Origin: Candidatus Zhuqueibacterota bacterium
GTDB lineage: Bacteria > Zhuqueibacterota > Zhuqueibacteria > Oceanimicrobiales > Oceanimicrobiaceae
Assembly: GCA_029262005.1 (NCBI GenBank)
Contig: JAJDAG010000017.1
Span: forward strand, 13,473-77,472
Direction: 5' to 3'
Length of the DNA: 64,000 nt
In this document: positions 1-64,000 of the stretch, in pieces
Position numbering within the stretch: the stretch's first letter is position 1
How the letters are laid out: each line of letters begins with the position of its first letter
Notes under the pieces: generated by a model
The model's input: the letters and a program-made list of their open reading frames with translations, nothing else
Told to the model about the DNA's origin: nothing
Database searches by the model: none
Made by a program: the position numbers and the translations under genes

Positions 1-1607
1 ACATTACCGCCGGTGACTGGTGTTTCCAACGCCAGGCAGGCAGCACTGATTCCTGCAATGGCCTCCTTAAATTGCCAGTAGATCTCCGGTTTGTACGGAT
101 TGCCAAAATTCAAACAGTTGGTAATGGCAACCGGCTTTGCCCCTGAACAAACCACGTTTCGTGCTGATTCTGCAACGGCAATTTTTCCGCCGGTATTTGC
201 ATCGAGGTAAACATAACGCCCATTACAGTCCGTGCTCATGGCCAGAGCCCGCCGCGTGCCTTTGATTCGGACCACCGCAGCGCCCAGGCCGGGCAAAATC
301 ACGGTATTCGAGCGTACCATGTGGTCATACTGTTTGTAGACCCATTCTTTGCTGGCGATATTTGGCGATGCAAGCAAGGTGCGTACAACAGAGTTATAAT
401 CATTGGGCTCCGGCAGGGAATCAACATCAAAGGCCTGGAGTGCTTTAATGTATTCCGGCTCCCGTGATTCGCGGTGATAGACTGGAGCCCCACCACCCAG
501 TACAAGTGAGTCCGATGGAATGTCCGCAACTGTTTTGCCATTTCTTTTAATGACAAGATTGGTCCCGGAAGTCACGGTACCTATTATCTCAGATTCCAAA
601 TCCCACTTGTCGCAAATAGCTTTTACACTTTCTTCACAGCCTTTTTTCACCACAGCCAACATGCGCTCCTGTGATTCCGATAGAAGTATTTCATAGGCAG
701 ACATGCCATCTTCGCGTAACGGAACTTTGTCCAGGTCGATTTCCATGCCGCCGGTTCCCTTGGCTGCCATTTCACTGGTTGAGCAGGTGATGCCAGCAGC
801 GCCCATATCCTGAATGCCGATGAGTAGGTCTTTTTTGATCATCTCAAGCGTCGCTTCCAGAATTAGTTTTTCAGCAAACGGATCCCCCACTTGAACCTGC
901 GGCCGTTTTGCCTCAGAGTCTTCATCAATTTCTTCGGATGCGAAAGTCGCACCGTGAATACCATCTCGCCCGGTTGCAGAGCCGAAGATAACAACTTTGG
1001 CGCCGGGATCGCTGGCGATTGCTTTGGCAACAGCATCATGTTTTACAATGCCCACGGCCATGGCATTCACAAGTGGATTACCGTGATAGCTTTCATCAAA
1101 ATAAACCTCGCCACCCACTGTCGGCACACCAAAGCAGTTGCCATAATCACCGATACCGCGGACAACCCCATCAAAAAGGTAGCGTACTCTGGGTTCGCTC
1201 AATTTACCAAAACGGAGCGAGTTCATCGCCGCAATTGGCCGGGCACCCATACTGAAAATATCGCGCAAAATACCACCAATTCCGGTTGCGGCTCCTTGAT
1301 ATGGCTCAACTGCCGACGGGTGATTGTGACTTTCTATTTTAAATGCAACAGCCAATCCATCGCCAATATCAATCAGGCCGGCATTTTCTTCGCCGGCCTT
1401 CACCAACAGACGTTCGCCTTCCTTTGGAAAGGTCTTCAACATTGAGATGGAGTTTTTATAGCTACAGTGTTCCGACCACATCACAGAGAAGATGCCAAGT
1501 TCGGTAAAACTGGCACTTCGGCCAAGAATATCGAGCATGTATTGATATTCATCATCACTAAGGCCGTGCTCTTTTGCTAACTTCAGGTCAACTACCGGTT
1601 CTTTCAT
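1..1607 (-). CDS. purL: Phosphoribosylformylglycinamidine synthase subunit PurL (FGAM synthase II). N-terminal ~535 aa; the 3' end runs off the window.
   Basis: Translating the minus strand from the ATG at 1607..1605 gives [53 protein letters not shown]. Conserved PurL motifs follow ([62 protein letters not shown]). The open frame continues to position 1, so it is missing from the ORF track. Confidence 0.85.
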
Positions 1608-1739
1608 TTGTTTGTCTTGTTTAGTTATAATGAATTTGCGTGGTGATGCAGAAATTAAATTATGGATGCTCTGTTGTTTTGTATGTGGTGCACTTGACGC
1701 GAGATAGAGTTGAATCCCGCTGGTGAAAGAAGGCTAAAT

Positions 1740-3254
1740 TTAGTCAATCATCACTGAAGTTTCAACCTCTTTCACAAAATAATTTAAAGATGAGTAAGTT
1801 GCTTCGGCTTTTAACTTGATTCTATACTTCCCGCCGGCAAATACGGAGTGCACTGAGTTGTGTGCGGAACGGTCTTCTTTGATTATGCTTAACACATTTT
1901 GCATGTTGCTGTTAATTACGATTTTCCGCTGACCGGAAAAGTACTTCATTCGTTTGAATACATTGATTGTTTGGCCGTCAGGCGTTTCAATAACCAGACT
2001 CAGGAAAGAGGGCTCCGTCAAAAAAAACGGCACTGTAATTGTATTTTTCTTCTTGTCATACAGTGCCTGAAATTCAAAAACATCGGTACCAATCCAATAG
2101 TAATGTGCAGCTTCTTTTTCACCGATAAAAACCTGGCCAAACCGCTTGTAAATACTGATACCACGCGGCTCGTCAAACTCTTTATCCCCTCTGCCCTTGC
2201 GCCCAAACGAGCATAAATAATTGAGATCACGATCGAATTTATGAATACAATGATTGCTACGGTCGGTGACCCATATATTGCTGTAATAGTCTATGGCCAG
2301 GTACATGAGTTCGACTTGTTTGTATCCGTGTGGATTTAAACGTGCCGCGGCTATAAATTTGCCGTCCAGGCTGAATTTCTGCAGGCGATTTTTATCCAAA
2401 TCGATTACCGCGATAAAGGCATCTTTGTAGTGGGACCAGCGCTCGCGACCATTGGTTACAGCGATGCCGCCAGGATGCCAGAGCTGTCCGTCTTCAAAAC
2501 CTTGCTCACCAAACCAAATATGCAATTGGTCATTCGGCAGAAGTACCTGAATCCGATGATTGCCGGTATCGCTCACATAAACATGATCATTGGCATCGAT
2601 TGCGATACCTTGTGGTGCCTGAAACTGTCCCGCCAGAGTGCCCTGTCCGCCGATTCCCTTAACGAAACTCAGTTTCCGCCCCGGATTAAACAGCCGGACA
2701 ATTCGGTGATTTCCGGTATCCGCCACATAAACATCACCACGCTGGTTGGCTGTGATGGCGGTAGGTCGGTTAAAATCTCGATTGCCTTTTTTCCCTCGTC
2801 CGTAAAAACCAAGCGCGGTCATCGATTTGTTATAAATAATCACATTTTCGCCGGCATTGACGCCATATCCTGTCACTTCATCGTCATCTTTTTTGTCGTT
2901 GGGATCTTCCCAACTGTCGAGCCGAACAACAACCATTCCTTGCGGATCACGCACTTTTATTTTATTTCTGGTGTAAATCATTAAATGCGTTTTCGTGGCT
3001 TTGCGGATGCCCAGTGTGTGCAAAAAGGATGGAAAAACCAGGGTTGTGGGATCATAGTCTTCCAAAACAACAGCCTCAGCAGCGACTGCATTTAGCAAAC
3101 AGAGGATAGCCGGAATCAGGCTTGCAAAGTATGGTTTAACGGGGCGAAACAAAATGAAAATGCTCCCATACGCGTTTCGCCAGATCAATTGGAATTCCTT
3201 CAGCCATTTCAATTTCGTCAACCGTGGCCTCTCGTATCTGCTTAACAGAGCCAA
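1740..3254 (-). CDS. Secreted NHL-repeat beta-propeller protein. Start is uncertain: the ATG ORF overlaps the uvrC 3' end by 119 nt, and a TTG near 3155 would give a cleaner signal peptide.
   Basis: Repeated YVADTGNHRIVRLF / YVSDTGNHRIQVL / WVTDRSNHCIHKF blocks typical of NHL repeats. Hydrophobic signal-like segment ASLIPAILCLLNAVAAEA. Confidence 0.6.
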   Translation of the reverse strand: MALLSRYERPRLTKLKWLKEFQLIWRNAYGSIFILFRPVKPYFASLIPAILCLLNAVAAEAVVLEDYDPTTLVFPSFLHTLGIRKATKTHLMIYTRNKIKVRDPQGMVVVRLDSWEDPNDKKDDDEVTGYGVNAGENVIIYNKSMTALGFYGRGKKGNRDFNRPTAITANQRGDVYVADTGNHRIVRLFNPGRKLSFVKGIGGQGTLAGQFQAPQGIAIDANDHVYVSDTGNHRIQVLLPNDQLHIWFGEQGFEDGQLWHPGGIAVTNGRERWSHYKDAFIAVIDLDKNRLQKFSLDGKFIAAARLNPHGYKQVELMYLAIDYYSNIWVTDRSNHCIHKFDRDLNYLCSFGRKGRGDKEFDEPRGISIYKRFGQVFIGEKEAAHYYWIGTDVFEFQALYDKKKNTITVPFFLTEPSFLSLVIETPDGQTINVFKRMKYFSGQRKIVINSNMQNVLSIIKEDRSAHNSVHSVFAGGKYRIKLKAEATYSSLNYFVKEVETSVMID

Positions 3255-4983
3255 AGTATTTCAGGAGCGCATTTCTCCTGGATGGACCAACACCGTCTAT
3301 TTTGTCCAGCTCCGATTGAATTGTGCGTTTTTTTCTCAGACTGCGGTGAAATGTGATTGCAAATCGATGCGCTTCATCACGAATTTGTTGCAGAAGTTTT
3401 AAGCCTGAGGATGTGCGGGGAATGTTTTGTGAATCACTTGCGCCCGGCAGAAACACCTCATCCAATCGCTTGGCAAGGGCCGCAAGGGGAAGTCTCGCGA
3501 GACTCAATTTTTCCAGAGCGCTGAGAGCCGCTGACAACTGCCCCTTGCCGCCATCCACAAGAATAAGGTCAGGTAGTTCCATTTTGCTGGCGAGAGAGCC
3601 GCTATATCTACGGGTGATGGCCTCTGCCATCATGGCGAAATCGTCGGGCGTGTCCTTGCTGCGAATTTTGAATTTACGATAATCGCTTTTTATTGGTTTG
3701 CCGTTAACAAAGGTCACCATCGATGCAACCGGATCCGTTCCCTGAATATTTGAAATATCAAAACATTCAATACGCCGCGGTGCGGTTTTCAAATGAAGAT
3801 CGCGTTGCAATGCCTGTACATTATAATGCACATGATCTTTGGCTTTCAATTTTTGTAACTGTAATTCCTCAAGAAGCAAGCGGGCATTTCGCAGAGACAT
3901 TTGTACCAGTTTTGCCTTTTGTCCCCGCTGCGGCACAAAAAATTTTACGTTTCCCTTGCGCTTCTCGGTAAGCCACAATTGCACTTCAGTAGCCTCATTC
4001 AGGGCGACGGACAGGTAGATCTCTTCAGGCACAAAATTTTCTTTTAGATAAAACTGTTTTACAAAACCTGTTGAGACGGTTTCTATGCTTTCTCCTTCAA
4101 CCCCGCTGAGCAAAAAGTGTTGGCGCCCCAAAATTTTGCCATCTCTAACTTTGAAGACAACGCCACAGGCTTCATTGTCCTCAAGCGCAACCGTGACGAT
4201 GTCACGATCCTTAGTTTCATCTGTTACTACCTTTTGCTTGTATTGAAAATCCTCTATAAAATTGACTTGATCTCTCACCCGACTGGCCTCTCGATAGCGT
4301 CTTTCAGAAGACAATTTTTGCATTCTGGTGATCAGTTCTTGCACTACCGCTTTATTCTTACCATTGATGAAGTTGACAACCTGTTCAACCATTTCACCGT
4401 ATTCTTCCTTTTCAACAAGGCCTTCGCACGGTCCATCACACTTTTTGATATGGTAATCCAGACAGAGTTTAACTTTCTTTTTCTCCACGACTTCAGCAGT
4501 CAGATCGTAGTTGCAACTACGGACAGGAAAGATTCGTTTCACAGATTTGAGCAAGGTGCGCATGGAACTCACATCTGTATAGGGCCCAAAATAGCGGGAG
4601 CCATCTTTCACAATCCTGCGTGTTGGGAAAATTCTTGGAAAGCGTTCGTGCGTCACCCGAATATACGGAAATGTTTTGTCATCTTTGAGGTTTACATTAT
4701 AACGAGGGCGGTACTCTTTCACAAGGTTCATTTCAAGGATGAGCGCTTCCATTTCCGTGTCGGTTACAATAAACTCAAAATCCACAATTTTCGTGCGCAA
4801 GCGCTTTAACTTGGGGCCCTCAACCCGGCTGGATTGAAAGTAGGACCGAACCCGGGAGCGCAAATTCTTGGCCTTGCCAATGTAAATTATTTTTCCACCG
4901 GCATCTGTGAAAAGATAACAACCGGGTTTGCCTGGTAAATTCTGAAGTTTGTCGTGAAGTAACTGGTTCCTGGCGACGGTCAT
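3136..4983 (-). CDS. uvrC: Excinuclease ABC subunit C
   Basis: 615 aa. N-terminal GIY-YIG motif (GCYLFTDAGGKIIYIGKAKNLRSRVRSYF), UvrC central domain, C-terminal RNaseH-like/HhH region (DGGKGQLSAA, LDKIDGVGPSRRNALLKYFGS). Confidence 0.9.
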   Translation of the reverse strand: MTVARNQLLHDKLQNLPGKPGCYLFTDAGGKIIYIGKAKNLRSRVRSYFQSSRVEGPKLKRLRTKIVDFEFIVTDTEMEALILEMNLVKEYRPRYNVNLKDDKTFPYIRVTHERFPRIFPTRRIVKDGSRYFGPYTDVSSMRTLLKSVKRIFPVRSCNYDLTAEVVEKKKVKLCLDYHIKKCDGPCEGLVEKEEYGEMVEQVVNFINGKNKAVVQELITRMQKLSSERRYREASRVRDQVNFIEDFQYKQKVVTDETKDRDIVTVALEDNEACGVVFKVRDGKILGRQHFLLSGVEGESIETVSTGFVKQFYLKENFVPEEIYLSVALNEATEVQLWLTEKRKGNVKFFVPQRGQKAKLVQMSLRNARLLLEELQLQKLKAKDHVHYNVQALQRDLHLKTAPRRIECFDISNIQGTDPVASMVTFVNGKPIKSDYRKFKIRSKDTPDDFAMMAEAITRRYSGSLASKMELPDLILVDGGKGQLSAALSALEKLSLARLPLAALAKRLDEVFLPGASDSQNIPRTSSGLKLLQQIRDEAHRFAITFHRSLRKKRTIQSELDKIDGVGPSRRNALLKYFGSVKQIREATVDEIEMAEGIPIDLAKRVWEHFHFVSPR

Positions 4984-5393
4984 TTCATGTCGGTCGGGTG
5001 CTCAGCGAATTCAAACAGAATACCACCCGTACTTTTGGGATGTAGAAACGCGACACGGGTGCCACCTGCGCCCTGGTTTGAGGCCAAATCAATGAAAGTC
5101 AAACCGGCAGCAGACAACGTTTTTATTGTCGTGTCAAGGTCTTCTACCTCAAAGCAAATGTGGTGAATTCCAGGACCCTTCTTTTCAACGAAACGACTGA
5201 CAGGAGAATCCTTTTCAGTGCCGGAAAGTAGCTCTAACTTGACATCCCCGACAGGAAAGAACGATGTTTCCACCATCTGGGCATCCACCGTTTCTTTCTC
5301 AGACGGCTCAGCCCCTGTCAATAGAGAATATTTTTGGATGGCGACATCCATGTCTGTTACCGCAATTCCGATATGGTCAATTTTCTTCAGCAT
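4980..5393 (-). CDS. mce: Methylmalonyl-CoA epimerase (VOC/glyoxalase-family)
   Basis: 137 aa with HIGIAV...HHICFEVEDL...GGILFEF. The length is typical of methylmalonyl-CoA epimerase. 4-nt overlap with uvrC. Confidence 0.7.
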   Translation of the reverse strand: MLKKIDHIGIAVTDMDVAIQKYSLLTGAEPSEKETVDAQMVETSFFPVGDVKLELLSGTEKDSPVSRFVEKKGPGIHHICFEVEDLDTTIKTLSAAGLTFIDLASNQGAGGTRVAFLHPKSTGGILFEFAEHPTDMK

Positions 5394-5578
5394 TTTTTCT
5401 CAACAATTATTTTTAGCGCAATATCGTACTGAAAAAATCAACAAAAAGCAACTGCTATGAACGCCATTGTACTTTGCTTGTTACAAACAAAGTGATGTTC
5501 TTTAGAGAATAATCAGGAAAAGAAATGTCAGAGGTTGGTGTAAAAGCGGGTCAACAGGTATCCGAAAACAGCAACTCC

Positions 5579-6640
5579 TTAATTGTCTTTCAATGAATTA
5601 AGCACATTCAGATATTCTTCAAATTTCTTGTCGCCTAACTGCGGTCGTAAAACCGCTTCGTTGCGATCATAAAACTGAATAGCCGTACGAGCCCTCTCCG
5701 GCTCAAGCGTCTCGCGGGAAATTTGAAAAAGAACCTGGGCGAGATTGTACACACCCATTGCGTAGTAGGTGTCGTCTGGCTCCCGACTGATAAAAGACAG
5801 CCAAATATTTCTTTTTTCATCAAGCTCCGAACTGGATTGAACAAGCCACAGTGTTTGTGCAAAGTCGCTTTTGAACTGAGGCAAATCAGGGTATGCACGG
5901 AATCCATCAACATCCTGAAAGGCCCAACCTGAGGCTTCTTTCGAGAAGATTCTTATGGCTGGATTTCCGCCCTGAGCTGCATACATCTCTTTTTCAGGAA
6001 TTAGAAATTTCGGGGATGGCAGCGGAGTTATGAAATCATCTTTGACAAGCGGGGCCGAAATGGTTTTAAGTCCGCGGGCAGCAACCGTTTCCGGTTCTGG
6101 AAATTGATTGTCGGGTGCTGTTTTTTTCGCAGACGGGACATTTGCGGCAACGGCCTGCGGCAGATCCGTAGTCTCGGGAGTGCCCGGTGTCACTGCAGGG
6201 CTTGTAACGGCAGCTAATTCTGAATTGTTGTCAACAATTCCTGGAGCAATAATTTCGGTTGACTGGTTTGTCCATGGCTCGTACTTTTTCAACATCAGTA
6301 TAATGAAAATCATGGCAAAGGCGCCTGCGGCAGCCATACGCCAACCTGAAATAGATGTAACTGCATTCAACACATCATTCCACCAAATACCCAGCCTGTT
6401 TTTTTCCGGCAGCAAATTCAGTCTGCTTATCACTCTAACAGGAACCTCGTTCCAGTAGGTTTGAGTTGGAGGCTCAAACAAACCTGCAATAAAAAGCGTA
6501 TCCAAATCCCTGAGCTGCCTTAACTCTAGCTGACAGAGCGTGCAATCCTCCAAATGTCTGGCAACATCCACCCTGTCACTGCCGTCAAGTGCTTCATCCG
6601 CAAAAGAACTGATTTTTGAGGAAAAGTGGCAAATTTTCAT
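5579..6640 (-). CDS. Anti-sigma factor, zinc-finger (zf-HC2) type, single-pass membrane protein
   Basis: N-terminal HLEDCTLCQLELRQL zinc-finger anti-sigma motif. Central TM helix AAAGAFAMIFIILMLKKY. Lies immediately downstream of an ECF sigma gene with a 4-nt gap. Confidence 0.6.
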   Translation of the reverse strand: MKICHFSSKISSFADEALDGSDRVDVARHLEDCTLCQLELRQLRDLDTLFIAGLFEPPTQTYWNEVPVRVISRLNLLPEKNRLGIWWNDVLNAVTSISGWRMAAAGAFAMIFIILMLKKYEPWTNQSTEIIAPGIVDNNSELAAVTSPAVTPGTPETTDLPQAVAANVPSAKKTAPDNQFPEPETVAARGLKTISAPLVKDDFITPLPSPKFLIPEKEMYAAQGGNPAIRIFSKEASGWAFQDVDGFRAYPDLPQFKSDFAQTLWLVQSSSELDEKRNIWLSFISREPDDTYYAMGVYNLAQVLFQISRETLEPERARTAIQFYDRNEAVLRPQLGDKKFEEYLNVLNSLKDN

Positions 6641-6644
6641 TTAA

Positions 6645-7241
6645 TCAAACCTCTACATCGTTTATTGCTACGTATTCATACAACAAGTCTTTTAGTTTGC
6701 TGCGAGCCCGGGATAGGCGGGACATCACCGTGCCTATCGATATTTCAAGTTCATCGCTAATTTCCTGGTAACTCAGGCCATTATTGACACGCAACAAAAA
6801 AACTTCTCTTTGCCCGTCTGGAATTTTGTTCAGTGCATTTCTTAGATTAGTTGCCAACTCACGCCCTTCCATATCTTCAACCTGCGGAGCGGCAGTCATA
6901 AAATTTGTCTGGAAACCATTGCCGTTACTCTCAACATCATCAATTGAAAGCTCTCTTTGCCTTGATTTCTTCTTTTGAATATTTAGCGCCGTGTTAACCG
7001 CGATACGATACAGCCATGGATAAAATGGGTAACGTTTATTATAGGTGTCCAGCTTTGTATAGACCTTGATGAATGTCTCCTGCAGTGCATCATCAGCATC
7101 CTCGTGGTTGCGAACGATTTGTAAAATCGTATAGTAAACACGCTTCTGATATTGCTTGATTATCCATTTAAATGCTTGCGAATCACCATTCAGGGATAAT
7201 TGGATATATCTCTGAACATTCTTTTCGGTTTTTATACCCAT
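6645..7241 (-). CDS. RNA polymerase ECF-type sigma-70 factor
   Basis: 198 aa. Sigma region 2 (YYTILQIVRNHEDADDALQETFIKVY) and region 4 HTH (LSYQEISDELEISIGTVMSRLSRARSKLKD). Confidence 0.85.
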   Translation of the reverse strand: MGIKTEKNVQRYIQLSLNGDSQAFKWIIKQYQKRVYYTILQIVRNHEDADDALQETFIKVYTKLDTYNKRYPFYPWLYRIAVNTALNIQKKKSRQRELSIDDVESNGNGFQTNFMTAAPQVEDMEGRELATNLRNALNKIPDGQREVFLLRVNNGLSYQEISDELEISIGTVMSRLSRARSKLKDLLYEYVAINDVEV

Positions 7242-7393
7242 ATTTGCACGGCGGTTAGGACATATAAAAACGTCACTGTTAGCTCTAAGGTTAAATACTA
7301 TTATTTACATTTTTTATTCCATAGAAAAAAAGTCGCAACCGAAGGATGTGGCTGTTTTGGCCGGCGTTTATGCCGATAGTTGCAGCCTGTTTG

Positions 7394-10300
7394 CTATTGG
7401 TCCGAATCACTCCTTCGCTTCTCTTCGATTACAGCAAGCTGTTTTGCAGCAAACCTGCCAAAGTTACTCTCCGTACCACGCTCCCGAATAATTCTGCGAA
7501 AAATTTTCACCGCCTGTTCAATTTGGTTGATTTTCAGCAGACAACGGCCAGTTTCAAAAAGTGCGGTAATATGCCACGGCAACTTGGTTGGTGCGGTGAG
7601 ATATTTTACCTTCAGGTATTCAGTAACCGCTTGCTCAAAGTTCCCGGAGTCTTTATAACATTGCGCCACATAAAACTGAATCTCTGCCTGAGAATCTTTG
7701 TCTGCGTAAGGTAGCAGTCTTTGGAAGTGCTCAATAGCTCTGCCATATTCCTTAAGCTTCATAAGCAACTGAGCAAGGTCAATTTTCTTTCTAAATGCTT
7801 GTGGAGCGCGCGGATATTTCTGCAAGTAATCACGGGTCAAGGCGATGGCTTGATCCCACATTCGGGCATCGTTATAAGATTGAATTAAATAAAGCAATGC
7901 TTTCTCCTGATAAGCGTTACTTTTTGGGTGTAAAAGAACTTGCTTGAAGGCATGAATTGCGTTATTGATTTGCCCGGATTTCGCGTAAAAGTCTCCCAGG
8001 TTGAAATAAGTCAAAGGGGTAACTTCACTTTCAGGATACTTGGTTGGAATATTTGTCAATATTTTCAAGGCATCTTCAGTGTGATTTGTGATCAAGTAAA
8101 CTTCTCCAAGCCCAAATTCACCCCGTGCACCCCAGTCAGTGTTTTTATGCTCTTTCATCAGCTTTTTAAAGCTCTTCTCAGCAGCTTCAAAGTTTTTGTC
8201 AGCAACGTAAGCCCGCCCCAGATCATGCAGGAATTGGCCTTCTTCGCTTCGTGTGTTTTTATAATTTTTCGTAAAGAATTTTAAATCCTGCTCGGCTTGA
8301 ACTAGCTGCATTAAACCGTAGCGGCATCTTATCTGTCTGGCCAGCACATAACGTTTGGCATCTTCTGTCTCTGCATGTTTTACAGCCGCTGTGTAGAATG
8401 CGCGTGCATCGCCATAAGCTTTTTTGTCGAACAGTATATCGGCAATGGCCACGTTGCCCTTATATTGGTGCTCGGGTAAAGTACTTGCTCGTAGCAGGCT
8501 TTCGTAAAATTGTTGTGCGAGCGCAGTGTTGCCAAACTCACTGGCAAGCCGTGCTGTTGCGAACATAGACATTACGGAAAGGGGCTGACCGGCATAGCGG
8601 CGAGAAAAATCTACATAATGCGCCAGTGCAAGACGCTTCTTGCCGATTCGCTCCAATGCCTGCGCTTGATGAAAATCGATCTGTGACCAGTCGGTTTCAT
8701 CTGAAGCAGAAGGTTTGACAGACATCAGCCGAACAGACGCGTAACCGGAAAGTGCCGACTGAAAATCTTGTTTGGCAAAATACAAATCCGCCAGCGCTAC
8801 CTGCGCACGGGTCGCAATGGAGGCATATGGAAAATTTGTCACAATGTGCTCAAAATCTGCACTTGCTGCCGCGGTGTCTTTAATTGCAACAGCAGTTTTT
8901 GCTCGGCGCCAATAGGCTTCGGCAAGGTACCTGCTCTGCGGATACGCGTCAATGAACTTGTTTAGCCTGGCCAGTTGCACTGAATCCCCTTCGGCAGCAT
9001 CGGCACAAACAATGCGTTTAAACTGGGCTTCTTGATGTACTGAGTCGGCCAGTAAGACCAACTCAAAGTATTTCAAAGCAGATTCCATGGCAACAGGATT
9101 CGTTCGATTGAAATAATGGGCATTTCCTATCGCTAACCAAAAATCTTGCGTGATCGGCACGGACGCAGACTCAAAACGAACCCGACGGTTCTCCAAAGTA
9201 TCGGCAAGAGCTGGTTGGTCAAGTTGTTGATGGACATAGGCTAACAACCGCTGATATTCAGACAAATCTTTGAGTTTTGCAGCCGACTCTACCAACGCAT
9301 CCAGCACTATTGCCGCACTGTCATAGCTTGTTTTTGCCTCATCAGCCTGGAGCAGCAGTCGGTCCCCGGCAAGCAAATGCGCTTTGCCAAGCAAAAACAT
9401 AAGCTCAGCCTGGCTGCTATCGGCATCGGTTTTGTGCGCAGCGCTACGAAAATGATTTATTGCGCTCTGAAAATTTTTGGCTTTTAGTTCAAGTTTACCA
9501 AGTTCCAACGCGACATTCTGAACCGAGTTGCTTGCAATTTTTGACAGCAGAATCGATAACCCGGTTGTGGCCTCACTTGAGCCTAGCTTCACTGTGGATT
9601 GAATGAGTTTTTCGCGCTTGAGGACATCGTTGTAGCGGTCGCTGGCCGGGAATCGTTGCAGATGTTCAGCGTGCTTAGCTAATGCCATTTTAAAGTGACC
9701 AAGTTTCTCATAGCACAGACCTAAGCGGTACTGAGCCTCGTCAACCATGTCACTTTGTGGATATTGTTCGACAAATTGCTCGTATTCACGAGACGCTTTG
9801 CCATAGTCATTTAACAAATCTTCGTGAATGCGCGCGCTTTGAAATGTTAATTTGGGAAAATGGTCTCTGTCGATAAAATTTCGTTTAAATCGCCTAATTT
9901 CCTCAAGCGCTTTGTAAGGTTTTGAATTGCCTGCCAATACGTCGATTAAGAGAAGAAGGGCCGGTTTAACGACTTCTGATGAGTCGGAAGCAAGTTGTTT
10001 GTTTGCAGTTATAAATTCAGAAAATTGGAGTAACGAACTTTCAGCCTCTTGAAACCTTGACAGCTTCATTAGCAGTTTGGTATAAGAAAAAAAAAGCGCG
10101 GGATGTGAACTGGTTTGTGAAAGTGCAAGCCCTTGTTGATAGGAAGCAAGAGCACCATCATATTCCCCGAGCTTTTGTTGAAAATCACCTTGTTTTTGCA
10201 GACCTTCAGCTTTTTGATCTACGGCTTCGATGGTGGGTAGGACGGCTTCGTACTTAGATACTGCCTGCGCGTAATCGCCGCTGAGGCCGTGCAAATAAGC

Positions 10301-11113
10301 CAGACGAAGTTCGGCCTGCGCAGCATCCACGCTGCCTGAAAATTGATTGGAAAGGCGCTGATAAATGGCTTCCGCCTCGGCCGGCTGCCCGAGGCGTTCG
10401 AAAATCTGTCCGCGCAGCCAATAAACACGAGCATCCTTAATTTCGGGTCCAAAGGCATGAAAAATGCCGTCAATTTCATTTAGAGCGTCGGCTGTTTTTT
10501 TTTCGGAAAGGTAGAGATTGACGACCGCAAGATGCGCATCCATTCTCTTTGGTGAATCGGGATAATTCCGAATCAAATTCATAAAAGATTCTAACGCAGA
10601 AACGGTATTTCCTGCTTGCAGAAATGCCTGGCCGGCAGCAAAATGCGCTTTGGCAGCGTTTTCACTTTTCGGGTGCAGAACTGGGATGCGCCTTAGCAAT
10701 TCAGCGGCTGCTGCAAAGTCACCAAGAGCCAGGCGGCACTCAGCAAGCCGATAGCGACTCAAGGGCAAATGCGGAGATTGGGGGTAACCCAATTCCAATT
10801 CTTTAAAAATATTAAATGCGGCTTCAAAAGAACCTTCAGAAAAATAGGATTCCCCGCCGAAAAATAGCGCGTCATCCGCCTGAGCATGACTTGGGTGATG
10901 TTTCGCAAAGTCCCGAAACTGATCACCTGCAAGCTTGAAAAGTTTATCCTCATAAAGTTTATTGGCAAACTGGAATTCTTTGTCTGGATCAATGCCTTGT
11001 GCCCGGACGGTGCACGGGGCAAAGGCCAGATATAGTTCGGAAAAAGTAAGCAGCAATAATACGTGAAAGACTCTTTTCATTTCAAACCGTTTCATTGTTA
11101 AATGTGATAGCAC
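7394..11113 (-). CDS. Large secreted tetratricopeptide-repeat protein (1239 aa)
   Basis: Signal peptide MKRVFHVLLLLTFSELYLAFAPCTVRAQG, followed by more than 25 TPR-like 34-aa repeats (A..Y..G.....A...F...L..P...). Confidence 0.7.
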   Translation of the reverse strand: MLSHLTMKRFEMKRVFHVLLLLTFSELYLAFAPCTVRAQGIDPDKEFQFANKLYEDKLFKLAGDQFRDFAKHHPSHAQADDALFFGGESYFSEGSFEAAFNIFKELELGYPQSPHLPLSRYRLAECRLALGDFAAAAELLRRIPVLHPKSENAAKAHFAAGQAFLQAGNTVSALESFMNLIRNYPDSPKRMDAHLAVVNLYLSEKKTADALNEIDGIFHAFGPEIKDARVYWLRGQIFERLGQPAEAEAIYQRLSNQFSGSVDAAQAELRLAYLHGLSGDYAQAVSKYEAVLPTIEAVDQKAEGLQKQGDFQQKLGEYDGALASYQQGLALSQTSSHPALFFSYTKLLMKLSRFQEAESSLLQFSEFITANKQLASDSSEVVKPALLLLIDVLAGNSKPYKALEEIRRFKRNFIDRDHFPKLTFQSARIHEDLLNDYGKASREYEQFVEQYPQSDMVDEAQYRLGLCYEKLGHFKMALAKHAEHLQRFPASDRYNDVLKREKLIQSTVKLGSSEATTGLSILLSKIASNSVQNVALELGKLELKAKNFQSAINHFRSAAHKTDADSSQAELMFLLGKAHLLAGDRLLLQADEAKTSYDSAAIVLDALVESAAKLKDLSEYQRLLAYVHQQLDQPALADTLENRRVRFESASVPITQDFWLAIGNAHYFNRTNPVAMESALKYFELVLLADSVHQEAQFKRIVCADAAEGDSVQLARLNKFIDAYPQSRYLAEAYWRRAKTAVAIKDTAAASADFEHIVTNFPYASIATRAQVALADLYFAKQDFQSALSGYASVRLMSVKPSASDETDWSQIDFHQAQALERIGKKRLALAHYVDFSRRYAGQPLSVMSMFATARLASEFGNTALAQQFYESLLRASTLPEHQYKGNVAIADILFDKKAYGDARAFYTAAVKHAETEDAKRYVLARQIRCRYGLMQLVQAEQDLKFFTKNYKNTRSEEGQFLHDLGRAYVADKNFEAAEKSFKKLMKEHKNTDWGARGEFGLGEVYLITNHTEDALKILTNIPTKYPESEVTPLTYFNLGDFYAKSGQINNAIHAFKQVLLHPKSNAYQEKALLYLIQSYNDARMWDQAIALTRDYLQKYPRAPQAFRKKIDLAQLLMKLKEYGRAIEHFQRLLPYADKDSQAEIQFYVAQCYKDSGNFEQAVTEYLKVKYLTAPTKLPWHITALFETGRCLLKINQIEQAVKIFRRIIRERGTESNFGRFAAKQLAVIEEKRRSDSDQ

Positions 11114-11319
11114 TGTAAGTCTGCATTCGGAAACTAGCCGAACTAGTTTTAACTAAACTCTTTATTCATAAATTATTTGGGTTAGCGGATCGCATGTTCT
11201 AAGTGGAGAAGGAATTCACGCCAAGTGCTTAAGCCTTGCGGCCCGATATTCGACAATTTTTGTCATGATGAATATTCAGGGCTAAAGCTGACGAGTCGGC
11301 AACCATTTAGCCGATGTAA

Positions 11320-13548
11320 TTATGCAATGACCTCAAGATTCGCATATTTAACCAGCAGGCGCTTTTCCCCTGCTTCATAGAAACGCACTGTAATTTTCAT
11401 TGTCTCACCACCCCCATCTTTGCGAATGACTTTGCCAAGACCAAAGGTTGCGTGTTTTACCTCGCAACCGAGGTAAAGTTCAGTGCCATCCTGAGAAAAA
11501 TCTTCATAAGCCGGCATCCTGTCTTCGTCGCGGTTGCGTTGGTTTCGCCGCGAAGAGGTTAGACCTCGGCGCGTGCCGGCTGAAATGTTTGCACTTTTTC
11601 TTTCTAATAGCTTCTCGTCAATTTCACCAAGAAAACGGGATGGGAGATTTTGAAAGTGCTCACCAAACCTGAAGCGCGTTGCTGCCCAACTCAAATGAAG
11701 TTTTCGTTCAGCCCGGGTAGCGCCCACATAAAACAGACGTCGTTCCTCCTCAAGTTCCTCATCGCTTATAAATGTTCTTGTTAGGGGAAACAGGCCCTCT
11801 TCCAATCCCGTGACGAAAACCACCGGAAATTCAAGCCCTTTGGCACTGTGCAATGTCATCAACGTCACTGCATTTGTTCGGTCATCCCAACTATCTACAT
11901 CAGCGACTAAAGCAACTTCTTCCAGAAATTGCTCAAGTCCACCCTCCGCATTCCTCTGACCAAAATTAACAATAGCGGAAAGCAGTTCTTTAATGTTTTC
12001 TGAACGAATAAATGCCTCTTCAGTGCCAATTTCTTTTAAATTTCTCAATATCCCGATTTCGTCGACAACCACTCTGGCCAACTCGCCTGCAGAGAACTGA
12101 TCCTTCAATGAAGCGTATTTCTCAATCATGGCGTGAAATTTACGAAAGTTTTCGCGAATTCTTGGTGAAATCTCTGTAATTTCTTCTGCACGACCAGCCG
12201 CTGCAAGCCGCGAAATTTGTTGCTCATTTGCAAAAGCTTCTATTTTCTTTACGGAAGATTCGCCAATACCCCGCAATGGGAAGTTGATCACCCGCTTGAA
12301 GCTAATGAAGTCACTTGGATTGCAAATCAAACGCAAGTAGGCTAGAATATCCTTAATTTCTTTTCTCTCGTAGAAGCGCAAACCTCCCACAATATTGTAA
12401 GGAATGCCGGCATTCCTAAAGGCATCCTCGAGCACTCTGGACTGCGCATTTGTACGATATAAAACAACAAAATCGCTAAAGTTTCCAGCATGTTGCTGCA
12501 ATTCTTTTTTAACTGAAACAACAACAAACATTGCCTCGGACAGATGATCGGGCAGCTCGGCAAGAACAACCTTGTCGCCCCGTTCATTATCCGTCCATAA
12601 GGCTTTTTCACGTCTGGTTACATTGTTTTTGACTACTGAGTTCGCGGCATCGAGTATGTTCTTTGTCGACCGGTAGTTTTGGTCAAGCCTGAAAATGGCG
12701 CATCCCGGGTAGTCCTTTTCAATATTTAAAATGTTTTTAACATCTGCACCACGCCAACGATAAATGGATTGGTCATCATCCCCTACCACACAGAGATTTT
12801 TATGCAAGCTGGCCAGTTTATTCAGGAAAAGATATTGTGTGCGGTTTGTATCCTGATATTCATCAACCAGGATATAACGAAACCGTTTTTGATAGCGCTG
12901 TAAAACAGCCGGCTCTGCCTCAAATAGATAGATTGGATTAACCAATAAATCATCAAAGTCCATGGCATTATTCTGTTTAAGCTGTTTTTGGTATTGGGCG
13001 TAAACCAATGCCACGGTTTCCTCGAAAGCGCTATTGGCTTGCTTCTGAAAATCACCGGCGCTCATAAACGCGTTTTTCGCTTTACTTATACTATTGTGAA
13101 TCCTGTCCGGCGTGTATTCCTTGTCGGCAATGTGGAATTCCTTCAAAACAGATTTGATGGCGCGAATCTGGTCGTCACGATCAAAAATCAGAAAATTGCT
13201 TTGATAGCCGATTTTGTCGGCGTCCACACGTAGGATTCTAGCAGAAATCGAGTGAAAAGTGCCAATCCAAATATCATGCTTCGGCAAGTCGCCAACCAAC
13301 GCCTGAATTCGTTCCTTCATCTCTGCAGCAGCCTTGTTTGTAAACGTAACCGCAAGAATTTCCCAGGGCTTTACACCGGCACTTTGTATTAAATGGGCGA
13401 CCCTGTGCGTTAGCACACGGGTCTTTCCACTACCTGCCCCGGCGTGAATCAGCAAAGGTCCGTCCAGGTGTGCGGCCGCGGTTTTTTGAACAGGGTTAAG
13501 CCCTGCTAGTAAATCGTCCTTTTCTCTCTCCTCCATTCTGCCACTCAC
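11320..13548 (-). CDS. pcrA: ATP-dependent DNA helicase, UvrD/PcrA/Rep family
   Basis: Walker A GAGSGKTRVLTHRVAHLI. Helicase motifs (VTFTNKAAAEM, ILVDEYQDTN, VGDDDQSIYRWRGA, TLHSAKGLEFPVVFV). UvrD C-terminal Tudor-like tail. Confidence 0.85.
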   Translation of the reverse strand: MSGRMEEREKDDLLAGLNPVQKTAAAHLDGPLLIHAGAGSGKTRVLTHRVAHLIQSAGVKPWEILAVTFTNKAAAEMKERIQALVGDLPKHDIWIGTFHSISARILRVDADKIGYQSNFLIFDRDDQIRAIKSVLKEFHIADKEYTPDRIHNSISKAKNAFMSAGDFQKQANSAFEETVALVYAQYQKQLKQNNAMDFDDLLVNPIYLFEAEPAVLQRYQKRFRYILVDEYQDTNRTQYLFLNKLASLHKNLCVVGDDDQSIYRWRGADVKNILNIEKDYPGCAIFRLDQNYRSTKNILDAANSVVKNNVTRREKALWTDNERGDKVVLAELPDHLSEAMFVVVSVKKELQQHAGNFSDFVVLYRTNAQSRVLEDAFRNAGIPYNIVGGLRFYERKEIKDILAYLRLICNPSDFISFKRVINFPLRGIGESSVKKIEAFANEQQISRLAAAGRAEEITEISPRIRENFRKFHAMIEKYASLKDQFSAGELARVVVDEIGILRNLKEIGTEEAFIRSENIKELLSAIVNFGQRNAEGGLEQFLEEVALVADVDSWDDRTNAVTLMTLHSAKGLEFPVVFVTGLEEGLFPLTRTFISDEELEEERRLFYVGATRAERKLHLSWAATRFRFGEHFQNLPSRFLGEIDEKLLERKSANISAGTRRGLTSSRRNQRNRDEDRMPAYEDFSQDGTELYLGCEVKHATFGLGKVIRKDGGGETMKITVRFYEAGEKRLLVKYANLEVIA

Positions 13549-14576
13549 TTTCTCTTTTTCTGTTTACTTCCCCTGATTTTTCGTCTGTACTTGTCGAACC
13601 TTGCTTTAGCCCGGTTGTGCTCACGCAACGTTCTTGAAAAAGTATGCGTGCCATCGCCATTGGCAACAAAATAAAGAAACGGCGCATTGTCCGGCTGTAT
13701 TGCAGCAACGACCGAAGCAAGTCCCGGGTTGTTAATTGGGCCGGGTGGCAACCCTCTATTTAGATAAGTATTATATGGCGAGTCAATTCTTAGGTCCTTT
13801 GTAAGCAGTCGTCTGGGACCATCCTTTATGATATATTGTATCGTTGGATCTGCCTGCAACGGGATCCCCCGCCGCAAACGGTTGTGATAAACAGCCGAAA
13901 TAAGTGCCCGCTCCGAATCAACGACAGCTTCACCCTCAATAATTGAGGCCAAAGTTAGTGTTTCGAGGAGGGTCATTTTTCCAGAATTAATGACGGTTCG
14001 CAGAGAATCTCCTACCTGCCTGTTGAACTCTTTCAGCATGGTTCGAACCACGCTTTTTGCGCTCTTCCCAAACTGAAAATCATAGGTATTTGGGAAAAGA
14101 TAGCCTTCCAGGCAATCGCCGCTTAGACCAAATTCACGCAGCAGGCTTGTGTCCTGGACATGCTGCATAAACGCGATTGAGTCAATCTCGACACCTTTTG
14201 CAAGTATCGAAGCTATTTGTCGAGATTGCAAACCCTCTGGAATGGTAATACGTTCATTGACAGAACGACCTTCGGACAAGAGTTTTATGAGTTGATAGCT
14301 CGACAATCCACCCGTGATTTTGTACTTCCCAACTTTCAAACCACTGCCTGTCCCGATGATTCGAGCGACAAGGCGAGGCTTGGTTGTTTCAGAGATAATT
14401 CCCTTTTCTACCAACCCTGCCATGATGCTGTTAAAGGACATCCCGGGAATTATTTTGAATTGAAATTCATCCTGTCCTGTGCCGTGCGTCACTGGCGAGG
14501 TAAACAACCAGAGCAATACACCGGCCATAGATACAATGCCGGTTAAGGCAATTAAACGACTCTTCTTCATAAGCAT
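13545..14576 (-). CDS. mltG: Endolytic murein transglycosylase MltG (YceG family)
   Basis: N-terminal TM anchor, then the YceG-like domain with LASIIEGEA and PLQADPTIQY motifs. 4-nt overlap with pcrA. Confidence 0.8.
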   Translation of the reverse strand: MLMKKSRLIALTGIVSMAGVLLWLFTSPVTHGTGQDEFQFKIIPGMSFNSIMAGLVEKGIISETTKPRLVARIIGTGSGLKVGKYKITGGLSSYQLIKLLSEGRSVNERITIPEGLQSRQIASILAKGVEIDSIAFMQHVQDTSLLREFGLSGDCLEGYLFPNTYDFQFGKSAKSVVRTMLKEFNRQVGDSLRTVINSGKMTLLETLTLASIIEGEAVVDSERALISAVYHNRLRRGIPLQADPTIQYIIKDGPRRLLTKDLRIDSPYNTYLNRGLPPGPINNPGLASVVAAIQPDNAPFLYFVANGDGTHTFSRTLREHNRAKARFDKYRRKIRGSKQKKRK

Positions 14577-14588
14577 CCTGCTTTTAAA

Positions 14589-15017
14589 TTATTCAGCCTG
14601 ATATTGAAATTTGTCAGACGTAAAAAAATCTGCGAGAATTGATGCATGATCGAATGCAAGCGGTGATGGCAAGTCCTCTTCCAGGAAAAGGCCAATGTCA
14701 GCAGCATCGTCCCTGGCGCCAGGCTTGCCGGAACCACGGGCAACGTAAACAAGACTTACTGTGTGCCCGCGTGGATCACGCTTCGGCTCGGAGTAAACAT
14801 CCAGCAGCCCTTCAAGTTCAACATGCAGAGAAGTTTCCTCCAGGGCCTCACGAATGGCTGCGGCCTCTACTGTTTCACCAATATCAACAAATCCACCTGG
14901 AATAGCCCAGCCAAAAGGGGGATTTTTCCGCTCGATTAAAACAACTCTTTCAAGAGCATCGGCCCCTACGAGCCGGATGATGATGTCTACTGCAAGAGCA
15001 GGAGTCTGTACTTTCAT
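14589..15017 (-). CDS. NUDIX hydrolase
   Basis: Nudix box GGFVDIGETVEAAAIREALEETSL (GX5EX7REUXEEXGU). Confidence 0.75.
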   Translation of the reverse strand: MKVQTPALAVDIIIRLVGADALERVVLIERKNPPFGWAIPGGFVDIGETVEAAAIREALEETSLHVELEGLLDVYSEPKRDPRGHTVSLVYVARGSGKPGARDDAADIGLFLEEDLPSPLAFDHASILADFFTSDKFQYQAE

Positions 15018-15018
15018 A

Positions 15019-15747
15019 TCATCGCAACATTAGAAAAATATTGTACAGTGAGTGCGTGTAGGCAGTTATGCCATACCCTCGCAGCACAAATAATAGTGAA
15101 AAAATGGCTCCGGCAACAGCTCTAAAGGTAAACTTGGCCCGATCAAAAGTTTCTGGAAAAGGATCCAAATAATGGAAGCCTGCAAAAGCCAATGAACTGA
15201 CAAAAATGGCAAGGCCGTAAACAACTACTTTGTTTTGCAAGTCCAATTTCCGCAAGGCCAATATGATTGCTGAAAGCAAAACAAATCGAAAAAGAAACTC
15301 TTCGTAAATTCCCGAACCAATATTCATTACAAGCGCTGAAACGGAGAAAGTGCCAACCATCTGCTCTTCGATTGGAGTAAGGAGAATCCCTGTGATTCCG
15401 CCAACGAGCAGACCAAAAATAATTCCGTAGAGCAAGCATTCGAGGAACATACCTGCAAGATACTCAATACGGACACCGGTCAGCGCCAACCGATTACGCT
15501 TTTTTATAAAAAATGCACAAAGCAGAACGGCCGGTAGCGCTACAGACAGTTCGAGGGGTAAAGAAAATTCCAGCAATTTTTGAGTAAAAAGAAGGTCAAC
15601 ACCCGTCCTGTGGGTGCCACCCAGGCCATTGTTCATTCGGTAGGCAAGATATTCATACACAACCCAAAGCGGCACAGCGAAAATCAGACTCATGGTAGTC
15701 GTGCGTGAAACCTGCCAATATTCTTTTTCAAAAAATGCTCGCAACAA
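15019..15747 (-). CDS. CPBP-family intramembrane metalloprotease (CAAX protease / Abi-like)
   Basis: Polytopic membrane protein with EEFLFRFVLL and FAGFHY motifs, which are CPBP motifs 1 and 3. Confidence 0.7.
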   Translation of the reverse strand: MLRAFFEKEYWQVSRTTTMSLIFAVPLWVVYEYLAYRMNNGLGGTHRTGVDLLFTQKLLEFSLPLELSVALPAVLLCAFFIKKRNRLALTGVRIEYLAGMFLECLLYGIIFGLLVGGITGILLTPIEEQMVGTFSVSALVMNIGSGIYEEFLFRFVLLSAIILALRKLDLQNKVVVYGLAIFVSSLAFAGFHYLDPFPETFDRAKFTFRAVAGAIFSLLFVLRGYGITAYTHSLYNIFLMLR

Positions 15748-15844
15748 TACTCCTGTTCAGTACACTGTTAGTGATTCGTTTGCTTAAGTTTAGGCCGGTC
15801 CTCTCCTGCCTTCATAATGAATTCAAGCAAAAATGTGAGAGAAA

Positions 15845-15873
15845 AATATATAATTAGGCCCTGTAAATGTCAA
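15845..15873 (-). promoter_or_regulatory. Candidate sigma-70-type promoter (TTGACA-N17-TATATT) reading toward the CPBP/nudix/mltG/pcrA gene string
   Basis: The minus strand reads TTGACATTTACAGGGCCTAATTATATATT. The -35 is at 15873..15868 and the -10 at 15850..15845, about 95 nt upstream of the CPBP start. The promoter consensus of this lineage is unknown. Confidence 0.3.
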
Positions 15874-16124
15874 CAATTTAATTTATATTTATCTGTATTT
15901 TTACCTTGACATTGCAATATTTTCTCAAAAGTTCACACATTAAATTCTTTCATAAGGAGACAAGTTAAAGCATTAAATAACAACATGTTAAAAATGTGAG
16001 AGCGCTACATCACTTGAAGCCAAAGTCACACCGTGTGGCGTGTTGGCCAGAGCGGTATCAACGACGCCCTAAGCCAATAGAAACAATTGAGGTGGATGAT
16101 TGTGAGGGAATTTAAGCCTGGGAG

Positions 16125-17111
16125 TTAGAAGAAAAGATTTTTCTTGGGGAAGAGTCCAAAGATGCCGCCTGTATGCAAGAAAAGAATTTTCTCGCGCTTG
16201 TTGAATCTACCCTTTCTTATCTCTTCCCGTAGCCCGAACATTGCTTTGCCGGTGTAGACCGGGTCAAGTAAAATGCCTTCGGTTCTGGCCACCTGCTTGA
16301 TGATGTCAATTTCTTGCTGGTCGCTCAAAGCGTACCCCTTGCCGACATAACCATCTATAATATGCATTTCTACTTCGGCAACATCACAAGGCAGGTTAAA
16401 GCGCTGGTCCATCCGTTGCAGCAACCTTGTAACCGTGTTTTCGAAATAATTTTTGTTATCACAAACATTGATGCCATGAATCGTCGCTGCCAAATCATAG
16501 ATATATTTTCCGGCCAAAAGGCCGGCGTAGGTGCCACCTGAGCCAATCGGGACGATGATGTGCCGGATGTCAAGCTTGAGCTGCTTTAGTTGCTGAGCAA
16601 TTTCCATCGCTGCCTTTACATAGCCAATAGAGCCCAGTTCATTAGACCCGCCTTCAGGGATGACATAAGGCCGATGTCCTGCAGCTTTAAGGTCATTTGC
16701 AACACCCCGCATAACCGAATCAACACGCATATATTCTTCCGGGCTAATGTACTGAATTTCAGCACCGACAAGTCGATTGATAAAAAGATTGCCCTCTATG
16801 GAAAGCCTATCACCATTGCGCAACACCAGATGAGATTTCATGCCCAACCTGGTGGCGGCAACCGCCATTGCACGAGCGTGATTGGATTGTGCTCCGCCGC
16901 AAGTAATGAGGTAATCACAATTTTGACCCTTCGCCTCAGCAAGCAAAAACTCAAGCTTGCGCACTTTGTTGCCGGAGAGAGCCAGACCCGTATAATCATC
17001 ACGTTTAATATACAAGTCGGGACCCTCGAAACAGCTTGATAAAGCTGGGAGGGCTTCGATGGGGGTCGGCAAGTGCGCCAATGATAAAGATTCCGGGAAC
17101 TCAAACTTCAT
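16125..17111 (-). CDS. PLP-dependent D-cysteine desulfhydrase / ACC-deaminase family enzyme
   Basis: N-terminus PTPIEALPAL...LYIKRDDYTGLALSGNKVRKLEFLLAEA with the PLP lysine. Fold-type II PLP enzyme, 328 aa. Confidence 0.7.
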   Translation of the reverse strand: MKFEFPESLSLAHLPTPIEALPALSSCFEGPDLYIKRDDYTGLALSGNKVRKLEFLLAEAKGQNCDYLITCGGAQSNHARAMAVAATRLGMKSHLVLRNGDRLSIEGNLFINRLVGAEIQYISPEEYMRVDSVMRGVANDLKAAGHRPYVIPEGGSNELGSIGYVKAAMEIAQQLKQLKLDIRHIIVPIGSGGTYAGLLAGKYIYDLAATIHGINVCDNKNYFENTVTRLLQRMDQRFNLPCDVAEVEMHIIDGYVGKGYALSDQQEIDIIKQVARTEGILLDPVYTGKAMFGLREEIRKGRFNKREKILFLHTGGIFGLFPKKNLFF

Positions 17112-17203
17112 GATGTACGCCTTTCAAAACAGTTACGTTGCGGCGCATGAATATAACCAGATTTGCCGCCGAAAACAAAGCTCGTGTCAGAACTTTATCA
17201 TGT

Positions 17204-18106
17204 TCAAAATTTGAATGGAACCGGCGTGAATGACAAGGCAAAAATAACAAGTGTCAGAACGCCGATGACTTTTCTTTGTGTATCTATTGGCGTTTCGTCA
17301 AGTGTCGGCGGGTGGCGTAGGCCAAACCATACCAGCAGGATTAAGAAAGGTGCCCATCCGGGAAAGAGAAAAACAGCGGTAAGCCCAAAACCAACAGCAG
17401 CAATCAGCGCAACCAACGCGTGCCGTTTGCCCACAAGCGCGTAGACAATGTGCCCGCCATCCAATTGGCCGATCGGAAGAAGGTTCAAGGCGGTAACAAA
17501 CAGGCCAGCCCACCCAGCATACGCCAGCGGGTGCAATAAAACATCTTTGCTTTCCGAAAGTTCACCGATGGCGAGATCTGAGAGAAATGTGTAAAACAGA
17601 GATTCTCCAAGATACACGACCCCTTCCTGGACCGCTGCCTTCTCAATTATTTCTGAAAACTGGATACCAAAATAAATGGCTGGAATTGTGAAAACCAGGC
17701 CTGCCAGGGGGCCGGCAACAGCAACATCAAATAATGCGCGGCGACTGGGGATCAACGATTCCATCTTGATGACGGCACCCAGTGTTCCAAACGGGTTAAA
17801 CATGGGTGGAAAAGGGATAAAATAGGGCAACGTTGATTTAATGCCATACTTTCGACACATTAAATAGTGCCCCATTTCATGGGAAAACAAAATCGAAATG
17901 ATACCGGCACTGTACCAAACACCGCTTTGCCAATTCCCGTGCTGCAACCAGCCGGTAAGATAAGTCGTGCCAATTGTCATAAAAAACAAAATCACGTTCA
18001 GCCGAGGATTGTCACTGCGGAGTCGTTTCAGTCCGGGTAACTTCGGACTGCGGTTTACAAACAAACGTGAATAAAAAGAATCGGGCCGTTCAGATTGGCT
18101 TTGCAT
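17204..18106 (-). CDS. Site-2 protease family (peptidase M50) membrane metalloprotease
   Basis: HEMGHYLMCRKYGI HExxH motif inside TM helices. Second zinc-ligand region LNLLPIGQLDGGH. Confidence 0.7.
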   Translation of the reverse strand: MQSQSERPDSFYSRLFVNRSPKLPGLKRLRSDNPRLNVILFFMTIGTTYLTGWLQHGNWQSGVWYSAGIISILFSHEMGHYLMCRKYGIKSTLPYFIPFPPMFNPFGTLGAVIKMESLIPSRRALFDVAVAGPLAGLVFTIPAIYFGIQFSEIIEKAAVQEGVVYLGESLFYTFLSDLAIGELSESKDVLLHPLAYAGWAGLFVTALNLLPIGQLDGGHIVYALVGKRHALVALIAAVGFGLTAVFLFPGWAPFLILLVWFGLRHPPTLDETPIDTQRKVIGVLTLVIFALSFTPVPFKF

Positions 18107-18119
18107 GGTTACGCGAAAC

Positions 18120-19301
18120 TCACTTTAAGCCCGCGAGAATCAGGTAAACATCATCGCGGATGGGGTTCGGGCTGAACTCAGAGATGCCGTTAAAAATAGT
18201 GTCAATTATTTCATCTCCCGGAAGATAAATACTTGATTTAAAAAAATTGATAAAGCCTTTTATTCCCAGTTGTTTACCGTCCCCGTCTTCAGCCTCAATG
18301 ATGCCATCCGTGTACATTAAAATTTTGTCCTCAGAGCTTACTTTGATCATATCTTGCTCAAATTGGTTTTCTTCTCTCTTCTCATAACCAATGATAATAT
18401 TTTGTGACTCGAGTTTTTGAAAACGATTATTTCTACTATTCCAGTAAATGACCGCAGGATGGGCGCTGCCGGCATAGGTAAACGATTTTTTTCGAAGATT
18501 AAGAACCCCGCTAAACATAGTCAGAAACATGGCCATACCATCAAACGCGTCAAAAATAAAGTTGTTAACGGTGTATAAAATAGACGATGGTTGCCTCTGT
18601 TCCCGCACCATATTTTTAATCTCACTCGAAATACGGTTCACAAGCAGTGCAGCCGTAATGCCGTGCCCCGTGACATCAACCAACGTTAAATACACGTTCT
18701 CAGAACCATCGTAATAGATATCAGCGAAGTCCCCACCAACGCCAATCATAGGCAAGTATTTAACTGACACATCCACATCAGGAAGTTTGAGAGGCGCCGG
18801 CACGAGACTGTTTTGCACCTGTTCTGCCAACTCCAGGTCCTTGCGAATCATTTCCTGGTGTTCGCGCAACTCCTGCTTTTGCTTTTCGATTTCTATTCTA
18901 AAACTACGTCTTTCAAGCGCTTTTTGCACTTTAAGACGAAATTCATCCATATCAATGGGTTTGGTCAGAAATTCAAAAGCACTTAGTTTCATTGCCTGAA
19001 CAGCGGTGGGAATTGTGCCATGGCCGGTTAAAATTAAAACTTCCGTATTGTCATCCTTTTTCTTCACGGTTTTGAGAACCTCGATGCCACCCACTTCTCG
19101 CATGTGAAGATCTGAGACAACCAGATCGAAGTTTTCTGTTTTGAGTGCATCCTCCACGAGTTTGCCATCAAAAAGGGTTTTAACAGAATGCCCGTCTTTC
19201 CTAAGCACCTCTGACAAGAGGTAAGTTATTGATTTTTCGTCATCTACTACTAGGATATTAGCCATATTGCGGAGATCTTCCTTCATCCGTAAATCAATCA
19301 A
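18120..19301 (-). CDS. Response-regulator receiver fused to PP2C/SpoIIE serine phosphatase (RsbU/RsbP-like)
   Basis: REC domain (ILVVDDEKSI...LVVSDLHMREVGGIE...LILTGHG), then a coiled coil, then PP2C (VDVTGHGITAALL, MYTDGIIEAEDGDG). Confidence 0.75.
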   Translation of the reverse strand: MIDLRMKEDLRNMANILVVDDEKSITYLLSEVLRKDGHSVKTLFDGKLVEDALKTENFDLVVSDLHMREVGGIEVLKTVKKKDDNTEVLILTGHGTIPTAVQAMKLSAFEFLTKPIDMDEFRLKVQKALERRSFRIEIEKQKQELREHQEMIRKDLELAEQVQNSLVPAPLKLPDVDVSVKYLPMIGVGGDFADIYYDGSENVYLTLVDVTGHGITAALLVNRISSEIKNMVREQRQPSSILYTVNNFIFDAFDGMAMFLTMFSGVLNLRKKSFTYAGSAHPAVIYWNSRNNRFQKLESQNIIIGYEKREENQFEQDMIKVSSEDKILMYTDGIIEAEDGDGKQLGIKGFINFFKSSIYLPGDEIIDTIFNGISEFSPNPIRDDVYLILAGLK

Positions 19302-19355
19302 TATAGTAATTTTATGTTACAACACAAGTGGAAAGGTGTGGATTTACGTTGACTG

Positions 19356-21080
19356 TCACTTTACTTTAATAAGAAGGGCGGTGATGTCGTCTGCTTGTGG
19401 GCACCCACTCGAAAAGCTTGCCACGTCGTCTAACAATTTCTTCAGCAGGTCCTTCGTGGATAGATGAAAATTATCAGCAATACACTTTTCGATTCGATGC
19501 TCTTCATATTCTTCTTCGTTCACATTCATTGCCTCAGAGACGCCATCTGTGAACATCACAATACAATCTCCGGAAGCAAGTTTGACAGTTTCGGACTTGT
19601 AGATAATTTCCGGCATCATCCCAAGAATCAACCCACCTTCATCGAAGGTCTCAAATGTGCCATCTGCGTGATAAAGATATGGCGGGTTATGTCCGGCATT
19701 CACTGAAGTGAAACTACGCTTCTTCAAGTTTAGAATGCCAACAAAAAAGGTAATAAACTTGTCATAAGTTGTGTTTTCGTATATTATCTTATTGATACGT
19801 GTGGTGATTTCTGTGAGCGACAGGCCTGTATCTGCAAGTGCATGCAGACTTGCTTGCACGTTTGCCATGAGCAAAGACGCAGGTGTACCCTTTCCTGAAA
19901 CATCTGCGATGCAGAACATATACTCGTCGTTTGACATTTTGATAAAATCAAAGTAATCTCCCCCTACCTGCCGTGATGGATTATTCACGGCCTCCACCTC
20001 GTACCCCTCCAGAGTCAGGCAGCTATCCGGTAATAATTGTCTTTGGATTTCACCGGCGATACGCATTTCTTCATCCATAGCTTTCTTTTGCAGTTCCTGC
20101 TCAATCAGCCGTGCTGTTTCAATTGAAATGACCGACCAATCACCCAGGATAGAAAGAAACCTCAGTTCATCCTTTGAAAAAGGCTGCCTGGTTATCTTGC
20201 CACCTATTGCAATGACGCCTTTGTTTTCATTCTCAATTTTCATTGGAATAAGTGCCGCAATGCCTGCCGCAGTAAACGCATCACATGTTGAACCATCTTG
20301 ATAATCTTGAATCAAAATAGGCTCTTTCAGGCTTGCGAGTTCAGTCGAAATCTGATTATTGCCGGTAATTTGGCTACAATTGTCAGAGGGAATTCCCTTA
20401 TTAAGCGACAAAGTCATGCCTTCGCTGGCAGCAAGAAACACAGCACAGCGATTCACCATCATTTCACCCATGATCGAATAGACAAGCAGACTAACAACTT
20501 TATTCGTTTCTAACTTCGAAAGCGTTGAATTTAGCTCCCGGACAATCTCAGACAAAGTATTGAGTTCCTGCACACTTTTGTCCGACTTACGCTTCTCATG
20601 GTCAAGCTGGCGAAAAATTAAACCATTTTGAATGGAAGTAGCTGAGATGTTTGCAAGTGAATTTAAATAATCTAACTCCGTGTCGGAAAACTCACCTGCA
20701 AGACTCTTTTTGCCAAGACCGATAAGGCCCAGGTTTTTGCTGTTGTGGCGAACCGGAACCACGACGAGTATGTCATTTTTTTTTAGAAATGCCTTAATCG
20801 TTGACGGTTGCATGTCGGCAGTAAAAGTGAGACTGAGAGGGAAATCGTCAATATGTACCACACTGTCCAGAAACGAACGAGGTAACCCTTTGCAGGCCTC
20901 GATTATGTATTTTTCCTGCTGGTGCCCAACAAGGACAAGACCTTTGCTAATCAAAAATTTGCCCATTAATGTCAGAAGCAGAGTATCCAGAATACTCTTC
21001 AAGTCAAGCGAAGAATTCAACGCCTTGCTCAAGTCGAAGATAGCCTGGAGCTCGTATTTTGTTTCCGGGTCTTGATTCAC
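19356..21080 (-). CDS. GAF-domain sensor fused to PP2C/SpoIIE serine phosphatase
   Basis: Two N-terminal GAF-like domains, then PP2C motifs (ADVSGKGTPASLLMANVQ, MFTDGVSEA). Confidence 0.75.
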   Translation of the reverse strand: MNQDPETKYELQAIFDLSKALNSSLDLKSILDTLLLTLMGKFLISKGLVLVGHQQEKYIIEACKGLPRSFLDSVVHIDDFPLSLTFTADMQPSTIKAFLKKNDILVVVPVRHNSKNLGLIGLGKKSLAGEFSDTELDYLNSLANISATSIQNGLIFRQLDHEKRKSDKSVQELNTLSEIVRELNSTLSKLETNKVVSLLVYSIMGEMMVNRCAVFLAASEGMTLSLNKGIPSDNCSQITGNNQISTELASLKEPILIQDYQDGSTCDAFTAAGIAALIPMKIENENKGVIAIGGKITRQPFSKDELRFLSILGDWSVISIETARLIEQELQKKAMDEEMRIAGEIQRQLLPDSCLTLEGYEVEAVNNPSRQVGGDYFDFIKMSNDEYMFCIADVSGKGTPASLLMANVQASLHALADTGLSLTEITTRINKIIYENTTYDKFITFFVGILNLKKRSFTSVNAGHNPPYLYHADGTFETFDEGGLILGMMPEIIYKSETVKLASGDCIVMFTDGVSEAMNVNEEEYEEHRIEKCIADNFHLSTKDLLKKLLDDVASFSSGCPQADDITALLIKVK

Positions 21081-21129
21081 TTGTATTAAATTTATTGGTT
21101 TGAGGCTGGTGCCTGGGACAAAAAAATGG

Positions 21130-21582
21130 TTATGTGAGATATTTTATCATTCGCACCTGATTTTTCAAGCCAGGTTTTATTTCGAAGTCAACTTTGTCCA
21201 TGAGTGTTTTCATTAGACAAATGCCGAGGCCACCTTTCTTCCCCGCCCTTATTGATTCACTTAAGTCAGGGGTCTTTACACGCGATGGGTTAAACCCTTT
21301 GCCTTTGTCAGAGACAATGATAACCAACTTATTCTTCTCAACCTTGATTAGAATATCCAGCATTTGGCCCTGGGAATTACCATAAGCGTGTTTAATGACA
21401 TTTGTGCAGGCTTCATCAACAGCAAGCTCGATCTTGCTGGCTTCATCCGCATCAAGGCCCACTTGCGCAGCGACTTTGGTCACCAGCCCCCTAATTATTG
21501 ACAAATTGCCAGCTTGGCTTGGTAACTTTAATTGATACTTTTTCTGAGTTTTAGGCAAAGTATTCACCGGCTTTGTAAGCAT
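21130..21582 (-). CDS. RsbW/SpoIIAB-like anti-sigma factor serine kinase (GHKL ATPase)
   Basis: 150 aa. N-box ELAVDEACTNVIKHAY; G-boxes DKGKGF and GGLGICLM. Confidence 0.75.
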   Translation of the reverse strand: MLTKPVNTLPKTQKKYQLKLPSQAGNLSIIRGLVTKVAAQVGLDADEASKIELAVDEACTNVIKHAYGNSQGQMLDILIKVEKNKLVIIVSDKGKGFNPSRVKTPDLSESIRAGKKGGLGICLMKTLMDKVDFEIKPGLKNQVRMIKYLT

Positions 21583-21624
21583 GTCTTTTCATTTGCTAAA
21601 TGGACTCTGTCTTAGGGTTCCAAG

Positions 21625-21975
21625 TTAGTTCTTGCTAAAGCGGTCTACCGCTGTTTGCTGCTCGTCAAGAATGTCGTACAGTGTTGGAAAGCCAAGCAAA
21701 TCAAAAACGCGATAAATTTTGGGTTTCATATTTGTTAGTTTAATGTCGCCACCATTTTTGCGCACATCTTCGATGAAGCCCATAAAAACTCCCAGCCCGG
21801 CACTACTGATGTAGGTCAGGTCTGTAAAGTTCACTACAATCTCATATGTTTTTTTGTCAACGAGTCGCTGAATTGCATTTTCTAAGTCGGGGGCTGTGTG
21901 AGCATCCAAATAGCCTTTTAGACATAAAATTGAAACGCCGCCGGTTTCACTCTGGCTTACTTCAAACCCTTCCAT
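21625..21975 (-). CDS. STAS-domain anti-sigma-factor antagonist (RsbV/SpoIIAA-like)
   Basis: 116 aa STAS fold with the phosphorylatable Ser in the DLTYISSAGLGVF context. Confidence 0.75.
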   Translation of the reverse strand: MEGFEVSQSETGGVSILCLKGYLDAHTAPDLENAIQRLVDKKTYEIVVNFTDLTYISSAGLGVFMGFIEDVRKNGGDIKLTNMKPKIYRVFDLLGFPTLYDILDEQQTAVDRFSKN

Positions 21976-22072
21976 GACTCCTCCTAATTCATTGGTTTGT
22001 TAATACATTTTTTCACACACAACGGCCGTTTCTACCAAGTACGGTACGTCTCATATACCGAAAGGATTCACA

Positions 22073-23452
22073 TTATTGGCATGTGTTGAGTATGCCCACC
22101 GCAATAACGGCCGGAATTTTTTGAACGGTTCTTACTTCACTGCCATCAGATAAAATCTTGACAACCCGGTTATTTTCAGTATCGGCAATCAGAGAGCTAC
22201 CATCAAAACAGTTTACGGCCAAATCCTCAGGATTTGCAAAACCATCTATCTGAAAAAGTTTTGTCCCGCCTGAATCGAGCTTTATAATGCTTGAAGGATT
22301 CCAATTAGCCACCCAGACTGAGCCGTCCCGGTTGTCGACAACAAGTTTGTGCGGTTCTGTGAAGACATTCTCAACCCGGAAGAGAAAATCTCCAGATGCC
22401 GCCAATTTTTGCACGCCGGATGCGTCGGAGATCCAAAGATTGCCATCGCTTGAATCAACAGCAACCGAGCGAATTTGCTGAAAATCGACAGTCGAGACAT
22501 GTCGACTCGTTCCATCCCGGCTCAACTTTATCACAACATCTGCGCCGCTATCACCGACCCAACACGCCCCGGAACTTTGATCCACAGCAGCAGCAATGGG
22601 CCGGACAAAGCCCTGCGCTGTAAATAGTTCCTGACCTTCCAGATTATATTTGACAACAAGGCTGTCGTTCCTGTCAACCACCCAAACGTCCCCTGTGGTT
22701 TCGTCTATGGCAAGTGCCCGTGGGCTGCGAAGCTCAATAATGGGACTCAACGTCTTACCGTTTGAATCCATTCTGATTACACTGCCAATGTTCTGGCTGA
22801 AAAGATCAATAATCCAGACATTTCCTGTCTTTTTGCAGGGCTCAACATCTACAACGGCCAGAAATCCAACTGTCTGTTTCAGTACATGACGGGTATCATG
22901 GGTTAGTTTTGTCAGCACGCCAGCATGGTTGTTTGCTACAAATGAAAAAGTCGGGCCCGGTTCAGCAATGATTGTTTTTGAAGGGGCACTTTCAAAATCT
23001 CTGCCAAACGCCGTTATTTGGTAATTGTATTCAACACCAAAATTAACCGAATTATCAACATACCCAGTTGCACCTGGATTCAGAACAGCGTACTTTTCAA
23101 ATTCATCTGCAGGCGCTTTCTTGCGATATACTCGGATGCCGGTCAAGTCATCTACTCTTACCCTATCCCACGAAAGTGTTACAGTATCGCGAATCGCGGT
23201 CAGTTGTAATCCAGTTGGCCTGCCATGAGTTATCGGGTTCTCAGGGTCAACAGGATTGCTTCGATTTCGGTCAGTACAGCCGTTATATAGCGGCACAACA
23301 ACCGTGACACACAAAATTATAAAAGTATGAACATTTAAAAAAGATACAGCCTTTTTCCATCCAAACAGGTCTTTTCTCCCAAAAGTATGACCGGCGGCTG
23401 TTATGATTGCGCATGAAATTGCAGGCCACAAACGGGAACCATCTGCCTCCAT
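22073..23452 (-). CDS. Putative lipoprotein with a fibronectin-III-like domain and a 6-7-bladed beta-propeller
   Basis: Lipobox-like VVVPLYNGC near the N-terminus (the true start is probably downstream of the annotated ATG). FN3-like block GIRVYRKKAPADEFEKYAVLNPGATGYVD...YNYQITAF. Repeated xWVxD blades (VWIID, VWVVD, CWVGD, LWISD, VWVAN). Confidence 0.5.
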   Translation of the reverse strand: MEADGSRLWPAISCAIITAAGHTFGRKDLFGWKKAVSFLNVHTFIILCVTVVVPLYNGCTDRNRSNPVDPENPITHGRPTGLQLTAIRDTVTLSWDRVRVDDLTGIRVYRKKAPADEFEKYAVLNPGATGYVDNSVNFGVEYNYQITAFGRDFESAPSKTIIAEPGPTFSFVANNHAGVLTKLTHDTRHVLKQTVGFLAVVDVEPCKKTGNVWIIDLFSQNIGSVIRMDSNGKTLSPIIELRSPRALAIDETTGDVWVVDRNDSLVVKYNLEGQELFTAQGFVRPIAAAVDQSSGACWVGDSGADVVIKLSRDGTSRHVSTVDFQQIRSVAVDSSDGNLWISDASGVQKLAASGDFLFRVENVFTEPHKLVVDNRDGSVWVANWNPSSIIKLDSGGTKLFQIDGFANPEDLAVNCFDGSSLIADTENNRVVKILSDGSEVRTVQKIPAVIAVGILNTCQ

Positions 23453-23552
23453 AAATTATCTACAATCTCCTATCCGGCAAAATGCAATTTCACAAGTGTG
23501 TCGCATTATAATATTAATCGGGAATACCATCTTCCGGTGGGCATCAATAATC

Positions 23553-25556
23553 TTACTTGAAGAAGCGATCTACAAAACGGTGCCGTGCACGTGCCGTCCT
23601 TAAATCAGAAATAAGTTCAGGGCTCAGACTCTCTGCGCGCTCACGTTTGCCCTTCTTTTGTTTCGCTTGAACATAAAGGATGCGATTGTCGATTGCAACC
23701 GAAACTCTATCTGCGATGATCTCCAGGGTGTGCATTACTTCCTCTCCGGGCAACCGGTTATTTGCTGGATCATCAGCGAGCAACATGCCAATAATTTTAT
23801 CTTCCCGTGATTTTATTGGCACCAGAAGCATGCCCCAGTTTGGCCAATGCCCATTAACTGTCGCATCTATTGGATGTCCGTGGTAGATGGTTTTGATGGG
23901 CCGAATAACATCTTCCTCATTTACCACAAAGTATGATTTGCCGCACTTGTATTCATCTCTTAACAATTGAGTTAAGTCACTCAGTGGCAATTGGAAATTG
24001 AGCATGTGTTGGGATTTGATCTTGTCATCACAGGCCGCTGCTTTGATTTCCAGTTTTCCGGAACGTTTACTGATCAAGCCCAGTGCCACCAACCTGAATT
24101 CAGTCGAAAATTTCACAGACCACACAATTTCCTTTAGAATTTCTTTTAGACTCAAATGCAGTTTAAAAATATTGCTGGTAACCAATGCCTGTTTAAAGCG
24201 ACGAGTGCGGCGTTCCTGCGAGGAAAATTGGTGATAATTTTCAATAGCAAATGAAACAAGCTGCCCGATCAATTCCAGGTTGTGAAAGGTGTCACGCGTT
24301 GGAATAAAACCCCCTTCCGGGCGATCTAAAGAGATGTACCCAAACGTACACCCTTCTTTGTTGCGCAGGTTTATGAGCACAAGATCGCGCATATGCCACT
24401 GGTGCAGTGGGCGCCGCCGCTGCGTGCGTCTTTCCGGAAATTTGGAGTTAAGTGACCCGAGAACATCCCGATGGTTCTGATTATAATAAATGACTTTGAC
24501 GCGATAACGGTTGGCAAATGCTCGCTGTATAACTTCCTCAGGCACTTCAATGCCCCTGATATCCGAGTTAGGAAAAGACTTGTAGCCAACCATTGCTTGC
24601 TTTACAAAGATTTTTTTTCTTGGCTCAAGCAACGCAAGTGTTGCTCGCTGAAACCGAAATGTCTGGCTGATTAGCTCCGTTATTTTATCGAGAAAAACGT
24701 TTACAGGCTCATTATAACAACTTGTAATTAATTGAGAGAAGCTGACAGTCATTACAAGTTGATCGATGGGGCCAACAGTCGTTTCTGCTGGATGGAGGTT
24801 ACCTGCAGGCACGCCAATCCTGCCACGAAAGCTCTGGACATTTTGAAATTCATCACGAATGGGCGTAAAAACAATATCAAGTTGGATATGCTCGCCGTTC
24901 TTATTTATAACTTCCGCCTGGTACGGCTTTTTTGCCTCTCCATTCAGAGAGACCCGGTTGAGCCAATCATGAAATGCAGCCGCACTGCCTTCAGGCAGCA
25001 AATCGGAAAAAGTAAGCTGAAGTAGTTCTTCCTCAGAAAAAGCCGTGAATTGCTGAATGCGTTTGCAGGCTGAAAGAATGCGCCCTCTTTTGTCAAGTAT
25101 GAAATACCCGCCACTTTCACCTGAGGACAAATTCGCATTTGGGCTGCTGCTGGTTACGACTTCAGCAGGCTGCTGCTCAATATTTTTTTCAAGAATATTC
25201 CGGATTGTAAATGGCAAAGCAGTCAGATAACCACGAACCTTTAGAATATAGTCGTGTGCACCTTTTTCAAGCGCTTTAATAGCCTTGACTTCGTCACCTT
25301 CATCAATAAGAATAATAAGCGGGCACTCGACACCGGCTGCTTTTAATGCGTCAATTACGCCGAGACCGGTTTGATCGCCCAAATAGTAGTCAAACAAAAC
25401 CAACTGATATTCCTTTGAAGAGGCCTTTTCAACGCACTCTTTGCCAGAATATGCAAAATCAACTTCACATTTCTCATTGTGAAATTTCAACATCTTCTTT
25501 GAAATTTCCAGATAAGAACTACTTGTACCTGCAATTAAGAAGGCCATGTTAGTCAT
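23553..25556 (-). CDS. Response-regulator receiver with PAS and GAF domains and no recognisable output domain
   Basis: REC domain (QLVLFDYYLGDQTGLGVIDALK...PLIILIDEGDE), a PAS-like segment and two GAF-like segments. Probably feeds the adjacent partner-switching module. Confidence 0.6.
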   Translation of the reverse strand: MTNMAFLIAGTSSSYLEISKKMLKFHNEKCEVDFAYSGKECVEKASSKEYQLVLFDYYLGDQTGLGVIDALKAAGVECPLIILIDEGDEVKAIKALEKGAHDYILKVRGYLTALPFTIRNILEKNIEQQPAEVVTSSSPNANLSSGESGGYFILDKRGRILSACKRIQQFTAFSEEELLQLTFSDLLPEGSAAAFHDWLNRVSLNGEAKKPYQAEVINKNGEHIQLDIVFTPIRDEFQNVQSFRGRIGVPAGNLHPAETTVGPIDQLVMTVSFSQLITSCYNEPVNVFLDKITELISQTFRFQRATLALLEPRKKIFVKQAMVGYKSFPNSDIRGIEVPEEVIQRAFANRYRVKVIYYNQNHRDVLGSLNSKFPERRTQRRRPLHQWHMRDLVLINLRNKEGCTFGYISLDRPEGGFIPTRDTFHNLELIGQLVSFAIENYHQFSSQERRTRRFKQALVTSNIFKLHLSLKEILKEIVWSVKFSTEFRLVALGLISKRSGKLEIKAAACDDKIKSQHMLNFQLPLSDLTQLLRDEYKCGKSYFVVNEEDVIRPIKTIYHGHPIDATVNGHWPNWGMLLVPIKSREDKIIGMLLADDPANNRLPGEEVMHTLEIIADRVSVAIDNRILYVQAKQKKGKRERAESLSPELISDLRTARARHRFVDRFFK

Positions 25557-25753
25557 TAACGCGGCTCCAGAGTCTTAGTGTTATTAAGGAAGGCTGATTG
25601 CGATGAATGCAATGTGACAAAAATAAAAATAAAAATCAAGCCAATTAACGACGCCTGGGGAATAATCGGGAAGTGCTGCTGAGTCACCTCTGTCCCCGCA
25701 GAAATATGCACAGGAGCGCATATTCCCGCCAGGGAAAACAGATGAACTATCTC

Positions 25754-27037
25754 TTACAATCTGGCCACATACTCTTTTGCTTCTTCAACAAACTCGCTTG
25801 TGGGGTGGTCCTGCATCAAACGAACAAATGACTCACGTGCACGATCACCGGAACCTATTTTCAGGTAAGCTTTTCCAAGCAGAAGGAGCGCATCGTCTTT
25901 CTTTAAAGAGCGATTGAAACCAAGCACTTTGTAGAACTCGTCAATTGCCTCCTGATAGCGATTCATTGCATAGAGACTTTGTCCAATCCAGTATTGGCAG
26001 TTACTTACCAATGCATGATTCGAATATTGCTGGAGAAGCAACCTGAAAAGAGAGACACCTTCTGAATATTCTTTGTTATAATAGTTAACCAATGCTTGCT
26101 CATAAATCTGAGAAAACCCAGACATTGCTGTATTTTTTTTGAGGTTTTTCTTCCGGCTCCTGGAGGCTTTGTTCTTCATGGTGGATAGCATTTTTTTGCG
26201 CTCAATTAGCCGACGTTTCAATTCATCAATTTCCTGATCCTGCTCAACATTGGTGTTGGAAAGTCGATCAACTTTAGATTTAAGTTTGACATATTCCTGC
26301 ATATCGTTGGTTTCGTTGCCGCTGCTGTAACCACCCTGGTTGTTTTGAGCAGTCTGGTCGAAGTACTGTGACTCGCCCTCTACTTCTGTAAAAGGCGCTC
26401 TTTCCGCAGCAATCACATCTGGACCGAATTCTTCCTGGCCGCCACCAAGTGTGTAAACCACGCCTGAGCTAACATCGAAATAGCCGTCTTTAGCAGTGCC
26501 GAGATTAGAGTTACCATCAAGAGCATCAGTATCGACGAAACGGTAGTCAGTGCCAAGAAACAGGTTAAATTTCGGGCTCAGATGCAATCTGAATCCACCA
26601 CCACCAAAGATAGCCCGAACCGAAGTTCTGCCTGAACCGCTATCAAAATTCAACAAGCCTGCCCCGACAGTCACATATGGCCGGAATAGACCTTTGGAAA
26701 TTATTTCCAGATTTCCTTTCAAATCAAAGTTTAACATGTTGGTTGTTGTGCTTGGCTTATTATACTTGAGTTGACTATAACCAAAACCCAAAGTTATATC
26801 GGCAAAAGGGAGCAGCTTGTAACTCACCAGGCCACCGGCACCCACACCAATGCCTTCCTGCTTAAAATCACCGTAAATTTTACGCGCACCAACATCCAGC
26901 CCAATACCAAATTTTCCTTCACCTGGCTGTGGCATGGCGCTTGCCGAAATGACCGTGGCCGCGGTAACAGCCAGTAAAACTAGTACTCTATTCATATCTC
27001 TACTCCTTACTACTAAACCTACTTTTAAGTATGTCAA
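25754..27037 (-). CDS. Outer-membrane beta-barrel domain fused to a coiled coil and a C-terminal TPR domain (YbgF/CpoB-like tail)
   Basis: Signal peptide MNRVLVLLAVTAATVISASA. About 170 aa of alternating-hydrophobic beta-strands (OmpA-like barrel). Charged coiled coil (VDRLSNTNVEQDQEIDELKRRLIERKK). C-terminal TPRs (YYNKEYSEGVSLFRLLLQQY...YWIGQSLYAMNRYQEAIDEF). Confidence 0.55.
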   Translation of the reverse strand: MTYLKVGLVVRSRDMNRVLVLLAVTAATVISASAMPQPGEGKFGIGLDVGARKIYGDFKQEGIGVGAGGLVSYKLLPFADITLGFGYSQLKYNKPSTTTNMLNFDLKGNLEIISKGLFRPYVTVGAGLLNFDSGSGRTSVRAIFGGGGFRLHLSPKFNLFLGTDYRFVDTDALDGNSNLGTAKDGYFDVSSGVVYTLGGGQEEFGPDVIAAERAPFTEVEGESQYFDQTAQNNQGGYSSGNETNDMQEYVKLKSKVDRLSNTNVEQDQEIDELKRRLIERKKMLSTMKNKASRSRKKNLKKNTAMSGFSQIYEQALVNYYNKEYSEGVSLFRLLLQQYSNHALVSNCQYWIGQSLYAMNRYQEAIDEFYKVLGFNRSLKKDDALLLLGKAYLKIGSGDRARESFVRLMQDHPTSEFVEEAKEYVARL

Positions 27038-27092
27038 AACAACTTTTACTTTACTGTATTCAAAATGTGTTTAAGCCTGCCGGCGCGGCCAA

Positions 27093-27617
27093 CTAATCGG
27101 AATCCAAATAAACTTTCAGTTCATCCGGTATTATTTCTTCAATTGTCACCTGGCTTTCCGCATGCATATTGTAGGCTTGCACAAGTTCTTTTAACCTTGA
27201 GGCACAGCTGCGCAATTTAAGGTTGTCATCTGCCGAAGTGACAAGACGGCGAATTTCTATCAGCGTGTTACCGATTTTCTCAAAATAGTAATTTGACAGC
27301 GACTGGTCAATTAAATTCTTTACCGAATCCTTGACAACTGTCTCTTTCTTTTTTAGGGTATTCAGAGTATTTTTCAAATGAAACTGGTTGAGTTCCTTCA
27401 CCAGGTTGCTGTCAATGCCGACGTAATTGAGCATTGCCGGGTGTTTTTTGTAGTACTCTGTTTTTACAGCAATGTTGGTGAGAAGGTACTGCTCCACCAC
27501 AACTCGTTCCCCGAAGGAGAGTATCCTGTGCGAGAAATAGTGGATGGAATTTGCTTCTTCTTTGTATGAAACCTGAATCATCAGGTCTGAAGAGGAGAAA
27601 TAGAGCAATTCTTTCAT
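27093..27617 (-). CDS. Hypothetical protein (174 aa, no recognised domain)
   Basis: Clean ORF between the OMP-TPR gene and lon with a codon bias like its neighbours. No motif recognised. Confidence 0.4.
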   Translation of the reverse strand: MKELLYFSSSDLMIQVSYKEEANSIHYFSHRILSFGERVVVEQYLLTNIAVKTEYYKKHPAMLNYVGIDSNLVKELNQFHLKNTLNTLKKKETVVKDSVKNLIDQSLSNYYFEKIGNTLIEIRRLVTSADDNLKLRSCASRLKELVQAYNMHAESQVTIEEIIPDELKVYLDSD

Positions 27618-27828
27618 GCAAGCGTTCCCGGGCGGTTACAGACCTTTAAATACTATCAACCTTATGTTGCAGCGCTTTATTCAAAGACTGTGCCAATATC
27701 CCGCAATCACTTGCAAATATGTAAGTGGTTGTTTTTATTGCGTAATCCCCCAAAGCCAGAATTTTATTTTCAGGTGTTATGTAGATACACCTGTATTTAT
27801 TTGATGCAAATCAGTTTCACTGAGACAA

Positions 27829-30321
27829 TTATGATTCAACTTCCTGCAAAGCCAATCTTACCACATCATCAACATCTTTAATGAAGTTAACCTCCATATC
27901 GTTGACAATTGTATCAGGTACGTCCTCATAATCAGCGCGATTTTTCTCGGGTAGCAATACTCGTCTTATGCCGGCACGATGAGCGGCCAAAACTTTTTCC
28001 TTGATACCGCCAACCGGTAAAACCAAACCTCTTAATGTGATCTCCCCCGTCATCGCCAGATCATTTCGAACAAGCTTGCCGGTCAGCAAAGAAACAAGGG
28101 CTGTAAACAAAGTAACGCCGGCCGATGGCCCATCTTTTGGAATTGCTCCGGCTGGGACATGGATATGAATATCGGTTTTTGGAAAGATTTCATCGGAAAT
28201 ATTCAACGTAGCTGCCTTCGACCGAATGTAGCTCAAGGCAGCTTTGGCAGATTCTTTCATAATATCTCCCAAAGAGCCGGTTAAAATAAGTTCGCCCGTA
28301 CCAGGCATTTTTGTGGCTTCGACAAATAGAATGTCGCCACCCGCAGCGGTCCACGCCAACCCGGTAGCAACGCCGGAACGTGAAGTCCGCTCTGCGACTT
28401 CAGAAATGAATTTTTGAGCGCCCAGGTAGTCGGAAATCCTGGCAGTCGTGAGCTGGGTTCCACCCTTCTTGCCTTCAACAATTTCACGCGCTACACCGCG
28501 GCAAATTGAGGCTATCTCCCGCTCCAGGTTTCGTACGCCGGCTTCTTTTGTGTACGATTGGATAATCTCTGTAATGGCATCATTTTTGAAATCAATTTGG
28601 TCTTCGCTTAATCCGTGTTCTTTAAGCTGTTTCGGGATTAGATACCGAGTCGCAATGTGAAGTTTTTCATGTTCTGTGTACCCTGGAAGTTCAATAATTT
28701 CCATTCGATCTCTTAGAGCTGGAATGATCGGATCGGCCAGATTGGCCGTTGCGATAAACATAACGCTCGACAGGTCGAAAGGCACTTCAAGGTAGTGATC
28801 TGAAAAGTCAAAGTTCTGCTCCGGATCCAACACTTCGAGGAGAGCAGAAGACGGATCGCCACGAAAGTCCTGACCAATTTTGTCAATTTCATCCAACATG
28901 AATACCGGATTATTCGAACCGACTTTTTTCACGCCTTGAATAATCCTTCCGGGCAAGGCGCCAATATAGGTTCTGCGATGACCGCGAACTTCTGCTTCGT
29001 CACGCACACCGCCGAGAGACATTCTGGCAAATTTACGGCCAAGCGCCCGGGCAATCGATTTTCCCAATGATGTTTTTCCTACTCCCGGAGGGCCAACGAA
29101 ACAAAGAATAGGACCTTTCATGTCCGATTTGAGTTTGCGCACGGCCAAATACTCTAACATGCGTTTTTTGACCTTTTCAAGATCATAGTGGTCTTCATCG
29201 AGAATTTTGCTGGCCGCCTCGACGTCGAGGCTATCGACTGTGGCTTTGGCCCAGGGCAACTCAACCAGCCAGTCAATATAAGTTCTGGACACAGTGTATT
29301 CCGCCGCTGCCGGTGGCATCTTTGCCAAACGGTCGAGTTCCTTTAAAGCGACCTTGTTTGCCTCATCAGGCATCTTTGCCGCCTTAATCTTTTTTCGCAG
29401 CTCGTTGATTTCCACCGCATGCTCATCTTCGGCTTCGCCAAGTTCTTTCCTAATCGCTTTTAATTGTTCTCGGAGGTAGTATTCTCGTTGCGTTTTATTT
29501 ATTTCTCCCTGAACTTCCAATTGAATTTTGCTGCCCAGCTCAAGAATTTGCAGCTCTCGCGTCAGGATATAATTAAGCCGTTCCAACCGGTTCTTAACAT
29601 CAGCAAATTCCAGAATAGATTGCTTGTCAGAAGTGGCAACATTAAGGTTCCATATGATAATGTCAGCCAGCCGCGCTGGCGACTCTGTATTCTGAACAAG
29701 CATCACATGCTCAGGGGTTAAATAAGGAGCAAGTCCAACAATTTTCTCAAATAGCGTCCGGACGTTACCTACCAGTGCATCAATATCCACAGTGTCTGCG
29801 GTGACTTCTTCTTGCGTCTGCACAAGACCTTTGAAGAATGGTTGCGACTGCGTATAGTCAATTATTTTGGCCCGCCCAATGCCCTGGACCATCACACTCT
29901 GGGTACCATCCGGCATTTTGAAGACCTTCATAATTGAGGCGATGGTACCATCCTTATATAAGTCTTCGGGTTCAGGATCCTCAACCTTGCCATCTTTTTG
30001 AGCGACGAGGGTCAGCAGCTTGGTATCAGCCAGGGCATCCTCAATGAGTTTGATGGATCGTTCTCTGCCAACAGAAATCGGTATAATCTGCTGTGGAAAT
30101 ACCACGGTGTTTCTAAGGGGGAGAATTGGTAAAACCTGGGGGATATTAAAATCGACGGAGTGGTTGTCTTTTATTTCCTCCACCCCCCCTGTTACTTCAG
30201 GGGTGCCGTCTGTGAGTTCAGATAATGCGAAGCGTTCGATCTTCATGAAATAAACCTGCTTGGTTAATGACAAAAAGGCAGTCTTTTTGAATTTCTGGTA
30301 ATTTAGCAAGTTTTGTTCCAA
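27829..30321 (-). CDS. lon: ATP-dependent Lon protease (endopeptidase La). The likely true start is the MKIERF Met near 30246.
   Basis: LON N-domain ([26 protein letters not shown]), AAA+ Walker [16 protein letters not shown], Walker B FMLDEIDK, protease Ser-Lys dyad ([19 protein letters not shown]...K). Confidence 0.9.
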
Positions 30322-30447
30322 AGTAAAACAGGCATTAATTATTAAATACTTAGAGTGTGATAATGCAATAGTAAGTAATCACGCAAATCACTTTTGAATG
30401 ACAAAAACTTGTCAAGATGAGGAGGTTGCTGAAATATTGGCACTGTT

Positions 30448-31326
30448 CTAGTGTGCGCCTCCCGAAAGGACATCGCCCAGCATTGAGGCGCAGGCCACGA
30501 GCATGCTCTGGTCATCTTCGTGAAAAACATCTGCCAGGTCGCTGTCGATGTCAATTTCTCCAATAATGGTATTACCAGTAAAGATTGGTACGACTATCTC
30601 GGATTTAGTTTCAATGCTGCAGGCAAGGTAGCGTGGGTCTGCCTTAACGTCAGGAATGAGAATGGATTTGCCCTCGGTAACGGCTGCACCACAAATACCC
30701 GTTCCTAACGGAATTCGTGCATGCGGGGTAGGACGACCCAGGAAATTATGCAGCACCAGCTCGTTTTCCTCAAGAAGGTAAATTCCGACCCAGGTGTATT
30801 TGGGCTGCCTTGCCTTTAGTAATTGCACAACCTGCCGCAGACAGGTGTCCACAGTTTTGGCGCTGGTTGCGCACTGCCCTATTTGTTTTACCGTACCCTG
30901 ACCGACAAGGTACTCTATTCCGCGCAAATACCCGATGGCCCCCATACCGATATAACGCTTGCAGCAAACCGTTTCAACAACCGAAATGTGCCGAAACGGC
31001 TCCCTTTCCAAGACATTTGAAAGATGAACTTCTACGGTTGGCAATTGAATGGCCGAAAGTGCATCACGCAGAGAATAACTGTAGTGCGTTAAAGCTGCCG
31101 GATTTATGACAATACCATTTGCCCAATTGCGGTTCTCATGCAAAAAATCGAGGATTTCACCTTCATGATTTGACTGAAAGCACTTCAGTTCAACTTTTAG
31201 TTCCTTTGCACAATGTTTGATTTTTTCATTAAGTTGATCCAGAGTCATGCTACCGTAGATCTCTGTCTCTCTTTCACCCAAAAGATTCATATTTGGGCCA
31301 TGAACAATGAGGTACTTTTCAATCAA
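30448..31326 (-). CDS. aroQ: 3-dehydroquinate dehydratase type II (AroQ, residues 1-145) fused in-frame to a GAF domain resembling free methionine-(R)-sulfoxide reductase (fRMsr/YebR)
   Basis: N-terminal half is LIVHGPNMNLLGERETEIYG...FQSNHEGEILDFLH...VINPAALTHYSYSLRDAL...VEVHLSNVLEREPFRHISV. C-terminal half WVGIYLLEENELVLHNFLGRPTPHARIPLGTGICGAAVTEGKSILIPDVKADPRYLACSIETKSEIVVPI...IGEIDIDS matches the fRMsr GAF signature, including the GxCG active-site Cys. Confidence 0.8.
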   Translation of the reverse strand: MIEKYLIVHGPNMNLLGERETEIYGSMTLDQLNEKIKHCAKELKVELKCFQSNHEGEILDFLHENRNWANGIVINPAALTHYSYSLRDALSAIQLPTVEVHLSNVLEREPFRHISVVETVCCKRYIGMGAIGYLRGIEYLVGQGTVKQIGQCATSAKTVDTCLRQVVQLLKARQPKYTWVGIYLLEENELVLHNFLGRPTPHARIPLGTGICGAAVTEGKSILIPDVKADPRYLACSIETKSEIVVPIFTGNTIIGEIDIDSDLADVFHEDDQSMLVACASMLGDVLSGGAH

Positions 31327-31879
31327 GTTTCGTCAACTCCTTTAATACTTTTGTTACGACCGATTCAGGTGTTGCCCCAACCTGACAATTACATATTATA
31401 TCAGCTCGCTCATAAAAACTGCTGCGTGCACGGAAAAGTTTTTCCAGACACGCTCGCTGTTTATGCGTTGGTTTTGAGGTTACTAAAGGGCGTTTCGCAT
31501 CGTTAAAGATACGGTTAAGCAAAACTTCAATAGGCCAGCGGAGGTAAACCACAATTCCACAGGTTGAGACAATTTCCCTATTCCCGGCAGCAATGGTTGC
31601 CCCGCCGCCAAGTGCGATAATATGGTTATCGAATTTTGCGGTCTTTGATACAGCCGCCATTTCCAGTTTCCGAAAACCGGGCTCACCCTTTTGCTTAAAG
31701 ATTTGACCAATTGAGCAGCCTGCCTCCTGCTCAATGAACGTGTCAAGATCCAGAAAGTGCCAATCCATTTTTTGGGCAAGGAGTGGGCCAACAGTGGATT
31801 TACCGGCCCCCATGAAGCCAGTCAAATAAACAAGTGGTTTATTTGACTGACTGACGTTTCCAGGCATCATGGCGCTCAC
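31319..31879 (-). CDS. aroK: Shikimate kinase
   Basis: Walker A YLTGFMGAGKSTVG, LID/shikimate-binding region, 186 aa. 8-nt overlap with aroQ. The 5' end overlaps the aroC 3' end; the true start may be an internal Met. Confidence 0.8.
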   Translation of the reverse strand: MSAMMPGNVSQSNKPLVYLTGFMGAGKSTVGPLLAQKMDWHFLDLDTFIEQEAGCSIGQIFKQKGEPGFRKLEMAAVSKTAKFDNHIIALGGGATIAAGNREIVSTCGIVVYLRWPIEVLLNRIFNDAKRPLVTSKPTHKQRACLEKLFRARSSFYERADIICNCQVGATPESVVTKVLKELTKLD

Positions 31880-33032
31880 GTATTTCTTCTATAGAATCGC
31901 CACCAAACTTTTCGAGAAAGGCGTCAGCGAGTACCAGACAAAGAACCGACTCGCCGATCACAGAAGCAGCAGGCACAGCACAGACATCGCTGCGTTCAAT
32001 GTGAGCGACAGTGGCCTTTTTCGTTTCCATGTTCACGGAATCGAGCGGATTCATCAGGGTTGCAATGGGTTTCATTGCAACCCGAACAACCAGCGGCATA
32101 CCATTGCTGATGCCGCCCTCCAGGCCGCCTGCATGATTTCGTGATCGAAAATACTGGGCTTCTGAATCATCATAATAAATCGCGTCGTGCACTTTTGAGC
32201 CTGTGAGGGTGCCAGACACAAAACCAATACCGATTTCCACCCCTTTCATCCCTGGAATGCTCATCATCGCACCGCCAATGCGGCCATCCAGTTTTCGATC
32301 CCAGTGTACATGGCTGCCAAGCCCAATCGGCAGGCCGAATGCCACAACTTCAAAAACACCGCCGAGCGTATCCTTTTGCGCCTTTGCCGTATCGATTGCG
32401 GCTATCATTTTTCGTTCAATCTCTTTGTTCAAGCAACGCACACTGGACTCATCCGCCAGGGCGCTCATTTGTTCAAGTGGAAATTCAGGCGTATCGTTTG
32501 AGCCCAGATGGGCAACAGAAAAATCACTTTGTGCTTTGTGGATTTGCACAACATGGCTGACTACAACAATGCCAAATTCAGTAAGAAATTTACGCGCAAC
32601 TGCACCGAGTGCAACCCGCATGGCTGTCTCCCGGGCACTTGCACGTTCAAGGATGCTGCGAATGTCTTTGTGGCCATATTTGATGGAACCAGCAAAGTCC
32701 GCATGTCCGGGCCTGGGAATACGAACTTGTTGAATATCAACATCGACTTTACCAATCGACATCTTGGTTTCCCAATTCTTCCAATCTTTATTTTCGATTA
32801 ACATGGAAATGGGACTGCCAAGGGTTTTTCCGAAACGAATACCGGAGAAAATTCGCGCAAAGTCCTTTTCTATTCTCATGCGCCCACCTCTGCCGTGCCC
32901 CATTTGCCGGCGCTGCAAATCCAGAAAAATATCTTCTTCAGAGATTTCAAGGCCGGCCGGCACGCCCTCCAGTATGCCAATCAAGCCCGGGCCATGCGAT
33001 TCTCCGGCTGTGTAATATCTGAATTTATTCAT
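31839..33032 (-). CDS. aroC: Chorismate synthase
   Basis: MNKFRYYTAGESHGPGLIGILEGVPAGL N-terminus and the conserved GRSSARETAMRVA-like and GGISNGMP motifs. Confidence 0.9.
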   Translation of the reverse strand: MNKFRYYTAGESHGPGLIGILEGVPAGLEISEEDIFLDLQRRQMGHGRGGRMRIEKDFARIFSGIRFGKTLGSPISMLIENKDWKNWETKMSIGKVDVDIQQVRIPRPGHADFAGSIKYGHKDIRSILERASARETAMRVALGAVARKFLTEFGIVVVSHVVQIHKAQSDFSVAHLGSNDTPEFPLEQMSALADESSVRCLNKEIERKMIAAIDTAKAQKDTLGGVFEVVAFGLPIGLGSHVHWDRKLDGRIGGAMMSIPGMKGVEIGIGFVSGTLTGSKVHDAIYYDDSEAQYFRSRNHAGGLEGGISNGMPLVVRVAMKPIATLMNPLDSVNMETKKATVAHIERSDVCAVPAASVIGESVLCLVLADAFLEKFGGDSIEEIRERHDAWKRQSVK

Positions 33033-33885
33033 AGCTCGCCAATTTCTCTAACAAAAGATTTCTCAAAACTTCAAGGTCAAATATTGCAGCTCTTCCCAGC
33101 CATATTTCAAACGCCGCAACACCTTGAAAAATAAACATATTTAAACCATCAATTGTGCTCGCCCCTGCTGATTTCCCCTGCGCTATAAATTGGGTTTCCA
33201 AAGGGTTGTAAACAAGATCTACAACAATAGCCTCTGCCGGCAGTGCCGGTAGAACAAAAGGTGTCTTGTCAATGTCGGGCCACATTCCAACAGAAGTGGT
33301 GTTCACTATGAGGGCGCGCTCTGAAATATGCGAAGCAATCTTTTCGATGTTCCAATCGCAAACTGAAATGGCGGTTTCCGGAAAAAACCGACCCATGCTC
33401 ACGGCAAGATTCCGGGCACGTTCCAGCGTGCGGTTGGCAATGGTAATTTCAGAAATACCCTCTGCCAGCAACCCGTAAATGACAGCTCTTGATGCGCCAC
33501 CTGCCCCTAATACAATGGCAGACCGCTGTTTTATTTCGATGCCTGAATGTTGCAATGAACGCATGAATCCGCTCGAGTCGGTATTGTGGCCATGTAGCCT
33601 GTTATCGTGCACAAGCACCGTGTTTACAGCGCCAATTGTTTTGGCCGCATTGCTTATGTCAGTAAGAAATGGTAGAATTTCCTGCTTTAGAGGAATTGTA
33701 ACATTGAATCCTCGTATGCCGGAGTTAAGCAAATCACTTACTCGCTCTGCAAGGTTGCTTGGTTGTGTCTCAAAGCTTCGGTAGCTGCCCTCCTGCCCGT
33801 TCTGCTGAAGCAGGTATGTGTGCAGCACCGGTGATAGCGAATGCCGTATTGGGCAGCCAATAATACCCAAATGCAAATGGCTCAC
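33025..33885 (-). CDS. aroE: Shikimate dehydrogenase
   Basis: LGIIGCPIRHSLSPVLHTYLL N-terminus, NVTIPLKQEIL, Rossmann motif GAGGASRAVIYGL. Confidence 0.85.
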   Translation of the reverse strand: MSHLHLGIIGCPIRHSLSPVLHTYLLQQNGQEGSYRSFETQPSNLAERVSDLLNSGIRGFNVTIPLKQEILPFLTDISNAAKTIGAVNTVLVHDNRLHGHNTDSSGFMRSLQHSGIEIKQRSAIVLGAGGASRAVIYGLLAEGISEITIANRTLERARNLAVSMGRFFPETAISVCDWNIEKIASHISERALIVNTTSVGMWPDIDKTPFVLPALPAEAIVVDLVYNPLETQFIAQGKSAGASTIDGLNMFIFQGVAAFEIWLGRAAIFDLEVLRNLLLEKLASYE

Positions 33886-35168
33886 GATACAGTAGCCAAC
33901 CTCCGTAAAGTGCTAAAAAAGTCAGGGTGGCTGATGTCAGTACATTCACTGCCTTTGATTCGGGTTTCACCATCAGCAATGAGACCGGCGACTGCAAAGG
34001 CCATAGCGATTCGGTGGTCGCCAAAGCATTCAATGTCTGCTGCCCGTAAGGGTGTGGGGCCTTCTATGATGAGGCCGTCTTCCGTCTCTACTACTTTCGC
34101 TCCCATTCTGTCCAGATTAAATTTCAAGCTGCGCAAACGGTCAGACTCTTTGTGCCTGAGCTCACCGGCACCACTAATTTCCGTAACGCCATCGGCTTGA
34201 GTGGCTAAAATGGAGAGTATCGGGATTTCATCAATGATTTGTGGAACAATGTCTCCACCGAGCGTCATGCCTTGCAGTTTAGAGTTTTTAATAAACAAGT
34301 CTGCCATCATTTCATTTTCAACAGTCCGAACATTGATGATGTCGAGCTCAGCGCCAATTTCTCCCAGCACGGACAACAATGTCCTGCGAGTGGGGTTAAT
34401 GCCGACATTCTTGAGTAAAACACCGCCATCTTTGGCCAACATGGCTGCGCCAATAAAAAACGCAGCTGATGAAATGTCGCCAGGCACAAAAACATCGCGC
34501 GCGGTTAGCCTGGCATCCCCTTCAACGGAAACGGTGAGGCCGTTACGTTGCACATTGGCGCCAAATTTGGATAACATAAGCTCAGTGTGATCCCTCGTCA
34601 CAGCGGGTTCTATGACTTCTGTATTCCCGGGTGCGTACAATCCGGCCAGCAAAATGCATGACTTCACTTGAGCGCTTGGAAGCGGCAGCGCGTATGAAAC
34701 CGAGTGCAGAGAACCGCCCTCAATTGTCAGCGGAACAAACTCGCCCTTTGCAGCCGTGACTTCTGCACCCATCTTCCGCAGAGGCATAATGATTCGTGAC
34801 ATTGGCCGCCGGTGAATGGACTCGTCACCGGTAATTCGGCTAACAAATGTTTGTCCCGCTAATATGCCCGAAAGCAGCCTGATGGTGGTTCCTGAATTTC
34901 CCACATCTAACGTGTGATCCGGCACCTGCAGGCCAGACAATCCTGCCCCGTCTACTACGGTATGCTCTCCCTCCCTAATAATCTGCACCCCAAGATTCCG
35001 AAGGCAGGCAATGGTGCTTTTAACATCTGCTCCTTCACAGAGATTTTCGATGTGTGTTTCACCCTCGGCAATGGCCGAAATCATTAATGCCCGATGTGAT
35101 ATTGACTTGTCCCCGGGAATGACCACCTCTCCCTCGATTCTTTGCGCCGGTGTAATCAGTTCTTGCAT
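33882..35168 (-). CDS. aroA: 3-phosphoshikimate 1-carboxyvinyltransferase (EPSP synthase)
   Basis: 428 aa. IPGDKSISHRALM, LDVGNSGTTIRLL, DHRIAMAFAVAGL motifs. Confidence 0.9.
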   Translation of the reverse strand: MQELITPAQRIEGEVVIPGDKSISHRALMISAIAEGETHIENLCEGADVKSTIACLRNLGVQIIREGEHTVVDGAGLSGLQVPDHTLDVGNSGTTIRLLSGILAGQTFVSRITGDESIHRRPMSRIIMPLRKMGAEVTAAKGEFVPLTIEGGSLHSVSYALPLPSAQVKSCILLAGLYAPGNTEVIEPAVTRDHTELMLSKFGANVQRNGLTVSVEGDARLTARDVFVPGDISSAAFFIGAAMLAKDGGVLLKNVGINPTRRTLLSVLGEIGAELDIINVRTVENEMMADLFIKNSKLQGMTLGGDIVPQIIDEIPILSILATQADGVTEISGAGELRHKESDRLRSLKFNLDRMGAKVVETEDGLIIEGPTPLRAADIECFGDHRIAMAFAVAGLIADGETRIKGSECTDISHPDFFSTLRRLATVS

Positions 35169-35546
35169 TGTGCCTCATCTATTTATTTTGACGTGAAAAC
35201 CTACCTGTTGTAATAATGCCGCAGCGGAAAAGTGGTCGCACCCAACCTCGAAAGCACAACCTGATTGTGCCGACAACGTCTCCTCTCACTTTAATAACTT
35301 CCATGTCTTTATGCTTATATTTTTCTCTGCCAAACATGAACAATACGATTAAACTTCAAAATAACATATCTTTTACGATTTGTCAAAATTAAATATACAG
35401 GTTTAAAGTTGCAAGCAAAATCACCACGTTTTGCCAACTGCTTTTGCTATCAAGGCCAGCTCAGACATCAATTGTGTAAACTGTTTAAGAGAGTCTTATC
35501 AACTTACGATAAAACAAAGCAATTCTTCAAGAGGAGAAATTATTAA

Positions 35547-35851
35547 ATGGGGAGAAAACCTATGAAGAATTTAACATACTGTTTATGTTAGTCGCAGTAA
35601 CCGCCTGTCAGCAATCAGAGAATCGCGGTTCAATCATTCAGGATGATAGGCAGGTTAAGGTCGAATACATTCACCAGAGGGCAAACAGAAAATCATCGAC
35701 AACTTATGGCAGTAAAATCTGGTTGGGGTACAACTTCTTCAAAGACTTAGAGAATGATGCCGTTTTTATGGCACTATGTCGATTTGTGTGCGTAAATTTA
35801 TTTTCAACCAAACTCCAGGACAAATACTCGCCACAGATTTCCACGGATTAA
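35547..35851 (+). pseudogene. Small lipoprotein gene interrupted by a -1 frameshift inside its signal peptide (pseudogene, sequencing error or recoding site)
   Basis: AGGAG at 35532 sits 10 nt before the ATG at 35547. Frame 1 reads MGRKPMKNLTYCLC then stop. The -1 frame continues ILFMLVAVTACQQSENRG... for 88 codons (ORF 35585..35851). Joined, they form a textbook lipoprotein signal with positive n-region, h-region LFMLVAVTA and lipobox VTAC. Confidence 0.3.
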
Positions 35852-36267
35852 ACACTGATTTATTCTATCTGTAACCGCAGAGAATGCTGAGTTCGCAGAG
35901 AGTAAAAACTAAAACAAGTAACCATGCTGCAACCCCTAAGTTGAATACTTTTAAACTAAGACCCTTTACTTTGCGTTCTTTGCGGTTAAAAAAAGTTTTA
36001 GGTTTCACAAAATGCTTTGATGCCGTAAATACTGGTTATTACAACGCACTCATTCTATCCGTGACAATCCGTGGCATTCTATTTTTTTACTTTACCCACA
36101 CAAAACGACACAGAGCTGTTTTTATTACACATCCCCATAAGGGCTTTATCATATTTTAAAGGATGTCGAAATTCAAGCGATCTTTGCCGCGCTCGATCCG
36201 AAAGTGATTATCCACAGGTAACTAGAGCAGTTACATTCTTTGGTTATTCCGCTCTGACCTTTGCTCA

Positions 36268-37812
36268 TCAATGAACCCACGCAGGTAGAGAAGTAGTCGA
36301 AATTTCAAATAATGGGATGACCACAAAATAGGTCAAGAGGGTTACTAATACAATCCCTAATAAATTAAGCAGTATTCCGGTCTTGGCCATCTGCGATATT
36401 GAGACGTAGCCGGAGGCAAAAATAATGGCGTTCGGGGGAGTTGCAACAGGAAGCATGAACGCACATGAAGCGGAAATTGTCGCCGGTATCATCAACAAAA
36501 GAGGATTTATTCCTATGCCCGCAGCTGTGCTGGCAAGTATAGGCATGAAGAGACTGGTTGTTGCAACGTTAGAGGTCAACTCGGTTGTGAAAGTCATTGT
36601 AGTACACGTTATCAAGATCATTACTGGCAGCGGTACACTTCCTAACAAAGATAGTTGCGTACCGACCCACTCAGCCAAACCGCTGCTCTTGAATCCGCCC
36701 GCTAGCGCAATTCCACCACCAAACAAAATCAAGATTCCCCATGGAATTTTGAGCGCAGATTCCCAATCGAGCAAAAATTTACCCCTTTTCAAATTAGCAG
36801 GAATACAGAATAATATGATGGCAGCCAGCATGGCAACCGTGCCATCGTGCAAGAAATCGGAGGCACCAAGCATTGAGGACCATCCTTTCAACGTGGTAAA
36901 TCCGATGGTCACATCCTTTCTCGTGATCCAGGCAAGCGCTGTCGCCGCAAACACAGCAGCCACGAGCTTTTCTTCAATTAACATCGGGCCAAGCTTATTA
37001 AGTTCTTCACGAATCACCTGTCTGCCCCCAGGAAGATTTTTATTACTTACCCTGAACGCAATCCTGGTCAGAACAATCCAGCATATCGGCAAGAAAAACA
37101 GGAGCAAAAGAGACCCGATTAAAATCCAGGTAAAAAAACTAATTTCCGGTGCTTCAGGATAGAGTTTTGAAAAGGCACTAACGAAAACGATATTGGGGGG
37201 CGTGCCGACAAGAGTTGAGATGCCGCCTATACTGGCCGCGTAAGCAATGCCAAGCATAAGCGCAGTTCTGAAATTTAATATGCTGTCGTCGGAAGCTGCG
37301 CCCTCGCCAGGCTGCCCTTCCATTAAGTGAAGAATTACCGCCAGACCAATCGGGTACAGCATCATGGTTGTAGCGGTATTTGATATCCACATGGACAAGA
37401 AAGCCGTTGCCACCATAAAACCAAGAATGATACGCCGTGGGCTTGTACCGATTACCCATATGAGATAAAGCGCAATCCGGCGATGCAATCCCCACTTTTG
37501 CATGGCGATTGCAATAAAAAATCCTCCCATAAAAAGAAATACGTTGCTGTTGGCGTAACTCGCCGCCACATCTCCAAAGCCGACCACACCAAAGAAAGGA
37601 AATAAGATTAAAGGCAAAAGAGCCGTCACAGGAATCGGAATGGATTCCGTCATCCAGAGAATAGCCATGATTGCCGCGATGGCAAAAACCCGCCAACCTT
37701 CAGCTGATAAGCCGGCAGGTGCAGGCATCATCAGCAAAATGACGAAAAGCGGCAAAGTGATAACAAAACCGATTAGTTGACGCTTTGAATAGTTTTCAGA
37801 TTTGTTCGGCAT
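36268..37812 (-). CDS. DASS-family (SLC13-like) sodium-coupled di/tricarboxylate or sulfate symporter
   Basis: 514 aa polytopic membrane protein. Duplicated hairpin-loop motifs (TPPNAIIFASG, TLVGTPPNIV) typical of the divalent anion:Na+ symporter family. Confidence 0.8.
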   Translation of the reverse strand: MPNKSENYSKRQLIGFVITLPLFVILLMMPAPAGLSAEGWRVFAIAAIMAILWMTESIPIPVTALLPLILFPFFGVVGFGDVAASYANSNVFLFMGGFFIAIAMQKWGLHRRIALYLIWVIGTSPRRIILGFMVATAFLSMWISNTATTMMLYPIGLAVILHLMEGQPGEGAASDDSILNFRTALMLGIAYAASIGGISTLVGTPPNIVFVSAFSKLYPEAPEISFFTWILIGSLLLLFFLPICWIVLTRIAFRVSNKNLPGGRQVIREELNKLGPMLIEEKLVAAVFAATALAWITRKDVTIGFTTLKGWSSMLGASDFLHDGTVAMLAAIILFCIPANLKRGKFLLDWESALKIPWGILILFGGGIALAGGFKSSGLAEWVGTQLSLLGSVPLPVMILITCTTMTFTTELTSNVATTSLFMPILASTAAGIGINPLLLMIPATISASCAFMLPVATPPNAIIFASGYVSISQMAKTGILLNLLGIVLVTLLTYFVVIPLFEISTTSLPAWVH

Positions 37813-37925
37813 AGATCAGTTATGCTTTGGATGAATAATGCAGGAGATAAAAGTGTCGGGTAGATTCGATTTTACTATGGTTAGTTGTTGAAACATGCGG
37901 ACTTAAAGTTTAATGTTTAGAAGTA

Positions 37926-38672
37926 TCAAAATCCCGAGTAACTTCCTTCAAGTTCAGACGCGGCAGCCTTGTCAATCACAACAGTCGCAAATTCATGGAG
38001 TTGTACAATTGTCGCAGGATACTTTGCCATTACAGGACCCTCAACTGTAGCTTTTATTGCATCCGCTTTTGCAGCACCACTGGCCAATAAGAGGAGCTCA
38101 TGAGCCTGCATTATTGTGCCCACCCCCATGGTAATGGCATACGTGGGCACCTCGTCCATATTTTCAAAAAAACGAGCATTGTCCTCGCAGGTTTGAGCGC
38201 TAAGAGTTTTTATACGTGTTCTAGAGCCCAAAGAAGACCCTGGCTCATTAAAAGCGATATGGCCGTTTGCGCCAATTCCCAGAATTTGTAAATCGATACC
38301 ACCACATTCTTCAATTTTTTCTTCATACCATAAACAAAATTCGTCAATATTTTCCGCCATTCCCATTGGAACGTGAACATGTCGCGGATCTACATTGATA
38401 TGCTTAAATAAATTCTCCCACATGAAATAGTGATAGCTTTGTTCATGCGAGGGCGGCAGCCCAACATACTCGTCCAGGTTAAACGTAATGACTTTCGAAA
38501 AATCCAGCCCCTCCTCTTTGTGCAACCGAATCAACTCTTTATACATACCCAAAGGCGTACTGCCCGTTGCAAATCCGAGGACACAATCCGGTTTTCTACG
38601 GACCAAACTTGCAAATAGTTTTGCCGCGTCTTTGCTCATTTCTTCAAAATTCTCTTTTATAACAACCAACAT
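37926..38672 (-). CDS. nagB: Glucosamine-6-phosphate deaminase
   Basis: 248 aa with LGFATGSTPLGMY, FNLDEYVGLP and GIGANGHIAFNEPGSS motifs. The start ATG directly abuts the stop of the upstream 879-aa gene (TAAATG). Confidence 0.9.
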   Translation of the reverse strand: MLVVIKENFEEMSKDAAKLFASLVRRKPDCVLGFATGSTPLGMYKELIRLHKEEGLDFSKVITFNLDEYVGLPPSHEQSYHYFMWENLFKHINVDPRHVHVPMGMAENIDEFCLWYEEKIEECGGIDLQILGIGANGHIAFNEPGSSLGSRTRIKTLSAQTCEDNARFFENMDEVPTYAITMGVGTIMQAHELLLLASGAAKADAIKATVEGPVMAKYPATIVQLHEFATVVIDKAAASELEGSYSGF

Positions 38673-41312
38673 TTACTTCTTCGGATATCCTTCTTTTTCC
38701 AGCCAATATAGTAAATATGGGACATTATAAGCATGTGTCCAGCCGAAAACCCTTGAGCCGCCGTTAAGAGTCCAGTTAGGGCGCCTGTCCGGTGTCAATT
38801 CATTCGGGGGCATATGATCCACACTTTCAAGGGCATTAAATAATTCAAGTTGGGTGTGTGTGCCATCAAAGAGATTTGAATCGGAAAGTTTGTCTGTTTT
38901 CAAAAAACCGGCCCTTTTAACAGCTTCGCGATACAGGCTTGGTTCTCCAGAAAATTTATATCCAATTAACAAACTGTGAATAGTCGATAAAAACGATTCC
39001 ATTCCGTGATTTCTAGGTGGAACATCACGTACCCAGCGTGCATGACGTACAAGAGCTGGTTGAATCCTGTTGTCCTCTGTGATCTGGAAATATTTTCGTA
39101 ACCCATGTGATACATAGACCTGTGCATACCCGTAGCGATCCAGCACAAGACTGCCGCCCTGCGGCTGTTGCAAGCGCAACATTGTGTTCACCCGATCTTT
39201 TAACTCTTTAAAATAGCGCTCGTCCTTGGTCGCGTCATATATCTCCGCCAAGTTCCAGACAGACAGGTACAGGCGCCTTCCTCTCAAATCATGCTCACCC
39301 CAAATGCGCTTAATGTAGGTATCTGCGGTTAATTTCGCGACTTCTAAACCACGGTGATATCCACTTAGATAGTAAGAGGCGACCCAGCCCATATTCCAGA
39401 CGTGTGCGCTATATAACGTCCCCCAATGCTGCCTGCCCTCACGGGCGCCCATTCCAAGATATGGATTGCCCTGAGGTTTATCCTTCTCTTTCCAAAAGTC
39501 GAGTGCATAGTTAGAATCACCGGCATATTCAGGGTCGGCTGGCCAGTGAATATTGTCTACATCCATACTGTGACGGCTTGCCGCCTCCGCTGAAAGGTAG
39601 ATGTTACGATCGCCGGTTCGCATAAAGTGCAGCCAGCGCATGTAATCCTGACCCGGTTCGTTATTATTCCATAAAAACCAATCCATTTTGAAGTAATATG
39701 TTTGCCTGTCTCCATAGTCAAACATGCCGTACCAAGGTTCCCAATTCTCGTTGAAAATCATCCACTTGAACTTGTAATCTAATCCCCGCTCAAATTCAGG
39801 AAATTTCTTTGAAGCAGGTGCAAATGAACCGTATACATCACTCTTCGCATACCATTCCGGTGCTGTATGTGCGATAGGCGGATCGAGAAAATAGCGCATT
39901 TTGTTCTCAAGCTCGGCGTGACTCTTACCGGCTTTGTGAAAGTTATAAACCAACTCTGTCGTCTTTGTTAAACCTTGGGCAAAATTACTGACCATACCGC
40001 CGTCCAATTCACTGGAAAGACGGGCAAAACTCATGGGGTCAGCCTCGGGAGACCAGGAAAAAGCAGTCACTTCTTTTCCAGCCACATCAAGGTTGATTTC
40101 CTTTGGGTATTCTTCAAAAAAATGCCGCATTCCAACGCTGATTCCCCAACGCCGGTCCGAAATATCCAACCAACCATCGGCTTTGGAGGATTCCACCAAG
40201 GTTTCAGAATCGGAGGCAATCTTCGCGAAAAAACCGTCAATTCTCTTTTCCGGCGTAGAATTCGGGACGGGGGGCATACGCGTCGGTTTTGGACCGGACT
40301 GTAAAATAGACACCACTTCTTGCGAGGTAACTGCGGTTTCGAAGAACTGTCTTTCTCCCGGCTGCCACCATTCCCCTTTGCGATAAGCAGTCACATAATT
40401 CAGGTCTCCAGACAATTTGTAGTCTAGAGAAATGCCTGCTGCTGCTATTCTATCATTTGGCTGTGCCCAGCCAGCATCGCTGACCAAACTCTTTTCATCA
40501 ACGATTTTTTCAGCCTGAGTGGCAATCAAAGCATGTTCACCTTCAAAAGGTTTGTGCTTGTCGGGTTCCCCCGTGTATGTAAGTGTATGAAGCACACGAA
40601 CATAAGATTTTCCGGCATAGGCGTGTACTCTCATGATAAATGGAGAGGGATTATTATCATCCCGTGAATATTGATATTCACCTTCCGCTTTGATTATCAT
40701 GTGCAGGGGACCAGAGCCCTTCTCAATCCAATTTCTTTTGATCACCGCCTTGGATTTGTCAAGTCCGAGATCGTCAAGAATATCGAGAAATGAACCCCGC
40801 CCTTCCGGCCCCTCAGCTATCACGTCATTTTCATCAAATCCATCTCCGGCCCCATCCAGTTCCACTTTGTCCAAAAAGCCGTTACCGTTTTTATTTATTC
40901 GGAAACGAAGTGGGCCGGTGGATATCGTAATAAAACCCCGTGCGCGTTGGTTATTGTTTACTAGAATCCTCTCGCTTGGTATCGGGGCGCGAACAACGGT
41001 TTTGCCATACTCAAGGAAATAGTTGCCTGAATTCTCGCAAAAAAAGAACACCCAAATCCATTTAATGCTTTCATCAGCGGGCATCCACGTGGTGACTTCG
41101 GTGATTTGAGAAGGGATTTCCTTACCTTTGGCATTTAAAACGCGTACATGGTCGGGCGAATGCAATACACCTTTCGGAAAGGGGACTCCCAGCGTCAAGG
41201 GTGCCCCTTCAATAGGCTGATTCACCTTCAAAGGAAGCCTTGACTGAGCCAGTGAGGATCCAAAAAGTGCAAGCAACGAGATTATTGCAATTATTCCGGT
41301 AATTTTTTTCAC
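38673..41312 (-). CDS. Secreted 879-aa protein of unassigned family. Candidate glycan-active enzyme (possible (alpha/alpha)6-barrel hydrolase/lyase) of the amino-sugar PUL.
   Basis: Signal peptide MKKITGIIAIISLLALFGSSLAQS. N-terminal beta-rich region and a C-terminal Trp/Tyr-rich region (HWGTLYSAHVWNMGWVASYYLSGYH, DYMRWLHFMRTGD) reminiscent of alpha/alpha-toroid glycosidases. No GH18, GH20 or GH2 signature. Translationally coupled to nagB. Confidence 0.5.
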   Translation of the reverse strand: MKKITGIIAIISLLALFGSSLAQSRLPLKVNQPIEGAPLTLGVPFPKGVLHSPDHVRVLNAKGKEIPSQITEVTTWMPADESIKWIWVFFFCENSGNYFLEYGKTVVRAPIPSERILVNNNQRARGFITISTGPLRFRINKNGNGFLDKVELDGAGDGFDENDVIAEGPEGRGSFLDILDDLGLDKSKAVIKRNWIEKGSGPLHMIIKAEGEYQYSRDDNNPSPFIMRVHAYAGKSYVRVLHTLTYTGEPDKHKPFEGEHALIATQAEKIVDEKSLVSDAGWAQPNDRIAAAGISLDYKLSGDLNYVTAYRKGEWWQPGERQFFETAVTSQEVVSILQSGPKPTRMPPVPNSTPEKRIDGFFAKIASDSETLVESSKADGWLDISDRRWGISVGMRHFFEEYPKEINLDVAGKEVTAFSWSPEADPMSFARLSSELDGGMVSNFAQGLTKTTELVYNFHKAGKSHAELENKMRYFLDPPIAHTAPEWYAKSDVYGSFAPASKKFPEFERGLDYKFKWMIFNENWEPWYGMFDYGDRQTYYFKMDWFLWNNNEPGQDYMRWLHFMRTGDRNIYLSAEAASRHSMDVDNIHWPADPEYAGDSNYALDFWKEKDKPQGNPYLGMGAREGRQHWGTLYSAHVWNMGWVASYYLSGYHRGLEVAKLTADTYIKRIWGEHDLRGRRLYLSVWNLAEIYDATKDERYFKELKDRVNTMLRLQQPQGGSLVLDRYGYAQVYVSHGLRKYFQITEDNRIQPALVRHARWVRDVPPRNHGMESFLSTIHSLLIGYKFSGEPSLYREAVKRAGFLKTDKLSDSNLFDGTHTQLELFNALESVDHMPPNELTPDRRPNWTLNGGSRVFGWTHAYNVPYLLYWLEKEGYPKK

Positions 41313-41371
41313 GCCGGGAAACCTCCTAAGTTAGATGTCATCTCTATTGCGCTAAAGCAAACCAGTCAGTT

Positions 41372-42229
41372 CTATTCTTTGTGACCATCGTAATAAAGTG
41401 CAGCGGCTCCTAATATCGCTATGTGTTCAAGTTCAGAGACCTCAATCTGCAGAGACTTAATTGAATTTGGATATGCAAAGGATTGTATTGACGCCCACAA
41501 AGCGTCCTTGAAAAACCGAAAGGCCTTTCGAACTGAGCCGCCAAATATAATTATCTCAGGGTCGTATGCATAAAGAATCGTTTTAATACCTTCCCCTAAA
41601 TGCCGTCCGAACTCTGCCCACGCTTTCAAAGCTTCTTCTTCATCTCGCACTGCTCGCTGAAAAAACTCCTTGCTTGTTTGCTTAAAATTCCTGGTGAAGA
41701 ACTGACCGCAACAGTAGTGCTCATAAATACTGTCCCTATAAGGCATCATGCCGAATTCTCCGGCGCCACAATTTATCCCCGCATAGGACTTGCCGTTGAC
41801 GATGACGCCGCCGCCGAACCCAGTTCCCAGGATAAGTCCAATTAGCGATTCATACTCTACACCCTTGCCGAAATATTTTTCACCGAGTGCAAAGCAATTC
41901 GCATCGTTATTCACAAACGTAGGAGTAGAATACTTTTCTTCCAATATGGACTTAATAGGCACTTTCTTCCAGGACGGTATATTCTGAACATCATAAACGA
42001 TGCCGTTTTTAATATCCACCACACTGGGGACACCAATGCCAATACCATCGAGGTTTTCAGGCTTGCTCTTATCTATTAATGCGCAAATCTGATCCAAAAC
42101 TTCATCCTCTGAACCTTTTGGATTTATTTTCACTGAGGACACCTCACCGAGCTGTTGATTGCGCACCAGGCCGACACGAACGTTAGTACCTCCTAAATCA
42201 ATTCCTAATATATTTTGCTCCTGCATCAC
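41372..42229 (-). CDS. ROK/BadF-type sugar kinase (putative GlcN/GlcNAc kinase)
   Basis: N-terminal ATPase motif ILGIDLGGTNVRVGLV and GTGFGGGVIVNG. Lacks the canonical ROK Cys-rich zinc motif. Confidence 0.65.
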   Translation of the reverse strand: MMQEQNILGIDLGGTNVRVGLVRNQQLGEVSSVKINPKGSEDEVLDQICALIDKSKPENLDGIGIGVPSVVDIKNGIVYDVQNIPSWKKVPIKSILEEKYSTPTFVNNDANCFALGEKYFGKGVEYESLIGLILGTGFGGGVIVNGKSYAGINCGAGEFGMMPYRDSIYEHYCCGQFFTRNFKQTSKEFFQRAVRDEEEALKAWAEFGRHLGEGIKTILYAYDPEIIIFGGSVRKAFRFFKDALWASIQSFAYPNSIKSLQIEVSELEHIAILGAAALYYDGHKE

Positions 42230-42307
42230 TGACTATCCCACAGATGAATATTCTTCTAAGAAATGTTTAAAATCGGCCTTTTGGCAATCGCGAGGCATTT
42301 TAGTATA

Positions 42308-43627
42308 CTATGCTGATTCCTTTTTACGAAGGTCGATTGTCTCATTCGTAATCAAGGGCTTAGCCCAGAAGCCGATGCTCATGATATAGCCCATGGCCAA
42401 ATACAGGAACAGCATTCCGTTTCTCAACCCAAAGATATCTCCAAGTCCACCAACAATTAACGGTAAAACAGCGCCGCCTATAATAGCGGTGACCAGAATT
42501 CCAGAAAAACTTCCGTGATGTTCTTCAACCGAATTGAGCGCCAGGGAAAATATAACCGGGTACATGACAGAGGAAAAAAAGCCAACCAAAGGAAAAGCAA
42601 TTAATGCGACCGAACCCGACATAAACAAGGCGGCAGTTAGGCTAACCATGGCTGCAATGGTAAATATCACAAGGACAATTTTGCTATCGAGCAATTTCAA
42701 CAATACGATACCCGCGATGCCACCAATAGTCATAGCTCCCCAGAACCATGCGACTGTTGTGGCGCCCGTGGTTTGTGGATCATAGCCATGATATTTATTG
42801 AGGAATTCAGATATCCAGTTTGCTACACCCTGCTCAAGCCCCACGTAAGTAAATATTCCAAGGAAAAATAAAATAACAGTTGGATTCTTAAGTAATTCAA
42901 GGTGAGTTTTTAAAGCGCCAACATGTTCGTCAGCTTTGCGCTCAACTTCAGGAATTTTTGAAACAAAAATGATTCCAACCATGAGCAGAGAAATAACAGC
43001 GAAAAGCCAATATAGGGATATCCAGGGTATATTTTCAGGAACGATCTTTGATAATGTCATGATCAAGATGTTTGAATCGGAAGATTCTTTCTCAAGATTG
43101 AGCACGAGATATGAATATACCAGAGGACTTATGAATGAGGCAGCGCCGAAAATCAATTGAGCTACTGTGGCATTAAATGCGAAGTGTTCCTCTCCCCCGG
43201 CTTCCCTCAACAAAGGATTAATAGCGACCTGCAACATGGCCATTCCAGAACCGATAAGAAACAGAGAAAAAACCGCAGTCAAATAACTTGGAAAGGCCGC
43301 CAAAATTAATGAGCCCAAAGACGCAATGGCGAAGGACGCAATCATGACGGGCTTTTCCTGGTATTTCTCAATGAGCAATCCCGCAGGAATCGACATAACG
43401 CCATAGGCGATAAAAAACGCGAACGGCAGCACAGCGACAAGGGTTAGGCTTAGCTCAAAATCATCTATAATCTCAGGAACGAGCGGACCAATGATGTTTG
43501 TTAAGAACGAAATAACAAAAAAGGTGAGAAAAATGAGACCGACGACAAAATAGCTTCTTCGAATTGGAATATCCTCCTTTTGGGTGAAATGCGAGGGCCC
43601 TATGGTGAGACTGTGGTACAAATACAA
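42308..43627 (-). CDS. MFS sugar permease (GluP/FucP/NagP-like)
   Basis: 439 aa, 12 predicted TM helices, 6+6 arrangement with a central loop. Sugar-porter-like motifs. Confidence 0.8.
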   Translation of the reverse strand: MYLYHSLTIGPSHFTQKEDIPIRRSYFVVGLIFLTFFVISFLTNIIGPLVPEIIDDFELSLTLVAVLPFAFFIAYGVMSIPAGLLIEKYQEKPVMIASFAIASLGSLILAAFPSYLTAVFSLFLIGSGMAMLQVAINPLLREAGGEEHFAFNATVAQLIFGAASFISPLVYSYLVLNLEKESSDSNILIMTLSKIVPENIPWISLYWLFAVISLLMVGIIFVSKIPEVERKADEHVGALKTHLELLKNPTVILFFLGIFTYVGLEQGVANWISEFLNKYHGYDPQTTGATTVAWFWGAMTIGGIAGIVLLKLLDSKIVLVIFTIAAMVSLTAALFMSGSVALIAFPLVGFFSSVMYPVIFSLALNSVEEHHGSFSGILVTAIIGGAVLPLIVGGLGDIFGLRNGMLFLYLAMGYIMSIGFWAKPLITNETIDLRKKESA

Positions 43628-43648
43628 GTTTGTCCATCGTTTTGGAAT

Positions 43649-44557
43649 TTACTTCAACATGGGGAATAACCTCTTGATTTCTTCGTCACTGGGCTGCTTA
43701 CCGTACTCGCATATTTCAAATGCTTCGGCATATTTTACATCAGTGGCTTTGTGAGTTCCGTACCATTTTTCAAGCGAGTCCCGGAGTTCAGGTGAGATAG
43801 AGGAACCCTGGTAGACCCCGAACACCTCCTTTAACCATTTCTTGCGGTCGGCAGCGCCTTCAGGTACTTCATCCGCTCTTCCCACTGTCCATGGCATCCA
43901 TTCATAAAACTGGGAAACGTGCGCATCCAGGCCAGCCATCTTTTTATCAACGGTTTTGTCGATAGCTACTGCTATGTCGGGTCGAAATGGATTCGGCCGC
44001 TGGAAACGATCGCTGAAATAAAGAAAAATCGGATTTTTTTTCAACGGCGGTGTATCCGGCGTGACATTCGGCACGATTACCAGATAGGCGGCATCCTGGA
44101 CCAACTCGCCCGTATAACGGTGGTCCGGATGGTAGTCATTCGGACGAGGAGAAAGCACAACGTCAGCATTCCACTTCCGGATTTCCCGTATGATCTGATG
44201 CCTGACTTTCAGACTGGGTACCAACTCAGCATCATGATTGTCTAAAGTAACATATTCGTCGATGCCTAAACGATGGGCGGATTCTTGGGCTTCGGCACGT
44301 CTGCGCCTGGCGAGGGCGCCACCGCCTTCTGTTTGGTGTCCGGCATCCCCATTGGTGACAGACACAAACTTCACCGCGTGCCCCATTTCGGCAAAAAGGG
44401 CGGCGGTGCCGCCAAACTTTGCATCGCAGTCGTCCGGGTGAGCTCCAATAGCTATGATTCGAAGCTTCCCACCATCCGTACCCGAACTTTGTGCGAATGA
44501 TAAAATGGTACTTAAAAGTATTGATGTAAGAACTAATAACTGCTTCATGGTATGCAC
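43649..44557 (-). CDS. PIG-L/LmbE-family N-acetylglucosaminyl deacetylase with signal peptide (periplasmic)
   Basis: Signal peptide MHTMKQLLVLTSILLSTILSFAQS. Zinc-binding motif IIAIGAHPDDCDAKFGGT and HPDH downstream. Confidence 0.75.
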   Translation of the reverse strand: MHTMKQLLVLTSILLSTILSFAQSSGTDGGKLRIIAIGAHPDDCDAKFGGTAALFAEMGHAVKFVSVTNGDAGHQTEGGGALARRRRAEAQESAHRLGIDEYVTLDNHDAELVPSLKVRHQIIREIRKWNADVVLSPRPNDYHPDHRYTGELVQDAAYLVIVPNVTPDTPPLKKNPIFLYFSDRFQRPNPFRPDIAVAIDKTVDKKMAGLDAHVSQFYEWMPWTVGRADEVPEGAADRKKWLKEVFGVYQGSSISPELRDSLEKWYGTHKATDVKYAEAFEICEYGKQPSDEEIKRLFPMLK

Positions 44558-44581
44558 TCTCCCACGTGTACAAAATAAAAA

Positions 44582-45556
44582 TTATTTTCGACCACTACCG
44601 ATTCCATCGGGCGCGCCTTTGTAATAGCGAAATCCTTCCATTGGTTTGCCGTCCCGCATTGGAATTTTTTTCATTCTCTCCAGAAACTTCTTGCGATCTT
44701 CTGGTTTTAGATCATCGGGACTAGGACCTGTGTAGTTGTTCCACGCTGCACTCATCTGACTTATATGCTGTGAACGCGCCTTTATTTTTTTCTCCTCGTG
44801 TCCGGTGATATCAACCCAGGTGTTAATATCTTTTTCAACGCCGCCATAAAACATATATTCCGGAATGGCATGGGCTTCGAGACCTTCATGGATGATTTGT
44901 GCAGGGAAAATTAAACGCCACTCAGCGGCACGTGCAGCATCCACCGACAGATAAGATGCCGCGCGGTGATCAGTCTTATGCCAGCGCACATAACCATGTC
45001 CCGGATCCCATGAGAACAGCACATCCGGCTTAATTTTTCGATAATGCCAGACCAGCCGCTGCACAACTTCTTCTTTGTCGGCAAACTCAACCATGCCATC
45101 GGTGTACCCAAGATTGATATAATGATCTGCCGGAATACCTAATTCAGCAAGCGCGTTGAGTTCTTCCTGACGCCGAATTTTGGACAGTCTGTCCCGGGTC
45201 ATGGTCGGGTCCTTAGTGCCCACATTACCGGTGGTCAGAAGAAGCACGTAGACTTCGTTGCCATTTTCTTGAAGGAGGGAGAGTGTCCCATATCTTCCGG
45301 CATCATCATCGGGATGAGCTCCAACCAATAGTATGGTCTTGCCTGTCCACTGTTCAACTGGCACCTCAGGTTGTCCAATAACCAGAACCGGCACCAAGAG
45401 AAATGCAGCCAACCAAGCTGTGACAAGTTTTGCACTACGCATAACATCTCCTATTCCTTTAATAATAACATCTGTTTTTTGTTCATCAAAAATGTAAATG
45501 TGACTGGCTCCAGTTATTTTCAAAACATAGAAATACCGGAGCCAGTCACAGCTCAC
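44582..45556 (-). CDS. Second PIG-L/LmbE-family deacetylase, secreted. The likely true start is the MRSAK Met near 45445.
   Basis: Signal-like LVTAWLAAFLLVPVLVIG. ILLVGAHPDDDAGRYGT zinc motif and a later HxxH region. Confidence 0.7.
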   Translation of the reverse strand: MSCDWLRYFYVLKITGASHIYIFDEQKTDVIIKGIGDVMRSAKLVTAWLAAFLLVPVLVIGQPEVPVEQWTGKTILLVGAHPDDDAGRYGTLSLLQENGNEVYVLLLTTGNVGTKDPTMTRDRLSKIRRQEELNALAELGIPADHYINLGYTDGMVEFADKEEVVQRLVWHYRKIKPDVLFSWDPGHGYVRWHKTDHRAASYLSVDAARAAEWRLIFPAQIIHEGLEAHAIPEYMFYGGVEKDINTWVDITGHEEKKIKARSQHISQMSAAWNNYTGPSPDDLKPEDRKKFLERMKKIPMRDGKPMEGFRYYKGAPDGIGSGRK

Positions 45557-45570
45557 AAAATCCGCGTTCT

Positions 45571-47019
45571 CTAATAGCCAGGATTTTGTGTCAGGCCTAA
45601 ATCTACCTCTCTTTGAGGGATAGGAAACAATAAATTGTTGGCGCCAGGCTGCGGAAATCCTTCAGCCGTCATGTGAGACTGCATCACTTCCAGAGCTCTT
45701 CCAAACCGCAGCAGGTCATACCAGCGGTGATTTTCAAAGGCCAGTTCTATTCTCCTTTCGTGGAGTAATTTGTCTTCGAACGATCCAGGCGTACTGGCGT
45801 CAATATCAGCCAGGCCGGCACGACTCCTCAGTTGATTTATCAAACCGTAGGCCTCTCCACCCTCACCAATAGCCTCCGCGAGCATAAGCAATACATCAGC
45901 ATAACGGAATACGGTGAAATTGTTATTGGCGTCATTATCGCCCGATGGCACACTCAAGTATTTCTTGATATACCTGGCATTTTGTGTAGCGCCGACCGCA
46001 TCCACGTAAGTCGTATCCATCGAGACAAAAAAGCGCGTATCATCCGGTTCATAAGCGTCAAGCATACTAAGGGTAGGCCTGTTGCGACCGCCGCTATCAA
46101 ATCCACCCACCAAATTCGAACTCGGCGAGAAGGATTGGCTATATCCGCTGCCCTCGCCAAATCCGCCGGACTTGAACTGGACCTCAAAGATAGATTCCGC
46201 ATTCAATTCATTTGCCGAGCCCCACAGGTCTGCATAACCGGATACCAATTGAAATGCACCGCTGTTAACAACTTCACGCAGAACAGATGCAGCAGAAGCC
46301 GAGTTCCCGGCAGTCAGGTACACCTTGGCTAACAAAGTTAGAGCTGCTCCCTTTGTCGCTTTGCCGCCAACTGTTGACGGGTGCACCTCGGGAAGTTTAC
46401 TTGCCGCATCAGTTAAATCAGTAATCAATTGCTCCAAAACGGTTGCAGCGGGAACCTGCGAGATCTGCTCAGAGACTGAAACAGTTTCGGTGATCGGCAT
46501 AGGAATATTTCCGAACAGCAGGGCTAAGTTATAATAAAGTAAAGATCTCAGAAAAAGCGCCTCCCCGGTAAAGCGATCTTTGTTTGGATTGATTCCAAAA
46601 TCTACATCGCCGATACGGGAGAGAACCGTGTTGGCCCTGGCAATCCCCGAGTAGGAGCCGACCCAGGCACCAAGGACAATTTCGTTTAAGGCGTCCTCTG
46701 TAAACTGGTTGATGACGGCTACCTGGAAAGAGAGGCCTGTCACATCGGCTCCCTGATCCGTGTTGTCCGATCTCATTTCCGTAAGCATCCAATAGCCACC
46801 TGTACCACCTGTGGCAACTGCACCGGTGGTTCCGTAGGTACCCCCGCCTTGTAAAGCATCGTAGATGCCGTTTACCGCAATCTCAATATCTGTTGCTGTA
46901 TTATAAAAATTTTCAACATTTCTTTCCGAATGCGGCGCCAATGACGTGAAATCATTGGAACACGACAATATAAATAATAATGAGAGCAGTAGGGATGCTG
47001 GAATTATTTTCTTCCTCAT
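45571..47019 (-). CDS. susD: SusD/RagB-family outer-membrane nutrient-binding lipoprotein
   Basis: Lipoprotein signal LLLSLLFILSCSNDF. SusD-like TPR helices (AVNGIYDALQ, RSLLYYNLALLFGNIPM). C-terminal region ends LTQNPGY. Confidence 0.85.
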   Translation of the reverse strand: MRKKIIPASLLLSLLFILSCSNDFTSLAPHSERNVENFYNTATDIEIAVNGIYDALQGGGTYGTTGAVATGGTGGYWMLTEMRSDNTDQGADVTGLSFQVAVINQFTEDALNEIVLGAWVGSYSGIARANTVLSRIGDVDFGINPNKDRFTGEALFLRSLLYYNLALLFGNIPMPITETVSVSEQISQVPAATVLEQLITDLTDAASKLPEVHPSTVGGKATKGAALTLLAKVYLTAGNSASAASVLREVVNSGAFQLVSGYADLWGSANELNAESIFEVQFKSGGFGEGSGYSQSFSPSSNLVGGFDSGGRNRPTLSMLDAYEPDDTRFFVSMDTTYVDAVGATQNARYIKKYLSVPSGDNDANNNFTVFRYADVLLMLAEAIGEGGEAYGLINQLRSRAGLADIDASTPGSFEDKLLHERRIELAFENHRWYDLLRFGRALEVMQSHMTAEGFPQPGANNLLFPIPQREVDLGLTQNPGY

Positions 47020-47051
47020 TTTGAGTTCCTCTCTGTTTTTTATGTTAGTTT

Positions 47052-50000
47052 TTAGAAGGTAATGTTAGTCCCTACTATCCAGGTTTTTGTCAGTGGGTAG
47101 GCTCCATAATCTTCTCCCTGAACGAGCATGTTTTGTGACTGAAGACTGACTTCTGGGTTAAACCCGATGTAGTCCGTAAGCGTAAAAAGATTTTTGCCGG
47201 TTATGTAGATTCTCACACCCTGAGCAACTCTGCTGGTCAAGGAGCGCGGAAGTCTGTACCCAATAGTAAGGTTTCTCAAGCGGAAATATGAACCATCCTC
47301 AACCTGATATGAAGACGGTCTATTGTTATTACCCTGCAACCCGGTTTGGCGATCGGCCCTGGGAGTTTGACCATTTCCGGGCTCTTCTGCAGAACGCCAG
47401 CGCTCATTAAGAATACCATAACTGTTAAAATTGGCCTCACCGTTTTTCATATGCCGGGCGGTAAGATTCATTATTTCCCGACCCTCAACGCCTTGGAAGA
47501 AGATACTCAGATCAAAGTTTTTGTAATGAAACCTGTTGGTAATCCCATAAATAAAATCGGGATGATAACTACCGGTAATCGTTCTGTCGTCGGTATTTAT
47601 GATGCCATCACCGTTGATGTCCTTGAATCTAAAATCACCGGGTTTGGGATCGGGTGCATTGGCATCCTGAGGTGCATTAGCAATATCCGCCTCTGACTGA
47701 TAGATACCGTCAACGACCCAGCCATAATAGCTGCCAAGCTCTTCCCCAACCTGAGTGATGTGCCTGATGCCGGCACCGCCAGCAGCCAGGATAGGTTCAT
47801 CTCCCGGGCCTAATTCAAGAACCTTGTTGTCATTAGCTGCGAAATTAAACTCGGTGGACCATTGGAATGCTCCAACCATGTTCCTTGAAGTAAGTGAGAG
47901 TTCGAAGCCTTTATTTTGCACCCTGCCAATGTTCTGCAAAGCGTTCGTAAAACCGGTTGCCGACTGCACCCCTACTTGAAGAAGCAAATCCTCAGTTTTA
48001 CTATTGTACCAATCGAAAGTACCATAAATTCTGTCTTCCAACAGCGCATAGTCGATTCCAAGATCAACTTGTTTTGTTGTCTCCCAGCCCAGTTTTTCAT
48101 TACTGATTGTTGCCGGGAATACAGCGCTAACAGGCTGATCATCGTCAATGTAGAGCTCTTGACCCAATAAGCCGATGGCCCCATAATTAGGAATCAGGAA
48201 GTTACCGGTCTCACCATAACTCGCTCTCAATTTAAATTCACTCAGGAAGCTAAGCTTCTCCTTCACAAACTCTTCTTGGGCCATTCGCCAGGCCACTGAA
48301 AATGAAGGGAATATGCCCGTTTGATTTCCCGGCCCAAATCTGGATGACTTATCTGAACGAATCGTAGCGGTCAATAGATATTTGTATTTGTAATTATAGT
48401 TAATTCGTGCCAACAAGGACACTAGAGACCATTCCTCTTTAACGCTGTTTCCATCCGTAACCAAGCCACCGGAAAGGGTCTGTACCTGATCATCCGGGAA
48501 GTTGCGAGCTATCACGGTATTTGTTTGACTCACGTCTTTCTGTGCAGTATAACCTAAAAGGGCTGTCAAATTATGAGCGTCCCTCACAACTTTTTTATAA
48601 TTTAGTGTATTTTCCCAAACCCAGTTAGTTCTCGTTGCCGAACTACTTTGGGCATAAGGGTCGCCTGTTGTTGCTGTTCTGTACAACAGACTATTGCCCC
48701 TGAAGAAAGAACCTTGAAAATTGTCTAGATCGACGCCAAACATCGATCTAAAAGTAAGATCTTTGACGAGAGAAATATCTGTGTAAATATTACCGAATGT
48801 TCTATGGTTGGCCAGACTTTCGTCAATACCGTCAATGATAGCTAATGGATTGCTGGCGGATGTGGTACCGCCGTCCAGAAAGGACTGAGCGCCATCGGCC
48901 GCACGCTGGTTGGGCCTGCCAAGATCATCAAAAGGCTTTACGACCGGAGAATGTACCATTGCCGAATAGACGATACCGGGAGGTCTGCCAAAATACGGCG
49001 CATTTGCAGGGACTCTATCGTTTTCAGTAAAAGCAGCATTAATGTTAGCGCCAAATGTTATGGATTCATTTAAATCGCCAACAAAACGCGCGCTTAAGGT
49101 GTATCTCTTAAATTGAGAATTTTCTATAATTCCATCTTGCTTTAGGTAGCCGCCGGAGATGTAATATGAACTATTTTGACCGCCACCCGTGACTGACACA
49201 TTAGAATTCGTAATTGGCGTAGAACTGAAGATAAGATCAAGCCAATCCGTATCCGTTCCATCCCAATTGACATATTGATCAGGCATCGTAAAATTGCCGG
49301 ATAAACCAGCACGCCCGTCATTGTTAGCCGGATTATAATTGGGGTTGTAATTAGCGCTACTCGGATTCAGAGGGTCCAAGTTGTCAATGTAATTGTTATT
49401 CCTGGCATCTTGTGTATAGGCTATTAATTCCTCAGCATTCATCATATCAGGCTGGTTTGCAACCGACTGAGTTCCCGTGTAGGCATCAAACCTGATGGTT
49501 GGCTTGCCGCCGCGCTTTCCTTTCTTGGTTGTAATCAGAACCACACCGTTGGATCCCCTTGAACCGTAAATAGCGGCGGCTGAGGCATCTTTCAAGATCT
49601 CAATGGATTCAATATCGGCTGGGTTTAACGCGGCCAGCGGATTTGTTGCCGGTGGCTTAAAGGCGGCACGACGCCGAAATAAAGTGCCCTGAAGATTCAA
49701 ATTTTTGGAAATCGGCAACCCATCGAGAACATACAATGGATCGTTTCCAGCGCTGATTGAGCCTGTTCCTCTTATTCGAATATTAGGTTCACCACCCGGT
49801 TCACCGGTATTTTCCTGAACATCAACACCCGATAGTTGGCCCTGGATAGCCTGCTCAAAACTAAGAACCGGGATATCTCTCAATGTCGCTGCCGAGATTC
49901 GAGAAACCGAACCCGTAACCTCTCTCCGTTGCTGAGTACCATACCCAACGACCGTCACCTCTTCCCCGCGAAGGACCTCGGAGGCCATGAACATATCGAT

Positions 50001-50630
50001 CTCACCACGACCACCGACGACAATTTCCTGACTCTTATACCCGACATATGTAAACACCAGGATGTCTTGCGGCGAGATATTTTCCAACTGATACTTGCCA
50101 TCGCTATCAGTAGTGGTCCCCGTCTGGGTGCCCTTCACCACAATATTTAGTCCTGGCAGCGGGGACCTGTCATCTTCGTCAACAACTCGCCCGGTAACCC
50201 GATGTGTCTGGACAATTACGCTAGTCGGTTCAGGGCCGGCAGCCGGCTCTATCTGCTGAAGAACCACAGTCCTGGTACCAACTTTTTTGTAGCCAATCGG
50301 ATGTTCGCCCAGAGTCGCTTCCAGGGCTTCTTGAAATTTTTTAGAAGAAGATGCCAACAGTGGCGCGGTTCGCCCGTTAACAACTTCATCATCATAAACG
50401 ATATAGACACCATAGGTTTCTTCGAGCTTGGACAGCGCCGCTCCCAAAGTCACGGATTGCCAGGCTGCCTGGTTTAAAAGCAGCCGATCAACAGTCTTGG
50501 ACGCCAGTTGTTGGGCCAGACTGTTCGTTGCAAGCATTCCAAGCACAACCACAAGGCATACAGTAATAAAGCGTCGCATAATTCTTCCTCCATTAGTAAT
50601 TACGGCACAGCATGTTAAGTAAAAAGTCAC
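47052..50630 (-). CDS. susC: SusC-like TonB-dependent transducer with an N-terminal STN signalling domain and a carboxypeptidase-regulatory-like domain. The true start is probably MRRFITV near 50579.
   Basis: STN-like N-terminal extension (SVTLGAALSKLEETYGVYIVYDDEVV). CarbopepD_reg_2 block (VTGRVVDEDDRSPLPGLNIVVKGTQTGTTTDSDGKYQL). Plug, 22-strand barrel, C-terminal TonB-receptor ending NITF. Confidence 0.9.
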   Translation of the reverse strand: MTFYLTCCAVITNGGRIMRRFITVCLVVVLGMLATNSLAQQLASKTVDRLLLNQAAWQSVTLGAALSKLEETYGVYIVYDDEVVNGRTAPLLASSSKKFQEALEATLGEHPIGYKKVGTRTVVLQQIEPAAGPEPTSVIVQTHRVTGRVVDEDDRSPLPGLNIVVKGTQTGTTTDSDGKYQLENISPQDILVFTYVGYKSQEIVVGGRGEIDMFMASEVLRGEEVTVVGYGTQQRREVTGSVSRISAATLRDIPVLSFEQAIQGQLSGVDVQENTGEPGGEPNIRIRGTGSISAGNDPLYVLDGLPISKNLNLQGTLFRRRAAFKPPATNPLAALNPADIESIEILKDASAAAIYGSRGSNGVVLITTKKGKRGGKPTIRFDAYTGTQSVANQPDMMNAEELIAYTQDARNNNYIDNLDPLNPSSANYNPNYNPANNDGRAGLSGNFTMPDQYVNWDGTDTDWLDLIFSSTPITNSNVSVTGGGQNSSYYISGGYLKQDGIIENSQFKRYTLSARFVGDLNESITFGANINAAFTENDRVPANAPYFGRPPGIVYSAMVHSPVVKPFDDLGRPNQRAADGAQSFLDGGTTSASNPLAIIDGIDESLANHRTFGNIYTDISLVKDLTFRSMFGVDLDNFQGSFFRGNSLLYRTATTGDPYAQSSSATRTNWVWENTLNYKKVVRDAHNLTALLGYTAQKDVSQTNTVIARNFPDDQVQTLSGGLVTDGNSVKEEWSLVSLLARINYNYKYKYLLTATIRSDKSSRFGPGNQTGIFPSFSVAWRMAQEEFVKEKLSFLSEFKLRASYGETGNFLIPNYGAIGLLGQELYIDDDQPVSAVFPATISNEKLGWETTKQVDLGIDYALLEDRIYGTFDWYNSKTEDLLLQVGVQSATGFTNALQNIGRVQNKGFELSLTSRNMVGAFQWSTEFNFAANDNKVLELGPGDEPILAAGGAGIRHITQVGEELGSYYGWVVDGIYQSEADIANAPQDANAPDPKPGDFRFKDINGDGIINTDDRTITGSYHPDFIYGITNRFHYKNFDLSIFFQGVEGREIMNLTARHMKNGEANFNSYGILNERWRSAEEPGNGQTPRADRQTGLQGNNNRPSSYQVEDGSYFRLRNLTIGYRLPRSLTSRVAQGVRIYITGKNLFTLTDYIGFNPEVSLQSQNMLVQGEDYGAYPLTKTWIVGTNITF

Positions 50631-50654
50631 TCTCTCCTTTAATTACAATTCAGG

Positions 50655-51758
50655 TTAAAATAAACTCTCGCCCTCCCCAAAAGTAATGAGAGCACCTTCT
50701 CGTCGAACCGGAATCTTCATGGCGTTTGCAAGTGCATCCGTAACAACGATCAAATTTTGATTTTCGATAGAGCCGGATAACGTTCTTTGTAGCAGCCGTT
50801 TGTCCGAAACTTTTACCCTAACGCCATACGTTTCTTCCAGGCGCGTCAAAATTTCTTTAAACGGAGTTTGTTCAAAAATCATTGAGTTCTTCCACCAGGT
50901 GACAAACGGATTGATATTCACCGAAACAGGCTTCAGCATTTGTTTTCCTTTTTTAAATTGCAGCAGGTCCCCTGGCGTTAGCTGAATTTTTGTGAGGGAA
51001 TTCAAATCCACGAGCCTGTCGTCACCCGAAGCAACTTCAACACCGCCTTCTTCAACAACTACACGCGTGCCGCTGCCGCGTTCATAAACTGCAAAGCGCG
51101 TACCGTTAACCGTAATCGTGCCATCCGCTGTATGCACGATGAACTTATCCCGCGGTACATCCAAACTTTTGGAGACTGCAAAATAAGCTTCACCCTTCAA
51201 TTCAAATCGATGCGCTGAAGATTGTGGCCACACTGCCGGATATCGTAAAGTTGAATTGGCATTTAATACAATTTTAGTTCCTTCAGGTAGCCTGATCGTA
51301 GCCCGTTGACCATATTCCGTTGAAATGAGTTGATAGCTTTCTCGCTCTGCAAGCTTTGCTTCTTTTTGCGAAGTATCAAACCAAATAATGACAGCTATCA
51401 GGAAAGTCGCAGCAAATGCTACTGCAGCAAATCGTCTCCAGCTATCATATCTCCGACGCTGAGGGGAAAGCCTGGTCTGAGTAGAAAAAGTTTGAACAGC
51501 TTCCTCTGTGTTTTTGTCGAGTTTCAATCTTTCCTTCAATTTGTTCCACTGTGAATCTATTGCTGGGCCTTCTGCGACGTTGAATTTCATAGATTCCATA
51601 AATTGCATCGCTTTCAAATAAAGCCTTTTATTCTCCGTGGAGCAATTTCGCCATGTATCCCATTTCTTCTGCTCCGATGGAGTCGCCCTCCCCAAAAGCC
51701 AGTCATGAAATGATTCGTCCAAGAGTAAAGAGATAAGGTCTTCCATACCTTGCATCAT
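50655..51758 (-). CDS. FecR-family anti-sigma factor (trans-envelope signalling partner of the SusC-like transducer)
   Basis: Single TM segment (AAVAFAATFLIAVIIW). FecR domain (VNGTRFAVYERGSGTRVVVEEGGVEV). C-terminal DUF4974-like region. Confidence 0.8.
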   Translation of the reverse strand: MMQGMEDLISLLLDESFHDWLLGRATPSEQKKWDTWRNCSTENKRLYLKAMQFMESMKFNVAEGPAIDSQWNKLKERLKLDKNTEEAVQTFSTQTRLSPQRRRYDSWRRFAAVAFAATFLIAVIIWFDTSQKEAKLAERESYQLISTEYGQRATIRLPEGTKIVLNANSTLRYPAVWPQSSAHRFELKGEAYFAVSKSLDVPRDKFIVHTADGTITVNGTRFAVYERGSGTRVVVEEGGVEVASGDDRLVDLNSLTKIQLTPGDLLQFKKGKQMLKPVSVNINPFVTWWKNSMIFEQTPFKEILTRLEETYGVRVKVSDKRLLQRTLSGSIENQNLIVVTDALANAMKIPVRREGALITFGEGESLF

Positions 51759-51903
51759 AGATTGTTTTCTTAAGTGTTTGTTAAATGATAGAATTGCAGT
51801 GCTTTATACTAAGAGAGAGATTAAATAAGAAAGTGTAATGGTCTTTTTTTAAAAAAAAGAAACATATGTAATGAGAATGAGAAGGTAGGATAGCTTGATG
51901 AGA

Positions 51904-52515
51904 TTATGTCGGGGGCGCCAGCAGCGTCTTAAGACGGTGGTATGCTTCCGACAAATAATTGCGTACGACTTGGGGTCTTACGCTCATAATCTCGGCGATT
52001 TCTTTATAGGTTAGATTGTCATTCATCTTAAGATAAAGCGCCTCCCGCATCCGCGCCGGAATCTTTTTAAATGCAGACCGAAGCCTTTTCTGTTCAAATG
52101 TTTCCTGCTCTGCAAATATCATCAAATCTTCCAGTGTAAACACGTTGTCAACTTGTTCCACCGTAAACTCTTGATGAGCTGTTTCTTGCCGCCGTTGCTT
52201 GCTAAGGGTATTCAACAAACGGCGGCGCAATGAAACAAGCAGATAGGCTTTAATTGAATCCACCGATGAAAGATTTCTTCGTTTTTCCCAAATATATAAA
52301 AACAGTTCCTGGATAGCGTCTTTTACTAACTCTTCTTCTCTGGCCAGTTTTACGCCATAGTCGAATAGGTAAGAATAATAGGCTCGAAACAAAGACTCCA
52401 AAGCCTGAGCATCGCCTTTTTTTAACCGCGCCCAAACTTGACGCTCCTTTTGAATTCGCTCAAGCTTATCGGACGACTCTAAAGAATTTGAAATAGATAC
52501 GTTATTATTTTTCAA
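51904..52515 (-). CDS. ECF sigma-70 factor controlling the PUL
   Basis: Region 2 (YYSYLFDYGVKLAREEELVKDAIQELFLYIW) and region 4 HTH (LTYKEIAEIMSVRPQVVRNYLSEAYHRLK). Confidence 0.85.
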   Translation of the reverse strand: MKNNNVSISNSLESSDKLERIQKERQVWARLKKGDAQALESLFRAYYSYLFDYGVKLAREEELVKDAIQELFLYIWEKRRNLSSVDSIKAYLLVSLRRRLLNTLSKQRRQETAHQEFTVEQVDNVFTLEDLMIFAEQETFEQKRLRSAFKKIPARMREALYLKMNDNLTYKEIAEIMSVRPQVVRNYLSEAYHRLKTLLAPPT

Positions 52516-52559
52516 TTAGAAGAAGCATTTTGTTAGCGCACGATGCAAACTCAATTAAC

Positions 52560-52712
52560 CTAATTAATTCTTAAAAAGTGACAGACGGAGGCAAACTCCA
52601 CAGCGTGACCCACTTCAGTAAAAAGGTCGGCCGTGCCTCTGAGGCTTACATCGCAGTCATCGGGGTGTGCACCAATCATAATGACTCGAATTTGTCCATC
52701 AACCGAACCGTT
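52560..52712 (-). pseudogene. Truncated N-terminal fragment of a PIG-L/LmbE deacetylase (gene remnant, about 45 codons)
   Basis: The minus strand translates to NINGSVDGQIRVIMIGAHPDDCDVSLRGTADLFTEVGHAVEFASVCHFLRIN then stop. Residues 1-44 are homologous to GGKLRIIAIGAHPDDCDAKFGGTAALFAEMGHAVKFVSV in the intact gene at 43649..44557. Homology then stops abruptly with a stop after 5 unrelated codons, and there is an in-frame stop immediately upstream. Confidence 0.5.
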
Positions 52713-53024
52713 TATATTTTAAGCGAGTGCTAAAGTAATGTTGCATAGCGTTATTATAGTAGACGTTTCATTTGGGTTCTCCCGCGTTTAGGCTGTTGCT
52801 AGCGCGGCTTAGGATGTTGCAAAAAAGACTTATACAGAATAAAAGAAAGCTGGAAGAAAAAGTCAAATTCTATTTCGGCTAAGAAATGAAGCCTTCAGGG
52901 CGGTATCTATGCAGTGAGGATTTTTGAGTACCAGTCTTGCACCATTTTTCAGACAGTGTTAACTGTTGTAATATCTATTGTGAACCGCCGGAAAGCACTC
53001 GTCAGGGTAGAGCCGTAAATTCTG

Positions 53025-53597
53025 TTATCGGTCACAAATTTCGCTAAAATTCCTCAAAATTTTCTTGCCTTCATCAGTCAAAATTGATTCCGGATGAAAC
53101 TGCAGCCCAAACAAATCCATGCTTGTGTGCTGCAGCGCCATGATTGTTGCATCATCGGTTTCAGCAGTGACAACAAAGTCCGCCGGCAAACTTACCCGGT
53201 CTACGGTGAGTGAGTGGTAGCGGGTCGCTTTAAACGGTGACGGAACATGCTTAAATAATCTGCTGCCGTCATGTGAAATCATTGAAGTTTTGCCGTGCAT
53301 TAGCCTGGGTGCCGGAACAACCAAACCGGCGAAGGCATAAGCCAGGGCTTGATGACCGAGACAAACGCCCAGAATTGGTTGCCTACCGGCGGTCTCTTTA
53401 ATTAGCTGCACAGAGATCCCGGCATCTTCCGGACGCCCCGGTCCCGGCGACACAACAATTCCGGCCGGCGCCAGTTTTTTTACCTGTCCAACTTCAATTT
53501 CATCGTTGCGGCATACGTACAATTCAGCGCCAAGCTCCCCGAGATATTGCACCAGGTTGTAAGTAAACGAGTCATAATTATCGATAACTAAAATCAT
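53025..53597 (-). CDS. trpG: Anthranilate synthase component II (glutamine amidotransferase)
   Basis: MILVIDNYDSFTYNLVQYLGELG with the GATase triad context GVCLGHQ and HPES. 20-nt overlap with the upstream trpE remnant. Confidence 0.85.
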   Translation of the reverse strand: MILVIDNYDSFTYNLVQYLGELGAELYVCRNDEIEVGQVKKLAPAGIVVSPGPGRPEDAGISVQLIKETAGRQPILGVCLGHQALAYAFAGLVVPAPRLMHGKTSMISHDGSRLFKHVPSPFKATRYHSLTVDRVSLPADFVVTAETDDATIMALQHTSMDLFGLQFHPESILTDEGKKILRNFSEICDR

Positions 53598-54150
53598 TGA
53601 AGCCCCTTTTCGGCAAAATCAATCGCCGCGCCCGCAACGCAGCAGATTTATGTAATGTTTCGTCAAATTCTCGTCCGGGAACAGAGTCGGCCACAATGCC
53701 GGCCCCTGCTTGAGAATAAGCGCAATCCCCCTTGGTGACAATCGTGCGAATGGCAATACAAGTGTCCAGGTTTCCAGAAAAATCGAGATAGCCAAGCGCA
53801 CCACCGGCAAACCTTGGCAAACCATCGAACCTTGCGACTTTGTAGCGGGAAAAGCGCGCGCTTAAGTGTTCAAAAATATTGCCATGCATTTGACTGTGCC
53901 GACCGTTTTCCCTAACATCAAGAACATTTCGAGTGCAACGAATAGATGCAAACGGGCTGCACCCGAGAAAGGAGAAGCGTGCTGTTTTTTCACCACCCTC
54001 CACATTCTCAAACAAAAACACCTCGGAAGAAAGTGTTTGCAAGCATTGACATACAGAAACCGGGGTTAGCATATCAGCAAGGCAGGTGGTATAAACAGGG
54101 ATTACGTTTGCCTGTTTGGCAGCGTCAGTGAATTCATCAAAACTGGTCAT
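53578..54150 (-). pseudogene. trpE: Anthranilate synthase component I (TrpE) carrying an in-frame internal deletion of the catalytic core. This 190-aa mini-TrpE is probably non-functional.
   Basis: Residues 1-127 match the TrpE N-terminal regulatory region up to the LPRFAGGALGY motif (FDEF..NVIPVY..LADMLTPVS...FLFENVEGGEKTARFSFLG). The next residues, LDFSGNLDTCIAIRTIVTKGDCAYSQAGAGIVADSVPGREFDETLHKSAALRA, match the last ~60 aa of TrpE. They align with the C-terminal GGAVGYFTAHGDLDTCIVIR block, so about 320 aa between the two GGAxGY motifs are missing. Confidence 0.6.
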
Positions 54151-54160
54151 GGTCGGCCCT

Positions 54161-54196
54161 AAAAAAACCCACTACATTTATTTATGCAGTGGGTTT
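54161..54196 (-). terminator. Rho-independent terminator / attenuator hairpin 10 nt upstream of the trpE start
   Basis: Minus-strand RNA AAACCCACUGC-AUAAAUAAAU-GUAGUGGGUUUUUUU. 8-bp stem with one G.U pair, 10-nt loop, 7 U. Confidence 0.55.
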
Positions 54197-54231
54197 GAGT
54201 TGGTGTAGAAGATATTTTATTTGATAATCAT

Positions 54232-54315
54232 CTATTCGAAACTGAACACTTCTTTCCCATTATTGACTGGCCACCAAGACCCAAAAAAACGAGCTGTGGG
54301 AAAATAAGCGTTCAT
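54232..54315 (-). CDS. trpL: Candidate trp leader peptide (27 aa) with tandem Trp codons
   Basis: Minus-strand ORF verified codon by codon: MNAYFPTARFFGSWWPVNNGKEVFSFE. The UGG-UGG pair is at 54276..54271. The stop lies 32 nt before the terminator hairpin. Confidence 0.5.
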   Translation of the reverse strand: MNAYFPTARFFGSWWPVNNGKEVFSFE

Positions 54316-54520
54316 TCTTGCCTAGCTATTTGATTAGTTAATGAGTTGCAAATATAAAGTAAAAATATTAAACGTCAAGTGTTTTGTGTCGGAGGGAAAA
54401 TTCTGCTCTATGTCGGTAACCGTTCAGTCCTGCAACTGCTTTCACCGTCTCAATTGCGGCGTAACTGTATATGAGTTACTCGGAAGCTGTTGGCTTATTG
54501 ACAAAAAAGTCAATATGAAA

Positions 54521-56638
54521 CTATTTTGTCAGCACCACCTTTTTAACTGCGGTGAATTCCTTTCCTGCCTGCAACCTGACAAAATAACTGCCGCTGGCGT
54601 AACCCGTTGCATCCCAAACGAGCCTGTGCCACCCTTCAGGCTGTTTGTTGTTGAGGAGAACCGCAACTCTTTGTCCGCGCACATTATAGATTTCCAGCAG
54701 CACATGTGTCGCCTTTTGCAGTGAATACTCAATTTGCGTGGTCGGGTTAAATGGATTCGGGTAATTCTGCCTCAGAGCAAAATCCTTGATCAACGAATTA
54801 TCGCTTGCAGTCTCTTCAACTGCGCTCACCACATTGCCGGTGAACATTTGCACACCAGGACCGGCATCGCCATAGCCGGCAAAAATTTTTGTGGCATCAT
54901 CTGAAATAATAACACTCATGGTACTGATTAAGTAAGGATGGTAAGGATTCGGCATTTCACCGGGTTGAGAATGTTCCCAGAGCAAATTTCCGTTGACATC
55001 CCAAAGCATGGTTTTAAATGGCGCATCGGTAGCGGCGCCGCCCACAGCAATGTATTTTCCATCAGGCGTCATATCAATGGCATTATGGCCACCATTTTCA
55101 TCAACGGCGCGCTTCCAAAGCAGATTGCCGTCACCATCGTACAGTCGCACAACACCGTTGTGACTGAGCGCGGCAATGCGTGAAGCATCGCTGCTCATAT
55201 CTGCATCGGTAAGGATTGGAATAAAATGACGCCATTGCCAGTTGCCCTGCCAGTCGTAGCAAGTTAACTGATTGCCTTTATCTGCTGATATAATTTTACT
55301 ATTGTCCGAAGTTATGCCAATTAGGTAAGGGGCAATGCCACCTATATTTCGTTCCCACACGAAATTTCCATTTACATCTAGAAGCACCAGTGAACTTCCG
55401 CCGCCGATGGCGACATGCGAATTGTCCTGACTAAATTTGATGCCGCGCCAGTGTACATCGTAAAAGGGGAATTGCCAAAGGATGTTGCCTGTGGCAGCAT
55501 CTACCATTCTAAATGGCGCAACTTCATAGGCTACAAAGTCCCCACTGTTTGATATGTTTATTTCACGAATCTGATCATGTGGATTAAGACGATGCTCCCA
55601 AACTTCCTCGCCGTTTGCCCCAATTGCAACGATTTGTCCGCCATCTGTACCCACTACCACGAGGGAACCGTCCTTCCTAATGTCCATGCCCCAAGCCTGC
55701 TCATTAACCGAAAAATTCCAAATCCTTGTTCCAGTTGTGGTAAAAAGGCGAACATGGGTCGAGTCCAGAGGCGTGTCCCACTCATCCGGGTGTTTGCCGA
55801 GGCAAACCGCTAAATGATTCCAGTCTTGAGAGGGAATTACATGCCAAACACCCGGCCGCTGTAGTGGCTCATACCAGGCTGGGATAAAGTTTGCCTGTGC
55901 TGCCAGTGGTTTTAAGTTTGCTTCAACCGTAAGTCCCGTCTGTCCAGCTTCAGGTGCAAGGGGATCGAGGATGGCGCTCTCATATCCTGGGCAATGCACC
56001 TCAAGCCTGTAACCAAGCCAGCCTTTTTCATGTGCATCTGAAATGGCTTTTAGTGAATCAAACTGCATCACCGAATATCGAAAATCCCCACTTGGTTCTA
56101 TCTGCATATTTTCTTTATGTGCCCCGACCCAGACAACACTGCGGGCCCGGTCCAGGCGTAGCCCGGTAGATGCATCACGAACAGTTACACGGATTTCAAA
56201 AGAATTTGCAGGACCTGCGGGTGCATAACTACCAAAATGTTGCAATTGCACAGTTTTTACAATTTTGTTTAAGGTGTCTTTGTCAGAGTAAAATTCGCAA
56301 TCAAGGGTATGTTGTGGGTACGTGCCCTTGTTCAACCCGCTGAGAATAACCGCTTTTGCTTCCTCACCGGGTTCGAGATGAATATAAGTGGGGCCATGCA
56401 AGTCAAACCACCCAGTCTGCGGTGTTAAGTTTACATTCACAAGCACATGCTCCGTATCGGTGCCGGTATTCGTCAAAGTAGCTGTGATTGCCGTTGACCG
56501 GTCGAACGGTTCAACTTGAGAAAAAGTGCTTGAATCAAAAACAACTGTGAAATTTTGCGCCACAGCGTTGGTTGCTGTGTACATAGAAAGCGATAGGATG
56601 ACGATAAGAAAACCATATTTGTGTCGCATAGGTAGCAT
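54521..56638 (-). CDS. Secreted PQQ-like/WD40-like beta-propeller protein with a T9SS C-terminal sorting domain
   Basis: Signal peptide MRHKYGFLIVILSLSMYTATNAVA. Repeated beta-propeller blades (GEEVWEHRL, GNILWQFPF, GNFVWERNIGG, GNWQWRHF, GNLLWKRAV, GNLLWEH). C-terminal ALRQNYPNPFNPTTQIEYSL...SGSYFVRLQAG T9SS CTD signature. Confidence 0.7.
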   Translation of the reverse strand: MLPMRHKYGFLIVILSLSMYTATNAVAQNFTVVFDSSTFSQVEPFDRSTAITATLTNTGTDTEHVLVNVNLTPQTGWFDLHGPTYIHLEPGEEAKAVILSGLNKGTYPQHTLDCEFYSDKDTLNKIVKTVQLQHFGSYAPAGPANSFEIRVTVRDASTGLRLDRARSVVWVGAHKENMQIEPSGDFRYSVMQFDSLKAISDAHEKGWLGYRLEVHCPGYESAILDPLAPEAGQTGLTVEANLKPLAAQANFIPAWYEPLQRPGVWHVIPSQDWNHLAVCLGKHPDEWDTPLDSTHVRLFTTTGTRIWNFSVNEQAWGMDIRKDGSLVVVGTDGGQIVAIGANGEEVWEHRLNPHDQIREINISNSGDFVAYEVAPFRMVDAATGNILWQFPFYDVHWRGIKFSQDNSHVAIGGGSSLVLLDVNGNFVWERNIGGIAPYLIGITSDNSKIISADKGNQLTCYDWQGNWQWRHFIPILTDADMSSDASRIAALSHNGVVRLYDGDGNLLWKRAVDENGGHNAIDMTPDGKYIAVGGAATDAPFKTMLWDVNGNLLWEHSQPGEMPNPYHPYLISTMSVIISDDATKIFAGYGDAGPGVQMFTGNVVSAVEETASDNSLIKDFALRQNYPNPFNPTTQIEYSLQKATHVLLEIYNVRGQRVAVLLNNKQPEGWHRLVWDATGYASGSYFVRLQAGKEFTAVKKVVLTK

Positions 56639-56786
56639 CCGAATATGACAAAAGAATCTGTTTTCATATCAATTATCGTCAGATATGGCAATATATGAAT
56701 ACGTCAACTGCAAAGCAGTTGTAATTCAAGAAATAAAGGCCTATTATCCAAGAGCAAATAAATCGCAGCTTTAGCTTGCGGGCTTA

Positions 56787-58304
56787 ATGGCTGTTAAAAT
56801 TAATATTTTCGAAATAAGAATAGAGAATACATTGAAAGAATCCACCAACTCCCCCGATGAACAGCAAAAAAAACATTTACCTGAAATTTCTTTAGAAGGC
56901 TTGCCAGAGAGTTTACGCAAAGCCGTGGCACGCACAAACTGGAATGCACTCATGCCTGTTCAAGCTCAGGCAATCCCCTATCTTCTCGCTTCCCGCGATG
57001 TGATGATACAGGCACGAACTGGTAGCGGTAAAACAGGGGCTTTCCTCTTGCCACTGCTTGAGCGCCTCGACCCGGATAAACCGCACTGTCAGGCACTCAT
57101 TCTTGTTCCCACGCGCGAGCTTGCACAACAAGTGTGGACTGAAGCCCAAACACTCTGCGGCGAAAAAGGCCTCCGATCTGTTGCAGTATATGGAGGGGTT
57201 GGCTACAAGCCGCAAGTTGACGCCCTCAAGGGGGGCGCTCATATTGTCATTGGAACGCCTGGCCGTGTGCTCGATCATTTGCTCAAGCGCACTTTTGCGC
57301 TCAAAAACATCAGATTGCTGATCTTCGACGAGGCAGATCGTATGTTATCGATGGGTTTTTACCCGGACATGAGAAAAATGCAAACACACTTACCGAAACG
57401 TGCGATCAACACCTGCATGTTTTCAGCCACGTTTCCAAGCTATGTTATGCGGACGGCTCAAGAGTTTCTTCATGACGAAGAATTTCTTTCTCTTAGTGGG
57501 GAAGAGGTTCATGTCTCCGACACCGAGCATATCGCTTATACTGTTCCCGGCATGGACCGGGAGCGCAGCCTTGTGCGTTTAATTGAAATGGAAAACCCCG
57601 CATCTGCCATAATATTCTGTAATATGAAAGACACGGTACATTACGTGGCAGTTGTTCTGCAACGATTCGGCTATGACGCAGATGAGCTGACTTCTAATCT
57701 TTCGCAGAAGGCTCGTGAGCATGTTTTGCAACGTGTCCGCAAAGGAACACTGCGTTTTTTGGTTGCAACGGATGTGGCAGCACGTGGCCTCGACATTCCA
57801 GATCTATCTCATGTTTTTCAGTATGAACCGCCTGAGGATCCTGAAAGTTACATCCACAGGGCCGGAAGAACAGGCAGGGCAGGCGCCAGTGGGGTTGCCA
57901 TTTCACTTGCTACAAATATAGAAATGTCTGCTCTTGAGCGCATTGCAAAGCGTTACAGTATCGATTTGCAGGAACGACCGCTGCCCACAGTTGAAGATGT
58001 TGAGGCTATTGTTACCGAACGTTTGACAATCTTACTTGAGGCGCGCCTGCGTGAGCGTGATAAACTTCAGACCGAACGCAGCCTGCGATTTATGCCGCTC
58101 GCACGCACGTTGATCGAAAATGCCGATGAGTCCGCCATCATTGCGATGCTGCTGGATGATTACTATCAGGAAGTTCTGCATGCGCCTCTCATTCAACCTG
58201 ATGCCCCGCCACCAATTCAAAAGGAATATATTCAAGAACGCAGCAAGGACAATCAAAAAAGACCAGGCCATCGCCGCGGAAAACCCAGGCCAAGGAATCG
58301 ATGA
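56787..58304 (+). CDS. DEAD-box ATP-dependent RNA helicase with a basic C-terminal tail
   Basis: Q-motif, Walker A ARTGSGKTGAF, PTRELA, DEAD box LIFDEADRM, SAT, HRAGRTGRAG, basic C-terminal extension. It is the only convincing plus-strand gene. Confidence 0.9.
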   Translation: MAVKINIFEIRIENTLKESTNSPDEQQKKHLPEISLEGLPESLRKAVARTNWNALMPVQAQAIPYLLASRDVMIQARTGSGKTGAFLLPLLERLDPDKPHCQALILVPTRELAQQVWTEAQTLCGEKGLRSVAVYGGVGYKPQVDALKGGAHIVIGTPGRVLDHLLKRTFALKNIRLLIFDEADRMLSMGFYPDMRKMQTHLPKRAINTCMFSATFPSYVMRTAQEFLHDEEFLSLSGEEVHVSDTEHIAYTVPGMDRERSLVRLIEMENPASAIIFCNMKDTVHYVAVVLQRFGYDADELTSNLSQKAREHVLQRVRKGTLRFLVATDVAARGLDIPDLSHVFQYEPPEDPESYIHRAGRTGRAGASGVAISLATNIEMSALERIAKRYSIDLQERPLPTVEDVEAIVTERLTILLEARLRERDKLQTERSLRFMPLARTLIENADESAIIAMLLDDYYQEVLHAPLIQPDAPPPIQKEYIQERSKDNQKRPGHRRGKPRPRNR

Positions 58305-58531
58305 AGTCAGCGTGGATATCCTGCCGTTGTTCAACAAAATTCCGCCGCACAAAAGCCTGAGAATAAACACTCCTTTTCAGTAGGTGCCGTAAGAGAAATA
58401 AACCGGTTGAAGAATTGTGGACTTAGCTGGTAATATTAGCTGCTAAGATTTTTCTCAGCATCAATTTTTTTGCCTGATTCAGCATAAATAATGTGGGCAG
58501 CAAGGCACTCCAGACTTGGGGGCCAAACAGG

Positions 58532-60358
58532 CTAGTGCCGCTTAAACCGCCTGTCCAATTCATCCAGTGAAACATGAATGAGCACAGGTCGTCCATGCGG
58601 GCAGAAATAAGGTTCTCTCGTTGAAAAAAGCTGGTCGATTAAGCCATTCATTTCATCCAGACTCAGCGGATCACCAGCGCGTATGGCTGAATGGCAGGCA
58701 AAAGATGCTGCCACATTTTCGCGTATTTCGGTACGATCGTTTTTCCCGCGCTTGTACTCATCCAATATTTGCAGTAAAATTCGTTCGTCGTCTTTTATCT
58801 TGACATCCGTTGGAACGCCTTCCACAACGACTGTGTTTTTACCAAAGGCCTTAACCACAAAACCAACATTTTCGAGGAAAGGAATCATTTCCAGCAGGAT
58901 GGAATAATCTTGCTGTGAAAGTTCAATGATTTGCGGAAATAACAATTGTTGCGAAGAAGGTTTTCGCGTTTCAAAACTGTCAAGCGCCCGCTCATAGAGA
59001 ATACGTTCATGTGCGACGTGCTGGTCGATAACAATAAGGCCATTTTTGATTTGCGAGATGATGTATTTTTTGTGGACTTGCCAAACATTGAGCCGCTCAA
59101 ATGATGCATCAACTGTCCGATTCGCAGCAGTTTGTACGGACGCTGGCATTGAAGCTGAACCATCGCCCTCCACGCCAGTAGATGTACTTTCGGCCTTTAG
59201 AAAACGGCCATCCGGCCAGCCAGGCAAAGGTGCCCGGCCAGGCTCAAAAGAGAGTTGACTAGCAGCAGCCTCACGCCCTGAGTTTATCGAGCTGGGGCTC
59301 ATAGACTCAGCCTTGTGAAAACTTTCTCCTGCAGCAGTCCATGGTGAAATTTCCGGAATGACGTGGTGTGACGTGAGCGCCCTTTTGACAGCACCGCGTA
59401 CTGAACTGAAAATCAGTGCATCATTAGCAAATTTTATTTCCATTTTGGTAGGATGCACGTTCACATCAACCTGACTTGTGTCCATTTCGATATTTACGAT
59501 ATAAATTGGATAAGAACCGCGTGGCAGGATTTCGCCAAACGCTGCAACTACTGCATAATTCAAGTTCTTGCTTGTGAAAAATCTGCGATTAAAATACATG
59601 TATTGGTCGCCGCGTGACCGACGCACAACATCCTGATTGCCCACAAACCCTGTTATCTTGACAGGGCCATCGTTTTCAATTTCGATCATATTTTTGCGTA
59701 TGCGTGCGCCCAGCACAGAACCAATTCTTGACTCGTGCGATTCGCTCGTCAGCTCATACACTACCTGATCCTCGTTCACAAGCGTAAATGCAATTTCGGG
59801 GTAAGCCAGACAGAAACGACTCATAACAGTGAGAATTTGACGATATTCCGCATTGACACTCTTTAAAAATTTTCGGCGTGCCGGTGTGTTAAAAAACAAA
59901 TTTTTCACCGCAATGGATGTTCCGGGCCGACCGGCACTGGCAGTCACGCTATTCATGACTCCGCCCTCAATACGCAAACTGTGGCCTGAAGACTCGCCTT
60001 GAAGAACCGATCGTGTGTCCACTTGTGCTACGGAAGCAATACTGGCAAGCGCTTCACCTCTAAATCCCAGTGTACTGACATTAGCAAGGTCATCAAATAC
60101 GGCTATTTTACTCGTTGCATGCCGCTGAAATGCTAAAACCAAATCCGGCTCGGTCATGCCGCCACCGTTATCAACAACCTGCAACAATGCTTTACCGCCC
60201 TCGCGCATAATCACCGTAATATCATCCGCGCCTGAATCAATGGAATTTTCGACCAATTCCTTAACGACCGAAGCCGGCCTGTCAACGACCTCCCCTGCGG
60301 CAATTTTGTTCGTCAAATTTTCAGGTAGAATTCGGATTTTGTTTAGGCTGGCTGTCAT
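58532..60358 (-). CDS. mutL: DNA mismatch repair protein MutL
   Basis: GHKL ATPase N-terminus (IRILPENLTNKIAAGEVVDRPASVVKELVENSIDSGA, DNGGGM, GFRGEALASI). C-terminal dimerisation/endonuclease domain with CPHGRP. Confidence 0.9.
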   Translation of the reverse strand: MTASLNKIRILPENLTNKIAAGEVVDRPASVVKELVENSIDSGADDITVIMREGGKALLQVVDNGGGMTEPDLVLAFQRHATSKIAVFDDLANVSTLGFRGEALASIASVAQVDTRSVLQGESSGHSLRIEGGVMNSVTASAGRPGTSIAVKNLFFNTPARRKFLKSVNAEYRQILTVMSRFCLAYPEIAFTLVNEDQVVYELTSESHESRIGSVLGARIRKNMIEIENDGPVKITGFVGNQDVVRRSRGDQYMYFNRRFFTSKNLNYAVVAAFGEILPRGSYPIYIVNIEMDTSQVDVNVHPTKMEIKFANDALIFSSVRGAVKRALTSHHVIPEISPWTAAGESFHKAESMSPSSINSGREAAASQLSFEPGRAPLPGWPDGRFLKAESTSTGVEGDGSASMPASVQTAANRTVDASFERLNVWQVHKKYIISQIKNGLIVIDQHVAHERILYERALDSFETRKPSSQQLLFPQIIELSQQDYSILLEMIPFLENVGFVVKAFGKNTVVVEGVPTDVKIKDDERILLQILDEYKRGKNDRTEIRENVAASFACHSAIRAGDPLSLDEMNGLIDQLFSTREPYFCPHGRPVLIHVSLDELDRRFKRH

Positions 60359-60565
60359 TCGTCAATCTGCTCTCATCTTTCTGTTTTGCATATTTTGTTG
60401 AATTCGGAGTGGTACCCTGCAAGCATAAATGTAAACATAATAAATCTTAACATGAGTTCCAATTTATTAATTTGCAGGAAAGAAAGTGGTGAGACTTTGT
60501 GGCGTAAAACCGGCAAAATTTTATGGAGAAAGTTCTCTAAAAACCGCTATCGAACTATGGGAAGG

Positions 60566-61258
60566 TTAAAGCAATCCGGAATCTGCAAAGCTGAAATAGC
60601 CGGCGTGGCCAACAATAATGTGGTCAAGAACATGAATTCCCACAGCTTCGCAGGCCGTTTTTAACCGGCGCGTAGCCCGCTTGTCCTCTTCGCTTGGACT
60701 TGGATTTCCAGAAGGATGGTTGTGCACAAAAACAACGGATGCGGCAGATTGATTTAAAGCCTCTTTGATGATTTCCCGCGGACTGACGATGCTCTCGGTC
60801 AAACTGCCCTCAAAAAGTGTTTTGTTCAAAATAATGGTATTTCTGCTGGTGAGAAGGATGACCTTAAACACCTCTTTCCCGAGATCCCGTAAGTGAGGCT
60901 TTACAATGCGAAAAACATCTTCACTGCTTCCAATCTTATCACTGATTTTTGTTTTTTCGAGAAAAAGCCGTTTTCCAAGCTCAATTGCAGCCTTAATTTG
61001 TGCTGCTTTAGCCGGGCCGATACCGTTGATTTCACACAATTCGGCGACAGACCGGGTATCCAGTCCTCTGAACCCACCAAAATCATGGATGACCTTTCTG
61101 GCCAAATCAATAGCAGTTGTTTCATGGTTGCCTACACGCAACAATATAGCCAATATCTCAGCATCAGAAAGACTTTCCGGACCTGAGTTGATGAGCCGTT
61201 CACGCGGTCGCTCATTCTCAGGCCAATCCGGTATTTTGGGTGTATATCGAGACATCAA
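60566..61258 (-). CDS. radC: RadC-like JAB/MPN-domain protein (UPF0758)
   Basis: N-terminal HhH region (LSDAEILAILLRVG) and JAMM motif HNHPSGNPSPSEEDKRATRRL. Confidence 0.8.
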   Translation of the reverse strand: MMSRYTPKIPDWPENERPRERLINSGPESLSDAEILAILLRVGNHETTAIDLARKVIHDFGGFRGLDTRSVAELCEINGIGPAKAAQIKAAIELGKRLFLEKTKISDKIGSSEDVFRIVKPHLRDLGKEVFKVILLTSRNTIILNKTLFEGSLTESIVSPREIIKEALNQSAASVVFVHNHPSGNPSPSEEDKRATRRLKTACEAVGIHVLDHIIVGHAGYFSFADSGLL

Positions 61259-61300
61259 TTTTTACCCTGCGCCTTCCACCCTGCCCCAGTCAAAATTCAC

Positions 61301-63241
61301 TTATCGGACCAATAACATTTTCTTTGTTTTCACAAATCCGGATGAACGCAAGCGGTAAACATAAATTCCGGACGGCAGTGGTTCACCCCTGTTGCCCTTG
61401 CCGTCCCAGGTTACTGAATGGTAGCCGGGTTGCTCGTCTTGCTCCACAAGGCTGCGGACCAAACTTCCACTAAGGTTGTAAATGAAAAGTTCTGTGCGTG
61501 GATATTCCTCCAAGCCATTTCCCCGTGTTTCATATTGAATGATGGTGGTAGGGTTAAACGGATTTGGATAATTTTGGTGCAATGCGAACGTCTCAGGCTC
61601 TTCAATTGAAATAGTAAGCACTTGTGAGTACTCAAATGCGCCATCTGTGTCGAGTTGCTTTAGTCTGTACTCGTAAGAATTAACAGCCAGGGCCTGATCC
61701 ACGAAGCTGTAATTCCGGGCTGCAGTCGTAGTTCCATGGCCGGGAGCAAAGCCGACTTTTTTCCAAATGTGCTGCCCTCCTGCTAAACGCTCAATATTGA
61801 AGCCAAAATTATTGCTTTCGCTCAAAGTTGTCCACTGCAAATAAGCGCTATTCCCCGCAGCGTGTCCTTTAAAAACAGCCAATTCCACAGGCACAGTTCC
61901 AAAACCCTGTATCTCGGTGCTCAATTGTAGCGGAGAGCTGGAATAGCCGGCTATTTTACTGCCCAAGTCGCTGCTCTGGTTTTGTGAAAGATAGTACCCA
62001 CGGTACCTAAGTGTGAAAGGGGTGCCAATCCCGTTTGTAAGTAACGGCCCAGTATCTGCATATGACTTTTTGTCGCCGGTATCATTATTATTGACTGAGC
62101 TATTGTCCTGATAATAAAGCTCACGCGCCCCACCTACCGATGAACCAAGCGGAAACAAATAAACAAGGGTTCCTTGCCCTCCTGTAATAAACGTCCAATT
62201 GTTGTCAGGTAAAAGGTTGTTAATATTCTTTTCATAGGGGTCGGCAAGGCCGTCTATAAGCAAGCCTGGTTCAGGATTATTGCCGCTTACGAATTTCATG
62301 CCCAGAGCTGCAGCGTTAAGGTCCACAGACAACCTTCCTTGTGTAACTTCAACGCTGGACAAACTGGGGATTTGAACATCCAAATGACTTGAGTATGGGT
62401 AGTAAAATGCCGGTGGCAGCGGCAAATCAACATCCAGGCTAAAGAAACCAACGCTGACAACCAACGTTGCATCAACTTGGCGAATGACGCGAATCGGACC
62501 ATCCTTGACAAAAACAGCATCGCCCTGCTTGAACTTGAGATCGTCTTCATCAATGTTTTGATTACCCCCAAAGACTGTTATTGTCGCTCTCATTTTGAGG
62601 CGATCAAACAAATCGATACCGTTGCCACCGGCAGACACGGGTATTTTTAAATCCTGAGGCAAGCCATTGACACCATGTCTTAGCTCGTAATAAACAGACT
62701 TTACAGTGTCTGCTCCCACATTGCCCGTATTGTTTTGAAGATGCTCAACGTAATCGGTGAGTTCCGGATCCGGCGTCAGGCTTGTTGACCGATAAAGGTA
62801 GACATACGCCACTTGTGAAGACAATGGATCAAGGACAGTGATTTCATAGCGGCTATAATTTTCAGAATCTATATCAGGAATCCAGGAGCCAAGCGCTCTT
62901 TGGCCGGCATCAGCAGCGAAAAAAACAAGTTCATCATTGTCATCGAGGCCTGGGATATCATCGCCGTTTGGCGGGAAATAGCTACCGGATGTATCAATTT
63001 CATCAAATTGAAACGGGATCGCCTGCCAACTTTGTGAGCTCTCCAGAAAAGAAAACAAAAAAAGCTCACCTTCCTGACTGTCAATATTGACGCCGCTGAA
63101 TTCCTGAAGCGTGTTACCTGAGACAATGACAGGCTCGAGATTTCTCTGCAAGGATGATGCTGTCAAAGCTGAAACAGAGCAAATCAGGTACAACGTACCA
63201 ATGTGCAGTTGCAAGCAGTTTCGCTTGATTCCCATTTGCAT
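61301..63241 (-). CDS. Secreted hypothetical protein with a T9SS C-terminal sorting domain
   Basis: Signal peptide LHIGTLYLICSVSALTASS. C-terminal ALHQNYPNPFNPTTIIQYET...SGIYVYRLRSSGFVKTKKMLL T9SS CTD signature. No catalytic motif recognised. Confidence 0.65.
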   Translation of the reverse strand: MQMGIKRNCLQLHIGTLYLICSVSALTASSLQRNLEPVIVSGNTLQEFSGVNIDSQEGELFLFSFLESSQSWQAIPFQFDEIDTSGSYFPPNGDDIPGLDDNDELVFFAADAGQRALGSWIPDIDSENYSRYEITVLDPLSSQVAYVYLYRSTSLTPDPELTDYVEHLQNNTGNVGADTVKSVYYELRHGVNGLPQDLKIPVSAGGNGIDLFDRLKMRATITVFGGNQNIDEDDLKFKQGDAVFVKDGPIRVIRQVDATLVVSVGFFSLDVDLPLPPAFYYPYSSHLDVQIPSLSSVEVTQGRLSVDLNAAALGMKFVSGNNPEPGLLIDGLADPYEKNINNLLPDNNWTFITGGQGTLVYLFPLGSSVGGARELYYQDNSSVNNNDTGDKKSYADTGPLLTNGIGTPFTLRYRGYYLSQNQSSDLGSKIAGYSSSPLQLSTEIQGFGTVPVELAVFKGHAAGNSAYLQWTTLSESNNFGFNIERLAGGQHIWKKVGFAPGHGTTTAARNYSFVDQALAVNSYEYRLKQLDTDGAFEYSQVLTISIEEPETFALHQNYPNPFNPTTIIQYETRGNGLEEYPRTELFIYNLSGSLVRSLVEQDEQPGYHSVTWDGKGNRGEPLPSGIYVYRLRSSGFVKTKKMLLVR

Positions 63242-63492
63242 TCCCTCCGATTACAAATTTGTGCAGATGCCTTATGGGTGCGAAATCAGCGGTGCGGTTG
63301 TCAAAAAACGGCATTTGAAATTAATACTTGAAAAAGCGAGTCGAAGAACGCCCCAAATAACAGATTCCCGGGACATGCAGCACGAAGCCACGCAGCTTTT
63401 GGCAGTCCGTGTTAATTTGCATTGTTATCTGCTTTGGCGATAAGTGAAACGTGCTCTGGTGATTGTTCCTCTACATTAGGATTGATTTCGGG

Positions 63493-63520
63493 GTTTGATT
63501 TTAACCAAGGAAAATCAAAC
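63493..63520. repeat. Perfect 10-bp inverted repeat with an 8-nt spacer in the 390-nt leader region upstream of the T9SS gene
   Basis: GTTTGATTTT-AACCAAGG-AAAATCAAAC. No U-tract on either strand, so it is not an intrinsic terminator. Candidate protein-binding palindrome or RNA stem. Confidence 0.4.
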
Positions 63521-63630
63521 GCATGAATACTTCTTTATTGTGCGACCACATCCGTTGAAATATGAGTGCTCTCAACTGCTAAAATACGTTCGCCAAACGC
63601 TAATGATTTCATTGTTAAGCACTTCCCTCA

Positions 63631-63828
63631 TTATTTTTTTCTTCTCGCGGACATTGCTCTACTGCTTATTTTTTCAATACTCATACCTTCATCTATTTCT
63701 TGACGCCACTTTGTGTAGTCAAATGGTTCTCTTTGAATAAGCGCGATAAACCGTTCTGCTTCCACGTCTCCGAGATACTGTGCAAGTACCTGAACTCCTT
63801 TTACCTTTATTTCTGTATCGGTAATCAT
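63631..63828 (-). CDS. Small 65-aa protein translationally coupled (ATGA overlap) to the upstream PIN-like gene. Putative antitoxin/partner.
   Basis: MITDTEIKVKGVQVLAQYLGDVEAERFIALIQREPFDYTKWRQEIDEGMSIEKISSRAMSARRKK. Its start codon overlaps the stop of the upstream ORF. Confidence 0.4.
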   Translation of the reverse strand: MITDTEIKVKGVQVLAQYLGDVEAERFIALIQREPFDYTKWRQEIDEGMSIEKISSRAMSARRKK

Positions 63829-64000
63829 GTCGTTGCCTCTTTGATGAACCCGATTGGGTCCGTGATTTTGATGCTTTTTACATGAGTAGCCTTTTTAAGG
63901 ACGCCATCATCAGTCGTTAGGAAGTATTCCGCTCTTGCCTTTATAGCGCAAGATATGTGCAAAGAGTCTATCTTCAAGATGCCATGTTGACTGATCAGGG
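63825..64000 (-). CDS. C-terminal part of a PIN-domain-like protein (putative toxin); the gene continues beyond the window edge
   Basis: Minus-strand translation ...LISQHGILKIDSLHISCAIKARAEYFLTTDDGVLKKATHVKSIKITDPIGFIKEATT then stop. The D.LH...A......FLTTD pattern is typical of PIN-domain C-termini. Confidence 0.35.
   Translation of the reverse strand, partial: LISQHGILKIDSLHISCAIKARAEYFLTTDDGVLKKATHVKSIKITDPIGFIKEATT

Follow-up and report, generated by a model that had tools for sequence, protein, structure and literature searches.

The 190-codon trpE' frame is very probably a non-functional relic of trpE, produced by ordinary pseudogenisation in an aromatic amino-acid supraoperon that is being dismantled. 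It lies in the orthologous position, after mutL and a leader and before trpG, as indicated by the synteny of the 64-kb window (the whole stretch of DNA analysed) with loci L002-L005. Four properties of a pseudogene relic were found together: truncation, a further disabling lesion, relaxed constraint, and the loss of the pathway partners. The coordinates of the features are listed in Table 1.

Table 1. Features of the trpE' locus in the 64-kb window.
Feature	Position	Strand	Details
mutL and radC	58532..61258	(-)	Synteny anchors; orthology with the relatives' radC-mutL-trpE locus
Promoter-like site TTGACG-16-TATATT	54351..54378	(-)	Relatives have TTGACA-type sites at the equal position
Leader peptide ORF MNAYFPTARFFGSWWPVNNGKEVFSFE*	54232..54315	(-)	27 aa; tandem Trp codons at 54271..54276
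Degenerate antiterminator segment AATAATGGGAAAG	54252..54264	(-)	4 bp of pairing left
Intrinsic terminator of the leader	54161..54196	(-)	10-bp stem, -15.3 kcal/mol, T7 tail
trpE' relic ORF (very probable)	53578..54150	(-)	190 aa; TrpE residues ~1-117 plus the last ~70
Deletion junction	53788..53805	(-)	GGT GGT GCG CTT GGC TAT = GGALGY; 915 nt missing
Frameshift tract TTGCGGGCGCGGCGATTGAT	53618..53637	(-)	+2 or -1 nt in a GCG/CGG run
trpG/pabA-type glutamine amidotransferase	53025..53597	(-)	190 aa; intact to the native C-terminus
Non-coding scar	52516..53024		509 bp; directly after the trpG stop
PIG-L (LmbE-like) N-terminal pseudogene fragment	52578..52748	(-)	Truncated, in-frame stop
SusC/SusD block replacing trpD..tyrA	36268..52515	(-)	17 kb
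DAHP synthase relic	35424..35486	(-)	Last 21 aa
Prephenate dehydrogenase (tyrA) relic, ACT-domain end	35187..35418	(-)	Frameshift and stops
Intact distal supraoperon	30448..35168	(-)	aroA (EPSPS), aroE, aroC, aroK, aroQ-GAF

Structure of the trpE relic

The full-length TrpE proteins of the nearest relatives (488-489 aa) were used as the reference for the alignment, in which the two terminal parts of trpE' were joined in frame. In trpE', the sequence broke off at GLPRF(T/A)G and resumed at GALGYLDF. The break fell inside a GGAxGY motif, and the junction copy GGALGY combined the N-terminal motif FTGGAVGY with the C-terminal motif Y(A/S)GALGY as a hybrid. Given in-register recombination of both [GAS]GA[LV]GY motifs, exactly 305 codons were absent, instead of the ~320 residues estimated in the first-pass annotation. 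Anth_synt_I_N (PF04715) matched trpE' over positions 1-96 of 140 (58 bits), and the Chorismate_bind domain (PF00425) was incomplete, with only positions 205-257 of 257 present (56 bits). The NCBIfam model trpE_most (TIGR00564) scored 111.2 bits against an equivalog cut-off of 517.7 bits. Both Pfam and the alignment showed that the middle of the protein was absent, including the chorismate-binding core. The first-pass annotation had described a fusion of the two ends of TrpE at a GGAxGY motif with loss of the catalytic core, and this description was correct.

The deletion may have arisen by replication slippage or illegitimate recombination across a direct repeat of ~6-8 nt supplied by the two motifs, which shared just 6-7 contiguous nt in the relatives. 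The product stayed in frame because both motifs share the same codon phase, and not through selection.

Lesions at the 3' end and in the leader

Downstream of the frameshift tract, the ancestral TrpE C-terminus, AAIDFAEKGLQ*, was still legible in the other frame (frame 2). It resembled the C-termini of the relatives (...AAIDFAERGLK* or ...AAIEFAERGLQ*) and closed on the TGA of an ATGA overlap with trpG (53594..53597). The frameshift rewrote the last 11 residues of trpE' and left the final 17 codons of the ORF off the ancestral frame, and both the native C-terminus and the ATGA stop-start coupling of TrpE were lacking. The present 20-nt overlap between trpE' and trpG exists because the frameshift at ~53618..53637 altered this ancestral ATGA overlap. 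It was therefore a mark of damage, and not a preserved feature as had been proposed.

The terminator of the leader ended 10 nt upstream of the trpE' start codon. The leader peptide carried WW in the window and W-x-W-x-W or W-x-W in the relatives. In the relatives, the antiterminator (G/A)(C/T)AGTGGG paired at eight of eight positions with the left arm of the terminator, and the fold of segments 2:3 reached -23 to -26 kcal/mol with a covarying 8-bp duplex, compared with -8.8 kcal/mol in the window. The antiterminator duplex itself was 4 bp (-5.8 kcal/mol) in the window vs. 8 bp (-13 to -17 kcal/mol) in the relatives. The Trp-codon ORF and the intrinsic terminator were present, but the mutually exclusive antiterminator pairing was gone, and the attenuator was thus only partly preserved. 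Because the 2:3 pairing was destroyed, the leader of the window is predicted to terminate constitutively. An Rfam scan of the whole window returned no family at the gathering score, and no T-box or known Trp leader. The first-pass annotation stated that the frame, the overlap and the attenuator had all been preserved. This was true of the frame, whose preservation was automatic, and of the leader peptide with its Trp codons and the terminator; it did not apply to the overlap or to the antiterminator pairing.

Relaxed constraint and the question of a functional short form

As measured by identity and by changes at invariant sites, trpE' is under relaxed constraint. The N-part of trpE' shared 46-49% identity with the relatives, which shared 64-66% among themselves. 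Sites invariant in the relatives had changed at 19 of 64 positions in this part, vs. 8 of 116 in TrpG (Fisher p=1e-4); the count for MutL was 29 of 334. When seven sequences of the clade were used, 9 of 48 otherwise invariant sites were changed in the window, vs. 1-2 of 40 in the intact relatives. The Pfam score of the N-domain was 58 bits, vs. 73-82 bits for "virtual minis" trimmed identically from the relatives. One of the changes, S49N, gave LFEN where the relatives have LLES or LFES, and the lost Ser aligned with the LLES Ser of mycobacterial TrpE; the LLES feedback motif was thus absent. The C-terminal 52 residues showed 73-87% identity with 3 of 37 invariant sites changed, which was no excess divergence. 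This suggested that the deletion was recent or that the decay was uneven, and the contrast between the N- and C-parts at conserved sites was not significant (p=0.22).

The open frame of 190 codons was considered as a sign of selection and rejected by simulation: the probability that trpE' contained no stop by chance was about 0.2-0.5, and 0.2-0.3 after 8-10% random substitution.

The first-pass annotation had also offered a repurposed regulatory stub paired with an intact amidotransferase. Such a functional short form would be kept for tryptophan sensing or for stabilising TrpG. The frame was open and had a start codon, and it was preceded by a promoter-like site and a Trp-codon leader; its C-part was well conserved, and TrpG was under constraint. 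The Trp feedback site of the Salmonella and Serratia TrpE consists of three segments, two of which were retained in trpE'. One was the strand with LLES, and the other, ...DTC..., aligned near Cys465 of 1i1q. However, the serine of the first was replaced, the NPSPY segment was deleted, and the C-terminus was frameshifted. At conserved sites, changes in the N-part were in 3- to 4-fold excess, and an open frame was expected by chance at the frequency given above. Searches of 5.8 billion and 1.84 billion proteins gave no orthologous short form; the closest sequences with the same junction were chimeras with 30-40% identity to the N-part of trpE'. A scan of a collection of genome contigs with trpE' brought up only distant C-termini of TrpE. 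A family with orthologues elsewhere and co-evolving N- and C-parts was thus not seen, and the same holds for the conserved short protein in a relative that would have pointed to function. P0004 (186 aa, 123 cluster members) was examined as a conserved functional mini-TrpE and rejected. This parallel case from Dorea had a different junction (APKI), was located between rplA and rplJ beside an 81-aa GATase stub, and belonged to a cluster that also held fragments of 63-70 aa. Taken together, a functional short form is most improbable. It is exceedingly unlikely that the mini-TrpE still docks TrpG or senses tryptophan via the LLES strand and ...DTC..., coupling a pABA-directed amidotransferase to tryptophan status; if this were true, an organism no longer able to make tryptophan would have its pABA supply tied to that amino acid.

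The junction in the assembly and in public databases

A dozen TrpE proteins of 165-215 aa in public databases had the same N/C junction and appeared to be assembler chimeras. They were singletons on contigs of 0.6-2.4 kb, one with a k-mer coverage of 0.86. The kinship of their two parts was discordant: the identities over the N- and C-parts were 47 and 98%, respectively, for P0261 and P0405, but 79 and 50% for P0261 and P0404. This indicated that the GGAxGY motif was able to cause misjoins. A conserved family or a real deletion hot spot was rejected as an explanation of these proteins on account of their singleton status, short contigs and mosaic kinship.

These look-alikes lend some weight to the view that trpE' itself is an artefact, in which a full-length trpE exists and its GGAxGY motifs were collapsed or chimerically joined. 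Against this, the motif repeat of 6-7 nt is far below any assembler k, trpE' sits on a 96-kb contig, and an independent Logan contig (k=31, SRR15505514) was 100% identical over 51953..55314, including the junction. The two sides of the junction had the same GC content (46.1%) and correlated tetranucleotide profiles (r=0.86-0.95, vs. r=0.3-0.65 to the relatives); a chimera between genomes at this point was ruled out by this composition. The nearby independent lesions (the frameshift, the loss of the antiterminator and the replacement of trpD-tyrA) concurred without any use of the junction. An assembly collapse, which had been suggested earlier, is therefore extremely improbable.

The deletion could also belong to one strain variant, with cells carrying an intact trpE and operon coexisting in the sample. 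Metagenome assemblies report one path of the graph, the ends of the Logan contig (51953 and 55314) could be branch points, and the intact C-part of trpE' suggested a recent deletion. However, the haplotype of the window already combined the 17-kb replacement with several independent lesions, so more than one step separated it from an intact operon. The databases, including the other indexed contigs of the same run, contained nothing closer than 69% identity for TrpG and ~54% for the N-part of TrpE. Polymorphism in the population is very unlikely as an account of the locus.

Retention of trpG

The amidotransferase was still intact, as had been noted from the start: it was of full length and kept its catalytic motifs. 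TrpG scored 232.6 bits with TIGR00566 (cut-off 121.05), matched PF00117 over positions 1-186 of 190, and aligned end to end with the TrpG of the relatives. The triad motifs GVCLGHQ and FHPES (HPES), corresponding to GxCxGxQ and HPE, were invariant with the relatives, and its level of conservation equalled that of MutL and RadC. The trpG and pabA genes are indistinguishable by sequence (PMC2395257). The gene was probably retained because it also serves as PabA, the glutamine amidotransferase for the synthesis of p-aminobenzoate and folate from chorismate, and the retained aro genes could still make this chorismate. The pabB gene was not found within the 64-kb window. Expression of trpG might depend on transcription that reads through the terminator, which nothing now opposes, or on an internal promoter. 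The loss of the antiterminator would lower the expression of trpG, which sits awkwardly with this gene being needed.

Replacement of trpD..tyrA and history of the locus

The gene order in the nearest relatives was radC-mutL-[leader]-trpE-G-D-C-F-B-A-CM-DAHPS-tyrA-aroA-aroE-aroC. In the window, trpD through most of tyrA had given way to a sugar-utilisation block, with gene relics at each of its edges. This block encoded an ECF sigma factor, FecR, SusC, SusD, an MFS transporter and a Na/sulfate-type symporter, together with two PIG-L deacetylases, a ROK kinase, a PcRGLX-like protein and a NagB-like protein. None of trpD, trpC, trpF, trpB and trpA was found anywhere in the 64 kb by tblastn, and the expectation that they did not follow trpG was confirmed. 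The scar of ~500 bp with an unrelated gene fragment was confirmed as well. Its PIG-L fragment matched the PIG-L gene at 43649..44557 with 51% identity over aa 14-69 of the latter (73% at the nucleotide level). A search of the scar for remnants of trpD, trpA and CM gave just noise-level matches, and no trp remnant was detected there. Around the 17-kb block, a search for mobile-element genes and for repeats at the flanks, direct or inverted, gave nothing convincing except the partial PIG-L duplicate.

The orthologous supraoperon, the replacement of trpD-tyrA, and the remaining relics of DAHPS and tyrA supported the earlier proposal of recent decay toward tryptophan auxotrophy, the auxotrophy itself being inferred. 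The lineage is very probably dismantling its aromatic operon, and tryptophan synthesis and the CM, DAHPS and TyrA functions have probably been lost at this locus.

Significance and comparison with known systems

In the annotation of this MAG, no tryptophan synthesis, chorismate mutase, DAHP synthase or TyrA should be assigned at this locus, and the 190-aa ORF should carry a pseudogene label in place of the name "anthranilate synthase component I". The GGAVGY motif pair of TrpE is a site of chimeric "mini-TrpE" proteins made by metagenome assemblers, which are now in public protein sets. The trp leader-peptide attenuator of this clade, with its covarying antiterminator, is outside the coverage of Rfam. 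The biology here is mostly housekeeping; the locus provides a clean example of a nutrient-scavenging block that cuts a biosynthetic supraoperon, with a shared-use trpG/pabA surviving.

By synteny, trpE' was orthologous to TrpE, and its N-terminal stretch of 117 aa and its C-terminal stretch of ~55 aa shared 46-87% identity with the TrpEs of the clade. Unlike functional TrpE, it lacked the entire catalytic core, within a missing segment of 305 residues, its C-terminus was frameshifted, and the LLES Ser was replaced by Asn. The trpL of E. coli is the paradigm of leader-peptide transcription attenuation in trp operons. The window resembled such leaders in its short Trp-codon ORF, its 1:2 hairpin and a terminator just 5' of trpE; in contrast to the relatives, whose 2:3 antiterminator covaried with the terminator, its 2:3 pairing was destroyed, and there was no match in Rfam.

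The TrpG of B. subtilis is described as amphibolic, acting as TrpG/PabA (Slock et al., 1990, as cited in PMC3174152). By analogy, one amidotransferase of the TIGR00566 type could serve aminodeoxychorismate synthase here, which would explain the survival of trpG without trpE. Unlike the case of B. subtilis, the PabA role is a probable one here, the window was without pabB, and the gene was still located behind a trp-type leader.

The supraoperon of B. subtilis is arranged as aroFBH-trpEDCFBA-hisC-tyrA-aroE. As in this array, the trp genes were embedded among common-pathway and Tyr-branch genes, and both ends of the array were kept in the window. In contrast to the trp-aro supraoperons, the middle (trpD..tyrA) was swapped for a 17-kb block of the polysaccharide-utilisation type. 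Reductive loss of trp genes is represented in host- and community-dependent bacteria by the trpEG pseudogenes of Buchnera and the partial trp operons of Chlamydia. The window was similar to these losses, and to the relic in Dorea, in that deletions and frameshifts had inactivated the pathway step by step and gene fragments had stayed behind. However, it belonged to an FCB-like bacterium of the free-living type that has T9SS and SusC/SusD genes, and here trpG was spared and the common shikimate genes were kept.

The truncated trpE and its internal deletion

The mini-TrpE gene trpE', in which the N-terminal part of TrpE is joined to its C-terminal part, is very likely a real but ordinary pseudogene within a supraoperon (the relatives' combined trp and aromatic-pathway array) under dismantling. 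Decay, one of three readings in the first-pass annotation, was supported by the deletion, a frameshift, a lost antiterminator, change in the N-terminal part and the replacement of trpD-tyrA.

Features of the locus and of related short forms (window positions unless a contig is named)
Feature	Position	Strand	Remarks
trpE'	53578..54150	-	190-codon ORF
Frameshift tract	53618..53637	-	TTGCGGGCGCGGCGATTGAT; +2 or -1 shift accounts for altered trpE' C-terminus
trpG	53025..53597	-	190-codon ORF overlapping trpE'
Attenuator, window	54161..54378	-	leader-peptide type
Attenuator, relatives	L002:8360-8540, L003:8330-8537, L004:4725-4910		leader-peptide type
mutL-to-leader interval	54521..58304		DEAD-box helicase (+ strand); 705-aa PQQ-like beta-propeller protein with T9SS sorting domain
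mutL	58532..60358		upstream of trpE'
radC	60566..61258		upstream of trpE'
PIG-L deacetylase N-terminal copy	52578..52748		truncated, contains stop
Replacement block	36268..52515	-	lower end ~36268; polysaccharide-utilisation-type
DAHP synthase relic	35424..35486		last 21 residues, 62-67% identical, native C-terminus
Prephenate dehydrogenase relic	35187..35418		ACT-domain end; frameshift and stops
aroA	33882..35168		~18 kb downstream of trpG; then aroE, aroC, aroK, aroQ-GAF fusion
Type II dehydroquinase	30448..31326	-	C-terminal GAF domain fused; end of retained aro run
Same-junction minis	P0261, P0292, P0332, P0404-P0410, P0414, P0418; L079-L081		joined at GGAVGY
Dorea relic	L075:8001-8806 (also L076-L078)		186-aa internally deleted trpE, uncultured Dorea sp.

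Pfam matched the trpE' product only at its two ends, to Anth_synt_I_N (positions 1-96/140) and Chorismate_bind (positions 205-257/257), which confirmed the earlier view of a TrpE head joined to a TrpE tail; NCBIfam trpE_most scored 111 bits against a cut-off of 518. In the alignment, the product tracked the relatives' TrpE up to GLPRF(T/A)GG and picked up again at ALGYLDFSGNLDTCIAIRT. The relatives' TrpE carried two motif copies, FTGGAVGY (residue 115/116) and Y(A/S)GALGY (residue 420/421), and recombination of the two in register would cut exactly 305 codons with the frame intact. Only 6-7 contiguous nucleotides were identical between the two copies in the relatives, and the deletion appears to be microhomology-mediated. 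Since the two copies have the same codon phase, such a deletion necessarily leaves the frame intact, and the open junction is therefore uninformative on selection for trpE'.

The last 17 codons of trpE' (RRLILPKRGFNDFSYR) did not match the relatives. A different frame of this DNA read AAIDFAEKGLQ, matching their ...AAIDFAERGLK* and ...AAIEFAERGLQ*, and stopped at the TGA within the ATGA overlapping the trpG start codon. The 20-nt overlap of trpE' and trpG, previously regarded as preserved, is thus a product of the frameshift lesion.

Assembly artefact or conserved short form

That the short trpE' reflects an assembly collapse, as had been proposed, was not supported. A Logan contig (run SRR15505514) from a separate k=31 assembly, which may derive from the same reads as the window assembly, was 100% identical to 51953..55314 and covered the scar, trpG, frameshift, deletion junction and leader. 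A de Bruijn graph is not collapsible by a 6-7-nt repeat. The GC content was 46.1% on each side of the junction, and tetranucleotide profiles across it correlated at r=0.86-0.95, compared with r=0.3-0.65 to the relatives.

About a dozen TrpEs, 165-215 aa long and sharing this junction, turned up in public protein sets when 1.84 billion representatives were searched exhaustively with HMMER and 5.8 billion proteins with a profile. All were singletons on metagenome contigs of low coverage and 0.6-2.4 kb, with a k-mer coverage of 0.86 for one. Identities in the N- and C-parts were 47% and 98% for P0261/P0405, 79% and 50% for P0261/P0404, and 33% and 74% for P0404/P0410; trpE' shared 30-40% and 40-62% with these minis. 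The short singleton contigs, the conflicting N/C relationships and the distance to trpE' ruled them out as a family, and they are probably inter-genome assembler chimeras at the conserved GGAVGY motif. A short form conserved in relatives had been named as evidence against a pseudogene; none orthologous occurred among the proteins searched. The abundant Dorea mini-TrpE P0004 has a different junction (APKI). Its gene and an adjoining 81-aa GATase stub both lay between rplA and rplJ, its cluster also included 63-70-aa fragments present on hundreds of contigs, and it looks like a decaying relic as well.

Constraint on trpE' and its neighbors

The N-part of trpE' was 46-49% identical to three relatives, which shared 64-66% among themselves. 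Among sites invariant in these relatives, 19/64 (30%) were changed, compared with 8/116 (6.9%) in TrpG (Fisher p=1e-4) and 29/334 (8.7%) in MutL. Where six other N-termini of the clade were invariant, trpE' was changed at 9/48 sites and intact sequences at 1-2/40. The Pfam N-domain scored 58 bits, versus 73-82 bits for relatives cut to an equal 'virtual mini', and S49N altered the LLES feedback motif at its serine. For TrpG, MutL and RadC, the window was as close to the relatives as these were to each other.

The C-terminal 52 residues showed no excess change (73-87% identity; 3/37 invariant sites changed, one of which, E159G, was also present in a full-length TrpE). The deletion may be recent, with selection on the regulatory N-domain already relaxed for longer; alternatively, the two parts may differ by chance (p=0.22 on conserved sites). 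Simulated random substitution left the ORF stop-free with a probability of 0.46 at 5%, 0.32 at 8% and 0.22 at 10% divergence, which ruled out the open frame as a sign of function. The suggestion that trpE' is a regulatory stub was not supported, because the 3' end is frameshifted, an open frame could well persist by chance, the minis are not a family and the N-part is the faster-changing one.

Leader and attenuator

The leader of trpE' was genuine, with a promoter-like TTGACG-16-TATATT site, a 27-aa ORF in which two Trp codons stand in tandem, and a terminator (10-bp stem, T7 tail) ending 10 nt ahead of the start codon. Homologous leaders in the relatives encoded YWFWYWYY-type peptides and had an almost identical terminator stem. 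The attenuator had been described as preserved; this held for the promoter-like site, Trp-codon peptide and terminator but not for the antiterminator pairing. In the relatives, a (G/A)(C/T)AGTGGG segment paired 8/8 with the terminator left arm and covaried with it (GCAGTGGG, GTAGTGGG, ATAGTGGG), with a duplex of -13 to -17 kcal/mol and a 2:3 fold of -23 to -26 kcal/mol. Its window counterpart, AATGGG, formed 4 bp at most (-5.8 kcal/mol); the window 2:3 fold, at -8.8 kcal/mol, left the terminator out. Since this pairing was lost, folding of the four sequences predicted that the window leader would terminate constitutively.

In the clade, the trp attenuator combined a leader peptide of W-x-W-x-W or W-x-W type with a 1:2 hairpin and an antiterminator of 8 bp covarying with the terminator arm; the window copy had no Rfam match.

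Partial loss of the supraoperon and retention of trpG

Four nearest-relative contigs, representing three distinct lineages (two were identical in sequence), shared one gene order: radC-mutL-trpE (488-489 aa)-trpG-trpD-trpC-trpF-trpB-trpA, followed by chorismate mutase, DAHP synthase, prephenate dehydrogenase, EPSP synthase, shikimate dehydrogenase and chorismate synthase. The window locus is the orthologue of this supraoperon, because both ends of the array were retained on the same strand. The reported lack of trpD/C/F/B/A after trpG extended to the whole 64 kb, in which chorismate mutase was likewise not found.

The native trpG stop was immediately followed by a 509-bp non-coding stretch containing the PIG-L copy, which was 51% (protein) and 73% (nucleotide) identical to the PIG-L gene at 43649..44557. 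The replacement block encoded an ECF sigma factor, FecR, SusC, SusD, two PIG-L deacetylases, an MFS transporter, a ROK kinase, a PcRGLX-like protein, a NagB-like protein and a symporter, a gene set suggestive of amino-sugar polymer uptake. Two gene relics lay in the 1.1-kb gap ahead of aroA. As the block and edge relics stand where the relatives have these genes, trpD through most of tyrA is replaced, with decaying remnants at both edges.

In tetranucleotide profile, the block resembled the remainder of the window slightly less closely (r=0.86-0.90 vs 0.94-0.95). The GC content of the window was 45-46%, versus 52-57% in syntenic regions of the nearest relatives (L002-L004), and the lineage appears to have shifted towards AT.

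The trpG product was a complete class-I glutamine amidotransferase (TIGR00566, 233 bits vs cut-off 121), full length with a native C-terminus and both GVCLGHQ and HPES, and as conserved as MutL and RadC. The lineage is isolated, because its closest TrpG among 5.8 billion sequences reached only 68-69% identity. The named best matches were Calditrichota- and KSB1-type MAGs; the window also encodes T9SS sorting domains and SusC/SusD, which fit an FCB-type bacterium. The common shikimate genes were intact, and no pabB was found within the 64-kb window. Sequence does not separate trpG from pabA (PMC2395257), and B. subtilis is cited as having a single 'amphibolic' protein for both pathways (Slock et al. 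1990, cited in PMC3174152). Most economically, p-aminobenzoate and folate synthesis would be what keeps trpG in place.

Upstream, the mutL of the relatives directly adjoins the trp leader, unlike that of the window, where two genes lie in between.

Follow-up and report, generated by a model that had tools for sequence, protein, structure and literature searches.

A probable relic of a clade-specific, ribosome-mediated trp attenuator upstream of a trpE pseudogene

In the 64-kb stretch of DNA analysed here (the window), the region upstream of the trpE remnant contains a leader which is probably a degenerate copy of a clade-specific ribosome-mediated attenuator, left as a relic after the tryptophan pathway genes were lost from the locus. 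The family to which it belongs is a classical ribosome-mediated (leader-peptide) transcription attenuator that is specific to its clade. The window copy most likely no longer switches and would now act as a largely constitutive terminator. The original prediction of E. coli-type attenuation is borne out as regards family membership, with an upstream ORF and three mutually exclusive helices, but the anti-terminator helix is broken in the window.

A family of trp leaders in related genomes

Nine relatives were found through TrpG. They have RadC-MutL synteny in common and are named at NCBI as, among others, Calditrichaeota and candidate division KSB1, in agreement with the non-proteobacterial host that had been proposed. 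In each of the nine an intact trpEGDCFBA-CM-DAHPS-PDH operon is preceded by a leader homologous to that of the window. The window leader is found where the family position requires it, directly upstream of trpE in a RadC-MutL-...-trpEG neighbourhood (RadC 73% and MutL 68% identical to those of the relatives, and syntenic); in the window MutL is separated from the leader by two additional genes, one for a DEAD-box helicase and one for a T9SS-tailed beta-propeller protein. The leaders of the relatives contain two to four UGG codons within six to eight codons (three or four in eight of them and two in L084), and these are embedded among Tyr and Phe codons. The occurrence of such a Trp/Tyr/Phe-rich peptide before a trp-plus-aro supra-operon suggests that one leader senses several aromatic amino acids.

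A comparative alignment of the trpE leaders had been suggested as a check, and covariation is indeed present, together with a leader ORF and its UGG codons in all nine relatives. The family forms three alternative, mutually exclusive helices with compensatory changes: P1 (segments 1:2), the anti-terminator (2:3) and the terminator (3:4). In the alignment of ten sequences four pairs of P1 and two of the terminator are changed on both sides. The combined P1/terminator structure has 92.2% of its cells paired, compared with 42-54% when the partners are slid, and its covariation score was reached by none of 500 shuffles. For the terminator taken separately 96.7% of the cells are paired, and its core, CCCAC...GUGGGUUUUUU, is invariant (longer forms AACCCAC...GUGGGUUUUUUAUUUU and AACCCAC...GUGGGUUUUUUAUUU). 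The anti-terminator has 95% of its cells paired, compared with 27-54% when slid, and two covarying pairs; its variants GCAGUGGG, GUAGUGGG and AUAGUGGG each match the terminator arm of their own leader. The AGUGGGA motif is preserved across differing reading frames (SSG, IVG and EVG), which indicates that it is conserved as RNA and not as peptide. Outside the RNA motifs the sequence of the leader peptide is poorly conserved.

A covariance model built from the relatives only, with the window left out (R1), matches the window at 54161-54315 on the minus strand with 65.7 bits (E 5e-11). The match begins exactly at the ATG of the leader ORF and is the only significant one in the 64 kb. We considered whether a low covariance-model score might itself be a sign of decay, but this was rejected: in a leave-one-out comparison with a second model (R2) the window scored 61.4 bits and a held-out KSB1 member 61.8 bits. 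The overall divergence of the window copy is thus not abnormal, and the case for decay rests on the anti-terminator and the number of UGG codons. The family model gave no match among 80 listed trpG loci of other phyla. These came from a TrpG search of genome contigs, which returned loci of many phyla (at least 80, with 54-67% identity), no member of the clade being among the matches listed. Searches with TrpE were less informative: the N-terminus found one unrelated locus (38% identity, no leader) among metagenome contigs, a protein search with the remnant was swamped by fragments carrying the C-terminal motif, and its N-terminal 122 residues returned the query alone.

Mechanism proposed for the family

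The helices are shown by covariation; the switching dynamics described here come from thermodynamic prediction. A leader of about 200 nt, with an ORF for a peptide of some 30 residues, would be transcribed from a sigma-70-type promoter. Segment 1 (UUUCCAC, early in the ORF) and segment 2 (GUGGGAAGG, late in the ORF) pair to form P1, with the two to four UGG codons in its loop. Segment 2 is also a copy of the 3' arm of the terminator and can pair with segment 3. In this anti-terminator, AUAGUGGG(+GGAU) of segment 2, which lies in the ORF 3' of the UGG codons, pairs with segment 3, the 5' arm of the terminator, (AUCC-AA-)CCCACUAU. The terminator itself is made up of segments 3 and 4. Under a shortage of Trp-tRNA, a ribosome would stall at the UGG codons in the P1 loop and cover segment 1, which would leave segment 2 available for pairing with segment 3 ahead of the synthesis of segment 4, and transcription would read through. 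When tryptophan is plentiful, the ribosome would reach the stop codon, which lies 22-29 nt beyond segment 2 (in L094, 14 nt), P1 would re-form, the terminator would form and transcription would halt.

The leader of the window

The features of the locus are listed in Table 1. The original prediction described a leader peptide of 27 residues with two consecutive Trp codons, and such an ORF is present; it is homologous to the leader peptides of the relatives, e.g. MTNFLSTNSYWFWYWYYRASSGKDAFTMSA. The candidate promoter has 10 of 12 matches to the consensus (consensus scan), and all relatives have TTGACA-N17-TATATT/TAGATT at the equivalent site. The 370-nt leader that had been reported corresponds to the whole intergenic distance (54521 to 54150); judging from the position of the promoter, the part that is transcribed would measure about 195 nt.

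Table 1. Features of the trp leader and of the downstream locus in the window
Feature	Position	Strand	Details and basis
Sigma-70-like promoter	-35 TTGACG 54378-54373, 16-nt spacer, -10 TATATT 54356-54351	minus	Putative function
Leader peptide ORF	54315..54232	minus	27 codons + UAG (54234-54232), MNAYFPTARFFGSWWPVNNGKEVFSFE
Tandem Trp codons UGG UGG, regulatory	54276-54271	minus	Codons 14-15 of leader ORF
Segment 1, UUUUCCCA	54304-54297	minus	Alignment columns 25-32; partner of segment 2 in P1
Segment 2, AUAAUGGGAAAG	54263-54252	minus	3' part UGGGAAAG (54259-54252) pairs with segment 1
Intrinsic terminator (segments 3+4)	54196-54161	minus	AAACCCACUGCAU / AAAUAA / AUGUAGUGGGUUU + UUUU
trpE pseudogene	53578..54150	minus	Pfam, alignment to nine full-length relatives, frame analysis
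trpG, glutamine amidotransferase subunit, intact	53025..53597	minus	Pfam GATase 195 bits
Non-coding scar in place of trpD...PDH of the relatives	52516..53024	minus	tblastn

P1, the anti-anti-terminator, is formed in the window by 8 bp between UUUUCCCA and UGGGAAAG with the Trp codons in its loop, and its predicted probability in the ribosome-free RNA is 0.98. The 201-nt leader region folds with a z-score of -4.06. The terminator (5' arm 54196-54184, 3' arm 54177-54165) has seven U in total, the last of them at 54161, and the ATG of trpE at 54150 lies 10 nt beyond the U run, both as originally described. Its stem, however, is of 13 bp and not 8 bp, comprising a 10-bp core that includes one G-U pair and three further A-U pairs, with a hairpin energy of -18.3 kcal/mol, and 35 nt, not 32 nt, separate the stop codon of the ORF from the stem, with 38 nt between the stop codon and CCCAC.

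We note that the ORF, UGG UGG, P1, promoter and terminator are all intact. More is preserved than would be expected of a long-dead element, and this counts against decay.

The anti-terminator

The family anti-terminator strand AUAGUGGG is replaced by AUAAUGGG in the 5' part of segment 2 of the window. The family AGUGGG reads AAUGGG (G-to-A), the inner GGAU/AUCC helix is lost and there are extra bases before CCCAC. At the alignment pair 96-170 the window is the sole unpaired cell. What remains of the 2:3 pairing is UGGG:CCCA, 4 bp plus 2 bp. Folding of the nascent RNA with a stalled ribosome predicts an anti-terminator probability of 0.13-0.19 for the window compared with 1.00 for all nine relatives, and the predicted minimum free-energy structure in this state leaves CCCAC (54193-54189) of the window unpaired. 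A competent anti-terminator that shares the terminator strand is thus predicted in each of the nine relatives but not in the window, a comparison in which all relatives have at most 70% TrpG identity to the window and which may miss a lineage-specific working anti-terminator. The folding check proposed earlier has a divided outcome, with three exclusive structures in the relatives and an anti-terminator that is predicted not to form in the window. The broken helix indicates that the window copy is probably no longer tryptophan-responsive.

When the whole leader, including the U tract, was folded at equilibrium, the window could not be told apart from the relatives, and this approach was rejected as a discriminator; folding of the nascent transcript was used instead. 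At equilibrium the terminator wins in nine of the ten sequences, all but L094, as is expected for a kinetic switch.

If our interpretation is correct, the window copy is a natural example of the decay of an attenuator after loss of its operon, in which the anti-terminator went first and a default-off terminator was left. It also calls for caution in annotation, as finding a Trp-codon ORF ahead of a terminator is not enough to show that the switch works.

State of the downstream operon

The first enzyme of the operon had been described as inactivated, and the alignment with the relatives agrees. The N-terminal ~116 residues of TrpE are joined in frame to the last ~55, with an in-frame loss of ~298 residues whose junction lies within GGALGY (about 53805-53788), and a 1-nt frameshift follows AALRA near 53631-53626. 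The ancestral stop codon would overlap the start of trpG (ATGA). In the 190-residue ORF Pfam detects Anth_synt_I_N (residues 26-122), and of Chorismate_bind no more than the final 53 positions are matched. An assembly artefact was judged to be an unlikely cause of the deletion: an independent Logan assembly (run SRR15505514) agrees with the window at 100% identity from 51953 to 55314, although it may share the same reads.

The leader had been thought to guard an operon with a dead first enzyme; trpE is dead, but trpD, trpC, trpF, trpB, trpA and the aro genes are also absent from the window. Using tblastn we found no TrpD, TrpC, TrpF, TrpA, CM or DAHPS anywhere in the 64 kb, and the sole TrpB match is a weak PALP-type one (29% identity, 17069-16755). 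The trpD-A genes could be located elsewhere in the genome, beyond the window. The scar which replaces them holds a fragment of an LmbE-like gene (57 residues, 52748-52578), which shares 51% identity with the gene at 43649-44557. The window was also searched for tRNA and other RNA genes, and none was found.

The trpG gene shows 63-68% identity to those of the relatives, which are 61-74% identical among themselves. That the gene behind the leader is intact and evolving at a normal rate counts against decay, and some regulated expression at this locus may still matter.

Alternative interpretations

The alternative that survives best, although we consider it unlikely, is a fully working attenuator of the E. 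coli type which tunes trpG, perhaps a shared PabA-type amidotransferase, to the supply of tryptophan. Its anti-terminator would be either the residual UGGG:CCCA or UUGGUG:CACCAA together with GGG:CCC. The intact leader elements, the normal divergence of trpG and a spacing from the last UGG to segment 2 close to that of the relatives are in accord with such a reading. The complementarity is also real: the UGGUGG:CACCA pairing of the original prediction corresponds to UUGGUG (54278-54273) with CACCAA (6 bp, -8.9 kcal/mol), but CACCAA is not immediately adjacent to the terminator arm, from which it is separated by CUC. As a switch this pairing is poorly suited, since it uses the Trp codons, which would lie inside the stalled ribosome just when anti-termination is needed. 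It touches neither arm of the terminator and so sequesters none of it, it is not conserved and it is not the anti-terminator of the family. The residual 2:3 pairing has only the low predicted occupancy given above, and the locus retains no tryptophan pathway that could be regulated.

Retention of the leader for a function of its own seems improbable to us. It could act as a short terminated RNA or 27-residue peptide in trans, or as a translational switch that masks the start of trpE. The promoter, ORF and terminator are preserved despite the dead operon, and there is a precedent in the attenuator-derived rnTrpL/peTrpL of Sinorhizobium meliloti (PMC6614838, PMC7298713), which might explain why a leader persists after its operon is lost. 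The region of the Trp codons, GGUCUUGGUGGCC, is also complementary to GGCCGACCAUGACC around the trpE ATG (-21.8 kcal/mol). This duplex was equalled by 36 of 2000 shuffled leaders, but also by 255 of 2000 shuffled start regions, and it is conserved in no relative; with p of 0.018 when the leader is shuffled and 0.13 when the start region is, the long-range pairing is probably due to chance. The poor conservation of the peptide argues against this function as well.

Coincidence, in which a chance small ORF precedes a hairpin that either terminates the upstream T9SS-tailed gene or stands alone, is effectively refuted by the covariance-model results: small ORFs are abundant in the six-frame list and the hairpin was unflagged by a simple terminator scan, but the relatives-only model matches at E 5e-11, the ORF, UGG codons, P1 and terminator occur in identical order directly before trpE in nine relatives, and the upstream gene ends 325 nt from the hairpin.

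We also considered a joint reading, to which we give little credence, that combines an undescribed modular Calditrichota/KSB1 scaffold with retention of the window copy for a trans-acting leader RNA or peptide or for the throttling of trpG. In this reading the scaffold has a terminator core that is invariant, AACCCAC...GUGGGUUUUUUAUUU, and its anti-terminator is a copy of the 3' arm inside the ORF. The scaffold may be re-used with different regulatory codons, those for Trp, Tyr and Phe before the aromatic supra-operon and those for His before hisG in L090.

Comparison with known attenuators

In our preferred interpretation, a decayed member of a genuine attenuator family, neither the window leader nor its relatives overturn current understanding; the family extends classical attenuation, backed by covariation, to a poorly studied lineage (Calditrichota/KSB1). 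The earlier description of such architecture as infrequently documented outside Proteobacteria was overstated, as there are predictions in Bacteroidetes (PMC2864571) and Actinobacteria (PMC1262725).

The family resembles trpL of E. coli and other enterobacteria (RF00513) in having a short upstream ORF with tandem Trp codons, a read-out by ribosome position and three overlapping helices (1:2, the 2:3 anti-terminator and the 3:4 intrinsic terminator) directly upstream of trpE. It differs in that the Trp codons are in the loop of P1 and not within segment 1, that segment 2 is inside the ORF, ahead of the stop codon, and that the leader, in which Tyr and Phe abound besides Trp, controls an aromatic supra-operon. 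A further difference of the window copy is that it is without a competent 2:3 helix.

Bacteroid-trp (RF01692) is a predicted Trp leader-peptide attenuator of Bacteroidetes (Weinberg et al. 2010, PMC2864571 supplement). Like the present family it is non-proteobacterial and is found upstream of trpE/trpB, with at least two conserved UGG codons followed by a hairpin. It is described as a 'loosely conserved hairpin' (PMC2864571), whereas in the present family the terminator core is highly conserved and both P1 and the anti-terminator are well defined. Comparative genomics has also predicted classical attenuation in a further non-proteobacterial group, with trp and other leader-peptide attenuators in Actinobacteria (Seliverstov et al. 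2005, PMC1262725). These belong to another phylum and are unrelated in sequence; where components are missing from them they are missing lineage-wide, whereas the loss reported here is specific to one decayed copy. The trpL attenuator of S. meliloti (PMC6614838, PMC7298713) likewise lies upstream of trpE(G) and gives rise to a terminated RNA and a peptide with roles of their own. At the present locus a trans function would be hypothetical, and there is no relation in sequence.

In Rfam searches RF00513 gave no match at E <= 10 in 53500-55000, none at the gathering score in the whole window and none at E <= 1 in six relatives. The same searches returned no match to RF01692 in the window or the six relatives, and none to a T-box leader in the region, the whole window or the six relatives. 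At permissive thresholds nothing relevant was found in any of these, the weak matches to rli38, His_leader and others being attributable to the terminator hairpin. Rfam 15 has no entry for this leader family, which is therefore a candidate for inclusion in annotation resources.

Anatomy of the leader in the window

In our view, the element at 54161-54315(-) is a clade-specific leader-peptide attenuator, most likely a decayed relic in front of a dead operon. The original prediction, which proposed a working E. coli-type attenuator, located the leader ORF with its tandem UGG codons, the terminator and the trpE ATG, and was accurate except for small counts. The terminator stem has 13 bp rather than 8, the terminator follows the stop codon by 35 nt rather than 32, and the 370 nt given as the leader length is an intergenic distance and not the length of a transcript. 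The computed free energy of the hairpin is -18.3 kcal/mol, and the 201 nt leader region has a folding z of -4.06.

Features of the trp leader locus in the window and of leaders in relatives
Feature	Position	Strand	Remark
MutL gene	58532-60358		
DEAD-box helicase gene	56787-58304	plus	extra gene between MutL and leader
PQQ-like beta-propeller protein with T9SS C-terminal sorting domain	54521-56638		extra gene between MutL and leader
Same beta-propeller gene, 3' end	stop at 54521	minus	upstream neighbour of leader
Sigma-70-like promoter	54378-54351	minus	TTGACG-N16-TATATT
Leader ORF	54315-54232	minus	27 codons, MNAYFPTARFFGSWWPVNNGKEVFSFE
Tandem Trp codons	54276-54271	minus	UGG UGG
Spacer, ORF to hairpin			35 nt
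Terminator hairpin	54196-54161	minus	AAACCCACUGCAU/AAAUAA/AUGUAGUGGGUUU and further U, seven U in total
190-aa ORF	54150-53578	minus	ATG ten nt past hairpin/U run
trpG	53597-53025		next ORF after the 190-aa trpE ORF
LmbE-like fragment	52578-52748	minus	57 aa
LmbE/PIG-L-like gene	43649-44557		
Weak TrpB match	17069-16755		
trp leader, L083	4371-4463		
trp leader, L085	4370-4462		
trp leader, L087	4350-4448		
trp leader, L090	1337-1438		
his leader, L090	546-687	minus	upstream of hisG
hisG, L090	1-441	minus	

Relatives and the leader family

The TrpE remnant, used as a query, yielded no relatives, and TrpG matched only other phyla among the matches listed from the genome collection. Relatives were found by a protein database search with TrpG followed by contig look-ups, which gave nine distinct loci (L083, L084, L085, L087, L088, L090, L091, L092 and L094). 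On the contigs that are long enough (L083-L087) the leader is followed by trpE-G-D-C-F-B-A and the genes for chorismate mutase, DAHP synthase and prephenate dehydrogenase, and the shorter loci have the same gene order as far as the contig reaches. Five loci (L083, L084, L085, L087 and L091) have MutL a short distance upstream of the leader, three of them with RadC before it; in L091 MutL and the leader are separated by a gene for ribosomal protein S21, and in L092 MutL is further upstream with another gene in between. In L083, L085 and L087 MutL is the immediate upstream neighbour of the leader; the window carries two additional genes in this interval (54521-58304). Two of the TrpG proteins carry the NCBI names 'Calditrichaeota bacterium' (L092/L093) and 'candidate division KSB1 bacterium' (L094), so the source of the window is probably a member of this Calditrichota/KSB1-like group. 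The T9SS and SusC/D genes of the window fit an FCB-group bacterium.

A homologous leader ORF is present at the equivalent place before trpE in all nine relatives. The encoded peptides are MKAIHSTSAYWFWYWYYYASSGMDMFASRI, MTNFLSTNSYWFWYWYYRASSGKDAFTMSA, MQSILSTMKYWQLWYWYYYAHSGKDARGISPG, MNRILSTYFWRFWFWYWYYFTSGGKDTAKEPGN, MQILHTNNNWWLWYWYYFTNSGRDARKSP, MTRNLSTNNFWYYWYWYPIHSGRETRRLP, MTDRRFSTTFSNAYWYWYFYFTIVGKIRVRAMLT, (V)QTILSTTAVSYYYWSWYWRYRVNSGKGLVAPPD and MKSTVSINKRNKSCIYYWAWYWYCAPEVGGICP, and AACCCACU...AGUGGGUUUUUU(A/G)UU comes after every ORF. A covariance model (R1) built from the nine relatives alone, with the window left out, finds the window element at exactly its own position with 65.7 bits (E 5e-11); it has no second significant match anywhere in the window and none in the 80 trpG loci listed from other phyla.

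We note that the peptides of the relatives are rich in Tyr and Phe besides Trp (for example YWFWYWYYY and FWRFWFWYWYYF), and a single leader may respond to all three in these bacteria. The UUUUUU(A/G)UU after the terminator (for example L085:4518-4537 and L087:4504-4520) is kept in all nine relatives, seven of which have UUUUUUAUUUU, and differs from the UUUUUUUAGGGCC of the window. Several relatives also have a small hairpin, UGGUAUUAUUUUACCA, which follows the last UGG and precedes segment 2.

Alternative helices and proposed mechanism

Mutually exclusive folding of the kind proposed earlier is supported for the family: three alternative helices with covarying pairs were written on A1, the ten-sequence alignment of the window and its nine relatives. 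P1 (8-14 bp) pairs segment 1 (..CCUUUCCAC, codons about 4-7) with segment 2 (GUGGGAAGG.., late in the ORF), with the Trp codons in its loop and four pairs changed on both sides (U-A to A-U, U-A to C-G, C-G to U-A). The terminator (segments 3 and 4) has 12 counted pairs, 96.7% of cells paired and two covarying pairs. Taken together, P1 and the terminator have 92.2% of cells paired, compared with 42-54% for slid partners, and their covariation score was reached by none of 500 shuffles. In the anti-terminator, AUAGUGGG of segment 2 pairs with CCCACUAU of the terminator 5' arm (95% of cells paired against 27-54% when slid; two covarying pairs), and GCAGUGGG, GUAGUGGG and AUAGUGGG are each complementary to their own terminator arm; between 45 and 87 of 500 shuffles were as good, and with ten related sequences and a short helix this result alone is not decisive. 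The AGUGGGA motif is retained in three reading frames (S-S-G, I-V-G and E-V-G), which favours an RNA-level over a peptide-level constraint. In folding, a further inner helix (GGAU...AUCC) appeared, with a 2x2 AA/AA loop at its side.

When nascent RNA was folded with its 5' part masked up to A-site+12, as by a stalled ribosome, the anti-terminator formed with P = 1.00 in all nine relatives. Equilibrium folds of the complete leader favoured the terminator in nearly all sequences, as is expected of a kinetically decided switch. Judging by the leader anatomy and the well-known trp attenuation of E. coli, a ribosome that stalls at the UGG codons would sit in the P1 loop and mask segment 1, so that segment 2, starting 13-18 nt from the last UGG, would emerge unpaired and take segment 3 before segment 4 is transcribed, giving read-through. 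An unstalled ribosome would continue to the stop codon, which lies 22-29 nt beyond segment 2 (14 nt for L094); P1 would then re-form and the terminator would form.

State of the window copy

The window copy retains the promoter, the ORF, two UGG codons, P1 and the terminator. Its P1, UUUUCCCA:UGGGAAAG, has 8 bp (P = 0.98 without a ribosome), and a U-to-C change in segment 1 converts the family U-G pair into C-G. It lacks the Tyr run and one or two of the UGG codons, segment 2 is AUAAUGGG compared with AUAGUGGG in the family, the bases preceding CCCAC are CACCAACUCAAACCCAC compared with AUCCAACCCAC, the GGAU/AUCC inner helix is missing, and at pair 96-170 of A1 the window is the only unpaired sequence. 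The stalled-ribosome fold has an MFE of -8.8 kcal/mol, against -15 to -35 in the relatives; in it the segment-2 region pairs with CUUCUACACCA and CCCAC is left free. As CCCAC is paired with a probability of only 0.13-0.19, the terminator should form with or without stalling. Leave-one-out scores are 61.4 bits for the window and 61.8 bits for the KSB1 leader, so the window copy is not unusually diverged overall; the case for loss of function is specifically that of the anti-terminator, the fewer UGG codons and the state of the operon.

Of the original reading, the leader-peptide attenuator family and the broken trpE stand, but the proposed UGGUGG:CACCA switch is not supported. A UUGGUG:CACCAA pairing exists (-8.9 kcal/mol), but it uses codons that a stalled ribosome would cover, misses both terminator arms and has no consistent counterpart in the relatives.

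Decay of trpE and of the operon

Pfam finds Anth_synt_I_N at residues 26-122 of the 190-aa ORF and only the last 53 positions of Chorismate_bind, and alignment with nine full-length TrpE proteins of relatives indicates that about 298 internal residues are missing. The junction lies inside GGALGY, a motif present twice in TrpE (..FTGGAVGYF.. and ..YAGALGYLDF..), which points to a deletion between short direct repeats. There is also a one-base frameshift after AALRA; the +2 frame reads AIDFAEKGLQ*, matching the relatives, and in it the stop again overlaps the trpG start in the ancestral ATGA. Identity over the retained TrpE columns is somewhat lower for the window (54-61% to relatives) than among relatives (59-71%). 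Across 51953-55314 the window agrees at 100% identity with an independent Logan assembly made from run SRR15505514, which means that the lesions do not stem from a single assembler.

In tblastn searches of the 64 kb with the operon proteins of relatives, RadC (73%), MutL (68%), TrpG (69%) and two TrpE pieces were found. There was no match for TrpD, C, F, A, chorismate mutase or DAHP synthase, and the sole TrpB match is weak (29% identity) and distant from the trp locus. The expected site of trpD onward holds about 500 nt of non-coding DNA and then an ECF sigma/FecR/SusC/SusD cluster. This non-coding stretch, which runs from trpG to the ECF sigma gene, contains an LmbE-like fragment with 51% identity to residues 14-69 of the LmbE/PIG-L-like gene.

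Internally deleted TrpE ORFs also occur elsewhere in public data (proteins P0004 and P0063). P0004 (186 aa; 123 member sequences; 18 contigs of up to 140 kb) has an N-terminal part that meets a C-terminal one at an (A/S)PKI motif which is repeated, and may reflect deletions that recur between repeats or be a true short version of the protein.

The trpG gene encodes a complete class-I glutamine amidotransferase (Pfam), with 63-68% identity to relatives compared with 61-74% among them. We consider it unlikely that the attenuator still works and controls trpG, which may have been kept as a PabA-type subunit. We give far less credence to two speculative readings, even taken jointly: a trans-acting leader RNA or peptide, for which rnTrpL/peTrpL of S. 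meliloti is a precedent (PMC6614838, PMC7298713), and a translational switch at the trpE start, where GGCCGACCAUGACC (54145-54158) is complementary to GGUCUUGGUGGCC of the Trp-codon region (54269-54281; both minus strand). The latter duplex (12 bp with two mismatches, -21.8 kcal/mol) dominates the full-leader MFE, but it is absent from the relatives, and shuffles were as good for 36 of 2000 leaders and 255 of 2000 start regions, which is equivocal. Chance coincidence of an ORF and a hairpin is excluded by the R1 match to the window and the lack of one in the 80 trpG loci listed from other phyla.

Comparison with known attenuators

Vitreschak et al. in 2004 and Lopatovskaya et al. in 2010 reportedly described attenuator candidates in several phyla. 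The window element is of the classical leader-peptide kind, already predicted outside Proteobacteria for the Bacteroid-trp leader (RF01692; Weinberg et al. 2010, PMC2864571, supplement) and in Actinobacteria (Seliverstov et al. 2005, PMC1262725), and the suggestion that such attenuators are infrequently documented there overlooks these predictions. Neither the window nor the leaders of the relatives match any model of Rfam 15, including Trp_leader (RF00513) and Bacteroid-trp; by this covariance-model test the family is outside both. It would work like both. A literature search found no paper linking Calditrichaeota with tryptophan attenuation. The trp leader family is worth recording, if unsurprising to a specialist, for its good covariation, its absence from Rfam, its sister his leader and its aromatic-rich peptide before a trp-plus-aro supra-operon.

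The his leader of L090 has the same scaffold as the trp leader. Its peptide, MKLQVWKIYRHLYHHAHHKSMMVGCVLIPEPIP, has five His in eight codons. There is complementarity between GGUGGGUUGCG within the ORF and CGCAACCCAC in the arm of the terminator, whose sequence is AACCCACUAUC..GGUAGUGGGUUUUUUAUUU. Its scores with the trp-leader models are 40 and 38.9 bits, and the shared scaffold points to a modular attenuator that the Calditrichota/KSB1-like clade has adapted to different amino acids.
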